Both the position numbers and the translations under genes were made by a program. 32,000 nt of DNA, taken from Halomicrobium mukohataei DSM 12286. Lineage in GTDB: Archaea > Halobacteriota > Halobacteria > Halobacteriales > Haloarculaceae. Location: assembly GCF_000023965.1 (NCBI RefSeq), contig NC_013202.1, forward strand, positions 2,100,001-2,132,000. Reading direction: 5' to 3'. Positions 1 to 32,000 of the stretch are shown in pieces. Positions within the stretch are counted from its first letter, which is position 1. The number at the start of each line of letters is the position of its first letter. The notes beneath the pieces are model-generated. The model was not told the DNA's origin. It was given only the letters and a program-made list of their open reading frames with translations, and searched no databases.

Positions 1-652
1 CTGCTTCGTACTCCTCGACGTCGAGTTCGAGCTCCTCGGGTTCGAACAGCACGCCGTCGGCGAAGACGCCGCGCAGGTCCAGCCCGACTTCCTTCGGCTC
101 GATCCCGAGTTCGCCGAGGACGTTCTCGAGGTCCGTCGAGACCTCCCCGCCCGCTTCCAGCACGGTCGAGTCCTCGACGACCTTGATCGAACCGCCGTCG
201 ATGCGCGCGTTGGCTCCGACGTTCTGGAGTTCGCCGACGAACGGCCCCGGATCCACGCCCGTGTCACCCTCGGGGATGACGATGTCGTTGGGAGCGATCT
301 CGCCCGCGCTGATCGGTGCGGGCGTCTTCGAGGCTTCCAGTTCCTTGTACAGCCCGAAGGGGTTGTCGTTCGTCCCGATCAGACCGACCTGACCGGAGAC
401 GTAGTCGCCCAGCTGTTCGAGGCCGGCGTCGACCTCGTCGAGTGCGCGCTCCAGCAGCGTGTTGCGCGAGACGCGCAGTTCCGCGGTCCCGTGCAGGCCA
501 CGGCGCATGTCCTGGAGCTGGCGCGACGGGATGCCGGTGATCGCGACGACCCCGATGCTGTCGTAGGACTCGATCATCTCGACGATCGAGTCGACTTCCT
601 CGCGCTTCCACTCGGGGATCGTCTCGGTCTTTCGTTCTGCTTCGGCGCTCAT
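1..652 (-). CDS. rpl10: 50S ribosomal protein uL10 (L10/P0), N-terminal part only; gene runs off the left edge
   Basis: Own minus-strand translation from the ATG at 650-652 gives [71 protein letters not shown]..., a typical archaeal P0 N-terminus. It starts 1 nt after the rpl1 stop, with a GGAGGTGG Shine-Dalgarno-like motif (plus-strand ccacctcc, 659-666). It is absent from the ORF track because there is no stop in the window. Confidence 0.9.
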
Positions 653-653
653 G

Positions 654-1292
654 TTAGGCCACCTCCACCGCGGGGCCCATCGTGGTCTTGACGTAGACCG
701 AATCGATGTTCATCGGCCCCTTCTCTAGGTCGGCGTGCAGGCGGCGCAGGATGACGTCGATGTTGTCGCCGATCTCCTCGGCGGACATGTCCTCTGCACC
801 CACGCGGGTGTGGAAGGTTCGGCGGTCACCGCTGCGGATCTGCACGGACTTGCGCATTCGGTCGACCATCTCGACGACGTCGTCGTCGGGACTGATCGGG
901 TCCGGCATCTTCCCGCGTGGACCGAGGACGGTCCCGAGGTAGCGACCGATGTCTTGCATCAGCCCTTCCTCTGCGAGGAAGAAGTCGGTATCGTCGGCGA
1001 GATCTTTCGCTGCATCGTCGTCGTCGCCCAGCTCGGCCAGCTCGTCGCTGGACATGACCTGGTCGGCAACGTCTTCGGCTCGCAGAGCGGTCTCCCCCTC
1101 GGCGAACACGACGATGCTCGTCTCCTGACCGGTACCGGCAGGAAGGACGATGCTCTCGTCGATACGGTTCGACGGATCGTTCAAATCAAGGTCGCGCAGG
1201 TTGACGGCGAGGTCGACTGTCTCGGTAAAGTTCCGAGGATCGGCCTCGTCGAGTGCGCGAGAGACTGCGTTCTCTATATCCTGGTCTGCCAT
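654..1292 (-). CDS. rpl1: 50S ribosomal protein uL1 (L1)
   Basis: The 212-aa ORF ([51 protein letters not shown]...[10 protein letters not shown]...) is a clear L1 family sequence. The conserved archaeal order L11 / L1-L10 is present. A GGAGGTGA Shine-Dalgarno motif (plus-strand tcacctcc, 1296-1303) lies 4 nt upstream of the ATG. Confidence 0.97.
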
Positions 1293-1412
1293 TGTTCACC
1301 TCCGTAGTACGCCCAACGGGCTTCTACGGGTCAGTGAAACAGGGCGTACTGTCGTAGACAGTACAGTCGCCTGTCTCACCCGGTACGAAGCCGATGCGAC
1401 ACTTAAAGCCGT
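1293..1412 (-). promoter_or_regulatory. rpl1-rpl10 operon promoter and structured 5' leader
   Basis: In minus sense there is a TATA-like CTTTAAGT (around 1402-1410). The leader contains an 8-bp stem with a 3-nt loop (GTACTGTC 1346-1353 / GACAGTAC 1357-1364) and the SD motif at 1296-1303. The transcription start was not determined. Confidence 0.4.
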
Positions 1413-1476
1413 CGAACCACGGCAGCGACGGCACTGTCGTCGGTCCCGTGTCACCTACCTGTCGGTGAGGATCAGC

Positions 1477-1490
1477 AAAAACGCGGAAAA
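1477..1490 (-). terminator. oligo-T tract(s) downstream of rpl11
   Basis: The minus strand reads CCGGTTTTCCGCGTTTTTGC, about 20-30 nt after the rpl11 stop (1509-1511). Archaeal termination commonly uses T-runs. Confidence 0.45.
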
Positions 1491-1508
1491 CCGGCGTCGG
1501 TGGCCTCG

Positions 1509-1997
1509 CTACGCTTCGGCAGCGTCCAGCAGGATGTCGTCGTACTCGCCGGCATCGACCTTCTGCTTGAAGTCGCGGGGGTTCTCGCCCTCGATGGTGA
1601 CACCCAGCGTGACGCAGGTGCCGACGACTTCCTTCGCGGCGTTTTTCGTGTCGTACGCGAGCAGGTCGGTCTGCTTTTGCTCGGCGATCTGTTTGATCTG
1701 GTCGACCGAGAGATCGGCGACGAACTCCTCGTGGGGTTCGCCGGATCCGGTGTCGAAGCCAGCTTCGTCCTTGATGAGTTCGGCCGTCGGCGGGACGCCG
1801 ACCTCGATCTCGAAGGAGCCGTCGTCGTCGTAGTCGACGGTGACGGGCACTTCGGTGCCGTCGAAGGCCGCGGTCTGGTCGTTGATCTCCTGGACGACTG
1901 CCTGCACGTCGACGGGGGTCGGCCCCAACTCCGGACCGAGGGGCGGGCCAGGGTTGGCCTCGCCGCCCGGAACGAGCACTTCGATAGTTCCAGCCAT
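1509..1997 (-). CDS. rpl11: 50S ribosomal protein uL11 (L11)
   Basis: The internal ATG at 1995-1997 of ORF 1509..2177 gives MAGTIEVLVPGGEANPGPPLGPELGPTPVDVQAVVQEINDQTAAF... (162 aa), the canonical L11 N-terminus. The upstream 60 aa of the ORF are Arg-rich junk. A TATA-like TTAAAA lies about 30 nt upstream (around 2022-2029). Confidence 0.95.
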   Translation of the reverse strand: MAGTIEVLVPGGEANPGPPLGPELGPTPVDVQAVVQEINDQTAAFDGTEVPVTVDYDDDGSFEIEVGVPPTAELIKDEAGFDTGSGEPHEEFVADLSVDQIKQIAEQKQTDLLAYDTKNAAKEVVGTCVTLGVTIEGENPRDFKQKVDAGEYDDILLDAAEA

Positions 1998-2173
1998 GTT
2001 AGGTTTGACCTGCCCAGCAGTTTTAAGGATTGCTTTTCGACGACGCCGCGTGGGAGTGAACCACACCGCTCTGGTCGGTGTCGGAGAATCGCGTCGATCA
2101 CGACCGTCGAGACGGTCCGTACGGTGTCTCGCGACCCGGCGTCGCGAACAGCAAACAGTGACGGTCGACGGCG

Positions 2174-2259
2174 TCATACGGAAAGTTGTAGGTCTTTACC
2201 AGATCGACCGCACGCCGTCGTGCGGTCGACTGGGTAAACGCCTACAACGGTCCGTATCA
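2174..2259. repeat. 86-nt long-hairpin element, copy A (conserved termini TCATACGGA..GTTGT / ACAAC..TCCGTATCA)
   Basis: Four stem segments total 32 bp: 2176-2182/2251-2257, 2185-2192/2241-2248, 2195-2200/2233-2238 and 2204-2214/2219-2229, with loop CCGT. The element overlaps the TGA stop at 2257-2259. Its termini are shared with 12912-12995. Confidence 0.7.
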
Positions 2260-2457
2260 GGCGAGGTTGACGCCGTTCATCGCCAGGAAGTCCGAGGCCG
2301 CCTTGATCTCCACTGGCGAACCGATGATGCGGACCTGTGTGCCCTCCTCGCGTACCGTCAGCGTAAACTCGCGTTCGAGATCTTCGCGGATGCCGTCCAG
2401 GGCAGCGGCTGGCAGGAGGATCTGCGTGCTGTCGCGAAACCGGTCGGCACTTGCCAT
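2257..2457 (-). CDS. small acidic hypothetical protein (66 aa)
   Basis: The ATG at 2455-2457 gives MASADRFRDSTQILLPAAALDGIREDLEREFTLTVREEGTQVRIIGSPVEIKAASDFLAMNGVNLA, with halophile-like acidic composition and GC-rich third positions. The 2460-2630 region upstream is AT-richer and promoter-like, so the 126-aa GTG-start version is unlikely. Confidence 0.6.
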   Translation of the reverse strand: MASADRFRDSTQILLPAAALDGIREDLEREFTLTVREEGTQVRIIGSPVEIKAASDFLAMNGVNLA

Positions 2458-2633
2458 TATCGGATGTGGTGTCGGACGAGGTATTAGTGTATCGAAGTAC
2501 TCGTATCGCCGAGAATTCGATGTTCGTCCGTTCTCTCGTCTAATACTCCCGTATATTTCGCATCGGCAGCTGTCGGCGCTGTGACACCGTTTTGACGGGC
2601 GTTCACTGCTGGTAAACGAACCGGAGAGCGTGG

Positions 2634-4760
2634 TCACTCGACCATCCGACTGCCGCCCGGCGGGAGGAACTCCTGGATCAGGTCCGGGCTGGCGACCTTG
2701 CGGACGAACGACTCGTCTTCGAACCGCTCTTTGAACTCCCGGTACAGCCGCTTCGCGATGTCGTTCTGTGCGTACTGGCCGGGTTCGATCTCGATACTGG
2801 TCGCGACGCGATCCTCGACGGCCGATCGCGGGCCACCGAGAACGCCGGTCCAGTCCTCACAGGAGATCCCGACGGCCACGTCGACTTCGAGGTCCCGGAA
2901 GTACGTCCGGTCGCCTCGAATCGCGAACCCCCCCTTCTCCAGGTACTCGCCGCTCTCTGGAGTCTTCGATACCTGGTCGGGATCGACCATGTACGCGTCA
3001 CCGGCGTACTTGCCGTCCTTCCACACCGACGAGTACGCCACTGCGAACGTCGCCGCTTCACGTTTGTCCTGGTCCGGGATGTCCACGTCGCGGCTGGACT
3101 CGCTGGGACCGGTCGCCTTCAGGACGGTCACGGGACCGCCGTGTGCCTGTGCGTGGAAGAACTTGTCTCCGCGGTCGAGGTACTTCTTGACCAGTTCCTC
3201 GTTCTGATCGGCGTTACGGCCGCCGATCACGAGGAAGCCGTTCGAGGTGCGGAACCACCGGAAGCGATCGTACCACGGCTCCTGTCTCCGGACCGGAATC
3301 GACGCCCGCGAGAGCCAGTCGACGTCGTCTGCTTCCGCCGTCTGCTCCTGGGTCTCCGTCGTGTCCTCGGCTTCCCAGTTCTCGCGGCGTCGCTCGACCG
3401 CTTCGAGATCCTCTCGCGTGTCTTCGATCGCCGCCTGCGCGCCCTCTTTCTTCTCCTCGATGCGCTTTGCCGCCTGGTAGAGCTGGTCGGCGTTCTTCTC
3501 GACGCCCATCGTCGCGTCGATCGTCACGCGCACGTCGTCGATCGACAGGGTCACCGTCCCCTCGCTGCCGTCGAGGCCCTCGACGGCCTCGGCCGCGGCG
3601 ATGCCCTGCTCTTTGCCCTCCTCGAAGGTCGCCTCGATCTCGTCCCACGGCGTGTCCTGGGTTCGCGCGCCCTGAATCGTCGAGAGGATCTCGTCGACGA
3701 GGTCGTAGCGAGCGTACAGCAACTCCGCCTTCTCGCGCTCGGCCTCGGCGTCGGACTCGAAGTCCTCGATCGCGCTCTGCTGTTGCTGGATGATGCGCTC
3801 GTACTTCTCGATCTCGCTCTCGAAGTCCGGCCGGTCGACGCCCGCGTCGGCGATCTCCTCGGCCGTGTCCTCCCGTTCGACCTCGTAGAAGTACTCGTCC
3901 AGCGCCTCGGTGAAGGTCTCGAAGGCACGGCTCTCTACGTCGTCGTACTCTTCGAGGGGAATCGGCGTCACGTCCACGCGACGCTCGATCTCCTCGCCCT
4001 CGATCTCTTCGTACTCGTAGTAGACGCGCGGATCGAGGTCGCCGCTGCGGAGCCGCGCTTTCAGATCGGCGATCACCTCGTACAGCCGCTCGAACTCAGC
4101 TTCGTCGGTGTCTCCGATGGCCTGGTTGTACGGAATCCCGGCCCGCGTACACAGCTCCTCGCCGTAGAGCCCCCCGAAGTTCAGCTGGGTCGCGAGCGTC
4201 CGTACCACGTCGGCGTCGGACTGGCGCATCCGCTCCAGAAACGTCTCGTAGTCGACGGTCAGCGGATTGAACCGCGCCGACGGGAACTCGTACTGGCTGC
4301 CCGGCGCGACGGTGCGTGACTTGAGTCGGACCGTCTCCAGGCAGTCGACGACCTCGCCGTGTTCGTCGAGCACCGCGACGTTGCCGTCGCCGAACAGCTC
4401 CGCGACGACCGTGGTGGAGGCGTCGGGACGGTCGAACTCGAACTCCATGATCCGGTCGAACTCGAACTGGCGCACGTCGGCCAGCTCGCCGCCCGAGATC
4501 CGATTGCGAAGCATCATCGCGAAGTTGGGCGGTCGGCCCGGCGCGTCGGGGACGTGGTCGGCGTCGACGACGTGGGCGCGCTTGTTCTCGCCGACCTCGA
4601 TCAGCAGCTCCACCCGCCCGCGGTCGAAGTCCCGCATCTTGAGCCGCAGGAGGTCGTCCTCGTAGAGGTACGCCTTGTCGAGCTTGGCCCCCTCGTAGCC
4701 GCCCAGCTCCCGTTCGAGGGCGGCGAGGTCGACGCTCGTCAGCTCCCGCTTGTGGTCCAT
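2634..4760 (-). CDS. NFACT-family protein (FbpA/Rqc2/RqcH-like ribosome quality control factor)
   Basis: 708 aa. The N-terminus (MDHKRELTSVDLAALERELGGYEGAKLDKAYLY...) matches the NFACT-N domain. A long acidic coiled-coil middle follows. The C-terminus (WFRTSNGFLVIGGRNADQNEELVKKYLDRGDKFFHAQAHGGPVTVLK) is typical of the NFACT-R/DUF814 module. Confidence 0.9.
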   Translation of the reverse strand: MDHKRELTSVDLAALERELGGYEGAKLDKAYLYEDDLLRLKMRDFDRGRVELLIEVGENKRAHVVDADHVPDAPGRPPNFAMMLRNRISGGELADVRQFEFDRIMEFEFDRPDASTTVVAELFGDGNVAVLDEHGEVVDCLETVRLKSRTVAPGSQYEFPSARFNPLTVDYETFLERMRQSDADVVRTLATQLNFGGLYGEELCTRAGIPYNQAIGDTDEAEFERLYEVIADLKARLRSGDLDPRVYYEYEEIEGEEIERRVDVTPIPLEEYDDVESRAFETFTEALDEYFYEVEREDTAEEIADAGVDRPDFESEIEKYERIIQQQQSAIEDFESDAEAEREKAELLYARYDLVDEILSTIQGARTQDTPWDEIEATFEEGKEQGIAAAEAVEGLDGSEGTVTLSIDDVRVTIDATMGVEKNADQLYQAAKRIEEKKEGAQAAIEDTREDLEAVERRRENWEAEDTTETQEQTAEADDVDWLSRASIPVRRQEPWYDRFRWFRTSNGFLVIGGRNADQNEELVKKYLDRGDKFFHAQAHGGPVTVLKATGPSESSRDVDIPDQDKREAATFAVAYSSVWKDGKYAGDAYMVDPDQVSKTPESGEYLEKGGFAIRGDRTYFRDLEVDVAVGISCEDWTGVLGGPRSAVEDRVATSIEIEPGQYAQNDIAKRLYREFKERFEDESFVRKVASPDLIQEFLPPGGSRMVE

Positions 4761-4796
4761 GTCGGGTGGTGCAGGCCGGCACGCAAAACCGCTTCG

Positions 4797-5831
4797 CTAC
4801 AGGTGCTCGCCGATTCGCTCGCCGGTTCTCAGCCCGTTCCGGAGCGCTGCGTGGAGCCGCGCCTCGCCCGCGACCCAGTCGCCGGCCAAAAAGAGGTCGT
4901 GCGCTGCCGCCGTCTCCAGGGCGTCCGCCCCCACGCCGTCGTCCGGCAGCGCGTACCGCCAGTGCTGGTGGTCGGTCCAGTCGGGTTCGGCCAGCCGGTC
5001 GTCGTCCAGCAGCGTCGCCGTCGCGTCTGCGATGGCGTCGGTCAGCGTGGCGGCGTCGTCGCGGTAGTGGGTGACCGACCAGTCCGGTGCCATCTGGACC
5101 ACCAGGAGCGTCTCTCCGTCGGGGACGTGCCCCGCCTTGCACTCTTCGCGGCCGATCCAACCCACGTCGTGGTCTCCGGCTTCGCTGACCAGTCCGTAGT
5201 ACGGGCGGTCGAGTTCGAACTCGTAGTGCAACAGACCGGCGACGACCGTCCGATAGGGAACGGACGCGGCGGCCTGCCTGAGCCGTCGTCGATCGGCGTG
5301 TTCCCACTCCGATTGGCCCAGCAGGTCCGCGGTCTGTGGACCCGGTGGCGTCAGGAGGACGGCGTCGAAGGAGTCGTACGTACCGCCCTCGGCGTCGGTG
5401 ACACGCCAGCCCGCCCCGCTTCGCTCCAGTGACTCGACGCGCGTGTGCCGGTGGACCGTCGCGTCGCCGGCCGCGAACAGCCGCTTCGCGAGCTGGGTGA
5501 TTCCCTGCTCGTAGGTCCACCGCGTCGTCTGCTCGTCGCGACCCTCGCGTATCTCGCGGTCGGCGTCGAACGTCCACACCGGCTCGTCGATTTCGGTGAG
5601 TCCCTCCGAGGGTAGTTCCGCGGTGACCAGTTCGGCCACGCGGTCGTCGTCGGCAGTCAGGTAGTTGGCCCCGTACTCGTAGACACAGCCGTTTCGCCGC
5701 CGTGTCGCGGCCCGACCGCAGACGCCGCCGCTCTTCTCGAAGACGGTCACGTCCGCGGGGTGTTCCCGGAGCGCGTACGCCGCCGCCGCACCGGCCGCGC
5801 CCGCACCGACGACCGCGACTGATCGTTGCAT
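4797..5831 (-). CDS. NAD(P)/FAD-dependent oxidoreductase (amine-oxidase/renalase-like)
   Basis: The ATG at 5829-5831 gives MQRSVAVVGAGAAGAAAAYALRE... (GxGxxG dinucleotide fold). The C-terminal FLAGDWVAGEARLHAALRNGLRTG is typical of flavin amine-oxidase-fold proteins. Confidence 0.85.
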   Translation of the reverse strand: MQRSVAVVGAGAAGAAAAYALREHPADVTVFEKSGGVCGRAATRRRNGCVYEYGANYLTADDDRVAELVTAELPSEGLTEIDEPVWTFDADREIREGRDEQTTRWTYEQGITQLAKRLFAAGDATVHRHTRVESLERSGAGWRVTDAEGGTYDSFDAVLLTPPGPQTADLLGQSEWEHADRRRLRQAAASVPYRTVVAGLLHYEFELDRPYYGLVSEAGDHDVGWIGREECKAGHVPDGETLLVVQMAPDWSVTHYRDDAATLTDAIADATATLLDDDRLAEPDWTDHQHWRYALPDDGVGADALETAAAHDLFLAGDWVAGEARLHAALRNGLRTGERIGEHL

Positions 5832-5878
5832 AGACAGATCTCCGCACGGACAGTACAAAAACCCGCTCGTTCGATCGG

Positions 5879-6592
5879 TCAGAGAGTCGCAGCGAGTGCG
5901 CCGAGTACGTCGTCACCGTCACGGACGAACGGCGTTCCGTGGGCCATCGCCGCCACCTCGAAGGCGGGAGCCCGCGCGGCGAACTCCCGCACAGACGCCC
6001 GGACCCGGTCCATGTCGTAGGAGTCGAACCAGATCGGCGTCGTCATCGCACCGCCTTCCTCCCAGACGAGGTCGCCGAGCAGCGCCACGCCGCAGTCGTG
6101 GACGTACACCGTGTGCCCGGGGTTGTGTCCCGGCGTCGCGTAGCTGGTGAACCGACCGACGGCTTCGCCGTCGTCGACCGGCCGGAGGTCGATCCCGTCG
6201 GGCAGCGGACAGAGCGTCCGGGCGGCGCGGTGGAACAGCCCCTTGTGGTTGTTCGACGGCGGCGGCGCGCCGTTCTCGACCAGTTCGTAGTCGGCTCGCC
6301 CGAGAAAGACCGGACCGGTGAACTCCGGTTGCAGCCGTTCGAGCCCGCCGACGTGGTCCAGATCGTAGTGGGTCAACAGGACGCGGTCGAGATCGCCGGG
6401 CTCGTAACCGACGGCTGCCAGTTCGTCCCTGATCGAGGGCTCGTTCCAGAACAGTCCGGTGTCACACAGCGTCACCGCCTCGCCGTCGGTCCCGTCCATG
6501 TCCCGCTCATCGAGGAGAAACGCGTTCGACGCCAGCGGCGGCAGTAGTCCCAGATCGAGCTCCCAGACCCCGTCGATCAACCTCCGTGCCAT
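5879..6592 (-). CDS. MBL-fold metallo-hydrolase
   Basis: 237 aa carrying the HxHxDH-type motif (LLTHYDLDHVGG) and a downstream TPGHNPGH. Confidence 0.9.
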   Translation of the reverse strand: MARRLIDGVWELDLGLLPPLASNAFLLDERDMDGTDGEAVTLCDTGLFWNEPSIRDELAAVGYEPGDLDRVLLTHYDLDHVGGLERLQPEFTGPVFLGRADYELVENGAPPPSNNHKGLFHRAARTLCPLPDGIDLRPVDDGEAVGRFTSYATPGHNPGHTVYVHDCGVALLGDLVWEEGGAMTTPIWFDSYDMDRVRASVREFAARAPAFEVAAMAHGTPFVRDGDDVLGALAATL

Positions 6593-6658
6593 TGCCGACC
6601 GTACGCCGGCCCCACGCTAATGGCTGTCGACCGACTTCACGACGGCGAGACTGGAGGC

Positions 6659-6687
6659 AAAAAGCCGGACGCACTCCGTTCGTCCGG
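6659..6687 (-). terminator. hairpin plus T5 immediately after the elp3 stop
   Basis: The minus strand reads TAA-CCGGACG-aacggagtg-CGTCCGG-c-TTTTT. The stem is 6665-6671/6681-6687 and the T-run is 6659-6663. Confidence 0.5.
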
Positions 6688-8349
6688 TTACAGCCGCTTG
6701 CTGACGTACGGACCGTCTTGCTTGTAGTCGAGCTTCTCGCGGTAGTACTGCCGGACGCCGATACCGGAGATGACCGCGAGCTTGTCGTAGCCGGCGTCGG
6801 CCGCCAGTTCCTCCGCCGTCGCGAGCAGTCGGCGACCGTATCCCTCGTGCTGGTGTTGGTCGTCCTCGCTGGCGCTCCCGAGGCCGACCTGGCTGCCGTA
6901 GACGTGGAGTTCCCGCACGAGCGCGGCGTTTTGCAGTTCGCGGCGAACCGGGTCGTTCGGGAATCGGAGCCGACAGAAGCCGATCAGCAGATCCTTGTCG
7001 GGGTCCTCGAAGCTGATGAAGTGCTCGGTGCCGCCGGCGGCCTCGTAGGTCAGCACGTCTTTCTCGATGCGCTCTGGGTCCTCGTCGTTCATCCCGACCT
7101 CGCGACAGCGGATGCAGTCGCAGGTCCAGCCGTGTTCGTCCATGCGCTGTCGGGCGAGCTGTCGGAGGTTGGACTTCCAGACGCCGCCCTCGATGAAGTC
7201 CGCGGGGATGTCACGCTGGACGCGCTGGAGGCGCGTGTACTTCGGGATCATCGACTTGATCTCGGCGACCAGCTCCGCGGCCTCGTCGTTGTCCAGTGGC
7301 TCGAACTCGTCCTTGCGGTACCAGTCGTAGGTGACGGTCCCCTCGACGACCAGCGTCGGGTAGATCTTGAGGTAGTCCGGTCGCCACTTGCTGTCCTCGA
7401 AGATGCGCCGGAAGTCCTCCAGGCACATCTCCTTGGACATGCCGGGCTGGCCGGGCATCATGTGGAAGCCGACCTTGAACGCCGAGTCGCGCAGCCGGCG
7501 GTTCGCGTCGACGCTGGCCTGGACGCCGTGACCGCGGTGCATCTCGCGGTTGATCCGCTCGTAGGTGGTCTGGACCCCGACTTCGACCTTCGTCCCGCCC
7601 AGCCTGAGCATCCGGTCGATCTGCTCGGGATCGCACCAGTCGGGCTTCGTCTCGAAGGTCGTGGCGACGTTTCGCACGTCGGCGGTCTCGTTCTCGGTGA
7701 TCACGTCTTCGAGGTAGCGAAAGTCGTACTCGTCGGGGTCTTCGGCGAAACTCACGTCTTCCGCGGGCTGGGGCTGGGCCCCGGCGTCGAAGTCGTTCAT
7801 CGCTTCGAGCGCACGCTTGACGAACCACTCCTGGTAGTCGTGGCTCCGGGCGGTCATCGTCCCACCCATGATGATTAGTTCGGCCTTGTCGACGGGGTGG
7901 CCGATCTCGCGCAGTTGGTTCAGCCGCAGCGTCACCTGTCCGTAGGGGTCGTAGTCGTTCTGGACGCCGCGGGCCGCTGCGGGCTCGTGGCCGGTGTAGG
8001 ACTGGGAGGACGAAAACTCCGAATCGGGCCCGCCGGGACAGTAGAGACACTTCCCGTGTGGACACCGGTGGGGAGAGGTCATCACCGCGATCGGCGAGAC
8101 GCCCGAAGCGGTCCGCACCGGCTTGCGCTGGAGCACTTCCTCGAGCTCTTCGCGTCGCTCCAGTGGCGCGTAGTCGAGGATCTCGGAGTTCTTGGGGACC
8201 TTCGGCGCGGAGTACTTCGAACAGACCTCCATCTTGGCGCTTTCCACGTCCTCGCGCTCCAGTTCGCCCGCGAGGATGCGGTCGACCAGCTCCGCACAGA
8301 CCTGCTCGAACGCCTCGGACTCCGTCGGATCACCCGTCTCGGTGCTCAT
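6688..8349 (-). CDS. elp3: tRNA uridine(34) modification radical-SAM/acetyltransferase Elp3
   Basis: The ATG at 8347-8349 gives MSTETGDPTESEAFEQVCAELVDRILAGELE.... The sequence includes the radical-SAM region (RCPHGKCLYCPGGP) and a C-terminal GNAT part (HQHEGYGRRLLATAEELA). That gives 553 aa. The 195-aa upstream extension of the ORF overlaps the cupin gene and is compositional junk. Confidence 0.93.
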   Translation of the reverse strand: MSTETGDPTESEAFEQVCAELVDRILAGELEREDVESAKMEVCSKYSAPKVPKNSEILDYAPLERREELEEVLQRKPVRTASGVSPIAVMTSPHRCPHGKCLYCPGGPDSEFSSSQSYTGHEPAAARGVQNDYDPYGQVTLRLNQLREIGHPVDKAELIIMGGTMTARSHDYQEWFVKRALEAMNDFDAGAQPQPAEDVSFAEDPDEYDFRYLEDVITENETADVRNVATTFETKPDWCDPEQIDRMLRLGGTKVEVGVQTTYERINREMHRGHGVQASVDANRRLRDSAFKVGFHMMPGQPGMSKEMCLEDFRRIFEDSKWRPDYLKIYPTLVVEGTVTYDWYRKDEFEPLDNDEAAELVAEIKSMIPKYTRLQRVQRDIPADFIEGGVWKSNLRQLARQRMDEHGWTCDCIRCREVGMNDEDPERIEKDVLTYEAAGGTEHFISFEDPDKDLLIGFCRLRFPNDPVRRELQNAALVRELHVYGSQVGLGSASEDDQHQHEGYGRRLLATAEELAADAGYDKLAVISGIGVRQYYREKLDYKQDGPYVSKRL

Positions 8350-8392
8350 TGCCGTTGTCACAGTTCGTTCGCTCGCGCGAATAAGCGTGTCG

Positions 8393-8908
8393 CTACTCCT
8401 CCCGCTGGCTGCCTCCATCCCCGCCGTCCCAGTAGGGCACCTCGGCGTCGGCGTCGAGATACTTCGAGAGGCGGCGCTCGCTCTCGTCGCCGCCCGGTGG
8501 CGAACCGGCGAACACCCCGACGGCGTCGTTGTCCGGGTAGACGGTGATGTCGGGGTCGTACATCGTCGACATCGCGAGATACCGGAGCCCGTCCGGTCCC
8601 GCTTCGAGTTCGTGCTGGCCGTCCTCGCCGCGGGGGAAGACGGCGAAGTCGCCCGCTTCGAGGTCGCGCTCCTCGCGGTCGCCGCCGAGCCACAGGGTGG
8701 CCGACCCGTCGAGGACGAACATCGCCTCCTCGTTGCCCTCGTGATAGTGCGCGGGCCAGCCCCGTTTGCCCGGTTCGATCTCGTAGAGGCTACAGCCCAG
8801 TTCGCTGGCGGCGCTGGCTCGCGTGAACCGCCTGCCGCGGAACGCGCGGTCGCCGTGGTCGTGTGCCTCCCAGTCGAGACTGTCGCTGTCGACGATCCGG
8901 TCGTCCAT
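8393..8908 (-). CDS. cupin domain protein
   Basis: 171 aa with cupin motifs (GWPAHYHEGNEEAMFVLDGSATL and GDFAVFPRGEDGQHEL). Confidence 0.85.
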   Translation of the reverse strand: MDDRIVDSDSLDWEAHDHGDRAFRGRRFTRASAASELGCSLYEIEPGKRGWPAHYHEGNEEAMFVLDGSATLWLGGDREERDLEAGDFAVFPRGEDGQHELEAGPDGLRYLAMSTMYDPDITVYPDNDAVGVFAGSPPGGDESERRLSKYLDADAEVPYWDGGDGGSQREE

Positions 8909-8959
8909 ACCTGGCGTTCAGCCAACGACCGCAAGAACGTTCTGGTGGTCCGTGGACGA

Positions 8960-9304
8960 CTACCGGGGCGGTAAGAGCTCGACCGTCGCGTCCGGGTCGG
9001 ATCTGTAGTGTCGCCAGCCGTAGACGCTCAGCACGATGCCCAGAAGCGACGCTCCGACGACGACGGCGCTCACGAGTGTCTGATCGAAACCGGCCAGCGT
9101 AGATCCCGAGTCGATCACCGTGTTCGCCAGATTCGCGACCACTGCAAGCCAGGCACCGGCGACGAGCGGGACCTTCCAGCGCCGAATCGCTCTTCGCCGG
9201 ACGACGACGGCGAGCACGAGCGCGGGGAGCAACAGTGCCGCCGATACGAGCACGGCTGCTGGTGAGAGGAGGGCCACGGCTGCTGGTTTTCGTGGACGGC
9301 ACAA
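8960..9304 (-). CDS. small hypothetical membrane protein (about 3 TM); start uncertain
   Basis: There are hydrophobic segments (AAVLVSAALLLPALVLAVVV, PLVAGAWLAVVANLANTVI, LVSAVVVGASLLGIVLSVYGW). The ORF-track start is a TTG, and an in-frame GTG (VALLSP...) near 9274 is an alternative. Confidence 0.5.
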   Translation of the reverse strand: MCRPRKPAAVALLSPAAVLVSAALLLPALVLAVVVRRRAIRRWKVPLVAGAWLAVVANLANTVIDSGSTLAGFDQTLVSAVVVGASLLGIVLSVYGWRHYRSDPDATVELLPPR

Positions 9305-9349
9305 AGAGGCTGTGTTTGCTCGACCGCCGCTATCGCGGTGATCGGGCCG

Positions 9350-11545
9350 TCAGAACTGCTCGCCGACGACGGCCAGCGTCGCGTCGATGACGGCGTCGCG
9401 CTCGCCCGAGAGGAATCGGATCGACTGCTCGCGGGCGCTGCGTGTCCGGACGGCCGCTTCCGGTGCGGCCTCGTCGATCGCGTCGGCGAGGTCGTGTACG
9501 TCGACCGTCTGGTCGGCCCGCACGAACAGCGTGTCGTCGGCGACGCCGACGAGTGCGTCCGTCCCGCTGTCGGCTTGCCGGAACAGTTCGTCGAGCAGGA
9601 TCGTCGACGGCGGGAAGTCGTAGCGGTGCGTGAAGGCGTCGGTGTCGAGGACGGCGACGGTCGTCCCGCCGATCTCCTCGCGCTCGATGTTGGCCGTCGC
9701 GGTGTCGACCTCCGTCGCGAGCTTCTCGCGGAACTGCTCGGCGACGTTGCCGGCGAGCCCGGTCACGTCGTCCTCGTCGTCGCCAAAGAGCAGGTCCTTG
9801 ATCAGTTCGCGCTTGTCCTCGTAGGACTGGTAGTACGCTTCCAGCGCGACCGCGTCGCGAAGCTCCGTAACCGAGGCTTCGTCGTAGCCCGCCTCCGCCG
9901 CGGCGTCGAGGTAGGACGCGGGCGTCTCGTCCCAGAAGCTGACGGCCGGCAGATGGACGAGATCGTCCTGTACGTGCTCGTTGACGTGGGCGGCGACGTT
10001 GGCCGCCAGCGCCGTCGCCGTCGTCGGCGACGCGCCGGCCAGCGACGGACTGACGAGCGTGTCGACCGAGTCGGCGATCAGTTCGTCGGCGACGGCGTCG
10101 TCGATCACGACGCGGGGTGCGCCGTACACGTCGAGCAGATCGAAGCCGTCGAGGCTCTCGCGGGTCCCGCCGGCGGCGACGAAGACGAAAAGCGGGAGCT
10201 TCTCGTCGTGGCGCTCCCGGTTTTCGAGCATGTTCGTCACGTCCTTGGTGGCGTCTTGCATGTCGTAGACGCCGCCTTCCAGCGGTCGTCGATCGAAGTA
10301 GTGGTACTGCGCGTCGGCTCGGCGGTGCTCGTCGGCGACCAGCGGGAGCGTCGCCCGTTCGAGAGCCACGCCGGCGACGTAGCCGTCGGCGGTCGCGGAG
10401 TGGCGGACGATCACTGGGCGATCGGTGATGACTGCGCGCCGGATCGCCGTCGCGGCGTCGACGAGATCGTCGGCCAGTGCCTCGATCGTCGGGTCCTCGG
10501 CGAGTGCGTCGACGGCGGCGGGCCGGGCGCGGTCGTCGAGCGCGTCGGCCATCCGGTCTACGACGGTCTGGCGTTCCTCGTCGTCGAGCGCGACGAGTGC
10601 CTCGGTCTCGACCTGAATCTCGCCGCGGCGACGGCGCACGTCGCCGTCCAGTCGAACGATGTCCTCTTCGACGATGTCGGGATAGGCGCGGACGCCCGCC
10701 TCGACGAAGGCCGCACAGTCGACGGTCCCGGTCTCGTCTCGGAGCTCGAACACCGTCGGCCCGCTGGTCTGGCGAACGTCGACGATCTCGCCTTCGAGGC
10801 GAACGTCGTCGCCTTCGTGGTCGTCCAGGCTGTCGACCGCCACGACGGGGTGGTCTCGCTGCTGGTCGACTGCATCGTCGCTCTCGGCGTCGGCCGACGT
10901 GTCGTCGCTCTCGGCCGTCCCCGTACTGCCCTGTCCGACGACGCTGGCGCTTCGTTCGACGCGCTCGCTGTCGTCGGCCTGGCTGACCTTCGCCGCGTCG
11001 GCGTCGGTCGTCGTCGCCTCGGCGGTCTGGTCGTCTGCCGACGAGTCTGTGTCGGTCGTCGTCGCCTCGGCGGTCTGGTCGTCTGCCGACGGCTCGGAGT
11101 CGGCGTCGTCGCCCGTCGCCGGCTCCTCACGCCCGTTTCCCGACTCGTCCTCCTCGACGTCGTCGGCGAGTCGCGCCGTGTCGAACTCGGGGTCGTCGAT
11201 CAGCGTGCCGCGGAACTCCCGCTCGGCCTGTCGGATCGACCAGCCGAGGTCGATGTTCCCGTTGTCCCGGACGTTTTTCACCTTCACGAAGACGGTGTCG
11301 CCCGGCTCCCAGTCCAGCGAGTCGAGTCGCTGATCCAGCTCGCTGCGGTGGAGCAGCCCGGTCACGCGATCACCGATGTCGACGAAGACGCCGAACTCGG
11401 CGAAGCCGTCGACGGAGCCGCTGTAGTATCGGTTGGTCGTCAGTTGATTCGGATGGTCGCCTCGGAATTCGAACAGGACGTCCTCCTCGTGGAGGTCACA
11501 GATGTGACCGTCGACGGAGGTGCCACAGATGATACACGAACCCAT
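9350..11545 (-). CDS. RecJ-like DHH-superfamily protein with N-terminal Zn-ribbon, S1 and OB-fold domains
   Basis: The ATG at 11543-11545 gives MGSCIICGTSVDGHICDLHEED (a CxxC...HxC motif). An S1-like segment follows (GSVDGFAEFGVFVDIGDRVTGLLHRSEL...GDTVFVKVKNV). Next comes an acidic Asp/Thr/Ala linker, then an OB-fold-like segment (VRLEGEIVDVRQTSGPTVFELRDETGTVDCAAF). The C-terminal half is DHH/RecJ-core-like. Total 731 aa. Confidence 0.85.
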   Translation of the reverse strand: MGSCIICGTSVDGHICDLHEEDVLFEFRGDHPNQLTTNRYYSGSVDGFAEFGVFVDIGDRVTGLLHRSELDQRLDSLDWEPGDTVFVKVKNVRDNGNIDLGWSIRQAEREFRGTLIDDPEFDTARLADDVEEDESGNGREEPATGDDADSEPSADDQTAEATTTDTDSSADDQTAEATTTDADAAKVSQADDSERVERSASVVGQGSTGTAESDDTSADAESDDAVDQQRDHPVVAVDSLDDHEGDDVRLEGEIVDVRQTSGPTVFELRDETGTVDCAAFVEAGVRAYPDIVEEDIVRLDGDVRRRRGEIQVETEALVALDDEERQTVVDRMADALDDRARPAAVDALAEDPTIEALADDLVDAATAIRRAVITDRPVIVRHSATADGYVAGVALERATLPLVADEHRRADAQYHYFDRRPLEGGVYDMQDATKDVTNMLENRERHDEKLPLFVFVAAGGTRESLDGFDLLDVYGAPRVVIDDAVADELIADSVDTLVSPSLAGASPTTATALAANVAAHVNEHVQDDLVHLPAVSFWDETPASYLDAAAEAGYDEASVTELRDAVALEAYYQSYEDKRELIKDLLFGDDEDDVTGLAGNVAEQFREKLATEVDTATANIEREEIGGTTVAVLDTDAFTHRYDFPPSTILLDELFRQADSGTDALVGVADDTLFVRADQTVDVHDLADAIDEAAPEAAVRTRSAREQSIRFLSGERDAVIDATLAVVGEQF
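11003..11091. repeat. in-frame 48-bp tandem duplication inside the RecJ-like acidic linker
   Basis: The 41-nt string gtcggtcgtcgtcgcctcggcggtctggtcgtctgccgacg occurs at 11003-11043 and again at 11051-11091. It encodes SADDQTAEATTTD twice. Confidence 0.85.
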
Positions 11546-11642
11546 TGACCGGTGAAAGCATTTCGGCACTAAAACGGTTGTCGAAATCCTCGTCGCTCGC
11601 CGATCGGCCGGGCGGGGCCTGCCGTCGGTCGGTTCCGTCCCG

Positions 11643-11906
11643 CTACTCGTAGATCTGGCTCTCCGATTCGAGCATCTCGACGCCACGCGCCACCTCGCTC
11701 GCCTGCTCGGGGGTGAGGGCGATCTCGAACTGGCTGCCGTCGTCGTCCTCGAAGGCGAACTTGACGCGCTCGTCGCCGAACTCCCGTACGTCGATGCCTT
11801 CGACATCGTACAGCTTTGCGGTCGCGGTCCGGTTCGAGGGGCCGACGTGCTTGATTGCGCCGTCTTTGAGTTCGAACATGAAGTCGTCCAGGTCGAGCGT
11901 GAGCAT
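11643..11906 (-). CDS. small acidic hypothetical protein (87 aa)
   Basis: The ATG at 11904-11906 gives MLTLDLDDFMFELKDGAIKHVGPSNRTATAKLYDVEGIDVREFGDERVKFAFEDDDGSQFEIALTPEQASEVARGVEMLESESQIYE. The upstream part of the 169-aa ORF is Arg-rich and overlaps the next gene. Confidence 0.65.
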   Translation of the reverse strand: MLTLDLDDFMFELKDGAIKHVGPSNRTATAKLYDVEGIDVREFGDERVKFAFEDDDGSQFEIALTPEQASEVARGVEMLESESQIYE

Positions 11907-11956
11907 GTTCGAGGCGGCGGTCGGCAGCCACCTAAACCGTTCGACGTGTCCGGGCG

Positions 11957-12574
11957 CTACAGCAACGCGTCGGCCGCCGCGAAGGCCCGAAAGCCGTAGC
12001 CAAAGAGGACGGCCGCGGGAGCGACGCTGACGACGAGGGCACGCGGGAGCGAGAGGTTGTGGATCGTCCCCATTCCGTAGACGTACAGCCCGGCAGCCCA
12101 GATGCCACAGGCGATCCGCACCTCCGGGAGCGGTAGCCCGGCGAAGACACACGGAGCTGTCGCGTAGGCGATCACCTGCACGGTCTCGCTGATGCCGCCC
12201 CGATCCGGTGCCAGCGGTGCCAACAGGAGCGTCTGGGCGGCCGCCGTGAGGTGAAGCACCGCGGGCGCGACGAAGACGACGATGGCGACCAGCGCCAGCA
12301 GCGCCGTCAGTGGTTCCAGGTCACCGATCACCGGGTAGTCGTACGGCCCGAGCGACAGCTGTCCGCGCTGAGCGAGTTCGACGACCGCGAACCGCGACCC
12401 CTCCTCGACGAGGACGACGACGGCGATGAAGACGAGTCCCGGTGCCTGATCGCCGGGTGCGATCCCCGCCTGGAAGAACCGTTGCGGTCGCAGAAGTATC
12501 TCGGCCCACGCGCGAACGAGCGCGATCGGGCCGCGGTCGCGCCCGCCCGTCGGGTTCTCGACCCACTGTGTCAC
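11957..12574 (-). CDS. Yip1-family-like integral membrane protein
   Basis: 205 aa with a GTG start. A soluble N-terminus (WVENPTGGRDRGPIALVRAWAEILLRPQRFFQ) is followed by about 5 hydrophobic helices. The family name is recalled from similar haloarchaeal annotations and was not verified. Confidence 0.65.
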   Translation of the reverse strand: MTQWVENPTGGRDRGPIALVRAWAEILLRPQRFFQAGIAPGDQAPGLVFIAVVVLVEEGSRFAVVELAQRGQLSLGPYDYPVIGDLEPLTALLALVAIVVFVAPAVLHLTAAAQTLLLAPLAPDRGGISETVQVIAYATAPCVFAGLPLPEVRIACGIWAAGLYVYGMGTIHNLSLPRALVVSVAPAAVLFGYGFRAFAAADALL

Positions 12575-12622
12575 GGGTCGTCGTAGGTCCAGCGAGCGTT
12601 AGTCAGTTTCCTTTCCCGACGG

Positions 12623-12802
12623 TCACAGTCGCTCCCACGCTGCCCGGAGTGCTTCCCGCGGACTCTCTCGGAAGCGCCCCAGCGCGGGGAGGAAGTCGTG
12701 CTTGAGACCGTGGAGCGCGACGCCCGCCAGCCCGATGCCCAGCGTGGCACCAGCGAACAGAAAGGACAGCAGTACCACGGGACCGTCGACCGCTGCGGGC
12801 AC
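12623..12802 (-). CDS. candidate small single-TM protein (59 aa, GTG start); not in the ORF track
   Basis: Own translation gives VPAAVDGPVVLLSFLFAGATLGIGLAGVALHGLKHDFLPALGRFRESPREALRAAWERL*. Third positions are GC-rich and there is one clear TM helix. It is the only plausible frame in the 12575-12911 gap. There is no ATG start and no recognisable homology. Confidence 0.3.
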   Translation of the reverse strand: MPAAVDGPVVLLSFLFAGATLGIGLAGVALHGLKHDFLPALGRFRESPREALRAAWERL

Positions 12803-12911
12803 GGTCTCCAGTGAGATCGGTGCTCTCGGTGTTCTGACACACAGCTGTCAGTCCATGGACCGACTCGCCGCCCGGGGCGGCGAACGCCGAGACGACGAAC
12901 TGCCGGCGATG

Positions 12912-12995
12912 TCATACGGAACGTTGTAGTTGCTTATCGGTGAGCGTCGCACGGGGTAGACGCTCACCGGGACATTCCGACAACCGTCCGTATCA
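12912..12995. repeat. 84-nt long-hairpin element, copy B (same termini as 2174-2259)
   Basis: The outer arms are TCATACGGAACGTTGT (12912-12927) and ACAACCGTCCGTATCA (12980-12995). The inner stem is CGGTGAGCGTC 12938-12948 / GACGCTCACCG 12959-12969. The element overlaps the TGA stop at 12993-12995. Confidence 0.7.
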
Positions 12996-13571
12996 GTCGT
13001 CCGCCCCGACGTTCTCGCAGCTCTCGATACTCTGGGGATCGGGCTCGATGTTCGCGTACTGGACGGCCTCGCGCCCGAGCGTCTCGACGCGGTCGCGCAT
13101 CGCCTCGTCGACGAGCTGGCCGTCCTCGAAGGCGCTCGACGCGCGTGGGAGCGCCGCCTGGTGTGGAATCACCCAGCAGTCCAGCGACCGTCCGACCGAC
13201 CGGAGATGCTCCAGCGCCGTCACGGGGAAGCCCCCACCGGCGACACACAGGAGGCCGACGGTCTTGTTCTCGAACTCGTCGAAGCCACAGTAGTCCAGCG
13301 CGTTCTTCATCGGCGTCGAGAACGAGCCGTGGTAGACCGGCGTTCCCAGCAGGATCGAGTCGGCTTCTCGGATCCGCTCGCGGAACGCCGCTGCGTCGCC
13401 AGCGTCCTCGGCGTCGGGGTCGAACACGGGGAGGTCCCACTCGCGGAGGTCGAGCAGGTCGGTGTCGCCACCGGCCGCCTGTGCGGCCGTCAGTGCGATC
13501 TGGAGGCTCTGTCGCGTGTAACTGCCCTCGCGGAGACTGCCACAGATGCCGACGACGTTCGTTCGCGTCAT
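12993..13571 (-). CDS. NAD(P)H-dependent FMN reductase family oxidoreductase
   Basis: 192 aa (MTRTNVVGICGSLREGSYTRQSL...LLGTPVYHGSFSTPMKNALDY), the flavodoxin-like FMN reductase signature. Confidence 0.88.
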   Translation of the reverse strand: MTRTNVVGICGSLREGSYTRQSLQIALTAAQAAGGDTDLLDLREWDLPVFDPDAEDAGDAAAFRERIREADSILLGTPVYHGSFSTPMKNALDYCGFDEFENKTVGLLCVAGGGFPVTALEHLRSVGRSLDCWVIPHQAALPRASSAFEDGQLVDEAMRDRVETLGREAVQYANIEPDPQSIESCENVGADD

Positions 13572-13650
13572 GGCGAGCCAAACGACTGGGGTTTATTTAT
13601 GAGTACCCCTCGTCCGATCGCCCGGTGCAGAACGGCAGTTAGCGACTGCT

Positions 13651-13932
13651 CTAGATGAGGTCCCCGGGGTCGTGAACGTCCGCCATCCGCTGGGCTTCTG
13701 TGGCGTATCGCTCGCGCAGGTCCGCGTCGTCGACGGCCCCGAGGTTCCCCGGCTCGGCGTCGACGGCTGCAGTCGTGTCTCGGATGTCCCCGAACGAGGT
13801 GAGCGCCCGCTCCTTGCGGAAGTACCGCTCGCCGTCGGGCGTCGCGTACGTGAGGATGATGAGGTTCTGCTCGTCGTCGGAGTAGGTCCGTTCGACCAGC
13901 CAGACGCGGACGGTCTCTGCTTGGACAGTCAT
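13651..13932 (-). CDS. small acidic hypothetical protein (93 aa)
   Basis: The ATG at 13930-13932 gives MTVQAETVRVWLVERTYSDDEQNLIILTYATPDGERYFRKERALTSFGDIRD..., with halophilic composition and good codon bias. Confidence 0.65.
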   Translation of the reverse strand: MTVQAETVRVWLVERTYSDDEQNLIILTYATPDGERYFRKERALTSFGDIRDTTAAVDAEPGNLGAVDDADLRERYATEAQRMADVHDPGDLI

Positions 13933-13977
13933 ACGTGAACATCGGTCACGGACGTGCAAGTACCACCGGGTGCGTTC

Positions 13978-14895
13978 TCACTCGCTGAGACCGACCACCA
14001 GCGACTCGTCGCCGTCCTCGACGCTGACGAGGCCGTCGTCCGCGAGGTCCTCGACGAGGCCGCGGAGCCACTCTCGGCCGTGTTCGCCCTCGGGCGCGTA
14101 GTCGACTCGCACGCGCGGGCCGAGGTCGTCCAAGGCGAGGCGGTCGTACTCGCCGAGGACGTTGACGATCCGCCCGCGGAACTGCCGACGGCTCCCCTCG
14201 AAATCGGGCTGGGTGGGCACGTCCGGCGCAGTGAAGTCGCCGGTGTCGTAGGCGTGACACCACTCGCGCCACGGGCAGCCGGCGGCGTCGCAGGCCGGCG
14301 TCTTCTCGCAGGCGACCCCGCCGAGCTCCATGATCGCGTTGTTCCATATCCGTGACCGTCCGTCGGGCATGAGCGCCCCCGCGACTTCCTCGAACGCCGC
14401 GTCGTCGTCGGGCACGTCGAACGCGCGGTGGAGGACGCGCTTGACGTTCGTGTCGACGACGGCGTCGCCCGCGTTGAACGCGAACGAGGCGACCGCGTTG
14501 GCGGTGTAGGGGCCGACGCCGTGGAGCTCCTGCAGTTCGGCGGGCGTCTCGGGGAACGCGCCGTCCCACTCGTCGATGATCTGGTTCGCGGCGGTGTGGA
14601 GGTACTTCGCCCGGTTGTTGTACCCCAGCGAGTGGGCCGTCCAGAACGCGACCACGTCGGACTGGTCGGTGGCCGCCAGCGCCTCGGCGTCGGGCCACCG
14701 ATCGAGGAACGCCCGCCAGGCCTCGACGACGCGGCCCAGCTGGGTCTGCTGGCTCATCACCTCGGAGACGAGGATCTCGTAGGCGTCGTCGGTCTCGCGC
14801 CAGGGAAACGACCGGTGGTCGGCCTCGTACCACTCGATCAGGGCCCGCTGGACGGCCTCGCGGTTCTCGGGGACTGCGCCCGGCAGCTCCGTCAT
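13978..14895 (-). CDS. mutY: A/G-specific adenine DNA glycosylase (MutY-like, HhH-GPD with Fe-S cluster loop)
   Basis: The ATG at 14893-14895 gives MTELPGAVPENREAVQRALIEWYEADHRSFPWRETDDAYEILVSEVMSQQTQ.... It has a helix-hairpin-helix (LQELHGVGPYTANAV), the catalytic VDTNVKRVL, and a Cys cluster (CEKTPACDAAGCPWREWC). Total 305 aa. Confidence 0.85.
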   Translation of the reverse strand: MTELPGAVPENREAVQRALIEWYEADHRSFPWRETDDAYEILVSEVMSQQTQLGRVVEAWRAFLDRWPDAEALAATDQSDVVAFWTAHSLGYNNRAKYLHTAANQIIDEWDGAFPETPAELQELHGVGPYTANAVASFAFNAGDAVVDTNVKRVLHRAFDVPDDDAAFEEVAGALMPDGRSRIWNNAIMELGGVACEKTPACDAAGCPWREWCHAYDTGDFTAPDVPTQPDFEGSRRQFRGRIVNVLGEYDRLALDDLGPRVRVDYAPEGEHGREWLRGLVEDLADDGLVSVEDGDESLVVGLSE

Positions 14896-14923
14896 TACCG
14901 CGGCGTTACGAGCGACGGCGCTT

Positions 14924-15322
14924 GTGCGTGACGGTCCACAGCCGACCCGCGGAGACGAAAGAGGTTTTCCCGCGCTGGACCACCGCCCGAACGTGACGCT
15001 GGACGATCTCTCCGACGATGTACAGGCACAGTACTCCGAGCTGGGCGAGGAACTCGCCGTCTCGCTGGACCGCGAGACGCGCAACGAGCTGGCGATGCTG
15101 ACCAGCGCGCTGGACCCCGACGACCCCGACGAACTCGTCCGCCGCGCGGTCCACATGCTCTTTCAGAGCGCCGTCGAGACCGGCAACCTCGACTTTCACC
15201 TCCGATCGGGCTACGACTGCACCTACGACGAGTACCTCTCGGGGATGACCTTCGACGAGATGACCGGCGCGGACCAGTTCCCACAGGCCCAGGAGAAAGA
15301 CGACCGGCGCTACCAGTTCTAG
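14924..15322 (+). CDS. acidic hypothetical protein; start uncertain (GTG 14924 or GTG 14993)
   Basis: The sequence reads ...VTLDDLSDDVQAQYSELGEELAVSLDRETRNELAMLTSALDPDDPDELVRRAVHMLFQSAVETGNLDFHLRSGYDCTYDEYLSGMTFDEMTG.... It is divergent from mutY. The 14993 start would leave a more realistic 97-bp divergent promoter region. Confidence 0.6.
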   Translation: MRDGPQPTRGDERGFPALDHRPNVTLDDLSDDVQAQYSELGEELAVSLDRETRNELAMLTSALDPDDPDELVRRAVHMLFQSAVETGNLDFHLRSGYDCTYDEYLSGMTFDEMTGADQFPQAQEKDDRRYQF

Positions 15323-15350
15323 ACGGCCGGGACGCTCCGACGCGACCCGC

Positions 15351-16139
15351 TCACTCGACGAGCGGCGCTGCACCGGCCCACAGTTGCTGGAAGTGCCGTT
15401 CGAACTCCTCGACGATCTCCGAGTCTTTGATGCCGAGGACGCCGATTCGATCGTCGGCGGCGACCGGGTGCGGGATGTCGATGGTCGTCCCGATCCCGTC
15501 GACGACGTCGAAGGACAGTCCCACGTCGGGCAGCGTCCTGACGGCCACGTCGCCAGGCTGGTCGGCGATCAGCCGGTCGAACGTCTCGGGCAGCGTCAGC
15601 GCCACCTTCTCGCTGACGAGGAGCTGCACCGTCAGATCCGCGCTCGCGCCCTCGAAGAAGGCATCACACTCCGTCTGGAGCGTCTCCCACGTCGCGTTCT
15701 CGTAGGGCGTCCCGACGATGCCGTGGACGAACTCCTCGGCGGTGCGCATGTGTTCTTGCAGCGCCGAACGCATCTCCTCGCTGCCCAGCGAGCCCAGCCA
15801 GAAGCTGCTCTCGGTCGGTGGCGTCGGGAGCACGTTCGTGCGGACCGCCGCCGCTCGCTCCCGGTAGTGGTGCCACTCCTGTCTCAGCTCGTAGGCCCGT
15901 TCGGCCAGCAGCCTGTCGACGACGGCCTCCGGCTCGACGGCGACGTACTGCTTCGGATCACTCGACTGGAGTCGGACCACTCTCCGGGCTTCGAGGCCGT
16001 TGAGCACGTCGTAGATGCGACCTTTCGGCACGCTGCTGGCCTCGGAGAGCTCGGTCGCCGTCGCCGCACCCGTCAGTAACAGCGTCCGATACACCTTCTC
16101 CTCGTAGCTCGACAGGCCGAGCGCACCCAGCTCCGTCAT
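15351..16139 (-). CDS. TrmB-family transcriptional regulator
   Basis: 262 aa. The N-terminal wHTH (LGLSSYEEKVYRTLLLTGAATATELSEASSVPKGRIYDVLNGLEARRVV) is characteristic of TrmB. Confidence 0.88.
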   Translation of the reverse strand: MTELGALGLSSYEEKVYRTLLLTGAATATELSEASSVPKGRIYDVLNGLEARRVVRLQSSDPKQYVAVEPEAVVDRLLAERAYELRQEWHHYRERAAAVRTNVLPTPPTESSFWLGSLGSEEMRSALQEHMRTAEEFVHGIVGTPYENATWETLQTECDAFFEGASADLTVQLLVSEKVALTLPETFDRLIADQPGDVAVRTLPDVGLSFDVVDGIGTTIDIPHPVAADDRIGVLGIKDSEIVEEFERHFQQLWAGAAPLVE

Positions 16140-16339
16140 GCACCCTCGTTGCGAGCCGGTCCGTAAATATGTACCCCGTGTGGTGGTTCTCGGGTGGCCG
16201 TGTCACGGCCGGCCGTCGCCGCTCGGGACCGACGACGGTCCGTCGTGGATGCCGTCGCATCGCCCGCGGGATGGCTGATTACGGCGGCGCTGGTGGTGGA
16301 CCATCTGGGCTGTCGGTATACGAATTGATTGCAGTCGAA

Positions 16340-16837
16340 TCAGCGTACATCACCGACTGAGAATCGCACCAGATCAAGGAGACTCCGAGCAAGGAGGAGA
16401 AATCCGAGAACGCTGCCAGCAACGAGCGCAACCAGCGGGGCAAGCATCACACCGCTCGCATCAGCGATAGTGATGACGTACACGCTCCCGATCACCCACC
16501 AGAGCGTGTAGCCGGCGAGTCCGCCGAGGACGAGTGATGCTCCAATCCGCGGAAGGCTCGTATCGTCAGGTTGGGTCCGGTTATCGGAGCCGACATATGA
16601 CGACGCAAGTCGCACGCCGTGTCGTCCCACACGAGCGAGTACTGACACTGCGAGAAGTCCCGGAACGAGGAGTGTCGCTGGGATAAATATGGGGTTGGCA
16701 ATCACCGCGACGATTCCGTCGTCGAACATGAACCCGGGCTCAGCCACCCAAACGGCAGCGAGTATCACCGTCAGTACGGCGAGCATCGGCTCGACAGTTC
16801 TCCTGCGAACCGACGACGAGAACGGGGCCCACATCAT
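16340..16837 (-). CDS. hypothetical polytopic membrane protein (165 aa, about 4 TM) in the low-GC islet
   Basis: It has an ATG-ATG start at 16832-16837 and hydrophobic helices (MLAVLTVILAAVWV, IFIPATLLVPGLLAVSVLA, LVLGGLAGYTLWWVIGSVYVI, LAPLVALVAGSVLGFLLLA). GC is lower than in the flanks. Confidence 0.6.
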   Translation of the reverse strand: MMWAPFSSSVRRRTVEPMLAVLTVILAAVWVAEPGFMFDDGIVAVIANPIFIPATLLVPGLLAVSVLARVGRHGVRLASSYVGSDNRTQPDDTSLPRIGASLVLGGLAGYTLWWVIGSVYVITIADASGVMLAPLVALVAGSVLGFLLLARSLLDLVRFSVGDVR

Positions 16838-17001
16838 TCGTTCACCCCACAGATGTCTTTGAAACGATCAAAAAGCCGTGATCGGTGGGTATTCTCCACA
16901 GCGTCCAGAATCTCTGTCCTTCGAGTTTGCCGGTTCTGTGATTGATTGCTTGTCGTTTCCATAGCGTGTCGTTCCCACGGCTCTACGATAGACGTGGCTA
17001 C

Positions 17002-17023
17002 TACTCAAACGCTCATTTGAGTA
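17002..17023. promoter_or_regulatory. perfect 8-bp inverted repeat TACTCAAA-N6-TTTGAGTA, candidate operator
   Basis: It lies 39-60 nt upstream of the ATG at 17062, inside the 224-bp divergent intergenic region between 16837 (-) and 17062 (+). Confidence 0.45.
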
Positions 17024-17061
17024 CCCATGGGTTTCTTGCCAGATTACCTACAACGCCCGGT

Positions 17062-18174
17062 ATGGATCTCGCCGGTCGGATCGTCCGTCGGTTTCGGGGT
17101 GACCCCGACGAGCCGGTGATCGCTGGTATCGAAGACGAAGATGCTGATCAACTGTTCGATGCGCTTAGCTCCGAGATGTCGCGGGCGGTGTTAGCAGCGT
17201 GCTACGATGACGGACGGACTCGATCGGAGCTGGCGGATGATCTAGAAACGAGCATCCAAAACATCAGCTATCACGTCGACAAGCTCGAATCTGCTGGGTT
17301 ACTTGAACCAGTCGAAACACGGTATGGAGCGAACGGCAGCGAGGTTCTCGTCTACGAACCATCGAAACAGGCAGTTGTTATCGCGGCGGGAGAGACTACT
17401 TTCGTCGATCGGCTCTCTGAGGCGATCGATACGTTGTTCGCACCGGTCGCCCTTGCTGGGCTTCTAGCAATAGTTGTGGGCGTACTTGTCCGCGGTCCTG
17501 CACCAGTTGGAATGATGGGTGGTGGACCAATGAATGAGACCACAGGAACACAAGTAGGGCTCGTAGCTGCCAGTGTCACGTTCGTTTCTTGCCTACTCAT
17601 CATATCTTTGATGGAGAAAAAAGGTGCGTTCAATAGTGGCAAAACAGACGGTTCCCGCCGAGAGGGTTTGATGAGTGTTTTGTTCGGACGGAGCGTCACC
17701 AGAACCCGACAAGATGCTATGCTGATCACAGCTCTCGTGTTCGTGACGTTTCTGGCGCTCGACTTGGTTGCTACCGGTGCTGGACACCAATTGACCGTGG
17801 CAGCATCGATCACGATTCAACTGGCAATTCCCGGGGGGATCGTGCTAGCTACCGTGCTAGCATACTCTAACGACGGCTTATTGATGAGTTGGGGGGCTTC
17901 AAGTGCACCTATCGTTGGTATCTGGGCCTATCTCGTCGCTGGCGTTCTCACAAGCGGTGGTTTTGCACCTATCTTGATCGCACTCGGGCCGGTTGTAGTT
18001 ACGCTGGTTGCTGCACCAGTAGGATCGATCGCTTATCTCGGCGGTCGAATAACTGCCAAACATTTCCGAGGCCGGAACATTGAATCCCTTTCGAGACGGG
18101 CCATTGGGCTCTTCGTAGCACATCTGATCACGGCTGGTGCGATTGTAGCCGGTTGGGCTCTCGTACTTAGGTAG
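17062..18174 (+). CDS. winged-HTH (ArsR-like) DNA-binding domain fused to a multi-pass membrane domain
   Basis: The ATG at 17062 gives MDLAGRIVRRFRGDPDEPVIAGIEDEDADQLFDALSSEMSRAVLAACYDDGRTRSELADDLETSIQNISYHVDKLESAGLLEPV.... About 6-7 hydrophobic helices follow. Total 370 aa. GC is markedly lower (about 50% by eye around 17500-17700). Confidence 0.75.
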   Translation: MDLAGRIVRRFRGDPDEPVIAGIEDEDADQLFDALSSEMSRAVLAACYDDGRTRSELADDLETSIQNISYHVDKLESAGLLEPVETRYGANGSEVLVYEPSKQAVVIAAGETTFVDRLSEAIDTLFAPVALAGLLAIVVGVLVRGPAPVGMMGGGPMNETTGTQVGLVAASVTFVSCLLIISLMEKKGAFNSGKTDGSRREGLMSVLFGRSVTRTRQDAMLITALVFVTFLALDLVATGAGHQLTVAASITIQLAIPGGIVLATVLAYSNDGLLMSWGASSAPIVGIWAYLVAGVLTSGGFAPILIALGPVVVTLVAAPVGSIAYLGGRITAKHFRGRNIESLSRRAIGLFVAHLITAGAIVAGWALVLR

Positions 18175-18283
18175 CTATGGATTCGTTGGACTACTCACCA
18201 GGCTTCAAAACACGACGGGAAACGCGGTGCAAGTCCCGACCTGTTCCAACAGTCGGATGTCGGTGGGCTCCCCAGCCGGCGGT

Positions 18284-18616
18284 ATGCATCCGTACGTCCT
18301 GCTCGGTGGTGCGATCGTCTCCGAACTCCTCGGTACGACTGCCCTGAAGCTCTCAGACGGATTCTCACGGCCGTTGCCCAGCCTCGGGGTCGTCGTCGGC
18401 TACGGCGTCGCCTTCTACCTCGTCTCGCTGACGCTCGAAGAGTTGCCCATCGGCGTCGTCTACGGGACGTGGGCGGCACTGGGGATCGTCGGTGTCGCAG
18501 CGATCGGCGTCGTCGTCTTCGACGAGCCCATAGACCCCGTGGGGATCGTCGGGATTCTCCTCATCGTCGGCGGCGTCTACTGTGTCAACGTCCTGTCTCA
18601 GATGTCCGCCCACTGA
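18284..18616 (+). CDS. SMR-family (EmrE/QacE-like) small multidrug exporter
   Basis: The ATG at 18284 gives MHPYVLLGGAIVSELLGTTALKLSDGF...YGTWAALGIVGVAAIGVVVFDE.... It is 110 aa with 4 TM helices and the conserved membrane Glu in TM1. Confidence 0.88.
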   Translation: MHPYVLLGGAIVSELLGTTALKLSDGFSRPLPSLGVVVGYGVAFYLVSLTLEELPIGVVYGTWAALGIVGVAAIGVVVFDEPIDPVGIVGILLIVGGVYCVNVLSQMSAH

Positions 18617-18798
18617 TGGCGCGAGCCGACGGCCGGGAACAACGAACTGGAAGTGGGAGCCCGTTTCGACATCTTTTCTACGTCGTTGGCGTATCCACGG
18701 ACAGATTCGTGAGTTCGCTATGGCGCTCCACCACTGTCTGTTCGCCGACGTATCGCCGACGCACTGTCCCCGTCGACACGGTCGCCTGACCCAGAGCC

Positions 18799-20031
18799 AT
18801 GCGTGACAACTACGACGTGGTCGTCGCCGGTGCGGGCCCGGCCGGGGCCCAGTGTGCGCGAGATCTCGCCGACCGCGGGTACGACGTGGTCGTACTGGAG
18901 ACCGAGACGGCCGAGGAGTTCCCGGCCCGGAGCGACAAGTCCACGGGCGGGACGTTCGCGTCGATGATGACGGCCTTCGGGATCCCGGACGACGTGGTGA
19001 TGCACGCGACCGACGCCGTCGTACTGGAATCGCCCAACGACCACTTCGTCCGGGACCAGCCGGGTTTCGTGCTGGACTTCCCGGCGTTCAAGCAGTTCCT
19101 CGTCGACGACGGCCGGGCGAAGGGTGCCGAGTATCGGTTCGACGCTCGCGTCCGCGACCCGATCGTCGAAGACGGCTCCGTTGTCGGGGTCCGGTACAAC
19201 GGGGCGGAGACGGTCTACGGTGACATCGTCGTCGACGCGACCGGACCGGCGGCACCGCTGGCGACGGAGCTGGGCGTCGTCGATCTCGAACGCCGGAACC
19301 ACGCCATCGGCATCGAGCACCAGTTCGAGGGCGTCGAACTGGACCATCCCGACTACGCCGATCTGTCGGACGCGATGATGCTCCGGCTGGACCACGACTT
19401 CGCACCCGGCGGCTACTCGTGGATCTTCCACACCGGCGGCGACACGGCCAAAGTCGGCGTCTGCTACATCCAGAACGAGCAGTACCGGGCCCACGCGAGC
19501 GACGACCGGACCGTCGACGGCTACCTCGATCACTGGCTCGACAGCGACCCGCGCTTTGCCGACGCCAGCCGAGTCGAGTCGACCCAGGTCCGTGGCTCCG
19601 CACACGTTCAGCCGCCGGAATCGATGAGTACCGACTCGTTCGTGGCGATCGGCGACACGGTCCCCTCCGTCGATCCCGTGTGGGGCGAGGGGATCGACAA
19701 GGGAATGCGCTCGGCACGCGCGGCGGCGATGACCGCGGATCGCTGTCTCACCGGGGGCGTGGATACGTCCCGCGAAGCGATGGCGGTCTACGACGATCTC
19801 TGGCACGAACGGGTGGCTCCCAGACAGGAGCGTCGCCTGTTCATGACGCGACTGCTGTATCTCGTGCCCAACGAGCGATACGATCGGCTCATGCGGGACC
19901 TGAACGCTCTGGATCGTGAGACCCTCTCGAAGATCAACGAGGGCAGCAGACGGCAGATCCTCAGACTCCTCTCGCCGAGCGATCTCTCCTACCTCTGGCG
20001 ATACGTCCGGGAGTTCGCGCTGCCCGTCTAG
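18799..20031 (+). CDS. geranylgeranyl reductase-family FAD-dependent oxidoreductase
   Basis: 410 aa. The N-terminus (MRDNYDVVVAGAGPAGAQCARDLADRGYDVVVLE) together with GGYSWIFHTGGDTAKVGV and AIGDTVPSVDPVWGEGI is typical of the GGR family. Confidence 0.85.
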   Translation: MRDNYDVVVAGAGPAGAQCARDLADRGYDVVVLETETAEEFPARSDKSTGGTFASMMTAFGIPDDVVMHATDAVVLESPNDHFVRDQPGFVLDFPAFKQFLVDDGRAKGAEYRFDARVRDPIVEDGSVVGVRYNGAETVYGDIVVDATGPAAPLATELGVVDLERRNHAIGIEHQFEGVELDHPDYADLSDAMMLRLDHDFAPGGYSWIFHTGGDTAKVGVCYIQNEQYRAHASDDRTVDGYLDHWLDSDPRFADASRVESTQVRGSAHVQPPESMSTDSFVAIGDTVPSVDPVWGEGIDKGMRSARAAAMTADRCLTGGVDTSREAMAVYDDLWHERVAPRQERRLFMTRLLYLVPNERYDRLMRDLNALDRETLSKINEGSRRQILRLLSPSDLSYLWRYVREFALPV

Positions 20032-20064
20032 GCCACGCCGGTGGAGCGTTCGGCGCGGGTAGAA

Positions 20065-21399
20065 TCAGGCCACCGCGTCGATGGCATCCGCGAGCAGTCC
20101 GGACCCCAACTCGATCTCCCTGCGCGTCGAGTCGAGCGGCGGGAGCAGGCGCAGCGTCTTCCGACCGCAGCCAAGCGTCAACAGTCCGCGTTGCATGGCG
20201 GCCTCGATCACCGCTTCCCGTCGTTCCTTGCTGTCGAACTCGACGGCGAGCAAGAGCCCCTCGCCGCGAACGTCTTCTACGGCCGCCGACTGGGCCGTCG
20301 CGTCGCGGAACCGCTCGACGAACGCCCGCCCTCGCTCGGTCGCGTTGTCGAGCAGATCGTACTCCTCGATGGCGTCGATGGTGAGCGCGCCCTGGGCGCA
20401 CGCGAGCACGTCTCCAGCTCCCCACGTCGAAGAGAGTCGCCCCTTCTCGTCGGGGAACACGTCCGCGCTGGCGATGGTCGCGCCGACACGGAGCGCCTTC
20501 GCGCTGGCGATCACGTCCGGATCGAACGGGTAGTGATCCGAGCCCCACCACTCGCCAGTGCGCCCCAGACCGGTCTGGACCTCGTCGACGACGATCGGTA
20601 CGCCGTGTCGCTCGGCGATGTCGGCGATCTCCGTCGCGAAGGCGTCGCTGGGAAACCGGTACCCTCCCTCGCCCTGGATCGGCTCGAAGATGATGTAGGA
20701 CACGTCGTCGGGGTCGACGTGGCCGGTCTTGGGGTCGAGCATCCGTCCCAGCACCGAGCCGTCGCCCGTGAAGAAGCCACAGTCACAGCTCTCGGGCGTG
20801 CAGTGGCGGTCGTCACAGAAGGGGGCGTCGTGGACCGTCGCGATCTCGGGGAACTGTCTGCGGTACACCGCCTTCGAGCGGTTGAGCGAGAGCGCCCCCA
20901 GCGTTCGGCCGTGGAAGGCACCTTCGAAGGTGATCGCGTACTTGCCCCGGCGGTGGTCGTAGCTGATCTTGATGGCGTTCTCGACCGCCTCGGCACCGCT
21001 GTTCGAGAGGAAGACGGTGTCCATCCCGTAGTGACTGGAGATGTCCGTCAGGCGATCCATCAGCCCGGCCGCGCCGGGGAGATCCGAGCCGGTGCCGGTC
21101 GCGTAGAAGTCCTGTCCCGCGATCTTCGTGGGCTCGACGAGGTCGAACGCCGACAGCGGATCGAGGACTTTGGGGTTGTTGTAGCCCAGTGGCATCGCGC
21201 CGACGTGGCCGGTCCAGTCCATCAGGACGTTGCCGTCCACGTCGGTACAGAAGGGACCGATCGCCGGTGCGTCGCGGTCCCAGACGAACTCGTAGACGTA
21301 GGTGCTGGGGGCTGCGTGCTCGTGGTGGTACTCGACCCACTCGCTTGCGCGTTCGCCGGGGAGGTCCCCGACCGTCGGTTCGACGCTGTCACGATCCAT
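20065..21399 (-). CDS. class-III (acetylornithine/GABA-type) PLP-dependent aminotransferase
   Basis: 444 aa with LSNSGAEAVENAIK, FEGAFHGRT, EPIQGEGGY and VDEVQTGLGRTG motifs. Confidence 0.9.
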   Translation of the reverse strand: MDRDSVEPTVGDLPGERASEWVEYHHEHAAPSTYVYEFVWDRDAPAIGPFCTDVDGNVLMDWTGHVGAMPLGYNNPKVLDPLSAFDLVEPTKIAGQDFYATGTGSDLPGAAGLMDRLTDISSHYGMDTVFLSNSGAEAVENAIKISYDHRRGKYAITFEGAFHGRTLGALSLNRSKAVYRRQFPEIATVHDAPFCDDRHCTPESCDCGFFTGDGSVLGRMLDPKTGHVDPDDVSYIIFEPIQGEGGYRFPSDAFATEIADIAERHGVPIVVDEVQTGLGRTGEWWGSDHYPFDPDVIASAKALRVGATIASADVFPDEKGRLSSTWGAGDVLACAQGALTIDAIEEYDLLDNATERGRAFVERFRDATAQSAAVEDVRGEGLLLAVEFDSKERREAVIEAAMQRGLLTLGCGRKTLRLLPPLDSTRREIELGSGLLADAIDAVA

Positions 21400-21469
21400 G
21401 CTACCGAACTACACCTCCACTCGTAATAAAAGGCCCCGCCGGATGGGTGCCACCCGACTGACGGCCGTC

Positions 21470-22738
21470 TCAGAGGATCACCGCGAGCGTCACTGCGGTC
21501 GCGCCGGCCAGCAGCGCGAGGCTCCAGAGCGCCACTCTGACCGCGAAGCGACGGTCCGGACTCGCGATCGTCAGGCCGGCTTTCACCGCGATGCTCGCGG
21601 CCGTCGCCAGCAAGATGGCGATCGTCGCGGTGTTCGAGTCGACGGCACCGCCCCGATAGAGCAACACCGCCGAGGTGGTGCCCGCGCCGCTGGAGACCAG
21701 CCCCGACAGCAGCGCGGTCAGGTACAGTCCGCCGGTACCGAACTGGGCTCTCGCGACCGTGCTCGCCACCAGAACGACGAGGAAGATCCCGCCGAACACG
21801 AGCGCGTTGCGGAGCGAGAACGGACTGTCGAGTTCCATCTCGACCGACTCCGTCCAGTCGGCGGTGTAGGCCGCGACGGCGACACTCCCGATCGCGACGG
21901 CACCGAGCGGGACGATCGACTGATAGAGGATCCCCCGCTCGAACGTGAACGCGATCGCGATGACGAGATTCCGCAGCGCCATGGCGGCGTCGGCCAGCAG
22001 GATCGCCGCCAGGGCGTAGCTCGCGGCGGCCGGCCGCTGGCGGACGTGATCGAGCATGGTCCCGACGACGGCCGTCGAGGAGGCCAGCCCGCCGAAAAAA
22101 CCGGTCACCGCGATGCCCCGTCCGCCGTAGGTCTGGACGATCGCGTAGTTCGCGATGCCGATGCCCGCGACGGTGACGACGAGCAGCCACGCGACGCGCA
22201 ACTCCAGTTCCAGGGAGAGCTCCCCGACCGAGACCGGGACCGGAGCGGCGGGCAACAGCGGGTAGACCACGAACGCGAGGATCGCGAACTCCGTCGCAGA
22301 GCGCAACTCGGCGCGGCTGAGACCCCAGGCGAAGCTGTGGAGTTCGCGTTTGAGCACCAGCAAGAGCGACGAGAGAATCGCGACGGTCACGCCTTCGAGG
22401 ATGTACGACTGCATCACGAGCGCGCCGACGCCGTAGGCGACCAGCATCGAGACGGAGGTCGTCAGGGACAGCCCCGCCGCCTCGTCCCTGAACCCCTCCG
22501 CCGCCAGCAACACGCCCTGGACGATGACGAGCAGGCCGCCGACCACGAGCAGGCTGTCGGCCTCGACGAGCGTGAAGACGGCACCGAGCAGGCTGAGGAG
22601 GGCGAACGTGCGGATCCCGGCGGACTTCTGGGACCACTCCCGTTCGATGCCCAGGAACATCCCGAGGGCCGCCGCGAGGACGATGCGCCCCACCTCGTCG
22701 CCGACCGGACTCAGTCCGAGTGTCGTCAGCGCGATCAC
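21470..22738 (-). CDS. MgtC/SapB-family membrane protein with DUF4010-like C-terminal half
   Basis: An in-frame GTG at 22736-22738 gives VIALTTLGLSPVGDEVGRIVLAAALGMFLGIEREWSQKSAGIRTFALLSLLGA.... It is about 422 aa and highly hydrophobic. The upstream 122 aa of the 544-aa ORF overlap the divergent gene and promoter and are rejected. A TTTAT box lies about 25-30 nt upstream of the GTG, which suggests a leaderless mRNA. Confidence 0.8.
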   Translation of the reverse strand: MIALTTLGLSPVGDEVGRIVLAAALGMFLGIEREWSQKSAGIRTFALLSLLGAVFTLVEADSLLVVGGLLVIVQGVLLAAEGFRDEAAGLSLTTSVSMLVAYGVGALVMQSYILEGVTVAILSSLLLVLKRELHSFAWGLSRAELRSATEFAILAFVVYPLLPAAPVPVSVGELSLELELRVAWLLVVTVAGIGIANYAIVQTYGGRGIAVTGFFGGLASSTAVVGTMLDHVRQRPAAASYALAAILLADAAMALRNLVIAIAFTFERGILYQSIVPLGAVAIGSVAVAAYTADWTESVEMELDSPFSLRNALVFGGIFLVVLVASTVARAQFGTGGLYLTALLSGLVSSGAGTTSAVLLYRGGAVDSNTATIAILLATAASIAVKAGLTIASPDRRFAVRVALWSLALLAGATAVTLAVIL

Positions 22739-22773
22739 GGGTACCGCATCACGCGCCTGGCATAAATCTCCGC

Positions 22774-22798
22774 GGTCGGTCCGTGTTCCGGACCGACC
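22774..22798. promoter_or_regulatory. 10-bp perfect inverted repeat GGTCGGTCCG-tgttc-CGGACCGACC between divergent promoters
   Basis: It is located between the TTTAT box of the MgtC-family gene (around 22762-22767) and the T7 tract (22805-22811) about 24-30 nt upstream of the AI-2E ATG. Confidence 0.4.
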
Positions 22799-22834
22799 CC
22801 GACCTTTTTTTCGGGGTCCATCGAAAACGGTGCT

Positions 22835-24016
22835 ATGGTCGAGTTCGAGTTCGATGTCGACTGGCCACGAACTGCGTGGGTCGCCCTGGGGTTCGTGCTC
22901 GCCGCCGCCCTCGTCTTCGTCGCCTATCGCTTCGTCGGGACCTTCGTCTTCGGACTGTTCGTCTACTACGCGACCCGGCGGCTCTACCGCCGGGTCCGGC
23001 GACGGATCGAACAGCCGTCGGTCGCCGCGGGCGTCTCGCTGGTCGGGATGGTGCTTCCGGCGCTCCTGTTGCTGGCCTACACGCTCGGGATCGCCCTCCA
23101 GCAACTGAGTCGCTTCGCCGACGAGATCGACGGTGCCGGGTCCGGGAGCCAGATCGAGGACCTGCTGGCGATGGCCGATCCGTACCTGAACCTGACGGTG
23201 TTGAGCGATCCGACGGCGCTGCTGGACAACCTCGGCGGCGTCGGGACGATCACGACGACGCTCGAATCGGCGCTTGGCTACCTCGGAGTCGTCGGCACGG
23301 GACTCTTACACCTGTTCGTGATGCTCGCGCTCGCGTTCTACCTGCTCCGGGACGACCGCCGGTTCGCGGGCTGGGCCGGCCACCTGACGGCAGAGCGCAC
23401 CGTCTTCGAGGAGTTCGTCGCTGCCGTCGACGAGAGCTTCGACAAGGTGTTCTACGGGAACATCCTGAACGCGATGATCACGGGGCTGGTCGGTGGCATC
23501 GTGTACACGCTGCTCAACCAGATCGCGCCCGCGTCGGTCGCCATTCCGTACGCGGCACTGGTCGGCGTGCTCGCCGGTGGGGCGAGCCTGATCCCCATCG
23601 TCGGCATGAAACTGGTCTACGTTCCGATGGCGGCCTATCTCGCCGTCCTGGCGGGGACCAGCGGCGAAGGGTGGTGGTTCGTCGTCGCCTTCGCCGCGGT
23701 CAGTTTCGTCGTCGTCGACGTGATTCCGGACCTCCTCGTGCGGCCCTACGTCTCGGGCGGGGAACTCCACACCGGTGCGCTGATGTTCGCCTACATCCTC
23801 GGGCCGCTCATCTGGGGATGGTACGGCATCTTCCTCGGTCCGATCGTGCTGGTGTTGGTCACGCACTTCGCACGGATCGTCCTGCCGGAGCTGGTGACCG
23901 ACGAACCGATTCGCGCCAGAGAAGTCGATCCGGCCGCGTTGACCGGCGACACCGACGGCGCGGACGCCGTCGGCGGCGAGAGAGACGGCGACGAGGGCAC
24001 ACCAAGCGGGGCCTGA
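22835..24016 (+). CDS. AI-2E family transporter (PerM/UPF0118)
   Basis: 393 aa and polytopic, with GNILNAMITGLVGGIVYTLL, GGASLIPIVG and YILGPLIWGWYGIFLGPIVLV, which are typical of the AI-2E family. Confidence 0.88.
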   Translation: MVEFEFDVDWPRTAWVALGFVLAAALVFVAYRFVGTFVFGLFVYYATRRLYRRVRRRIEQPSVAAGVSLVGMVLPALLLLAYTLGIALQQLSRFADEIDGAGSGSQIEDLLAMADPYLNLTVLSDPTALLDNLGGVGTITTTLESALGYLGVVGTGLLHLFVMLALAFYLLRDDRRFAGWAGHLTAERTVFEEFVAAVDESFDKVFYGNILNAMITGLVGGIVYTLLNQIAPASVAIPYAALVGVLAGGASLIPIVGMKLVYVPMAAYLAVLAGTSGEGWWFVVAFAAVSFVVVDVIPDLLVRPYVSGGELHTGALMFAYILGPLIWGWYGIFLGPIVLVLVTHFARIVLPELVTDEPIRAREVDPAALTGDTDGADAVGGERDGDEGTPSGA

Positions 24017-24098
24017 CACTGTCGAGACTCGTCGGTGACACACTCCTCGTCCGAGATAGTCTGCCGGGTGCTACAGTGACAGACAGCAGTCAGCGTCG

Positions 24099-24377
24099 CT
24101 ACGTTACGTCCACGTACTCGTCTTCCCAGTCTCGGCGTGCCTCGATCTCTCGTCGGCCGCGCCGCGTGAGACTGTAGTAGTTCGTCCTGCGGTCGCGCTG
24201 GCCTTTCTCCACCAATCCCTTGTCGACGAGCGTATCGAGATTCGGATACAGCCTCCCGTGGTGAATCTCCTTCTCGTAGTAATCTTCGAGCTCCTCCTTG
24301 ATCGCCAGTCCGTGTGGCTCCTCTTTCCCGGCGATGACGTACAGGAGGTCTCGCTGGAATCCTGTCAGGTCGTACAT
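24099..24377 (-). CDS. PadR-family transcriptional regulator
   Basis: 92 aa (MYDLTGFQRDLLYVIAGKEEPHGLAIKEELEDYYEKEIHHGRLYPNLDTLVDKGLVEKGQRDRRTNYYSLTRRGRREI), the PadR wHTH signature. An AT-rich TATA-like region lies just upstream (24378-24425). Confidence 0.88.
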   Translation of the reverse strand: MYDLTGFQRDLLYVIAGKEEPHGLAIKEELEDYYEKEIHHGRLYPNLDTLVDKGLVEKGQRDRRTNYYSLTRRGRREIEARRDWEDEYVDVT

Positions 24378-24548
24378 CGGTAAAGTCTATCACGTATTTA
24401 TTGTCGGAATCTAATAAGTATATCGGATCCGACTCGACGCTTCCGCTTCGCTTCGAAATCACGCGCTCGTGGCGACCTCTCGCCAGATCCGCCGGTGTCA
24501 GCTGAGTGCGAAGGAATAGTTGTTGCACTGACGGTATCGCGATCTGTC

Positions 24549-24567
24549 GACGTATCTCAGATACGTC
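24549..24567. promoter_or_regulatory. perfect 19-bp palindrome GACGTATCT-C-AGATACGTC
   Basis: Read directly from the sequence. It lies in the 460-bp gene-free region about 170-190 bp upstream of the PadR start. Confidence 0.4.
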
Positions 24568-24673
24568 ATACCTCGGTGCTGAACGGCGGCGTTCGCGGTG
24601 CAGTCGCTCGACCGGCTCGCGTCTGTTCCCGAGCGACGGCGTCGCGACTACCGAGTTTCGAAACGAAAGTGGA

Positions 24674-24757
24674 AAGCGAATCAGGCGGAAGGCCCGATTC
24701 GCTTGCCGCCCTGAATTGGTCCCCGCTGACGCTTCGGCCCTCCAAAGCGAAGCGTCA
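24674..24757. other. two adjacent stem-loops (9-bp and 10-bp stems) in the gene-free region
   Basis: The first is AAGCGAATC 24674-24682 / GATTCGCTT 24696-24704 with a 13-nt loop. The second is TGACGCTTCG 24727-24736 / CGAAGCGTCA 24748-24757 with an 11-nt loop. Both loops contain GGCCC. Confidence 0.5.
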
Positions 24758-24835
24758 CTTGGTCGTGGGTCGTTGAGTAACTTAAAGCTGTCGCCAGCAG
24801 CCAGATCAGGTCGCTGCAGTGACCACTATCGCGAG

Positions 24836-24982
24836 CTACATGTGCTCTTCTTCGAGGACCCACCCCAGTGCGCGCCGATAGTGTGTCAGCATCATCCGCA
24901 CGCGATCGTGGTTCATCTCCTCGCTGTCCAGCTGTTCACAGAGGAACTCGTACTGCTCTCTGATCTCTGCTTGCTCGCGCAT
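24836..24982 (-). CDS. candidate micro-protein (48 aa)
   Basis: The ATG at 24980-24982 gives MREQAEIREQYEFLCEQLDSEEMNHDRVRMMLTHYRRALGWVLEEEHM. The longer 77-aa version would overlap the divergent zinc-ribbon gene start. No homology was recognised. Confidence 0.4.
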   Translation of the reverse strand: MREQAEIREQYEFLCEQLDSEEMNHDRVRMMLTHYRRALGWVLEEEHM

Positions 24983-25040
24983 ACCGATCGTTCGACCCGG
25001 CGACGGAAGGAACTTGAGGCTGCCACGCCGACAGTGAGCC

Positions 25041-25754
25041 ATGAAGGTTCGAGGCCACCGCGAGTGCAAGGCGTGTGGCAGCCGCTGGTCGTACTACGAG
25101 ACGGCCAGCGTCGAGTGTCCCGACTGCGGGAGTCTCCGGAGCGTCGGCGTCGACGACCGTACGCGTCACACGAACGCCCCCGTCGAGTACGACCTGACGC
25201 CGGTGCGCGGGTCGATCGACGAGCAACCGCTCGAAGAGATCGCCACGGACGCCGCCGAGCGGTCGTCGGAGTACGTCCGTCGGCGCGGCTTCGTCGACGG
25301 CGGATCGCTGCTCGCCCTCGACGAGACCTTCGTGGCCGCGACCGAACTCCGCCACGTCGCCAGCGAGATCGCACGCACGCTCCAGCCGACCGACGCCCAG
25401 GAGCTGTACTTCGTCACGCTACTCAGGGGTGCCGACGAGGGCGAGCGGCCGGAGCCCCGAGCGGTGCCGTCGGGACTGCGTCCGTCCTACGGCCTGGCGA
25501 TGACGGCCGCCGTCGAGGCCTACCAGCGTGATCTCCGCGCGCACCTCGACGACGAGCCCGACCCGCAGGCCCGGTCGCTGTCCGGTCGAATCCGAGACCA
25601 CCGCAAACGGATCGAGGCCCTCGACGGCGACGTGGACCCGAAAGACGCCGACCGACTCGTCCACGCCGCGCGGGACCTCGGTCGATACCTCGCGGAGGGT
25701 GACGAGAGCGCGCTCGTGACGGCCGACAACTGGCTCAACGGTCTCGACGGGTAG
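25041..25754 (+). CDS. zinc-ribbon protein, conserved-hypothetical type
   Basis: 237 aa. The N-terminus (MKVRGHRECKACGSRWSYYETASVECPDCGSLRS) has a CxxC-N16-CxxC motif. The rest is acidic and helical. Confidence 0.75.
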   Translation: MKVRGHRECKACGSRWSYYETASVECPDCGSLRSVGVDDRTRHTNAPVEYDLTPVRGSIDEQPLEEIATDAAERSSEYVRRRGFVDGGSLLALDETFVAATELRHVASEIARTLQPTDAQELYFVTLLRGADEGERPEPRAVPSGLRPSYGLAMTAAVEAYQRDLRAHLDDEPDPQARSLSGRIRDHRKRIEALDGDVDPKDADRLVHAARDLGRYLAEGDESALVTADNWLNGLDG

Positions 25755-26237
25755 CTACCGCAGTTCGTCGATCACGTCGCGGTCGACGGTCGCGGCGGGC
25801 ACCTCGTCGTGCCACGCGGCGGCGGTGACAGACGCCCGCGCCGGCTCCGGCTCACCGGCCGCTATCTCGCCGTCGTAGATCTCGAACGCGAGCGACGTCT
25901 CGCGGTCCCCGTCGGTCAGGGTCACGTCGTTGACGGCCACCAGCGATCCGACGGTCAGCTCCAGGCCGGTCGTCGCCGCGACGGCATCGCGGAGGGCGGC
26001 CTCCCGCGACTGGTCACCGCCGACTTCGCCACCCGGGAGGCTCCAGCGCCCGTCTTCACAGACTAGGAGAACGCGTCCGTCGGCGTCCGTCAGGAGGGCC
26101 GCGACGGCACACTCGTAGCCGCCGTCGAGCCGCGACTTGGCGTGGTTGAACGCGTCGGGGTCCAGACGCTGGGTCGACTCGAACCGCGCCACGCCGTCGC
26201 CCGCGTCGTTTGCGTCGCGGTCGTGTCCCTCGGCCAT
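25755..26237 (-). CDS. Nudix-fold hydrolase-like protein with a degenerate Nudix box
   Basis: 160 aa. The segment AVAALLTDADGRVLLVCEDGRWSLPGGEVGGDQSREAALRDAVAATTGLEL aligns by eye to the Nudix box. The ATG is 1 nt after the folD stop. Confidence 0.7.
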   Translation of the reverse strand: MAEGHDRDANDAGDGVARFESTQRLDPDAFNHAKSRLDGGYECAVAALLTDADGRVLLVCEDGRWSLPGGEVGGDQSREAALRDAVAATTGLELTVGSLVAVNDVTLTDGDRETSLAFEIYDGEIAAGEPEPARASVTAAAWHDEVPAATVDRDVIDELR

Positions 26238-26238
26238 C

Positions 26239-27132
26239 TCAGGGGAGGTCCACGTCGACGCCGTGTTGCTGGGCCGTCGCCTTCACGGTGTTGTACAGCA
26301 ACATCGCACGCGTCATGGGGCCGACGCCGCCGGGGACCGGCGTGATCGCGCTCGCCTTCGCTTTCGCGCTCTCGAAGTCCACGTCGCCGACCAGCTCGTA
26401 CCCCTTCTCGGTGTCGGTCTCGACGCGGTTGACGCCCACGTCGATCACCGTCGTCCCCTCGGTGAGCATCTCGCCGTCGATCAGCTCCGGCACGCCCGCC
26501 GCGGCGATCACGATGTCCGCGTCGCGGGTCTTGGCCGCCATGTCGTCGGTCCGGGAGTGACACACCGTCACCGTGGCGTTGCCGCCCTCGTCTTTCTGAA
26601 GCAGGAGGTTCGCCATCGGCTTGCCGACGATCTCCGAGCGGCCGACGACGACGGCGTCTTTGCCCTCGGGATCGACGCCGGCCGCATCGAGGAGCTTCTG
26701 GATACCGTGGGGCGTACACGGCTTGAAGCGTGCGTTCCCGGCCACGAGGCGGCCGACGTTTTCCGGGTGGAAGCCGTCCACGTCCTTGGCGGGGTCGATG
26801 TTTCGCAGGACCGCTCGATCGTCCACGTGGTCCGGGACCGGCATCTGGACGAGAACGCCGTTGACCGCCTCGTCGCCGTTGAGCTCGTCGATCGTGTCGT
26901 ACAGCTCCTGGGCGTCGGCGTCGGGCGAGATCTCGATGTCCAGCGCCTCGATGCCCACCTCCTCGCAGTCGTCTTGCTTCATCGAGACGTACGTCTCGCT
27001 GGCGGGGTCGTCGCTCATCAACACCGTCGCCAGCGCGGGCGTGACGCCCGCGTCCTCCAGCGTCGCGATCGCGTCGCCGAGGCCGTCCCGGATCTCCTGG
27101 GCGACCTCGTTGCCGTCGATAATTTCGGTCAT
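26239..27132 (-). CDS. folD: bifunctional methylenetetrahydrofolate dehydrogenase / methenyltetrahydrofolate cyclohydrolase
   Basis: The ATG at 27130-27132 gives MTEIIDGNEVAQEIRDGL...YVSMKQDDCEEVGI...VLVQMPVP...DVDGFHPENVG...VVVGRSEIVGKPMANLLL...PVPGGVGPMT. Confidence 0.95.
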   Translation of the reverse strand: MTEIIDGNEVAQEIRDGLGDAIATLEDAGVTPALATVLMSDDPASETYVSMKQDDCEEVGIEALDIEISPDADAQELYDTIDELNGDEAVNGVLVQMPVPDHVDDRAVLRNIDPAKDVDGFHPENVGRLVAGNARFKPCTPHGIQKLLDAAGVDPEGKDAVVVGRSEIVGKPMANLLLQKDEGGNATVTVCHSRTDDMAAKTRDADIVIAAAGVPELIDGEMLTEGTTVIDVGVNRVETDTEKGYELVGDVDFESAKAKASAITPVPGGVGPMTRAMLLYNTVKATAQQHGVDVDLP

Positions 27133-27212
27133 CACCTGATGGGGGTGGCCCGCGAAACAAAAGCCCTCCTATGACAGTGTCGACACAATCGGGACACGGT
27201 CGGCAGAGTCGT

Positions 27213-27818
27213 TCACGGGCAGTCGCCGTCGTCGAACTCTGCCGGCTCTGGCCCCTGCTGAACGGCCCTCGTTGCCCCACTCTCGGTGTCGACGACCATC
27301 GCCTGGCCGCCGTAGCCGTGTGTCTGGTCGTGGCCCCGGACGACGACGCAGGTCGTTCCCTCGGGCACTTCGATCGTCTCCGAGCGCGTGAACGGTGCCG
27401 TCGAGTGGGCGTGCAGGAGTTCTCTGCGCCCGAGGCGATCTCCCGCCAGCGTCTCGACCTGCCACCAGTCCGCGTACCCGTCCTCTCCGTCGTCGTCGTG
27501 ATACAGCGTCACACTGAACTCGACCGCTCGCCCGCCTGCCGACTGGAGCGTCACGTCGACGACGTTGGCCTCCCGCAGGTCCAACTCCGATGTCTCGGTC
27601 TCGTCTGCCCGCGTCGCGCTCTCGCCGCCCTCCGCCACTGTCGCCTGTCGAGTGGTCTCGCCGCCGCCGTCCGTCTGGGTGTCGCCGGATCTGCCAGTCG
27701 GTTCGGGCCCTCCGTCCGAGGTCTGAGTTGTGGACGGTGCTGTCTCGCGGCAGCCTGCGATCGCGCTCATTGCCACTCCGAGACCGAGCAAGACTGCTCT
27801 CCGGGGACGAGGGCACAT
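27213..27818 (-). CDS. secreted Tat-type lipoprotein, function unknown
   Basis: The ATG at 27816-27818 gives MCPRPRRAVLLGLGVAMSAIAGC, with a twin-Arg motif and a lipobox Cys. A Thr/Gly/Glu-rich linker and a globular domain follow (VTLYHDDDGEDGYADWWQVE...VVVRGHDQTHGYGG). Confidence 0.7.
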   Translation of the reverse strand: MCPRPRRAVLLGLGVAMSAIAGCRETAPSTTQTSDGGPEPTGRSGDTQTDGGGETTRQATVAEGGESATRADETETSELDLREANVVDVTLQSAGGRAVEFSVTLYHDDDGEDGYADWWQVETLAGDRLGRRELLHAHSTAPFTRSETIEVPEGTTCVVVRGHDQTHGYGGQAMVVDTESGATRAVQQGPEPAEFDDGDCP

Positions 27819-27928
27819 GGGCGACAGCACTCGCGGCGTCGACAAAAGGGTTCACCAGCGAGTCGTCGCTGTTCGCCGTCAGCGCCCGCTTTCCTCACGG
27901 GTCACTGACGTTCCCCGTTCGTTGTAAC

Positions 27929-28053
27929 GTGATCTTCGCTCCGCTCAGATCACGCTCGCTTCGAGGGCCGACACTCGCTCCGTGCTCGCGTGTCGCTCAC
28001 TCCGTTCGCTCCCGCTCGCTTCGAGGGCCGACACTCGCTTCGCTCGTGTCGCC
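27929..28053. repeat. array of three hairpins with a conserved loop, plus a 27-nt perfect direct repeat (60-bp period)
   Basis: Hairpin A is GTGATCT/AGATCAC at 27929-27953, loop TCGCTCCGCTC. Hairpin B is CGACAC/GTGTCG at 27969-27995, loop TCGCTCCGTGCTCGC. Hairpin C is CGACAC/GTGTCG at 28029-28051, loop TCGCTTCGCTC. The direct repeat CGCTCGCTTCGAGGGCCGACACTCGCT occurs at 27953-27979 and 28013-28039. Confidence 0.8.
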
Positions 28054-28058
28054 CCTCG

Positions 28059-29333
28059 CTACTCGTAAACGAGCCCTTCGCTGTCCTCGCCGTAGAGATC
28101 GAACTCGTCGGTGAGTTCGTCGACGCGCGCACTGACCTCGGCGATCACGTCCTCGTCGTCGGGTGCGTCGACGACCTCGTAGATGAGGTCTGCCACTTCC
28201 TCGCAGGCTTCCTCGTCGAAGCCTCGCGTCGTGAGGCCGGGCGTGCCGGCGCGGATGCCCGAGGGGTTGAACGCCGATCGGGTCTCGCCGGGCACCGTGT
28301 TGGCGTTGAGGACGATGCCTGCCTCTTCGAGGGCCTCCTCGACCTCTTTGCCGGTCGTGTCCGGGTGGGACGGTCGGAGGTCGATCAGGACGAGGTGGTT
28401 GTCCGTGCCGTCGGAGACCAGATCGAGGCCGTGCTCCTGCAGGCGGTCGCCCAGTGCCTTCGCGTTGTCGACGGTCGCCTGTGCGTACTCCTCGAACTCC
28501 GGTTCGAGCGCTTCGCCGAAGCCGACGGCCTTGCCGGCGACGTTGTGCATCAGTGGACCGCCCTGCATGCCGGGGAACACCGCCGAATCGATGTCGTCGG
28601 CGTACTCCTCGTCGCACATGATGATGCCGCCGCGGCCGGCGCGGATCGTCTTGTGCGTCGATCCGGTGACGAAGTCGGCGACGCCGACCGGCGAGGGGTG
28701 GACCCCGGCGGCGACCAGCCCGGTGATGTGTGCGATGTCCGCGAGGTGGTAGGCGTCGGCGGCGTCGGCGGCCTCCTGGATGCGCTCCCACTCGACGGTT
28801 CGGGGGTACGCGGAGTAGCCCGAGACGACGATGTCGGGGTCGTACTCCTCGGCCTGTGCCCGGAGTTCGTCGTAGTCCAGGCGGCCCGTCTCGGCGTCGA
28901 CCTCGTACTGCTCGACCTCGTAGACCTGGCCGGCGAAGTTCGCGGGGTGGCCGTGCGAGAGGTGCCCGCCGTGGGTCAGGTCCAGCGAGAGGATCTTGTC
29001 GCCGGGGTCGAGCACCGCGAGGTAGACGCCCATGTTGGCCTGGGAACCGGAGTGTGGCTGGACGTTGACGTGGTCGGCACCGTACAGCTCCTTGGCCCGT
29101 TCGATCGCGAGTTCCTCGATCTCGTCGGCGGGCTCACAGCCGCCGTAGTAGCGCTCGCCGGGGTATCCCTCGGCGTACTTGTTCGTCAGCGCCGAGCCCT
29201 GTGCTTCGAGGACGGCCTCGCTGACGTGGTTCTCCGAGGCGATCATGGCGAGCGTGTCGTTCTGTCGGTCGACCTCGTCCGTCAGCGCGGCGGTGACGTC
29301 GGGATCGGCCGACTCCAGATGGTCGAAGTGCAT
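28059..29333 (-). CDS. glyA: serine hydroxymethyltransferase
   Basis: The ATG at 29331-29333 gives MHFDHLESADPDVTAALTDEVDRQNDTLAMIASENHVSEAVLEAQGSALTNKYAEGYPGERYYGGC...TGSTHKTIRAGRGG... (PLP lysine motif). Total 424 aa. Confidence 0.95.
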   Translation of the reverse strand: MHFDHLESADPDVTAALTDEVDRQNDTLAMIASENHVSEAVLEAQGSALTNKYAEGYPGERYYGGCEPADEIEELAIERAKELYGADHVNVQPHSGSQANMGVYLAVLDPGDKILSLDLTHGGHLSHGHPANFAGQVYEVEQYEVDAETGRLDYDELRAQAEEYDPDIVVSGYSAYPRTVEWERIQEAADAADAYHLADIAHITGLVAAGVHPSPVGVADFVTGSTHKTIRAGRGGIIMCDEEYADDIDSAVFPGMQGGPLMHNVAGKAVGFGEALEPEFEEYAQATVDNAKALGDRLQEHGLDLVSDGTDNHLVLIDLRPSHPDTTGKEVEEALEEAGIVLNANTVPGETRSAFNPSGIRAGTPGLTTRGFDEEACEEVADLIYEVVDAPDDEDVIAEVSARVDELTDEFDLYGEDSEGLVYE

Positions 29334-29473
29334 ACTCGAACCGTACGGTCCGGCCGTCAATAATCTACCTTTCCGGCGCGCACCTGTGGGCCGTTCACAC
29401 ACTGGTAGAGCATGTGACACTCTGGCACGCGACCAGCAACCATTATGTAGGCGAGGCACACATACCATGCTGT

Positions 29474-31534
29474 ATGTCTACCTGGGGGGTGACATACGCC
29501 GGAGACCGGTCGGCCGAGTCGGACGCTTCGGGGGGATTCGAAGGGGCCGATCCGACCGGACTTCCAGCGTTGTGTGCCCAGCTGAATCGACTGAGCGAGG
29601 CGTCGTCGTCTGCGATTCCGAGAGATATCGACGAGTGTTTCGAGGGCGAGGCCGATCGGCTCTCGATCCCGTGTTCCGACGTGATGGTGACGGCACTCGA
29701 CCTCGACGCCCAGTACCGCGTGACGACTCCGACGGAACTCCCCGACGGGGAGTACCTCCTCAGGTGCCGCACTCGATCGGGGGCGTCGGCCCACGGGCCG
29801 ACGAGCTACCTCCGGTTTCCGGGACCGGCGTCGGTCAAGCCGGCCGGCGATGAGTTCGTCGTCTCGTTCTGGGAGCCGACGACGGTGACCGTCGGCGGCT
29901 CGTCTGGCAACCGGGCCGGACCGGGCCGGATCACGATCGAACCGACGCCGTCCGGACTCGCCACCGGACTGACTCACCTGGCGGCCGCCCACCACACGAC
30001 CGCTCCCGTCAGGTCCCACCCGAGCTTCAGGGCACACCCGCCCTTGCTGGAGTTGGGATCGGAGACGAGTGTTCCGTCGGCCGTCGCCGCCGAGACGCCG
30101 GACACCGGGATCGAGTTCCTGGTCCCGCCGGAACTGGATCGGCTCTTCGTCGCCGCGCCGCTCGCGTACTACCTCGGCGCGACCGTCGAGGTAACCGACT
30201 GCGACGCGCCCGTGTTACGGGCCGACGACCCCTCGATTCGGTACGAGTTCGACGATCTCCCCGGCTTCCAGCATCAGTGCGCGCAGCTCCTGCGGCGGGC
30301 CTTCTTCCTCGACTGTCAGGCTCGCCGGGTCGCGCCCGACCGGGCGTCAAGCGACGGGCTCGAACAGCTCCCGATCGATCTGGACTCGCTGTGTCAGCTC
30401 GGCCCCGCGGCCCGTCTCGAACAGTGTCTCTCGCTGTCCGAGCGGAATCTGGACGCGCTGTTGCCCGACTGGCACCTCTCGACGTACGCCAAACCGACGC
30501 CGGGCCGGATCACGTGTCTCCCCTTCCTGCTGGACAGACTCAGCCTCGTTTACCTCCCGCGCGCGACCGAGCTCGACCGGGACGAACTGCTCGAACAGAC
30601 GCTGTCGGACGCCTACACTGCACGCGGCGAGACCGCCACGTCGGGCGTACTCAAACCGGAGCTACAGGCCGGACAGCTCCACGCGTGGCTCGCGCCGGGG
30701 ACGCCGATCCACGCGTTCAAGCCCCTCCCGAAAGCGTACCACAACCGCGGCAAGTACCGGCATCGAAGCAACGACCAGCTCCAGGTCGGCGTCGTCCTCA
30801 ACGACGACGCGATGTGCGAGGAACACCAGATCGTCTCCGACATCTACGAGGAGCGTGCCGCCGATCTCCCGATCGACGTGACGATCCAGTCGCGGCTCGA
30901 CCGCACCGAACTGGCGGCCACGTTCGAGGCGAAAAACGACTTCGTCCACTACATCGGGCACTGCGAGGACGGCGGGCTGCGGTGTACGGACGGCACGCTC
31001 GACGTGGCCGAGATCGAGGAGTCGAACACGCAGACGTTCTTCCTCAACGCCTGTGGCTCCTACGACCAGGGGCTCTCGCTGGTCGAGCGGGGCTCGATCG
31101 CGGGCGGTGTCACCTTCGAGAAAGTGCTCGACCAGCAGGCCGCGAAGGTCGGGACCGCGTTCGCGCGGCTGCTCGTCCACGGCTTCAGCATCGAGCGGGC
31201 GCTCCAGCTCGCCCGTCGACGGATCATGATGGGGAAAGACTACGCCGTCGTCGGCGACGGCACGTACGCGCTCTTGCCGAGTCCCAAACAGCCCGCGGTC
31301 GTCAAGATTGCCGACGCGGGAGAGCGCTACACCGTCAGCTGCGAGATGTTGACGGCCCAGTCTAACGGGGACCGGTACGACCTCCCTTTCGACGGCAGAG
31401 AGATTCTCAACGGCGACACGCTGGAGAAGACCGTGACCGGGGCGGAACTGCGCGAGGTCCTCGACGCCAAGTCTCTGCCCGTGATCTACGACGGCGACTT
31501 CCACTGGTCGGAGGAACTGGTCGACGAACTCTGA
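29474..31534 (+). CDS. large hypothetical protein with a C-terminal CHAT/caspase-like (His-Cys) domain
   Basis: It is 686 aa from the ATG at 29474, or 706 aa from the GTG at 29414. The C-terminal region contains FVHYIGHCEDG (His codon 30959-30961) and TFFLNACGSY (Cys codon 31052-31054), then GSIAGGVTFEKVLDQQAAKVGTAFARLLVHGFSIERALQLARR. The CDS itself is well supported by acidic composition and codon bias. The domain call is by eye. Confidence 0.8.
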   Translation: MSTWGVTYAGDRSAESDASGGFEGADPTGLPALCAQLNRLSEASSSAIPRDIDECFEGEADRLSIPCSDVMVTALDLDAQYRVTTPTELPDGEYLLRCRTRSGASAHGPTSYLRFPGPASVKPAGDEFVVSFWEPTTVTVGGSSGNRAGPGRITIEPTPSGLATGLTHLAAAHHTTAPVRSHPSFRAHPPLLELGSETSVPSAVAAETPDTGIEFLVPPELDRLFVAAPLAYYLGATVEVTDCDAPVLRADDPSIRYEFDDLPGFQHQCAQLLRRAFFLDCQARRVAPDRASSDGLEQLPIDLDSLCQLGPAARLEQCLSLSERNLDALLPDWHLSTYAKPTPGRITCLPFLLDRLSLVYLPRATELDRDELLEQTLSDAYTARGETATSGVLKPELQAGQLHAWLAPGTPIHAFKPLPKAYHNRGKYRHRSNDQLQVGVVLNDDAMCEEHQIVSDIYEERAADLPIDVTIQSRLDRTELAATFEAKNDFVHYIGHCEDGGLRCTDGTLDVAEIEESNTQTFFLNACGSYDQGLSLVERGSIAGGVTFEKVLDQQAAKVGTAFARLLVHGFSIERALQLARRRIMMGKDYAVVGDGTYALLPSPKQPAVVKIADAGERYTVSCEMLTAQSNGDRYDLPFDGREILNGDTLEKTVTGAELREVLDAKSLPVIYDGDFHWSEELVDEL

Positions 31535-31728
31535 TCGCTCACGGGGACTCTCCGCGGGGCGATCGTCGCTTCCCCGTCGACGTGGCCGGGCTGTCTGTCA
31601 TTGTCCCCCAAACGGTACCGGCAACAATTATGTCTTGACGGCGTGGCAGTATTATCTCTGCAGACGAATTCAATCGAAGTCGGCCAGTAAAATTAAATAT
31701 GACAAAATCGTAGTAGTCTAACAGAAGC

Positions 31729-32000
31729 ATGCGTTCGAACCTACTCGAAGACGACGTAAGAACTGTTCTGTCCGAAGCACTGGACAGTGAAGACAGTTCG
31801 CTCACAGTTGTTAATCCCTCTAGAGAAACGCTTTCGGAACTCGTCTCGGTGCTGGACGAACACGAGGATCCGCCCGCCGTCCGCCTCCTCGCGGAGAACC
31901 GAGCCCTGAAAGACGAGATGGGCGACTTCATCGTCGCGAGCACGGCCGCGGACCTGGTCGAGGCCGACGTGCTGGAGCTGAAGATCCTCGAAGACGTTCC
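31729..32000 (+). CDS. hypothetical acidic protein, N-terminal part only (runs off the right edge)
   Basis: Own translation from the ATG at 31729 gives MRSNLLEDDVRTVLSEALDSEDSSLTVVNPSRETLSELVSVLDEHEDPPAVRLLAENRALKDEMGDFIVASTAADLVEADVLELKILEDV.... It is preceded by a ~190-bp AT-rich promoter-like spacer (31535-31728). Confidence 0.6.
   Translation, partial: MRSNLLEDDVRTVLSEALDSEDSSLTVVNPSRETLSELVSVLDEHEDPPAVRLLAENRALKDEMGDFIVASTAADLVEADVLELKILEDV

Follow-up and report, generated by a model that had tools for sequence, protein, structure and literature searches.

A haloarchaeal MITE family with T-N-A target duplications, frequent landing on TGA stop codons and a probable IS630-type partner

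INTRODUCTION

Among the closest described counterparts of the element discussed here are RUP of Streptococcus pneumoniae (with IS630-Spn1), MITEEc1, and the plant Stowaway elements (with Tc1/mariner). All are short, non-coding hairpins with terminal inverted repeats that occur in many copies, often beside genes, and that are mobilised in trans by a DDE transposase of the IS630/Tc1/mariner type whose ends they mimic. Canonical IS630/Tc1/mariner elements duplicate the dinucleotide TA at their target, and RUP, MITEEc1 and Stowaway do the same. Three-base-pair T-N-A duplications, by contrast with TA, are classically made by elements of the IS1031/IS427 and PIF/Harbinger types; they accompany the short foldback MITEs of Tourist/mPing (PIF/Harbinger) and of the IS1031 group (IS5 family). 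Duplications other than TA are known within the IS630-Tc1-mariner group; for example, the Fot transposons of its pogo superfamily have TAA duplications (Gao et al. 2020, PMC7386202). For haloarchaea, the main text of Dyall-Smith et al. (2011, PMC3119063) describes three classes of transposase-free mobile repeats in Haloquadratum walsbyi—MITEs, SMRs and PATEs—that outnumber the transposons, and the MITEs among them can be mobile with no intact partner in the same genome.

The elements described in this paper form a real MITE family of the Haloarculaceae, with two noteworthy features: a 3-bp T-N-A duplication, probably the work of an IS630-type clade, and a habit of landing on TGA stops. They resemble RUP, MITEEc1 and Stowaway in form, copy number and proximity to genes; mobilisation in trans by an IS630-type enzyme would be a further likeness. 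They differ in having an archaeal host, in lying on TGA stop codons in about 60% of cases, and in duplicating a T-N-A triplet instead of TA, with an ancestral-looking TA just inside the ends (TSA followed by TA-CGG). Fot belongs to the same super-group and likewise makes a 3-bp duplication instead of the canonical 2-bp TA (PMC7386202), but Fot elements are fungal, autonomous and large, with the duplication fixed as TAA, whereas the haloarchaeal IS and MITEs are prokaryotic and leave the middle base free (G, C, T and A are all seen). Tourist and the IS1031 group share the T-N-A duplication and the foldback form, but their ends are unrelated to those of the haloarchaeal MITE, so that the same outcome appears to have been reached via a different enzyme. 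The H. walsbyi repeats have different sequences, SMRs and PATEs lack a duplication, and no family that has TACGG ends or lands on stop codons is described for Haloquadratum in the main text of PMC3119063. A search of the accessible literature found no paper on this MITE family or on prokaryotic IS630 elements with T-N-A duplications.

THE HAIRPIN BEHIND THE VNG_1110C-LIKE GENE

By ‘the window’ we mean the whole 32-kb stretch of the Halomicrobium mukohataei DSM 12286 genome that was analysed, numbered from its first letter. Its features, with the evidence for each, are as follows.

1509..1997, minus strand: rpl11, downstream on the same strand as the 66-aa gene; context, outside the element (ORF list and sequence)
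2174..2176, no strand: left copy of the target-site duplication, TCA (direct reading; a single TCA in the empty site GGCG-TCA-GGCGAGG of two relatives, G001 and G005)
2177..2256, no strand: MITE core, subfamily A, TACGGAAAGTTGTAGG...CCTACAACGGTCCGTA (fold; about 37 near-identical copies in the genome)
2257..2259, minus strand: right copy of the target duplication (TCA), which is the TGA stop of the 66-aa gene (sequence)
2257..2457, minus strand: gene for a VNG_1110C-like small protein of 66 aa, whose stop codon is the insertion target (Pfam PF24397)
12912..12995, no strand: second MITE copy of the window, subfamily C, 84 bp including its TCA duplications (sequence and fold)
22518..22520, no strand: unoccupied target site, TGG here (flank mapping; exact 3-nt gap relative to H. 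katesii)

The element at 2174-2259 reads TCA-TACGGAAAGTTGTAGGTCTTTACCAGATCGACCGCACG-CCGT-CGTGCGGTCGACTGGGTAAACGCCTACAACGGTCCGTA-TCA. The original prediction described it as a near-perfect 86-nt hairpin, and folding agrees: as RNA in a 106-nt context its MFE is -64.6 kcal/mol, where dinucleotide shuffles average -33.9 (z -8.6) and 0 of 200 reach that stability, and the opposite strand gives a z of -7.7. For the isolated 86-mer, RNAfold gives 35 pairs arranged as four helical segments, with CCGU as the loop and a 2x2 internal loop of AA against GG, closely similar to the predicted 32-bp stem of four segments with a CCGT loop and an AA-GG mismatch. The subfamily-A core is thus a foldback over its whole length, with an apical stem of 11 bp and the loop CCGT, and it contains no oligo-T tract. 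Direct reading likewise bears out the TCA at both ends and the TACGGA/TCCGTA repeat just inside. The right TCA (2257-2259) is indeed the TGA stop of the minus-strand gene, as had been noted, and that gene matches PF24397 (VNG_1110C-like) with an E-value of 9.5e-32 over residues 1-66 of 66. The element was also thought to fill the space before the rpl11 promoter, which is not quite so: 176 bp remain between it and the rpl11 start at 1997. The rpl11 region itself is conserved in all eight relatives of the genus.

Two further observations concern the window. Directly past the element on the gene strand (2159-2176, minus) lies a weak terminator-like stem, TGACGCCGTCGACCGTCA, followed by the T-rich CTGTTTGCTG; the stem incorporates the left TCA duplication. 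The termini recur at 12912-12995, as predicted: this copy has the outer 20 nt in common with that at 2174-2259 and differs in the inner stem, its right TCA (12993-12995) is again the stop of a minus-strand ORF, one ending in GADD, and H. katesii carries it at the orthologous place.

On the comparisons set out below, the element at 2174-2259 is very probably a MITE: an 80-bp non-coding foldback bounded by TACGG...CCGTA.

A FAMILY OF MORE THAN ONE HUNDRED COPIES

The original prediction counted a two-member family and did not recognise the element, because that first reading saw only 32 kb. Searched with one mismatch allowed, the 3.33-Mb H. mukohataei genome (G000) contains 90 forward and 91 reverse sites for the end pattern ATACGGANNGTTGT, where the reversed control gives 2 and 0. 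Filtering for full hairpins, defined by the presence of both ends together with complementarity of the arms, leaves a catalogue of 117 full copies. The TACGG type, which falls into three main subfamilies, A, B and C, accounts for about 95 of them; a further 21 belong to a sister TACTGCC type, equal in length, with the ends TACTGCCGGCTGT. A more generic end, TNA followed by TAC-N7-TGT, occurs as 170 left and 165 right ends. The cores measure 78-80 bp and have no capacity to encode a transposase. Their terminal inverted repeats are TACGGA...TCCGTA, arm-to-arm identity averages 0.78 over 38 nt, and every subfamily includes copies in both orientations relative to the gene.

Several variants accompany the main family. 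Examples of the sister family, all outside the window, lie on C1 of G000 at 1470445-1470529, 2336059-2336143 and 929546-929630; its ends are TACTGCCGGCTGTAA...ACAGCCGGCAGTA, it likewise has a T-N-A duplication, and it numbers at least 21 copies. A third MITE variant has the ends TACTACCGGCTGTAAATC. One copy of the sister or variant type is nested within a TACGG-type copy in another genome, G015, with a TAA duplication. Within subfamilies A and B the apical loop occurs in either orientation while the arms keep the same one (GCCACGGAGTA versus TACTCCGTGGC; CCGT versus ACGG), as at C1 570544 versus 220649 and 2029247 versus 265727 of G000; this flip-flop suggests recombination or template switching across the palindrome. 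Around 32500-32700 on the 222-kb replicon of G000 (C2), a CRISPR array with the repeat GCTTCAATCCCACAAGGGTCCGTCTGAAAC gives a false match to the MITE end pattern.

TARGET DUPLICATIONS, EMPTY SITES AND DISTRIBUTION

Throughout the family, the copies are laid out as T-S-A, then TACGG...CCGTA, then T-S-A. Of the 117, 54 have G and 60 have C as the middle base, and in about 110 that base is identical on the left and the right. An inverted repeat would give the complement on the second side; the same base on both sides therefore marks a target duplication. The rpl11 locus shows the unfilled state directly. Where G000 has GGCG-TCA[element]TCA-GGCGAGG, the site is empty in G001 and G005, where it reads GGCG-TCA-GGCGAGG (GGCGTCAGGCGAGG). 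The longer sequence of these two genomes, GGCG-TCA-GGCGAGGTTGACGCC, equals that of G000 without the element and with a single TCA. The element is missing from G006 as well; the VNG_1110C-like orthologues of all three end at the same TGA. H. katesii (G002) and G003 each carry one element at the locus. The insertion postdates the split of the G000/G002/G003 lineage from that of G001/G005/G006.

The element of G003 at this stop codon is a different variant, 72/86 identical in flanks that are 94% identical, and is closest to the G000 copy at C1:2356493. It could be an independent re-insertion at the same site, a replacement, or the product of conversion between copies.

A broader comparison used 1.4 Mb of the sister species H. 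katesii (DSM 19301), with the flanks of its 86 copies mapped onto G000. Thirty copies are shared, 28 are absent from G000, and the remaining 28 received no call. Each of the 28 absent copies corresponds to a gap of exactly 3 nt in G000, and in 25 of them the triplet there equals the duplication. The empty sites hold TGA or TCA and no TA. At GGTC-TCA-GTCGG, which is empty in G000, H. katesii has two tandem copies sharing a TCA. One of the 28 empty sites lies in the window itself, at 22518-22520, where H. katesii has a subfamily-A copy with TGA flanks within an ORF for a membrane protein (21470-23104, minus; ...LLVIVQGVLL...). By adding 83 bases the copy would put the H. katesii orthologue out of frame, and the gene is probably broken in that species.

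The distribution of the family is patchy. Matches per strand to the end pattern TSATACGGNNNNTTGT, of which there is roughly one per copy, number about 91, 180, 22, 6, 1, 1, 0 and 0 in eight species of the genus, and about 28, 100 and 175 in other genera. Beyond the genus, copies turn up again in a small number of genera from the same taxonomic family; the rest of the 60 relatives are almost free of them.

The case for mobility is wholly comparative. On that footing, transposition may be pictured as follows. A DDE transposase would make a 3-nt staggered cut at a T-N-A target, mostly T-G/C-A in the context GAC-TGA-GAC; because the cut is staggered by 3 nt and the gaps are then repaired, the triplet would come to stand on both sides of the element. 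For the copy at 2174-2259 the target was the TGA stop of the VNG_1110C-like gene, which retains a stop codon, now followed at once by a strong hairpin.

TARGET CHOICE AND STOP CODONS

When the copies are aligned by the orientation of their triplet, the target has an asymmetric consensus, GAC-TGA-GAC(GG), and the element occurs in both orientations relative to it. A folded logo had given the appearance of a palindromic target with C-TSA-G symmetry, which the asymmetry of the triplet-oriented alignment rules out.

The duplication is the TGA stop of a called gene in 69 of the 117 copies (about 60%). These statistics rest on our own, crude gene calls, from a self-trained codon-usage caller that gave 3157 genes. 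Stop codons make up 11.8% of the TGA/TCA sites outside coding sequence, the null by simple site count. When sites are given weights from a PWM of the target context, itself derived from the intergenic copies, the expectation becomes 18%, and the binomial probability of the observed 69/117 is about 1e-20. The 28 young insertions found only in H. katesii divide into 12 at stops, 10 intergenic and 6 in coding sequence; the shared, older copies divide into 19 of 30 at stops and 11 elsewhere. Coding insertions vanish with age. Since 12 of the 22 young non-coding insertions lie at stops (p 1.5e-4), the bias is already present in young insertions. It would seem to be partly an intrinsic targeting of GAC-TGA and partly a purging of harmful insertions. 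Asp followed by a stop is common in the acidic proteomes of these haloarchaea.

The abundance of hairpins behind stop codons invites a reading in which the hairpin would be above all a structure with a function, as RNA or as DNA, selected at the 3' ends of genes as a terminator, a stabiliser of mRNA or an insulator before the rpl11 promoter, with its repetition explained as the recruitment of a useful module. The hairpin is very stable on both strands; some 60% of copies begin exactly at a stop codon and would be transcribed into 3' UTRs; the weak stem and T-rich tail at 2176-2159 stand just outside the element on the gene strand; and older shared copies lie at stops somewhat more often (19/30) than young ones (12/28). 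Against these points, the orthologous spacers of G001, G005 and G006 have no such hairpin, species of a single genus carry anywhere between 0 and 180 copies, both orientations relative to the gene occur in every subfamily, and copies lie also inside coding regions and far from stops. The element has no oligo-T tract of its own, and Rfam 15 gives no match at gathering score in the 32-kb window. Covariation between the arms, which might be taken as evidence for an RNA, disappears on inspection: interior arm-to-arm identity is 0.72 within copies and 0.72 between copies, leaving no signal beyond a foldback origin, and the differences among subfamilies are explained by such an origin from different variants of IS ends. 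We consider a primary role in RNA unlikely.

The original prediction had held that a MITE and a conserved 3'-end RNA fitted the layout equally well. Its MITE half is upheld by the duplication, the empty sites, the patchiness and the existence of a cognate IS; its RNA half, taken as the primary nature of the element, gives way before the spacers without a hairpin, the absence of an Rfam match and the use of both orientations. A secondary effect of the hairpins on the ends or stability of mRNAs is possible, because most copies would be transcribed as 3' UTRs.

A CANDIDATE IS630-TYPE PARTNER

H. katesii contains an IS that has similar ends and the same type of duplication. It is 1142 bp long (the ‘1.14-kb IS’), reads TGA-TACGGTCGTGCATTAGTTTTTACTGG ... 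GCACGACTGTA-TGA, and is present in at least four copies that are 99.7% identical. Its transposase matches PF13358 (DDE_3; E 1.1e-33) and, in the N-terminal HTH part, PF13565 (HTH_32; E 1.2e-13), and has RefSeq relatives that are annotated as IS630 family transposases. The IS is laid out as two overlapping ORFs (HTH and DDE_3), and its ends are TGA-TACGGTCGTGC...TTTACCGG, with the consensus TAC(G/A)GTCGTGC...TTTACCGG. In H. katesii a frameshift divides the first ORF of the IS (67 + 165 aa), and the two-ORF layout is intact in Natronomonas aquatica, Natribaculum and Halovenus; the frameshifted copies may have lost activity, may depend on recoding, or may reflect errors of a draft assembly.

The IS occurs in H. 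katesii, N. aquatica and two Halobacteriales metagenome genomes, and the homologues in N. aquatica and the metagenomes have 87-94% protein identity, the same ends, and flanks of TCA/TCA or TGA/TGA. Altogether, six intact insertions of the TACGG-ended IS in four genomes have identical T-S-A flanks. More distant members (75-81%) in Halovenus, Natribaculum, Halorubrum, Haloferax, Natrialba, Natrinema and Natronococcus have TAGTG... ends and identical T-N-A flanks, including one TTA/TTA. Across the clade, 19 of 23 insertions have identical T-N-A flanks and 4 are mismatched. One of the mismatched copies, at C1:2656853-2657994 of H. katesii, has the triplets TGA and TCA; its flanks correspond to C1:2172701 and C1:2291075 of G000, 118 kb apart, which indicates an IS-mediated rearrangement distinguishing the two species. 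No full-length IS copy had an orthologous empty site that could be aligned to G000.

MITE and IS ends have in common the blocks TACGG (positions 1-5) and TTTACC(G/A)G (19-26), to which subfamily B adds GTGATC (27-32); the core at 2177-2256 has the first two, the second as TTTACC(A/G)G. The similarity is limited to these short blocks: MITE and IS ends are identical at 16-21 of 34 positions, and the left and right ends of the IS itself, to a similar degree, at 21-24 of 34. The palindromic character of the MITE over its whole length would most simply be a foldback of one IS end, and from such an origin the paired differences among subfamilies would follow without selection at the level of RNA.

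Insertion activity follows the IS. H. katesii, which has it, shows 28 lineage-specific and 30 shared copies, and G000, which does not, shows 2 and 31 (Fisher odds ratio 14.5, p 2e-5); more copies have been gained in the IS-bearing species than in the IS-free one. The metagenome G080 (Halobacteriales QS_5_68_33, 71% complete), whose transposase is 91% identical, matches the MITE end pattern about 175 times on each strand, equivalent to about 175 copies. IS and MITE are not always found together: G000, G003 and G015 have MITEs without the IS, and G124 has the IS without these MITEs. Neither blastn nor tblastn finds a trace of the partner IS in the H. mukohataei genome.

The duplication departs from the canonical IS630 pattern. 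It is 3 bp in the MITE, and not the TA dinucleotide by which IS630/Tc1/mariner elements are recognised; because it is T-N-A rather than TA, the assignment requires a clade in which the spacing of the cuts has been altered. Weighing the ends, the flanks and the lineage-specific gains together, we infer that the family is probably mobilised by a partner of this IS630 clade. The enzyme would most probably have been supplied in trans by the 1.14-kb IS; since that IS is now absent from H. mukohataei, the approximately 120 copies there would be stranded.

OTHER TRANSPOSASES AND ELEMENTS

Candidates for a partner within H. mukohataei itself were also considered and rejected. Paired MITE ends 120-6000 bp apart proved to be neighbouring MITEs only, together with one cargo element of 1134 bp (C1:2289081-2290214), and yielded no autonomous copy and no transposase. 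This last element has the ends TCA-TACGGACGGTTGTAG ... CCGTCCGTA-TCA and encodes an ArsR/HTH_20-like regulator and a DUF7509 protein but lacks a transposase gene; it could be a non-autonomous transposon with cargo, or else an insertion could have split a MITE. The repeat families found when the genome is compared with itself by BLAST (ISH-type, about 935, 1000 and 1400 bp) have unrelated ends and duplications of 7-9 bp, as do the PF01609 elements. The sole trace of an IS630 element in this genome, at C1:72.7-73.9 kb, is degraded, with the ends GTACGTAAGGG and a TA duplication; the relic (72700-73870) contains frameshifts and sits in the transposase gene of an ISH8-like, IS4-family element. In G015, the IS630 elements have the ends GAGTGGTC or GGTGGAGGTCG, unrelated to the MITE, and all solo MITE ends are truncated copies.

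The 3-bp T-N-A duplication and foldback form, which recall Tourist/mPing and the IS1031-derived MITEs, would suit a MITE of the IS5-family IS1031/IS427 type or of the PIF/Harbinger (Tourist-like) type, were there an enzyme to match. PF13586 (DDE_Tnp_1_2) is found in 0 of 61 haloarchaeal genomes, MITE-rich ones included, in a search whose controls did match, and PF13359 (DDE_Tnp_4) is not found in the one genome searched for it, that of H. mukohataei. Such an origin has moreover to compete with an existing IS630-type element that has matching ends and makes the same duplication, and we regard it as very improbable.

Least credible of all is a REP/REPIN-like or PATE-like palindrome moved as single-stranded DNA by a Y1 transposase (IS200/IS605 or RAYT-type), for, although the elements are hairpins over their whole length of about 80 nt, numerous and mostly extragenic, in organisms rich in IS605-type elements and PATEs, such palindromes as defined in the main text of PMC3119063 have neither a target duplication nor terminal inverted repeats, whereas the MITE duplicates a triplet derived from the target, its middle base varying by site, uses both orientations and leaves 28 exact 3-nt empty sites in the comparison. 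The strand-specific insertion beside a fixed short motif that would be expected of REP/REPIN or PATE elements is likewise not seen.

WHAT THE FAMILY MEANS FOR HALOARCHAEA

A family of MITEs, an ordinary form of selfish DNA, moved by an IS630-type element thus remains the reading that we prefer, and the copy at 2174-2259, which sits on the stop codon of the gene preceding rpl11, is an insertion both old and harmless. What is new is a plausible IS630-type partner linked to a MITE with a T-N-A in place of a TA duplication. Rather more tentatively, a clade of haloarchaeal IS630 elements may have exchanged the TA hallmark for a 3-bp T-N-A, with an intrinsic preference for GAC-TGA-GAC, so that TGA stops, often preceded by Asp, would serve as safe landing pads; in some species MITE hairpins would then lie behind about 2% of genes, and some of them might perhaps have been co-opted as stabilisers of mRNA 3' ends or as terminators.

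For annotation, the 120-150 or so strong hairpins of this genome, and the up to 180 of its relatives, should be masked as MITEs rather than recorded as terminators, small RNAs or regulatory palindromes. For the biology of the family, the bias towards stop codons lets insertions be nearly harmless, and the 28 loci at which H. katesii and H. mukohataei differ amount to a natural experiment on what an 80-nt hairpin at the stop codon does to the 3' ends of archaeal mRNAs.

What the first reader, a model, noticed from the sequence alone, without database searches (positions are those of the whole stretch)
29474..31534. Orphan 686-aa protein ending in a CHAT/caspase-like His-Cys protease module, in a housekeeping neighbourhood
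The first ~450 residues match no family I recognise. Residues ~455-625 (numbering of the 706-aa ORF) follow the clan-CD caspase/CHAT pattern:
- a hydrophobic strand ending in His (FVHYIGH, codon 30959-30961);
- about 30 residues later a hydrophobic strand ending in Cys (TFFLNAC, codon 31052-31054);
- then the Gly-rich turn and amphipathic helices usual after the CHAT catalytic Cys (GSIAGGVTFEKVLDQQAAKVGTAFARLLVHGFSIERALQLARR).

An ~80-aa beta-rich tail follows. No TPR repeats and no cas, CBASS or other defence genes are visible nearby. The gene sits divergent from glyA. From memory, caspase-like proteolytic activity has been reported biochemically in haloarchaea without a firm gene assignment. 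If that is right, a CHAT-like protein fused to a large unknown N-terminal region could be a candidate for it, or a new regulated-protease system.
Basis: partly seen in the sequence, partly recalled or inferred. Interest (0 to 1): 0.7.

Follow-up and report, generated by a model that had tools for sequence, protein, structure and literature searches.

The report
Haloarchaeal CHAT-type protease, new N-terminal module
This gene encodes a probably active caspase-fold (CHAT-type) cysteine protease fused to a module of unknown fold; it is not an orphan but belongs to a large, uncharacterised family found across salt-loving archaea, whose substrate and role are still unknown.

Summary
The CHAT/caspase reading holds. 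The Pfam CHAT hit is sub-threshold for this protein, but 9 of 31 orthologs hit CHAT (best E=1.2e-6). An AlphaFold model matches SAVED-CHAT, gingipain R, procaspase-3 and separase (best E=1.5e-6). His496 and Cys527 are invariant in orthologs, and two divergent paralogs have lost both together.

"Orphan" is wrong. The 686-aa architecture occurs in at least 281 haloarchaeal species genomes and in 642 clusters (50% identity) of the N-terminal module. Some members are already labelled "CHAT domain-containing" or "caspase family protein".

The N-terminal ~330 aa give a confident model with no Pfam, PDB or viral-structure match.

Gene order glyA(−) | this gene | tbsP(+) is kept in about 80 of 83 loci. 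Paralogs sit in a DUF7504 → CHAT-like → DUF7503 triad. A DUF7503-like micro-ORF ending in Gly-Pro abuts 38 of 82 orthologs, but not this Halomicrobium copy.

No Haloferax member appeared among the 360 proteins listed in three searches, so a link to the H. volcanii caspase-like activity is not supported.

Verdict: a real, new variant of a known protease kind, of moderate interest.

The parts
29474..31534 (+). CDS of the 686-aa CHAT-like protein (stop codon included)
   Evidence: ORF list. The start is supported by homolog N-termini and by the conserved ATG in relatives. About 98% identical to Halomicrobium katesii.
29561..30553 (+). N-terminal family-specific module (residues ~30-360): a beta-sandwich (~54-155) followed by an alpha/beta-plus-helical subdomain
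   Evidence: AlphaFold models (domain-only model with pLDDT 84). No Pfam family. No significant PDB or BFVD fold match. The profile finds 642 clusters at 50% identity; nearly all of the 150 listed (apart from shorter fragments) are 640-850 aa with the module at the N-terminus.
29999..30043 (+). Most conserved N-terminal motif, T(S/T)PERS(F/Y)PTLRGHPP in the family (TAPVRSHPSFRAHPP here, residues 176-190)
   Evidence: R180, R186, P189 and P190 are invariant across all paralog clades. Function unknown.
30563..30721 (+). Low-confidence, probably disordered linker (residues ~364-416), variable in length among homologs
   Evidence: pLDDT below 50. Large insertions in some orthologs (alignment columns 423-462).
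30761..31228 (+). CHAT/caspase-hemoglobinase-fold protease domain (residues ~430-585)
   Evidence: Pfam CHAT at E=0.024 over residues 446-590. 9 of 31 orthologs hit CHAT, best 1.2e-6. Foldseek matches: SAVED-CHAT 8tl0 at 1.5e-6, RgpB, procaspase-3 and separase.
30959..30961 (+). Codon of the putative catalytic His496 (FVHYIGH-C), directly after predicted strand 490-495
   Evidence: Invariant in 31 orthologs. Kept in all clades except two paralogs that lost both dyad residues. Secondary structure.
31052..31054 (+). Codon of the putative catalytic Cys527 (FFLNAC-GS), directly after predicted strand 521-525
   Evidence: Invariant in 31 orthologs. Lost only together with His496 in P0200 and P0217.
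31289..31531 (+). C-terminal beta-rich domain (residues ~606-686) with conserved P669 and W678 (PVIYDGDFxWS)
   Evidence: Model secondary structure, moderate pLDDT. Conservation. No fold assignment was obtained.
29334..29473 (.). Divergent glyA / CHAT-like intergenic region with two conserved AT-rich islands (29356-29376 GTCAATAATCTACCTTTCCGG; 29436-29449 AGCAACCATTATGT), each 23-43 nt upstream of its own ATG
   Evidence: DNA alignment with relatives down to 57% protein identity. Reading them as TATA/BRE elements of leaderless transcripts is inference.
28059..29333 (-). glyA (serine hydroxymethyltransferase), the divergent neighbour
   Evidence: ORF. SHMT Pfam in L001. Present upstream in 79 of 83 loci.
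31729..32000 (+). 5' part of tbsP (TrmB-suppressor transcription regulator), the conserved downstream neighbour; runs off the window
   Evidence: TbsP_N at E=3.3e-30. Downstream in 80 of 83 loci. Function in H. volcanii described in PMC11023807.
31682..31723 (+). Conserved non-coding block upstream of tbsP (GGCCAGTAAAATTAAATATGAC...CGTAGTAGTCTAACA)
   Evidence: Almost fully conserved (three mismatches in 42 positions) between the window and relatives down to 77% protein identity. Its antisense translation ('FNFTGR') recurs in many loci.
31539..31601 (-). 20-codon ORF (MTDSPATSTGKRRSPRGESP*) in the position where other lineages carry the DUF7503-like micro-ORF; probably NOT a gene
   Evidence: A 2-nt deletion disrupts it in the 98%-identical H. 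katesii copy, and L005 shows no similarity there. No match to the micro-ORF profile.

Best explanation
The gene encodes a soluble, cytoplasmic, ~75-kDa clan-CD cysteine endopeptidase of the CHAT type. Residues ~430-585 form a caspase-hemoglobinase fold. His496 (end of strand 490-495) and Cys527 (end of strand 521-525) are the catalytic dyad.

The protease domain is preceded by a ~330-residue family-specific module (a beta-sandwich plus an alpha/beta-helical subdomain) and a ~50-residue flexible linker. An ~80-residue beta domain follows it. By analogy with other CHAT proteases, whose non-catalytic N-terminal domains sense a signal or dock the substrate, I infer that the N-terminal module gates or targets the protease, and that the enzyme performs limited, site-specific cleavage of one or a few cellular proteins rather than bulk degradation.

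This copy is the chromosomal, syntenic (glyA | X | tbsP) ortholog of a pan-Halobacteria family. Other members are encoded with a co-directional KaiC-like DUF7504 protein and a convergent ~45-aa DUF7503 micro-protein ending in Gly-Pro. Those small partners are the likeliest substrates or regulators in those lineages. The Halomicrobium/Haloarcula lineage lacks them, so the substrate here is unknown. The constantly adjacent transcription regulator TbsP is one speculative candidate.

Shown: the fold, dyad conservation, family distribution, synteny and partner genes. Inferred: catalytic activity, regulation by the N-terminal module, and limited proteolysis. Speculative: the identity of the substrate.
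For: Fold: the AlphaFold model matches SAVED-CHAT 8tl0 (E=1.5e-6, prob 1.0), gingipain RgpB, procaspase-3 and separase.

Profile: Pfam CHAT is the only clan-CD model hit. It scores E=0.024 for this protein, and at E<=0.01 it is hit by 9 of 31 orthologs (best 1.2e-6) and by 4 of the 22 clade-spanning members of A5. Precomputed PF12770 hits are on record for six orthologs.

Dyad: H496 and C527 are invariant in 31 orthologs down to 43% identity. Across paralog clades at 27-31% identity they are kept, except in two proteins that lost both at once. Each sits right after a predicted beta-strand, in the order His then Cys, as in clan CD (clan-CD topology from general knowledge).

Localisation: no TM segment, and pI 4.7.

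Not a mobile or defence gene: PADLOC gives no hit. The gene is chromosomal, and the glyA/tbsP arrangement is kept in 79-80 of 83 loci across several families.

Family partners: the DUF7504-X-DUF7503 triad is seen in L084, L086 and L087; L085 has X-DUF7503 only. A convergent GP-ending micro-ORF abuts 38 of 82 orthologs, against a 1% background.
Against: - The Pfam CHAT score for this protein (14.5 bits) is below the gathering cut-off (24).
- Sequence searches against the PDB find no relative.
- I could not inspect model coordinates, so the His-Cys distance and the residue-level superposition on known dyads were not checked.
- The residue after the His is Cys, not the usual Gly.
- No biochemical, transcript or proteomic evidence was available.
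- The N-terminal module has no known counterpart, so a sensor or docking role is pure analogy.
- Synteny with tbsP may only reflect a conserved core region. The two genes have separate promoters, and in other lineages a micro-ORF lies between them.
Confidence: 0.62

Rival explanations
1. It is the enzyme responsible for the high basal caspase-like (IETDase/VADase) activity reported in haloarchaea.
For: It has a genuine caspase-fold His-Cys module and is widespread in Halobacteria. The H. volcanii papers state that archaea lacked known caspase homologues (PMC3615174).
Against: The activity was measured in Haloferax volcanii. No Haloferax protein is among the 360 listed family members or the 27 plasmid hits, while sister genera (Halogeometricum, Halobellus, Halopelagius, Haloplanus) are present. 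CHAT proteases and metacaspases generally do not share caspase Asp-specificity (general knowledge; the same point is made for metacaspases in PMC3615174). The same group later linked the activity to proteostasis (title cited in PMC9415839; from memory, proteasome, thermosome and Cdc48 components).
Confidence: 0.05
2. It is an anti-virus or abortive-infection effector, like the CRISPR- or CBASS-linked CHAT proteases, triggered by infection to cleave host proteins.
For: The best structural match is SAVED-CHAT of a type III CRISPR cascade. The family has many paralogs per genome, including ~30%-identical copies on megaplasmids (27 records; 12 of them Halorussus) and tandem modules (L084). That pattern is common for conflict systems.
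Against: This ortholog is a syntenic core chromosomal gene between glyA and tbsP in about 80 of 83 loci across families. PADLOC gives no hit. No cas, CBASS, nuclease or NTPase neighbours are present. The N-terminal module is not SAVED, CARF or TPR by fold or profile.
Confidence: 0.1
3. It is a non-catalytic scaffold (a pseudo-protease) that only uses the caspase fold for binding.
For: Two family members (P0200, P0217) have lost both dyad residues yet keep H492, C504 and the N-terminal motifs, so the fold has a dyad-independent role in at least some lineages. The His is followed by Cys instead of the canonical Gly.
Against: In this protein and all 30 aligned orthologs the dyad is strictly invariant, together with the surrounding NACGS and G-rich motifs. 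That would not be expected without catalytic selection.
Confidence: 0.07
4. It is a dedicated processing or regulatory protease for the adjacent transcription factor TbsP. This would couple proteolysis to the sugar-, morphology- and motility-related regulon, as CHAT/Lon-type proteases release sigma factors in CRISPR-linked systems.
For: tbsP lies directly downstream on the same strand in 80 of 83 loci spanning several families, including this window. TbsP controls gapII, cell shape, adhesion and motility in H. volcanii (PMC11023807). CHAT domains are known to act on, or sit within, transcription-factor control modules (Csx29/Craspase PMC10028731; the DdvA anti-sigma factor PMC11506125).
Against: The genes are separated by 170-870 bp, with a separate, strongly conserved tbsP promoter block. 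TbsP exists and functions in H. volcanii, where no family member was seen. Paralog modules are not next to tbsP. Synteny alone is weak evidence.
Confidence: 0.12

Closest known systems
CHAT-domain proteases (Pfam PF12770), e.g. SAVED-CHAT of type III-B CRISPR (PDB 8tl0) and TPR-CHAT/Csx29 of Craspase
   Same: The caspase-hemoglobinase fold with the His...Cys dyad in the C-terminal half; a non-catalytic module N-terminal to the protease; the best structural match (E=1.5e-6); the only clan-CD Pfam model hit.
   Different: The N-terminal module is not SAVED, CARF or TPR and matches nothing known. There is an extra C-terminal beta domain. No CRISPR/CBASS context. Core chromosomal synteny. The Pfam score is below threshold. 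The motif is His-Cys instead of His-Gly.
Separase (clan CD, family C50)
   Same: A large protein with a C-terminal caspase-like domain (Foldseek 5fc2 at E=1e-3, 9hn5 at 1e-2). His-Cys spacing of ~30 residues, similar to separase (~26, from memory). A housekeeping rather than defence setting.
   Different: No helical ARM/TPR-like N-terminal region. No evidence of a link to SMC/kleisin. The match is limited to the catalytic core.
Caspases / metacaspases / orthocaspases (family C14)
   Same: Fold and dyad order. Procaspase-3 is matched at E=2.4e-4 with TM 0.51 on the target. NCBI labels some paralogs 'caspase family protein'.
   Different: No Peptidase_C14 profile hit for any of the 53 members scanned. 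No p20/p10 signature was detected. Specificity is unknown.
Haloarchaeal DUF7504 - CHAT-like - DUF7503 gene triad (uncharacterised; seen here in paralogs)
   Same: The same full-length architecture, N-terminal module included (27-31% identity). Orthologs of this gene in other genera keep a DUF7503-like convergent micro-ORF (38 of 82 loci).
   Different: This gene has no DUF7504 upstream (glyA is there instead) and no conserved micro-ORF downstream. It carries the clade-specific GHC motif.
HetF of Anabaena (CHAT protease needed for heterocyst differentiation and cell division; PMC8406250)
   Same: A chromosomal, non-defence CHAT protease with a developmental or cell-biological role. This is a precedent for the 'regulatory protease' reading.
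   Different: No detectable similarity outside the CHAT core. HetF is membrane-associated; this protein has no TM segment.

Membership tests
CHAT domain (PF12770, clan CD) | Profile match at or above Pfam's gathering score | tested here: inconclusive
   This protein scores 14.5 bits (E=0.024) against a cut-off of 24. 9 of 31 orthologs match at E<=0.01, best 1.2e-6. Six orthologs carry a precomputed PF12770 hit.
CHAT domain (PF12770, clan CD) | Caspase-hemoglobinase alpha/beta fold | tested here: met
   Foldseek on the AF2 model (domain pLDDT mostly above 80): 8tl0 at 1.5e-6, 4ief/1cvr at 1e-4, 4jqy at 2.4e-4, 5fc2 at 1e-3, all with probability 1.0.
CHAT domain (PF12770, clan CD) | Conserved His then Cys dyad at the C-terminal ends of consecutive core strands | tested here: met
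   H496 follows strand 490-495 and C527 follows strand 521-525. Both are invariant in orthologs and are lost only jointly in two paralogs. The spatial distance was not measured because no coordinates were available.
CHAT domain (PF12770, clan CD) | Cysteine-dependent endopeptidase activity | not testable with these tools
   Needs enzyme assays with H496A and C527A controls.
Caspase/metacaspase (Peptidase_C14, PF00656) | Profile match to C14 | tested here: not met
   No C14 hit for this protein at E<=10, nor for the 31 + 22 family members at E<=0.01.
CRISPR/CBASS-associated CHAT effectors (SAVED-CHAT, TPR-CHAT) | SAVED/CARF or TPR sensor domain, and a cas/CBASS gene neighbourhood | tested here: not met
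   The N-terminal module has no Pfam hit and no fold match. PADLOC gives none. Neighbours are glyA, folD, tbsP and ycaO.
Separase (C50) | Large helical N-terminal region plus a pseudo-protease/substrate-binding domain preceding the active domain | tested here: not met
   The N-terminal model is a beta-sandwich plus an alpha/beta-helical subdomain with no separase match. Only the catalytic core aligns.
Haloarchaeal CHAT-like family with the conserved N-terminal module (unnamed) | Full-length architecture: N-terminal module with the PERSxPxxRGHPP-type motif, then CHAT, then the C-terminal beta domain | tested here: met
   324 to 1964 full-length homologs. The N-terminal profile hits 642 clusters. 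Invariant motif residues are listed.
DUF7504 - CHAT-like - DUF7503 triad | Co-directional DUF7504 gene immediately upstream | tested here: not met
   tblastn with four DUF7504 proteins finds none in the window or next to the gene in any of the 83 orthologous loci; the only in-locus copy, used as a query, lies ~6 kb upstream in L003. glyA occupies the upstream position.
DUF7504 - CHAT-like - DUF7503 triad | Convergent ~45-aa micro-ORF ending in Gly-Pro abutting the stop codon | tested here: not met
   Present in 38 of 82 orthologous loci but absent from the window. The 20-codon ORF at 31539-31601(-) does not match the profile and is frameshifted in H. katesii.

The most novel reading that the evidence does not exclude
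The family is a haloarchaea-wide protease signalling system built on a previously undescribed sensor fold. A CHAT protease is gated by its N-terminal module and by a Gly-Pro-terminated micro-protein (DUF7503), with a KaiC-like partner (DUF7504) in paralogs. The core glyA/tbsP-linked copy found here would control the TbsP regulon (sugar metabolism, cell shape, motility) by proteolysis. That would make it an archaeal, non-defence counterpart of the protease-released transcription factor switches known from CRISPR-linked CHAT/Lon systems.
Probability: 0.1. Interest if true: 0.75.

Novelty: new variant of a known kind. Interest (0 to 1): 0.48.

Why it matters
Caspase-fold proteases were long said to be missing from archaea (as stated in PMC3615174). 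Here one family turns out to be present in most haloarchaeal lineages sampled (no Haloferax member was seen), often in several copies, with an intact catalytic dyad and an N-terminal module that matches no known fold.

No experimental work on it was found. It offers defined targets for study: the dyad, a strongly conserved Arg/Pro-rich motif, a Gly-Pro-terminated micro-protein partner and a KaiC-like partner. Together these make regulated proteolysis in archaea directly testable.

It also corrects the tempting but unsupported assignment of the Haloferax caspase-like activity to this gene.

Tried and rejected
- Sequence searches against PDB chains with the whole protein, the full-length profile and a CHAT-only profile gave nothing significant. 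Only fold comparison detects the relationship.
- NCBIfam and PADLOC gave no hits.
- I tested whether the N-terminal region is a SAVED/CARF/TPR-type sensor. It has no Pfam hit. The best PDB fold hit is a generic beta-sandwich of GH31 glucosidases (E=3.9e-3, TM 0.17). Nothing turned up in viral predicted structures. Rejected.
- I tested whether the 20-codon minus-strand ORF after the stop codon is the window's version of the DUF7503 micro-protein. It does not match the iterated profile and is frameshifted in the 98%-identical H. katesii sequence. Rejected.
- I looked for a DUF7504 gene in the window and in the orthologous loci. There is none.
- Literature searches for 'CHAT domain' with Haloferax, and for HVO_2860, HVO_2862 and HVO_2863, gave no papers. 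The 2019 paper on caspase activity and proteostasis is not held.
- Rfam and tRNA scans of the window gave nothing.
- I could not obtain model coordinates or residue-level structural alignments, so the dyad geometry was not measured.
- The bacterial promoter/terminator scanner was not used, because it does not cover archaeal promoters.
Full report
**1. Observation**

The window has an ORF at 29414..31534(+), 706 aa from GTG. Homolog N-termini (M-x-x-W-G/E) and a DNA alignment with relatives support that ATG as the start. The alignment shows the ATG and the following codons conserved, and an AT-rich island (AGCAACCATTATGT, 29436-29449) 25-38 nt upstream.

The stated motifs and codons are exact: His496 is CAC at 30959-30961 and Cys527 is TGT at 31052-31054.

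The gene is real. GC3 is 0.84 against GC2 0.48. The product is acidic (pI 4.7) with no TM segment, and there are hundreds of full-length homologs.

It is divergent from glyA, whose start is at 29333(-). By protein identity the window is Halomicrobium, about 98% identical to H. katesii DSM 19301.

**2. The protease module**

- Pfam gives only a sub-threshold CHAT hit for this protein (E=0.024, 14.5 bits against a cut-off of 24, residues 446-590). NCBIfam and PADLOC give nothing.
- 9 of 31 aligned orthologs hit CHAT on their own (best 1.2e-6), and six carry a precomputed PF12770 hit.
- No member hits Peptidase_C14.
- An AlphaFold2 model built with a 31-sequence alignment has mean pLDDT 71, with the protease region mostly above 80. 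Searched against the PDB, its top matches are all clan CD: SAVED-CHAT 8tl0 (E=1.5e-6), gingipain RgpB, procaspase-3 (TM 0.51 on the target) and separase.
- His496 directly follows predicted strand 490-495 and Cys527 follows strand 521-525. This is the His-then-Cys order typical of clan CD (topology from general knowledge).
- Both residues are invariant in 31 orthologs down to 43% identity.
- In a 22-sequence alignment spanning paralog clades at 27-31% identity, they are retained everywhere except in two Natrialbales proteins (P0200, P0217). Those two have lost both (H to E/D, C to P/A) while keeping H492, C504 and the N-terminal motifs. Joint retention or loss is what a functional pair predicts.
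- Sequence-only searches of the PDB find nothing.
- I could not access coordinates, so the His-Cys distance is unmeasured.

**3. The rest of the protein**

- Residues ~30-360 fold confidently when modelled alone (pLDDT 84), as a beta-sandwich followed by an alpha/beta-plus-helical subdomain.
- This module has no Pfam family and no significant match in the PDB (best E=3.9e-3, TM 0.17, a generic sandwich) or in viral predicted structures. It is therefore not a SAVED, CARF or TPR sensor.
- Its most conserved feature across all clades is the loop motif T(S/T)PERS(F/Y)PTLRGHPP (residues 176-190).
- A ~50-residue low-confidence linker, variable in length among homologs, joins it to the protease. An ~80-residue beta domain with a conserved PVIYDGDFxWS motif follows.

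**4. Not an orphan**

- A genome scan found relatives in 281 species-level genomes. Of the 80 listed, all are Halobacteria apart from one MAG labelled Methylophaga, which is probably a mis-binned contig.
- An exhaustive profile search with the N-terminal module alone found 642 clusters at 50% identity (503 at E<=1e-30). Apart from shorter fragments, nearly all of the 150 listed are 640-850 aa with the module at the N-terminus.
- Searches seeded from divergent members returned 977 and 1964 proteins. They cover Halolamina, Halarchaeum, Halobacterium, Halorubrum, Halobaculum, Haloprofundus, Halogeometricum, Halobellus, Haloplanus, Halococcus and others. Several are already named 'CHAT domain-containing protein' or 'caspase family protein' by NCBI or UniRef.
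- Several genomes hold two or more paralogs. Halorussus limi, for example, has M0R89_01065 and M0R89_16810.
- 27 megaplasmid records carry ~30%-identical copies.

**5. Genomic context**

Across 83 loci, glyA lies divergently upstream in 79, tbsP lies downstream on the same strand in 80, ycaO follows in 62, and folD is nearby in 60. tbsP has its own promoter block, which is almost fully conserved among close relatives (31682-31723).

The paralogs live in a different, tight module: DUF7504 (~225-247 aa, 8-70 bp upstream, co-directional), then the CHAT-like gene, then DUF7503 (44-48 aa, convergent, abutting the stop). This is seen in Halorussus, Haloprofundus and Halogeometricum. In Halobacterium hubeiense only the DUF7503 partner is called. 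In L084 a second CHAT-like gene with its own DUF7503 lies in tandem, but it is preceded by a 224-aa ORF with no Pfam hit rather than by a DUF7504. DUF7504 shows a weak KaiC-like signal (PF06745, E=2.3e-4, below cut-off).

DUF7503 peptides share YL..(N/H)PR(M/K)(M/I)G(V/A)LF..., a hydrophobic helix and a C-terminal Gly-Pro.

A profile of these peptides, iterated once, detects unannotated micro-ORFs in the same convergent, abutting position after many orthologs of the window's gene. Direct inspection shows a GP-terminated ORF there in 38 of 82 loci, often ending Y-x-G-P. The background is 1.0% of all ORFs in these loci.

The Haloarcula/Halomicrobium/Halorientalis lineage lacks it. The window's 20-codon ORF at that spot does not match the profile and is frameshifted in H. 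katesii. No DUF7504 homolog occurs in the window or next to the gene in any orthologous locus; the only in-locus copy lies ~6 kb upstream in L003.

**6. Mechanism**

The best-supported reading is an active, cytoplasmic CHAT-type cysteine endopeptidase. Its N-terminal module gates or targets it, and it performs limited proteolysis. In most lineages the micro-protein (plus the KaiC-like protein in paralogs) would act as substrate or regulator. In this lineage the substrate is unknown.

TbsP is a transcription regulator of gapII, cell shape, adhesion and motility in H. volcanii (PMC11023807). It is a speculative candidate on the strength of near-universal adjacency and of precedents where CHAT modules control transcription factors (PMC10028731, PMC11506125). 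I give it only about 0.1.

A defence role is unlikely for this core, syntenic copy, though it cannot be excluded for the plasmid paralogs. A purely structural role is unlikely given the invariant dyad.

**7. The caspase-activity idea**

High caspase-like activity was reported in Haloferax volcanii extracts, with no gene assigned (PMC3615174). No Haloferax protein appears among the 360 listed family members or the plasmid hits, while sister genera do. This is not proof of absence, because only the top 120 hits per search are listed, but it argues against the assignment. A later paper links that activity to proteostasis by its title. I could not read it.

**8. Novelty and score**

The domain identity is already reflected in some database names. 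What appears undescribed is:

- the family as a whole, with no papers found;
- its N-terminal fold;
- the class-wide glyA/tbsP synteny;
- the triad with a Gly-Pro micro-protein, and the paired loss of the dyad in pseudo-protease paralogs.

I rate it a new variant of a known kind, with interest 0.48.

Noticed in passing
Orthologous loci, e.g. L002:12118-12291(-), L058:8059-8247(-), L081:8007-8189(-), L079/L080 about 5 nt after the gene stop: Micro-ORFs of about 40-50 codons, not in the gene calls or tblastn screens of the loci examined, lie convergent to and abutting the CHAT-like gene's stop. They are DUF7503-like, with an (N/H)PR motif, a hydrophobic helix and an invariant C-terminal Gly-Pro (often Y-x-G-P). 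They occur in 38 of 82 loci against a 1% background for GP-ending ORFs.
   Followed up: yes
L084:7288-10272 and 11644-14674; L086:7313-10262; L087:5188-8298; L085:8001-10213: Paralogs of the gene sit in a tight triad: DUF7504 (weakly KaiC-like), then the CHAT-like gene, then a DUF7503 micro-protein. Halorussus limi has two CHAT-like + DUF7503 units in tandem; only the first is preceded by a DUF7504. H. hubeiense (L085) shows only the DUF7503 partner.
   Followed up: partly
P0200 (Halobiforma nitratireducens) and P0217 (Natrialba sp. SSL1), alignment A5: Two family members have lost both dyad residues (HYVGEC/HYIGDC and LDAP/LDAA) but keep H492, C504 and the N-terminal motifs. They are apparent pseudo-proteases.
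   Followed up: partly
window 31682-31723 (upstream of tbsP, which starts at 31729): This non-coding block (GGCCAGTAAAATTAAATATGAC...CGTAGTAGTCTAACA) is almost fully conserved among close relatives. Its antisense translation 'FNFTGR/FNFIGR' recurs in many genera. It is probably the tbsP promoter or operator.
   Followed up: partly
window 29356-29376 and 29436-29449: Two conserved AT-rich islands lie in the 140-bp divergent glyA/CHAT-like intergenic region, each 23-43 nt upstream of its own ATG. This is consistent with back-to-back promoters of leaderless transcripts.
   Followed up: partly
window residues 492-507 of the protein (nt 30947-30994): H492, Y493, G495, C504 and G507 are strictly invariant across all clades, including the pseudo-proteases. 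C497 (the GHC motif, replacing the usual His-Gly) is specific to the glyA-linked clade. A structural, metal or redox role was not examined.
   Followed up: no
window 27213-27845(-): A 210-aa ORF with a lipobox-like N-terminus (…LGLGVAMSAIAGC…) and coding-like GC3 lies between folD and glyA. It has no Pfam hit and is not called as a gene in the 97%-identical contig L001.
   Followed up: partly
window about 16001-18000 and 24001-25000: G+C drops locally to 0.54-0.60, against about 0.67 elsewhere. No tRNA or Rfam hits occur anywhere in the window. The content of these stretches was not examined.
   Followed up: no
L068 (CAYYRO010000125.1): A 6-kb MAG contig labelled 'uncultured Methylophaga sp.' carries the haloarchaeal glyA / CHAT-like / tbsP / ycaO arrangement. 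It is probably a binning contaminant.
   Followed up: no
L087:8497-10392(-) and L003:4268-4888(-): HalX-type response regulators sit near family members in two unrelated loci, and a TrmB-family regulator sits next to the paralog module in L087. This may be coincidental.
   Followed up: no
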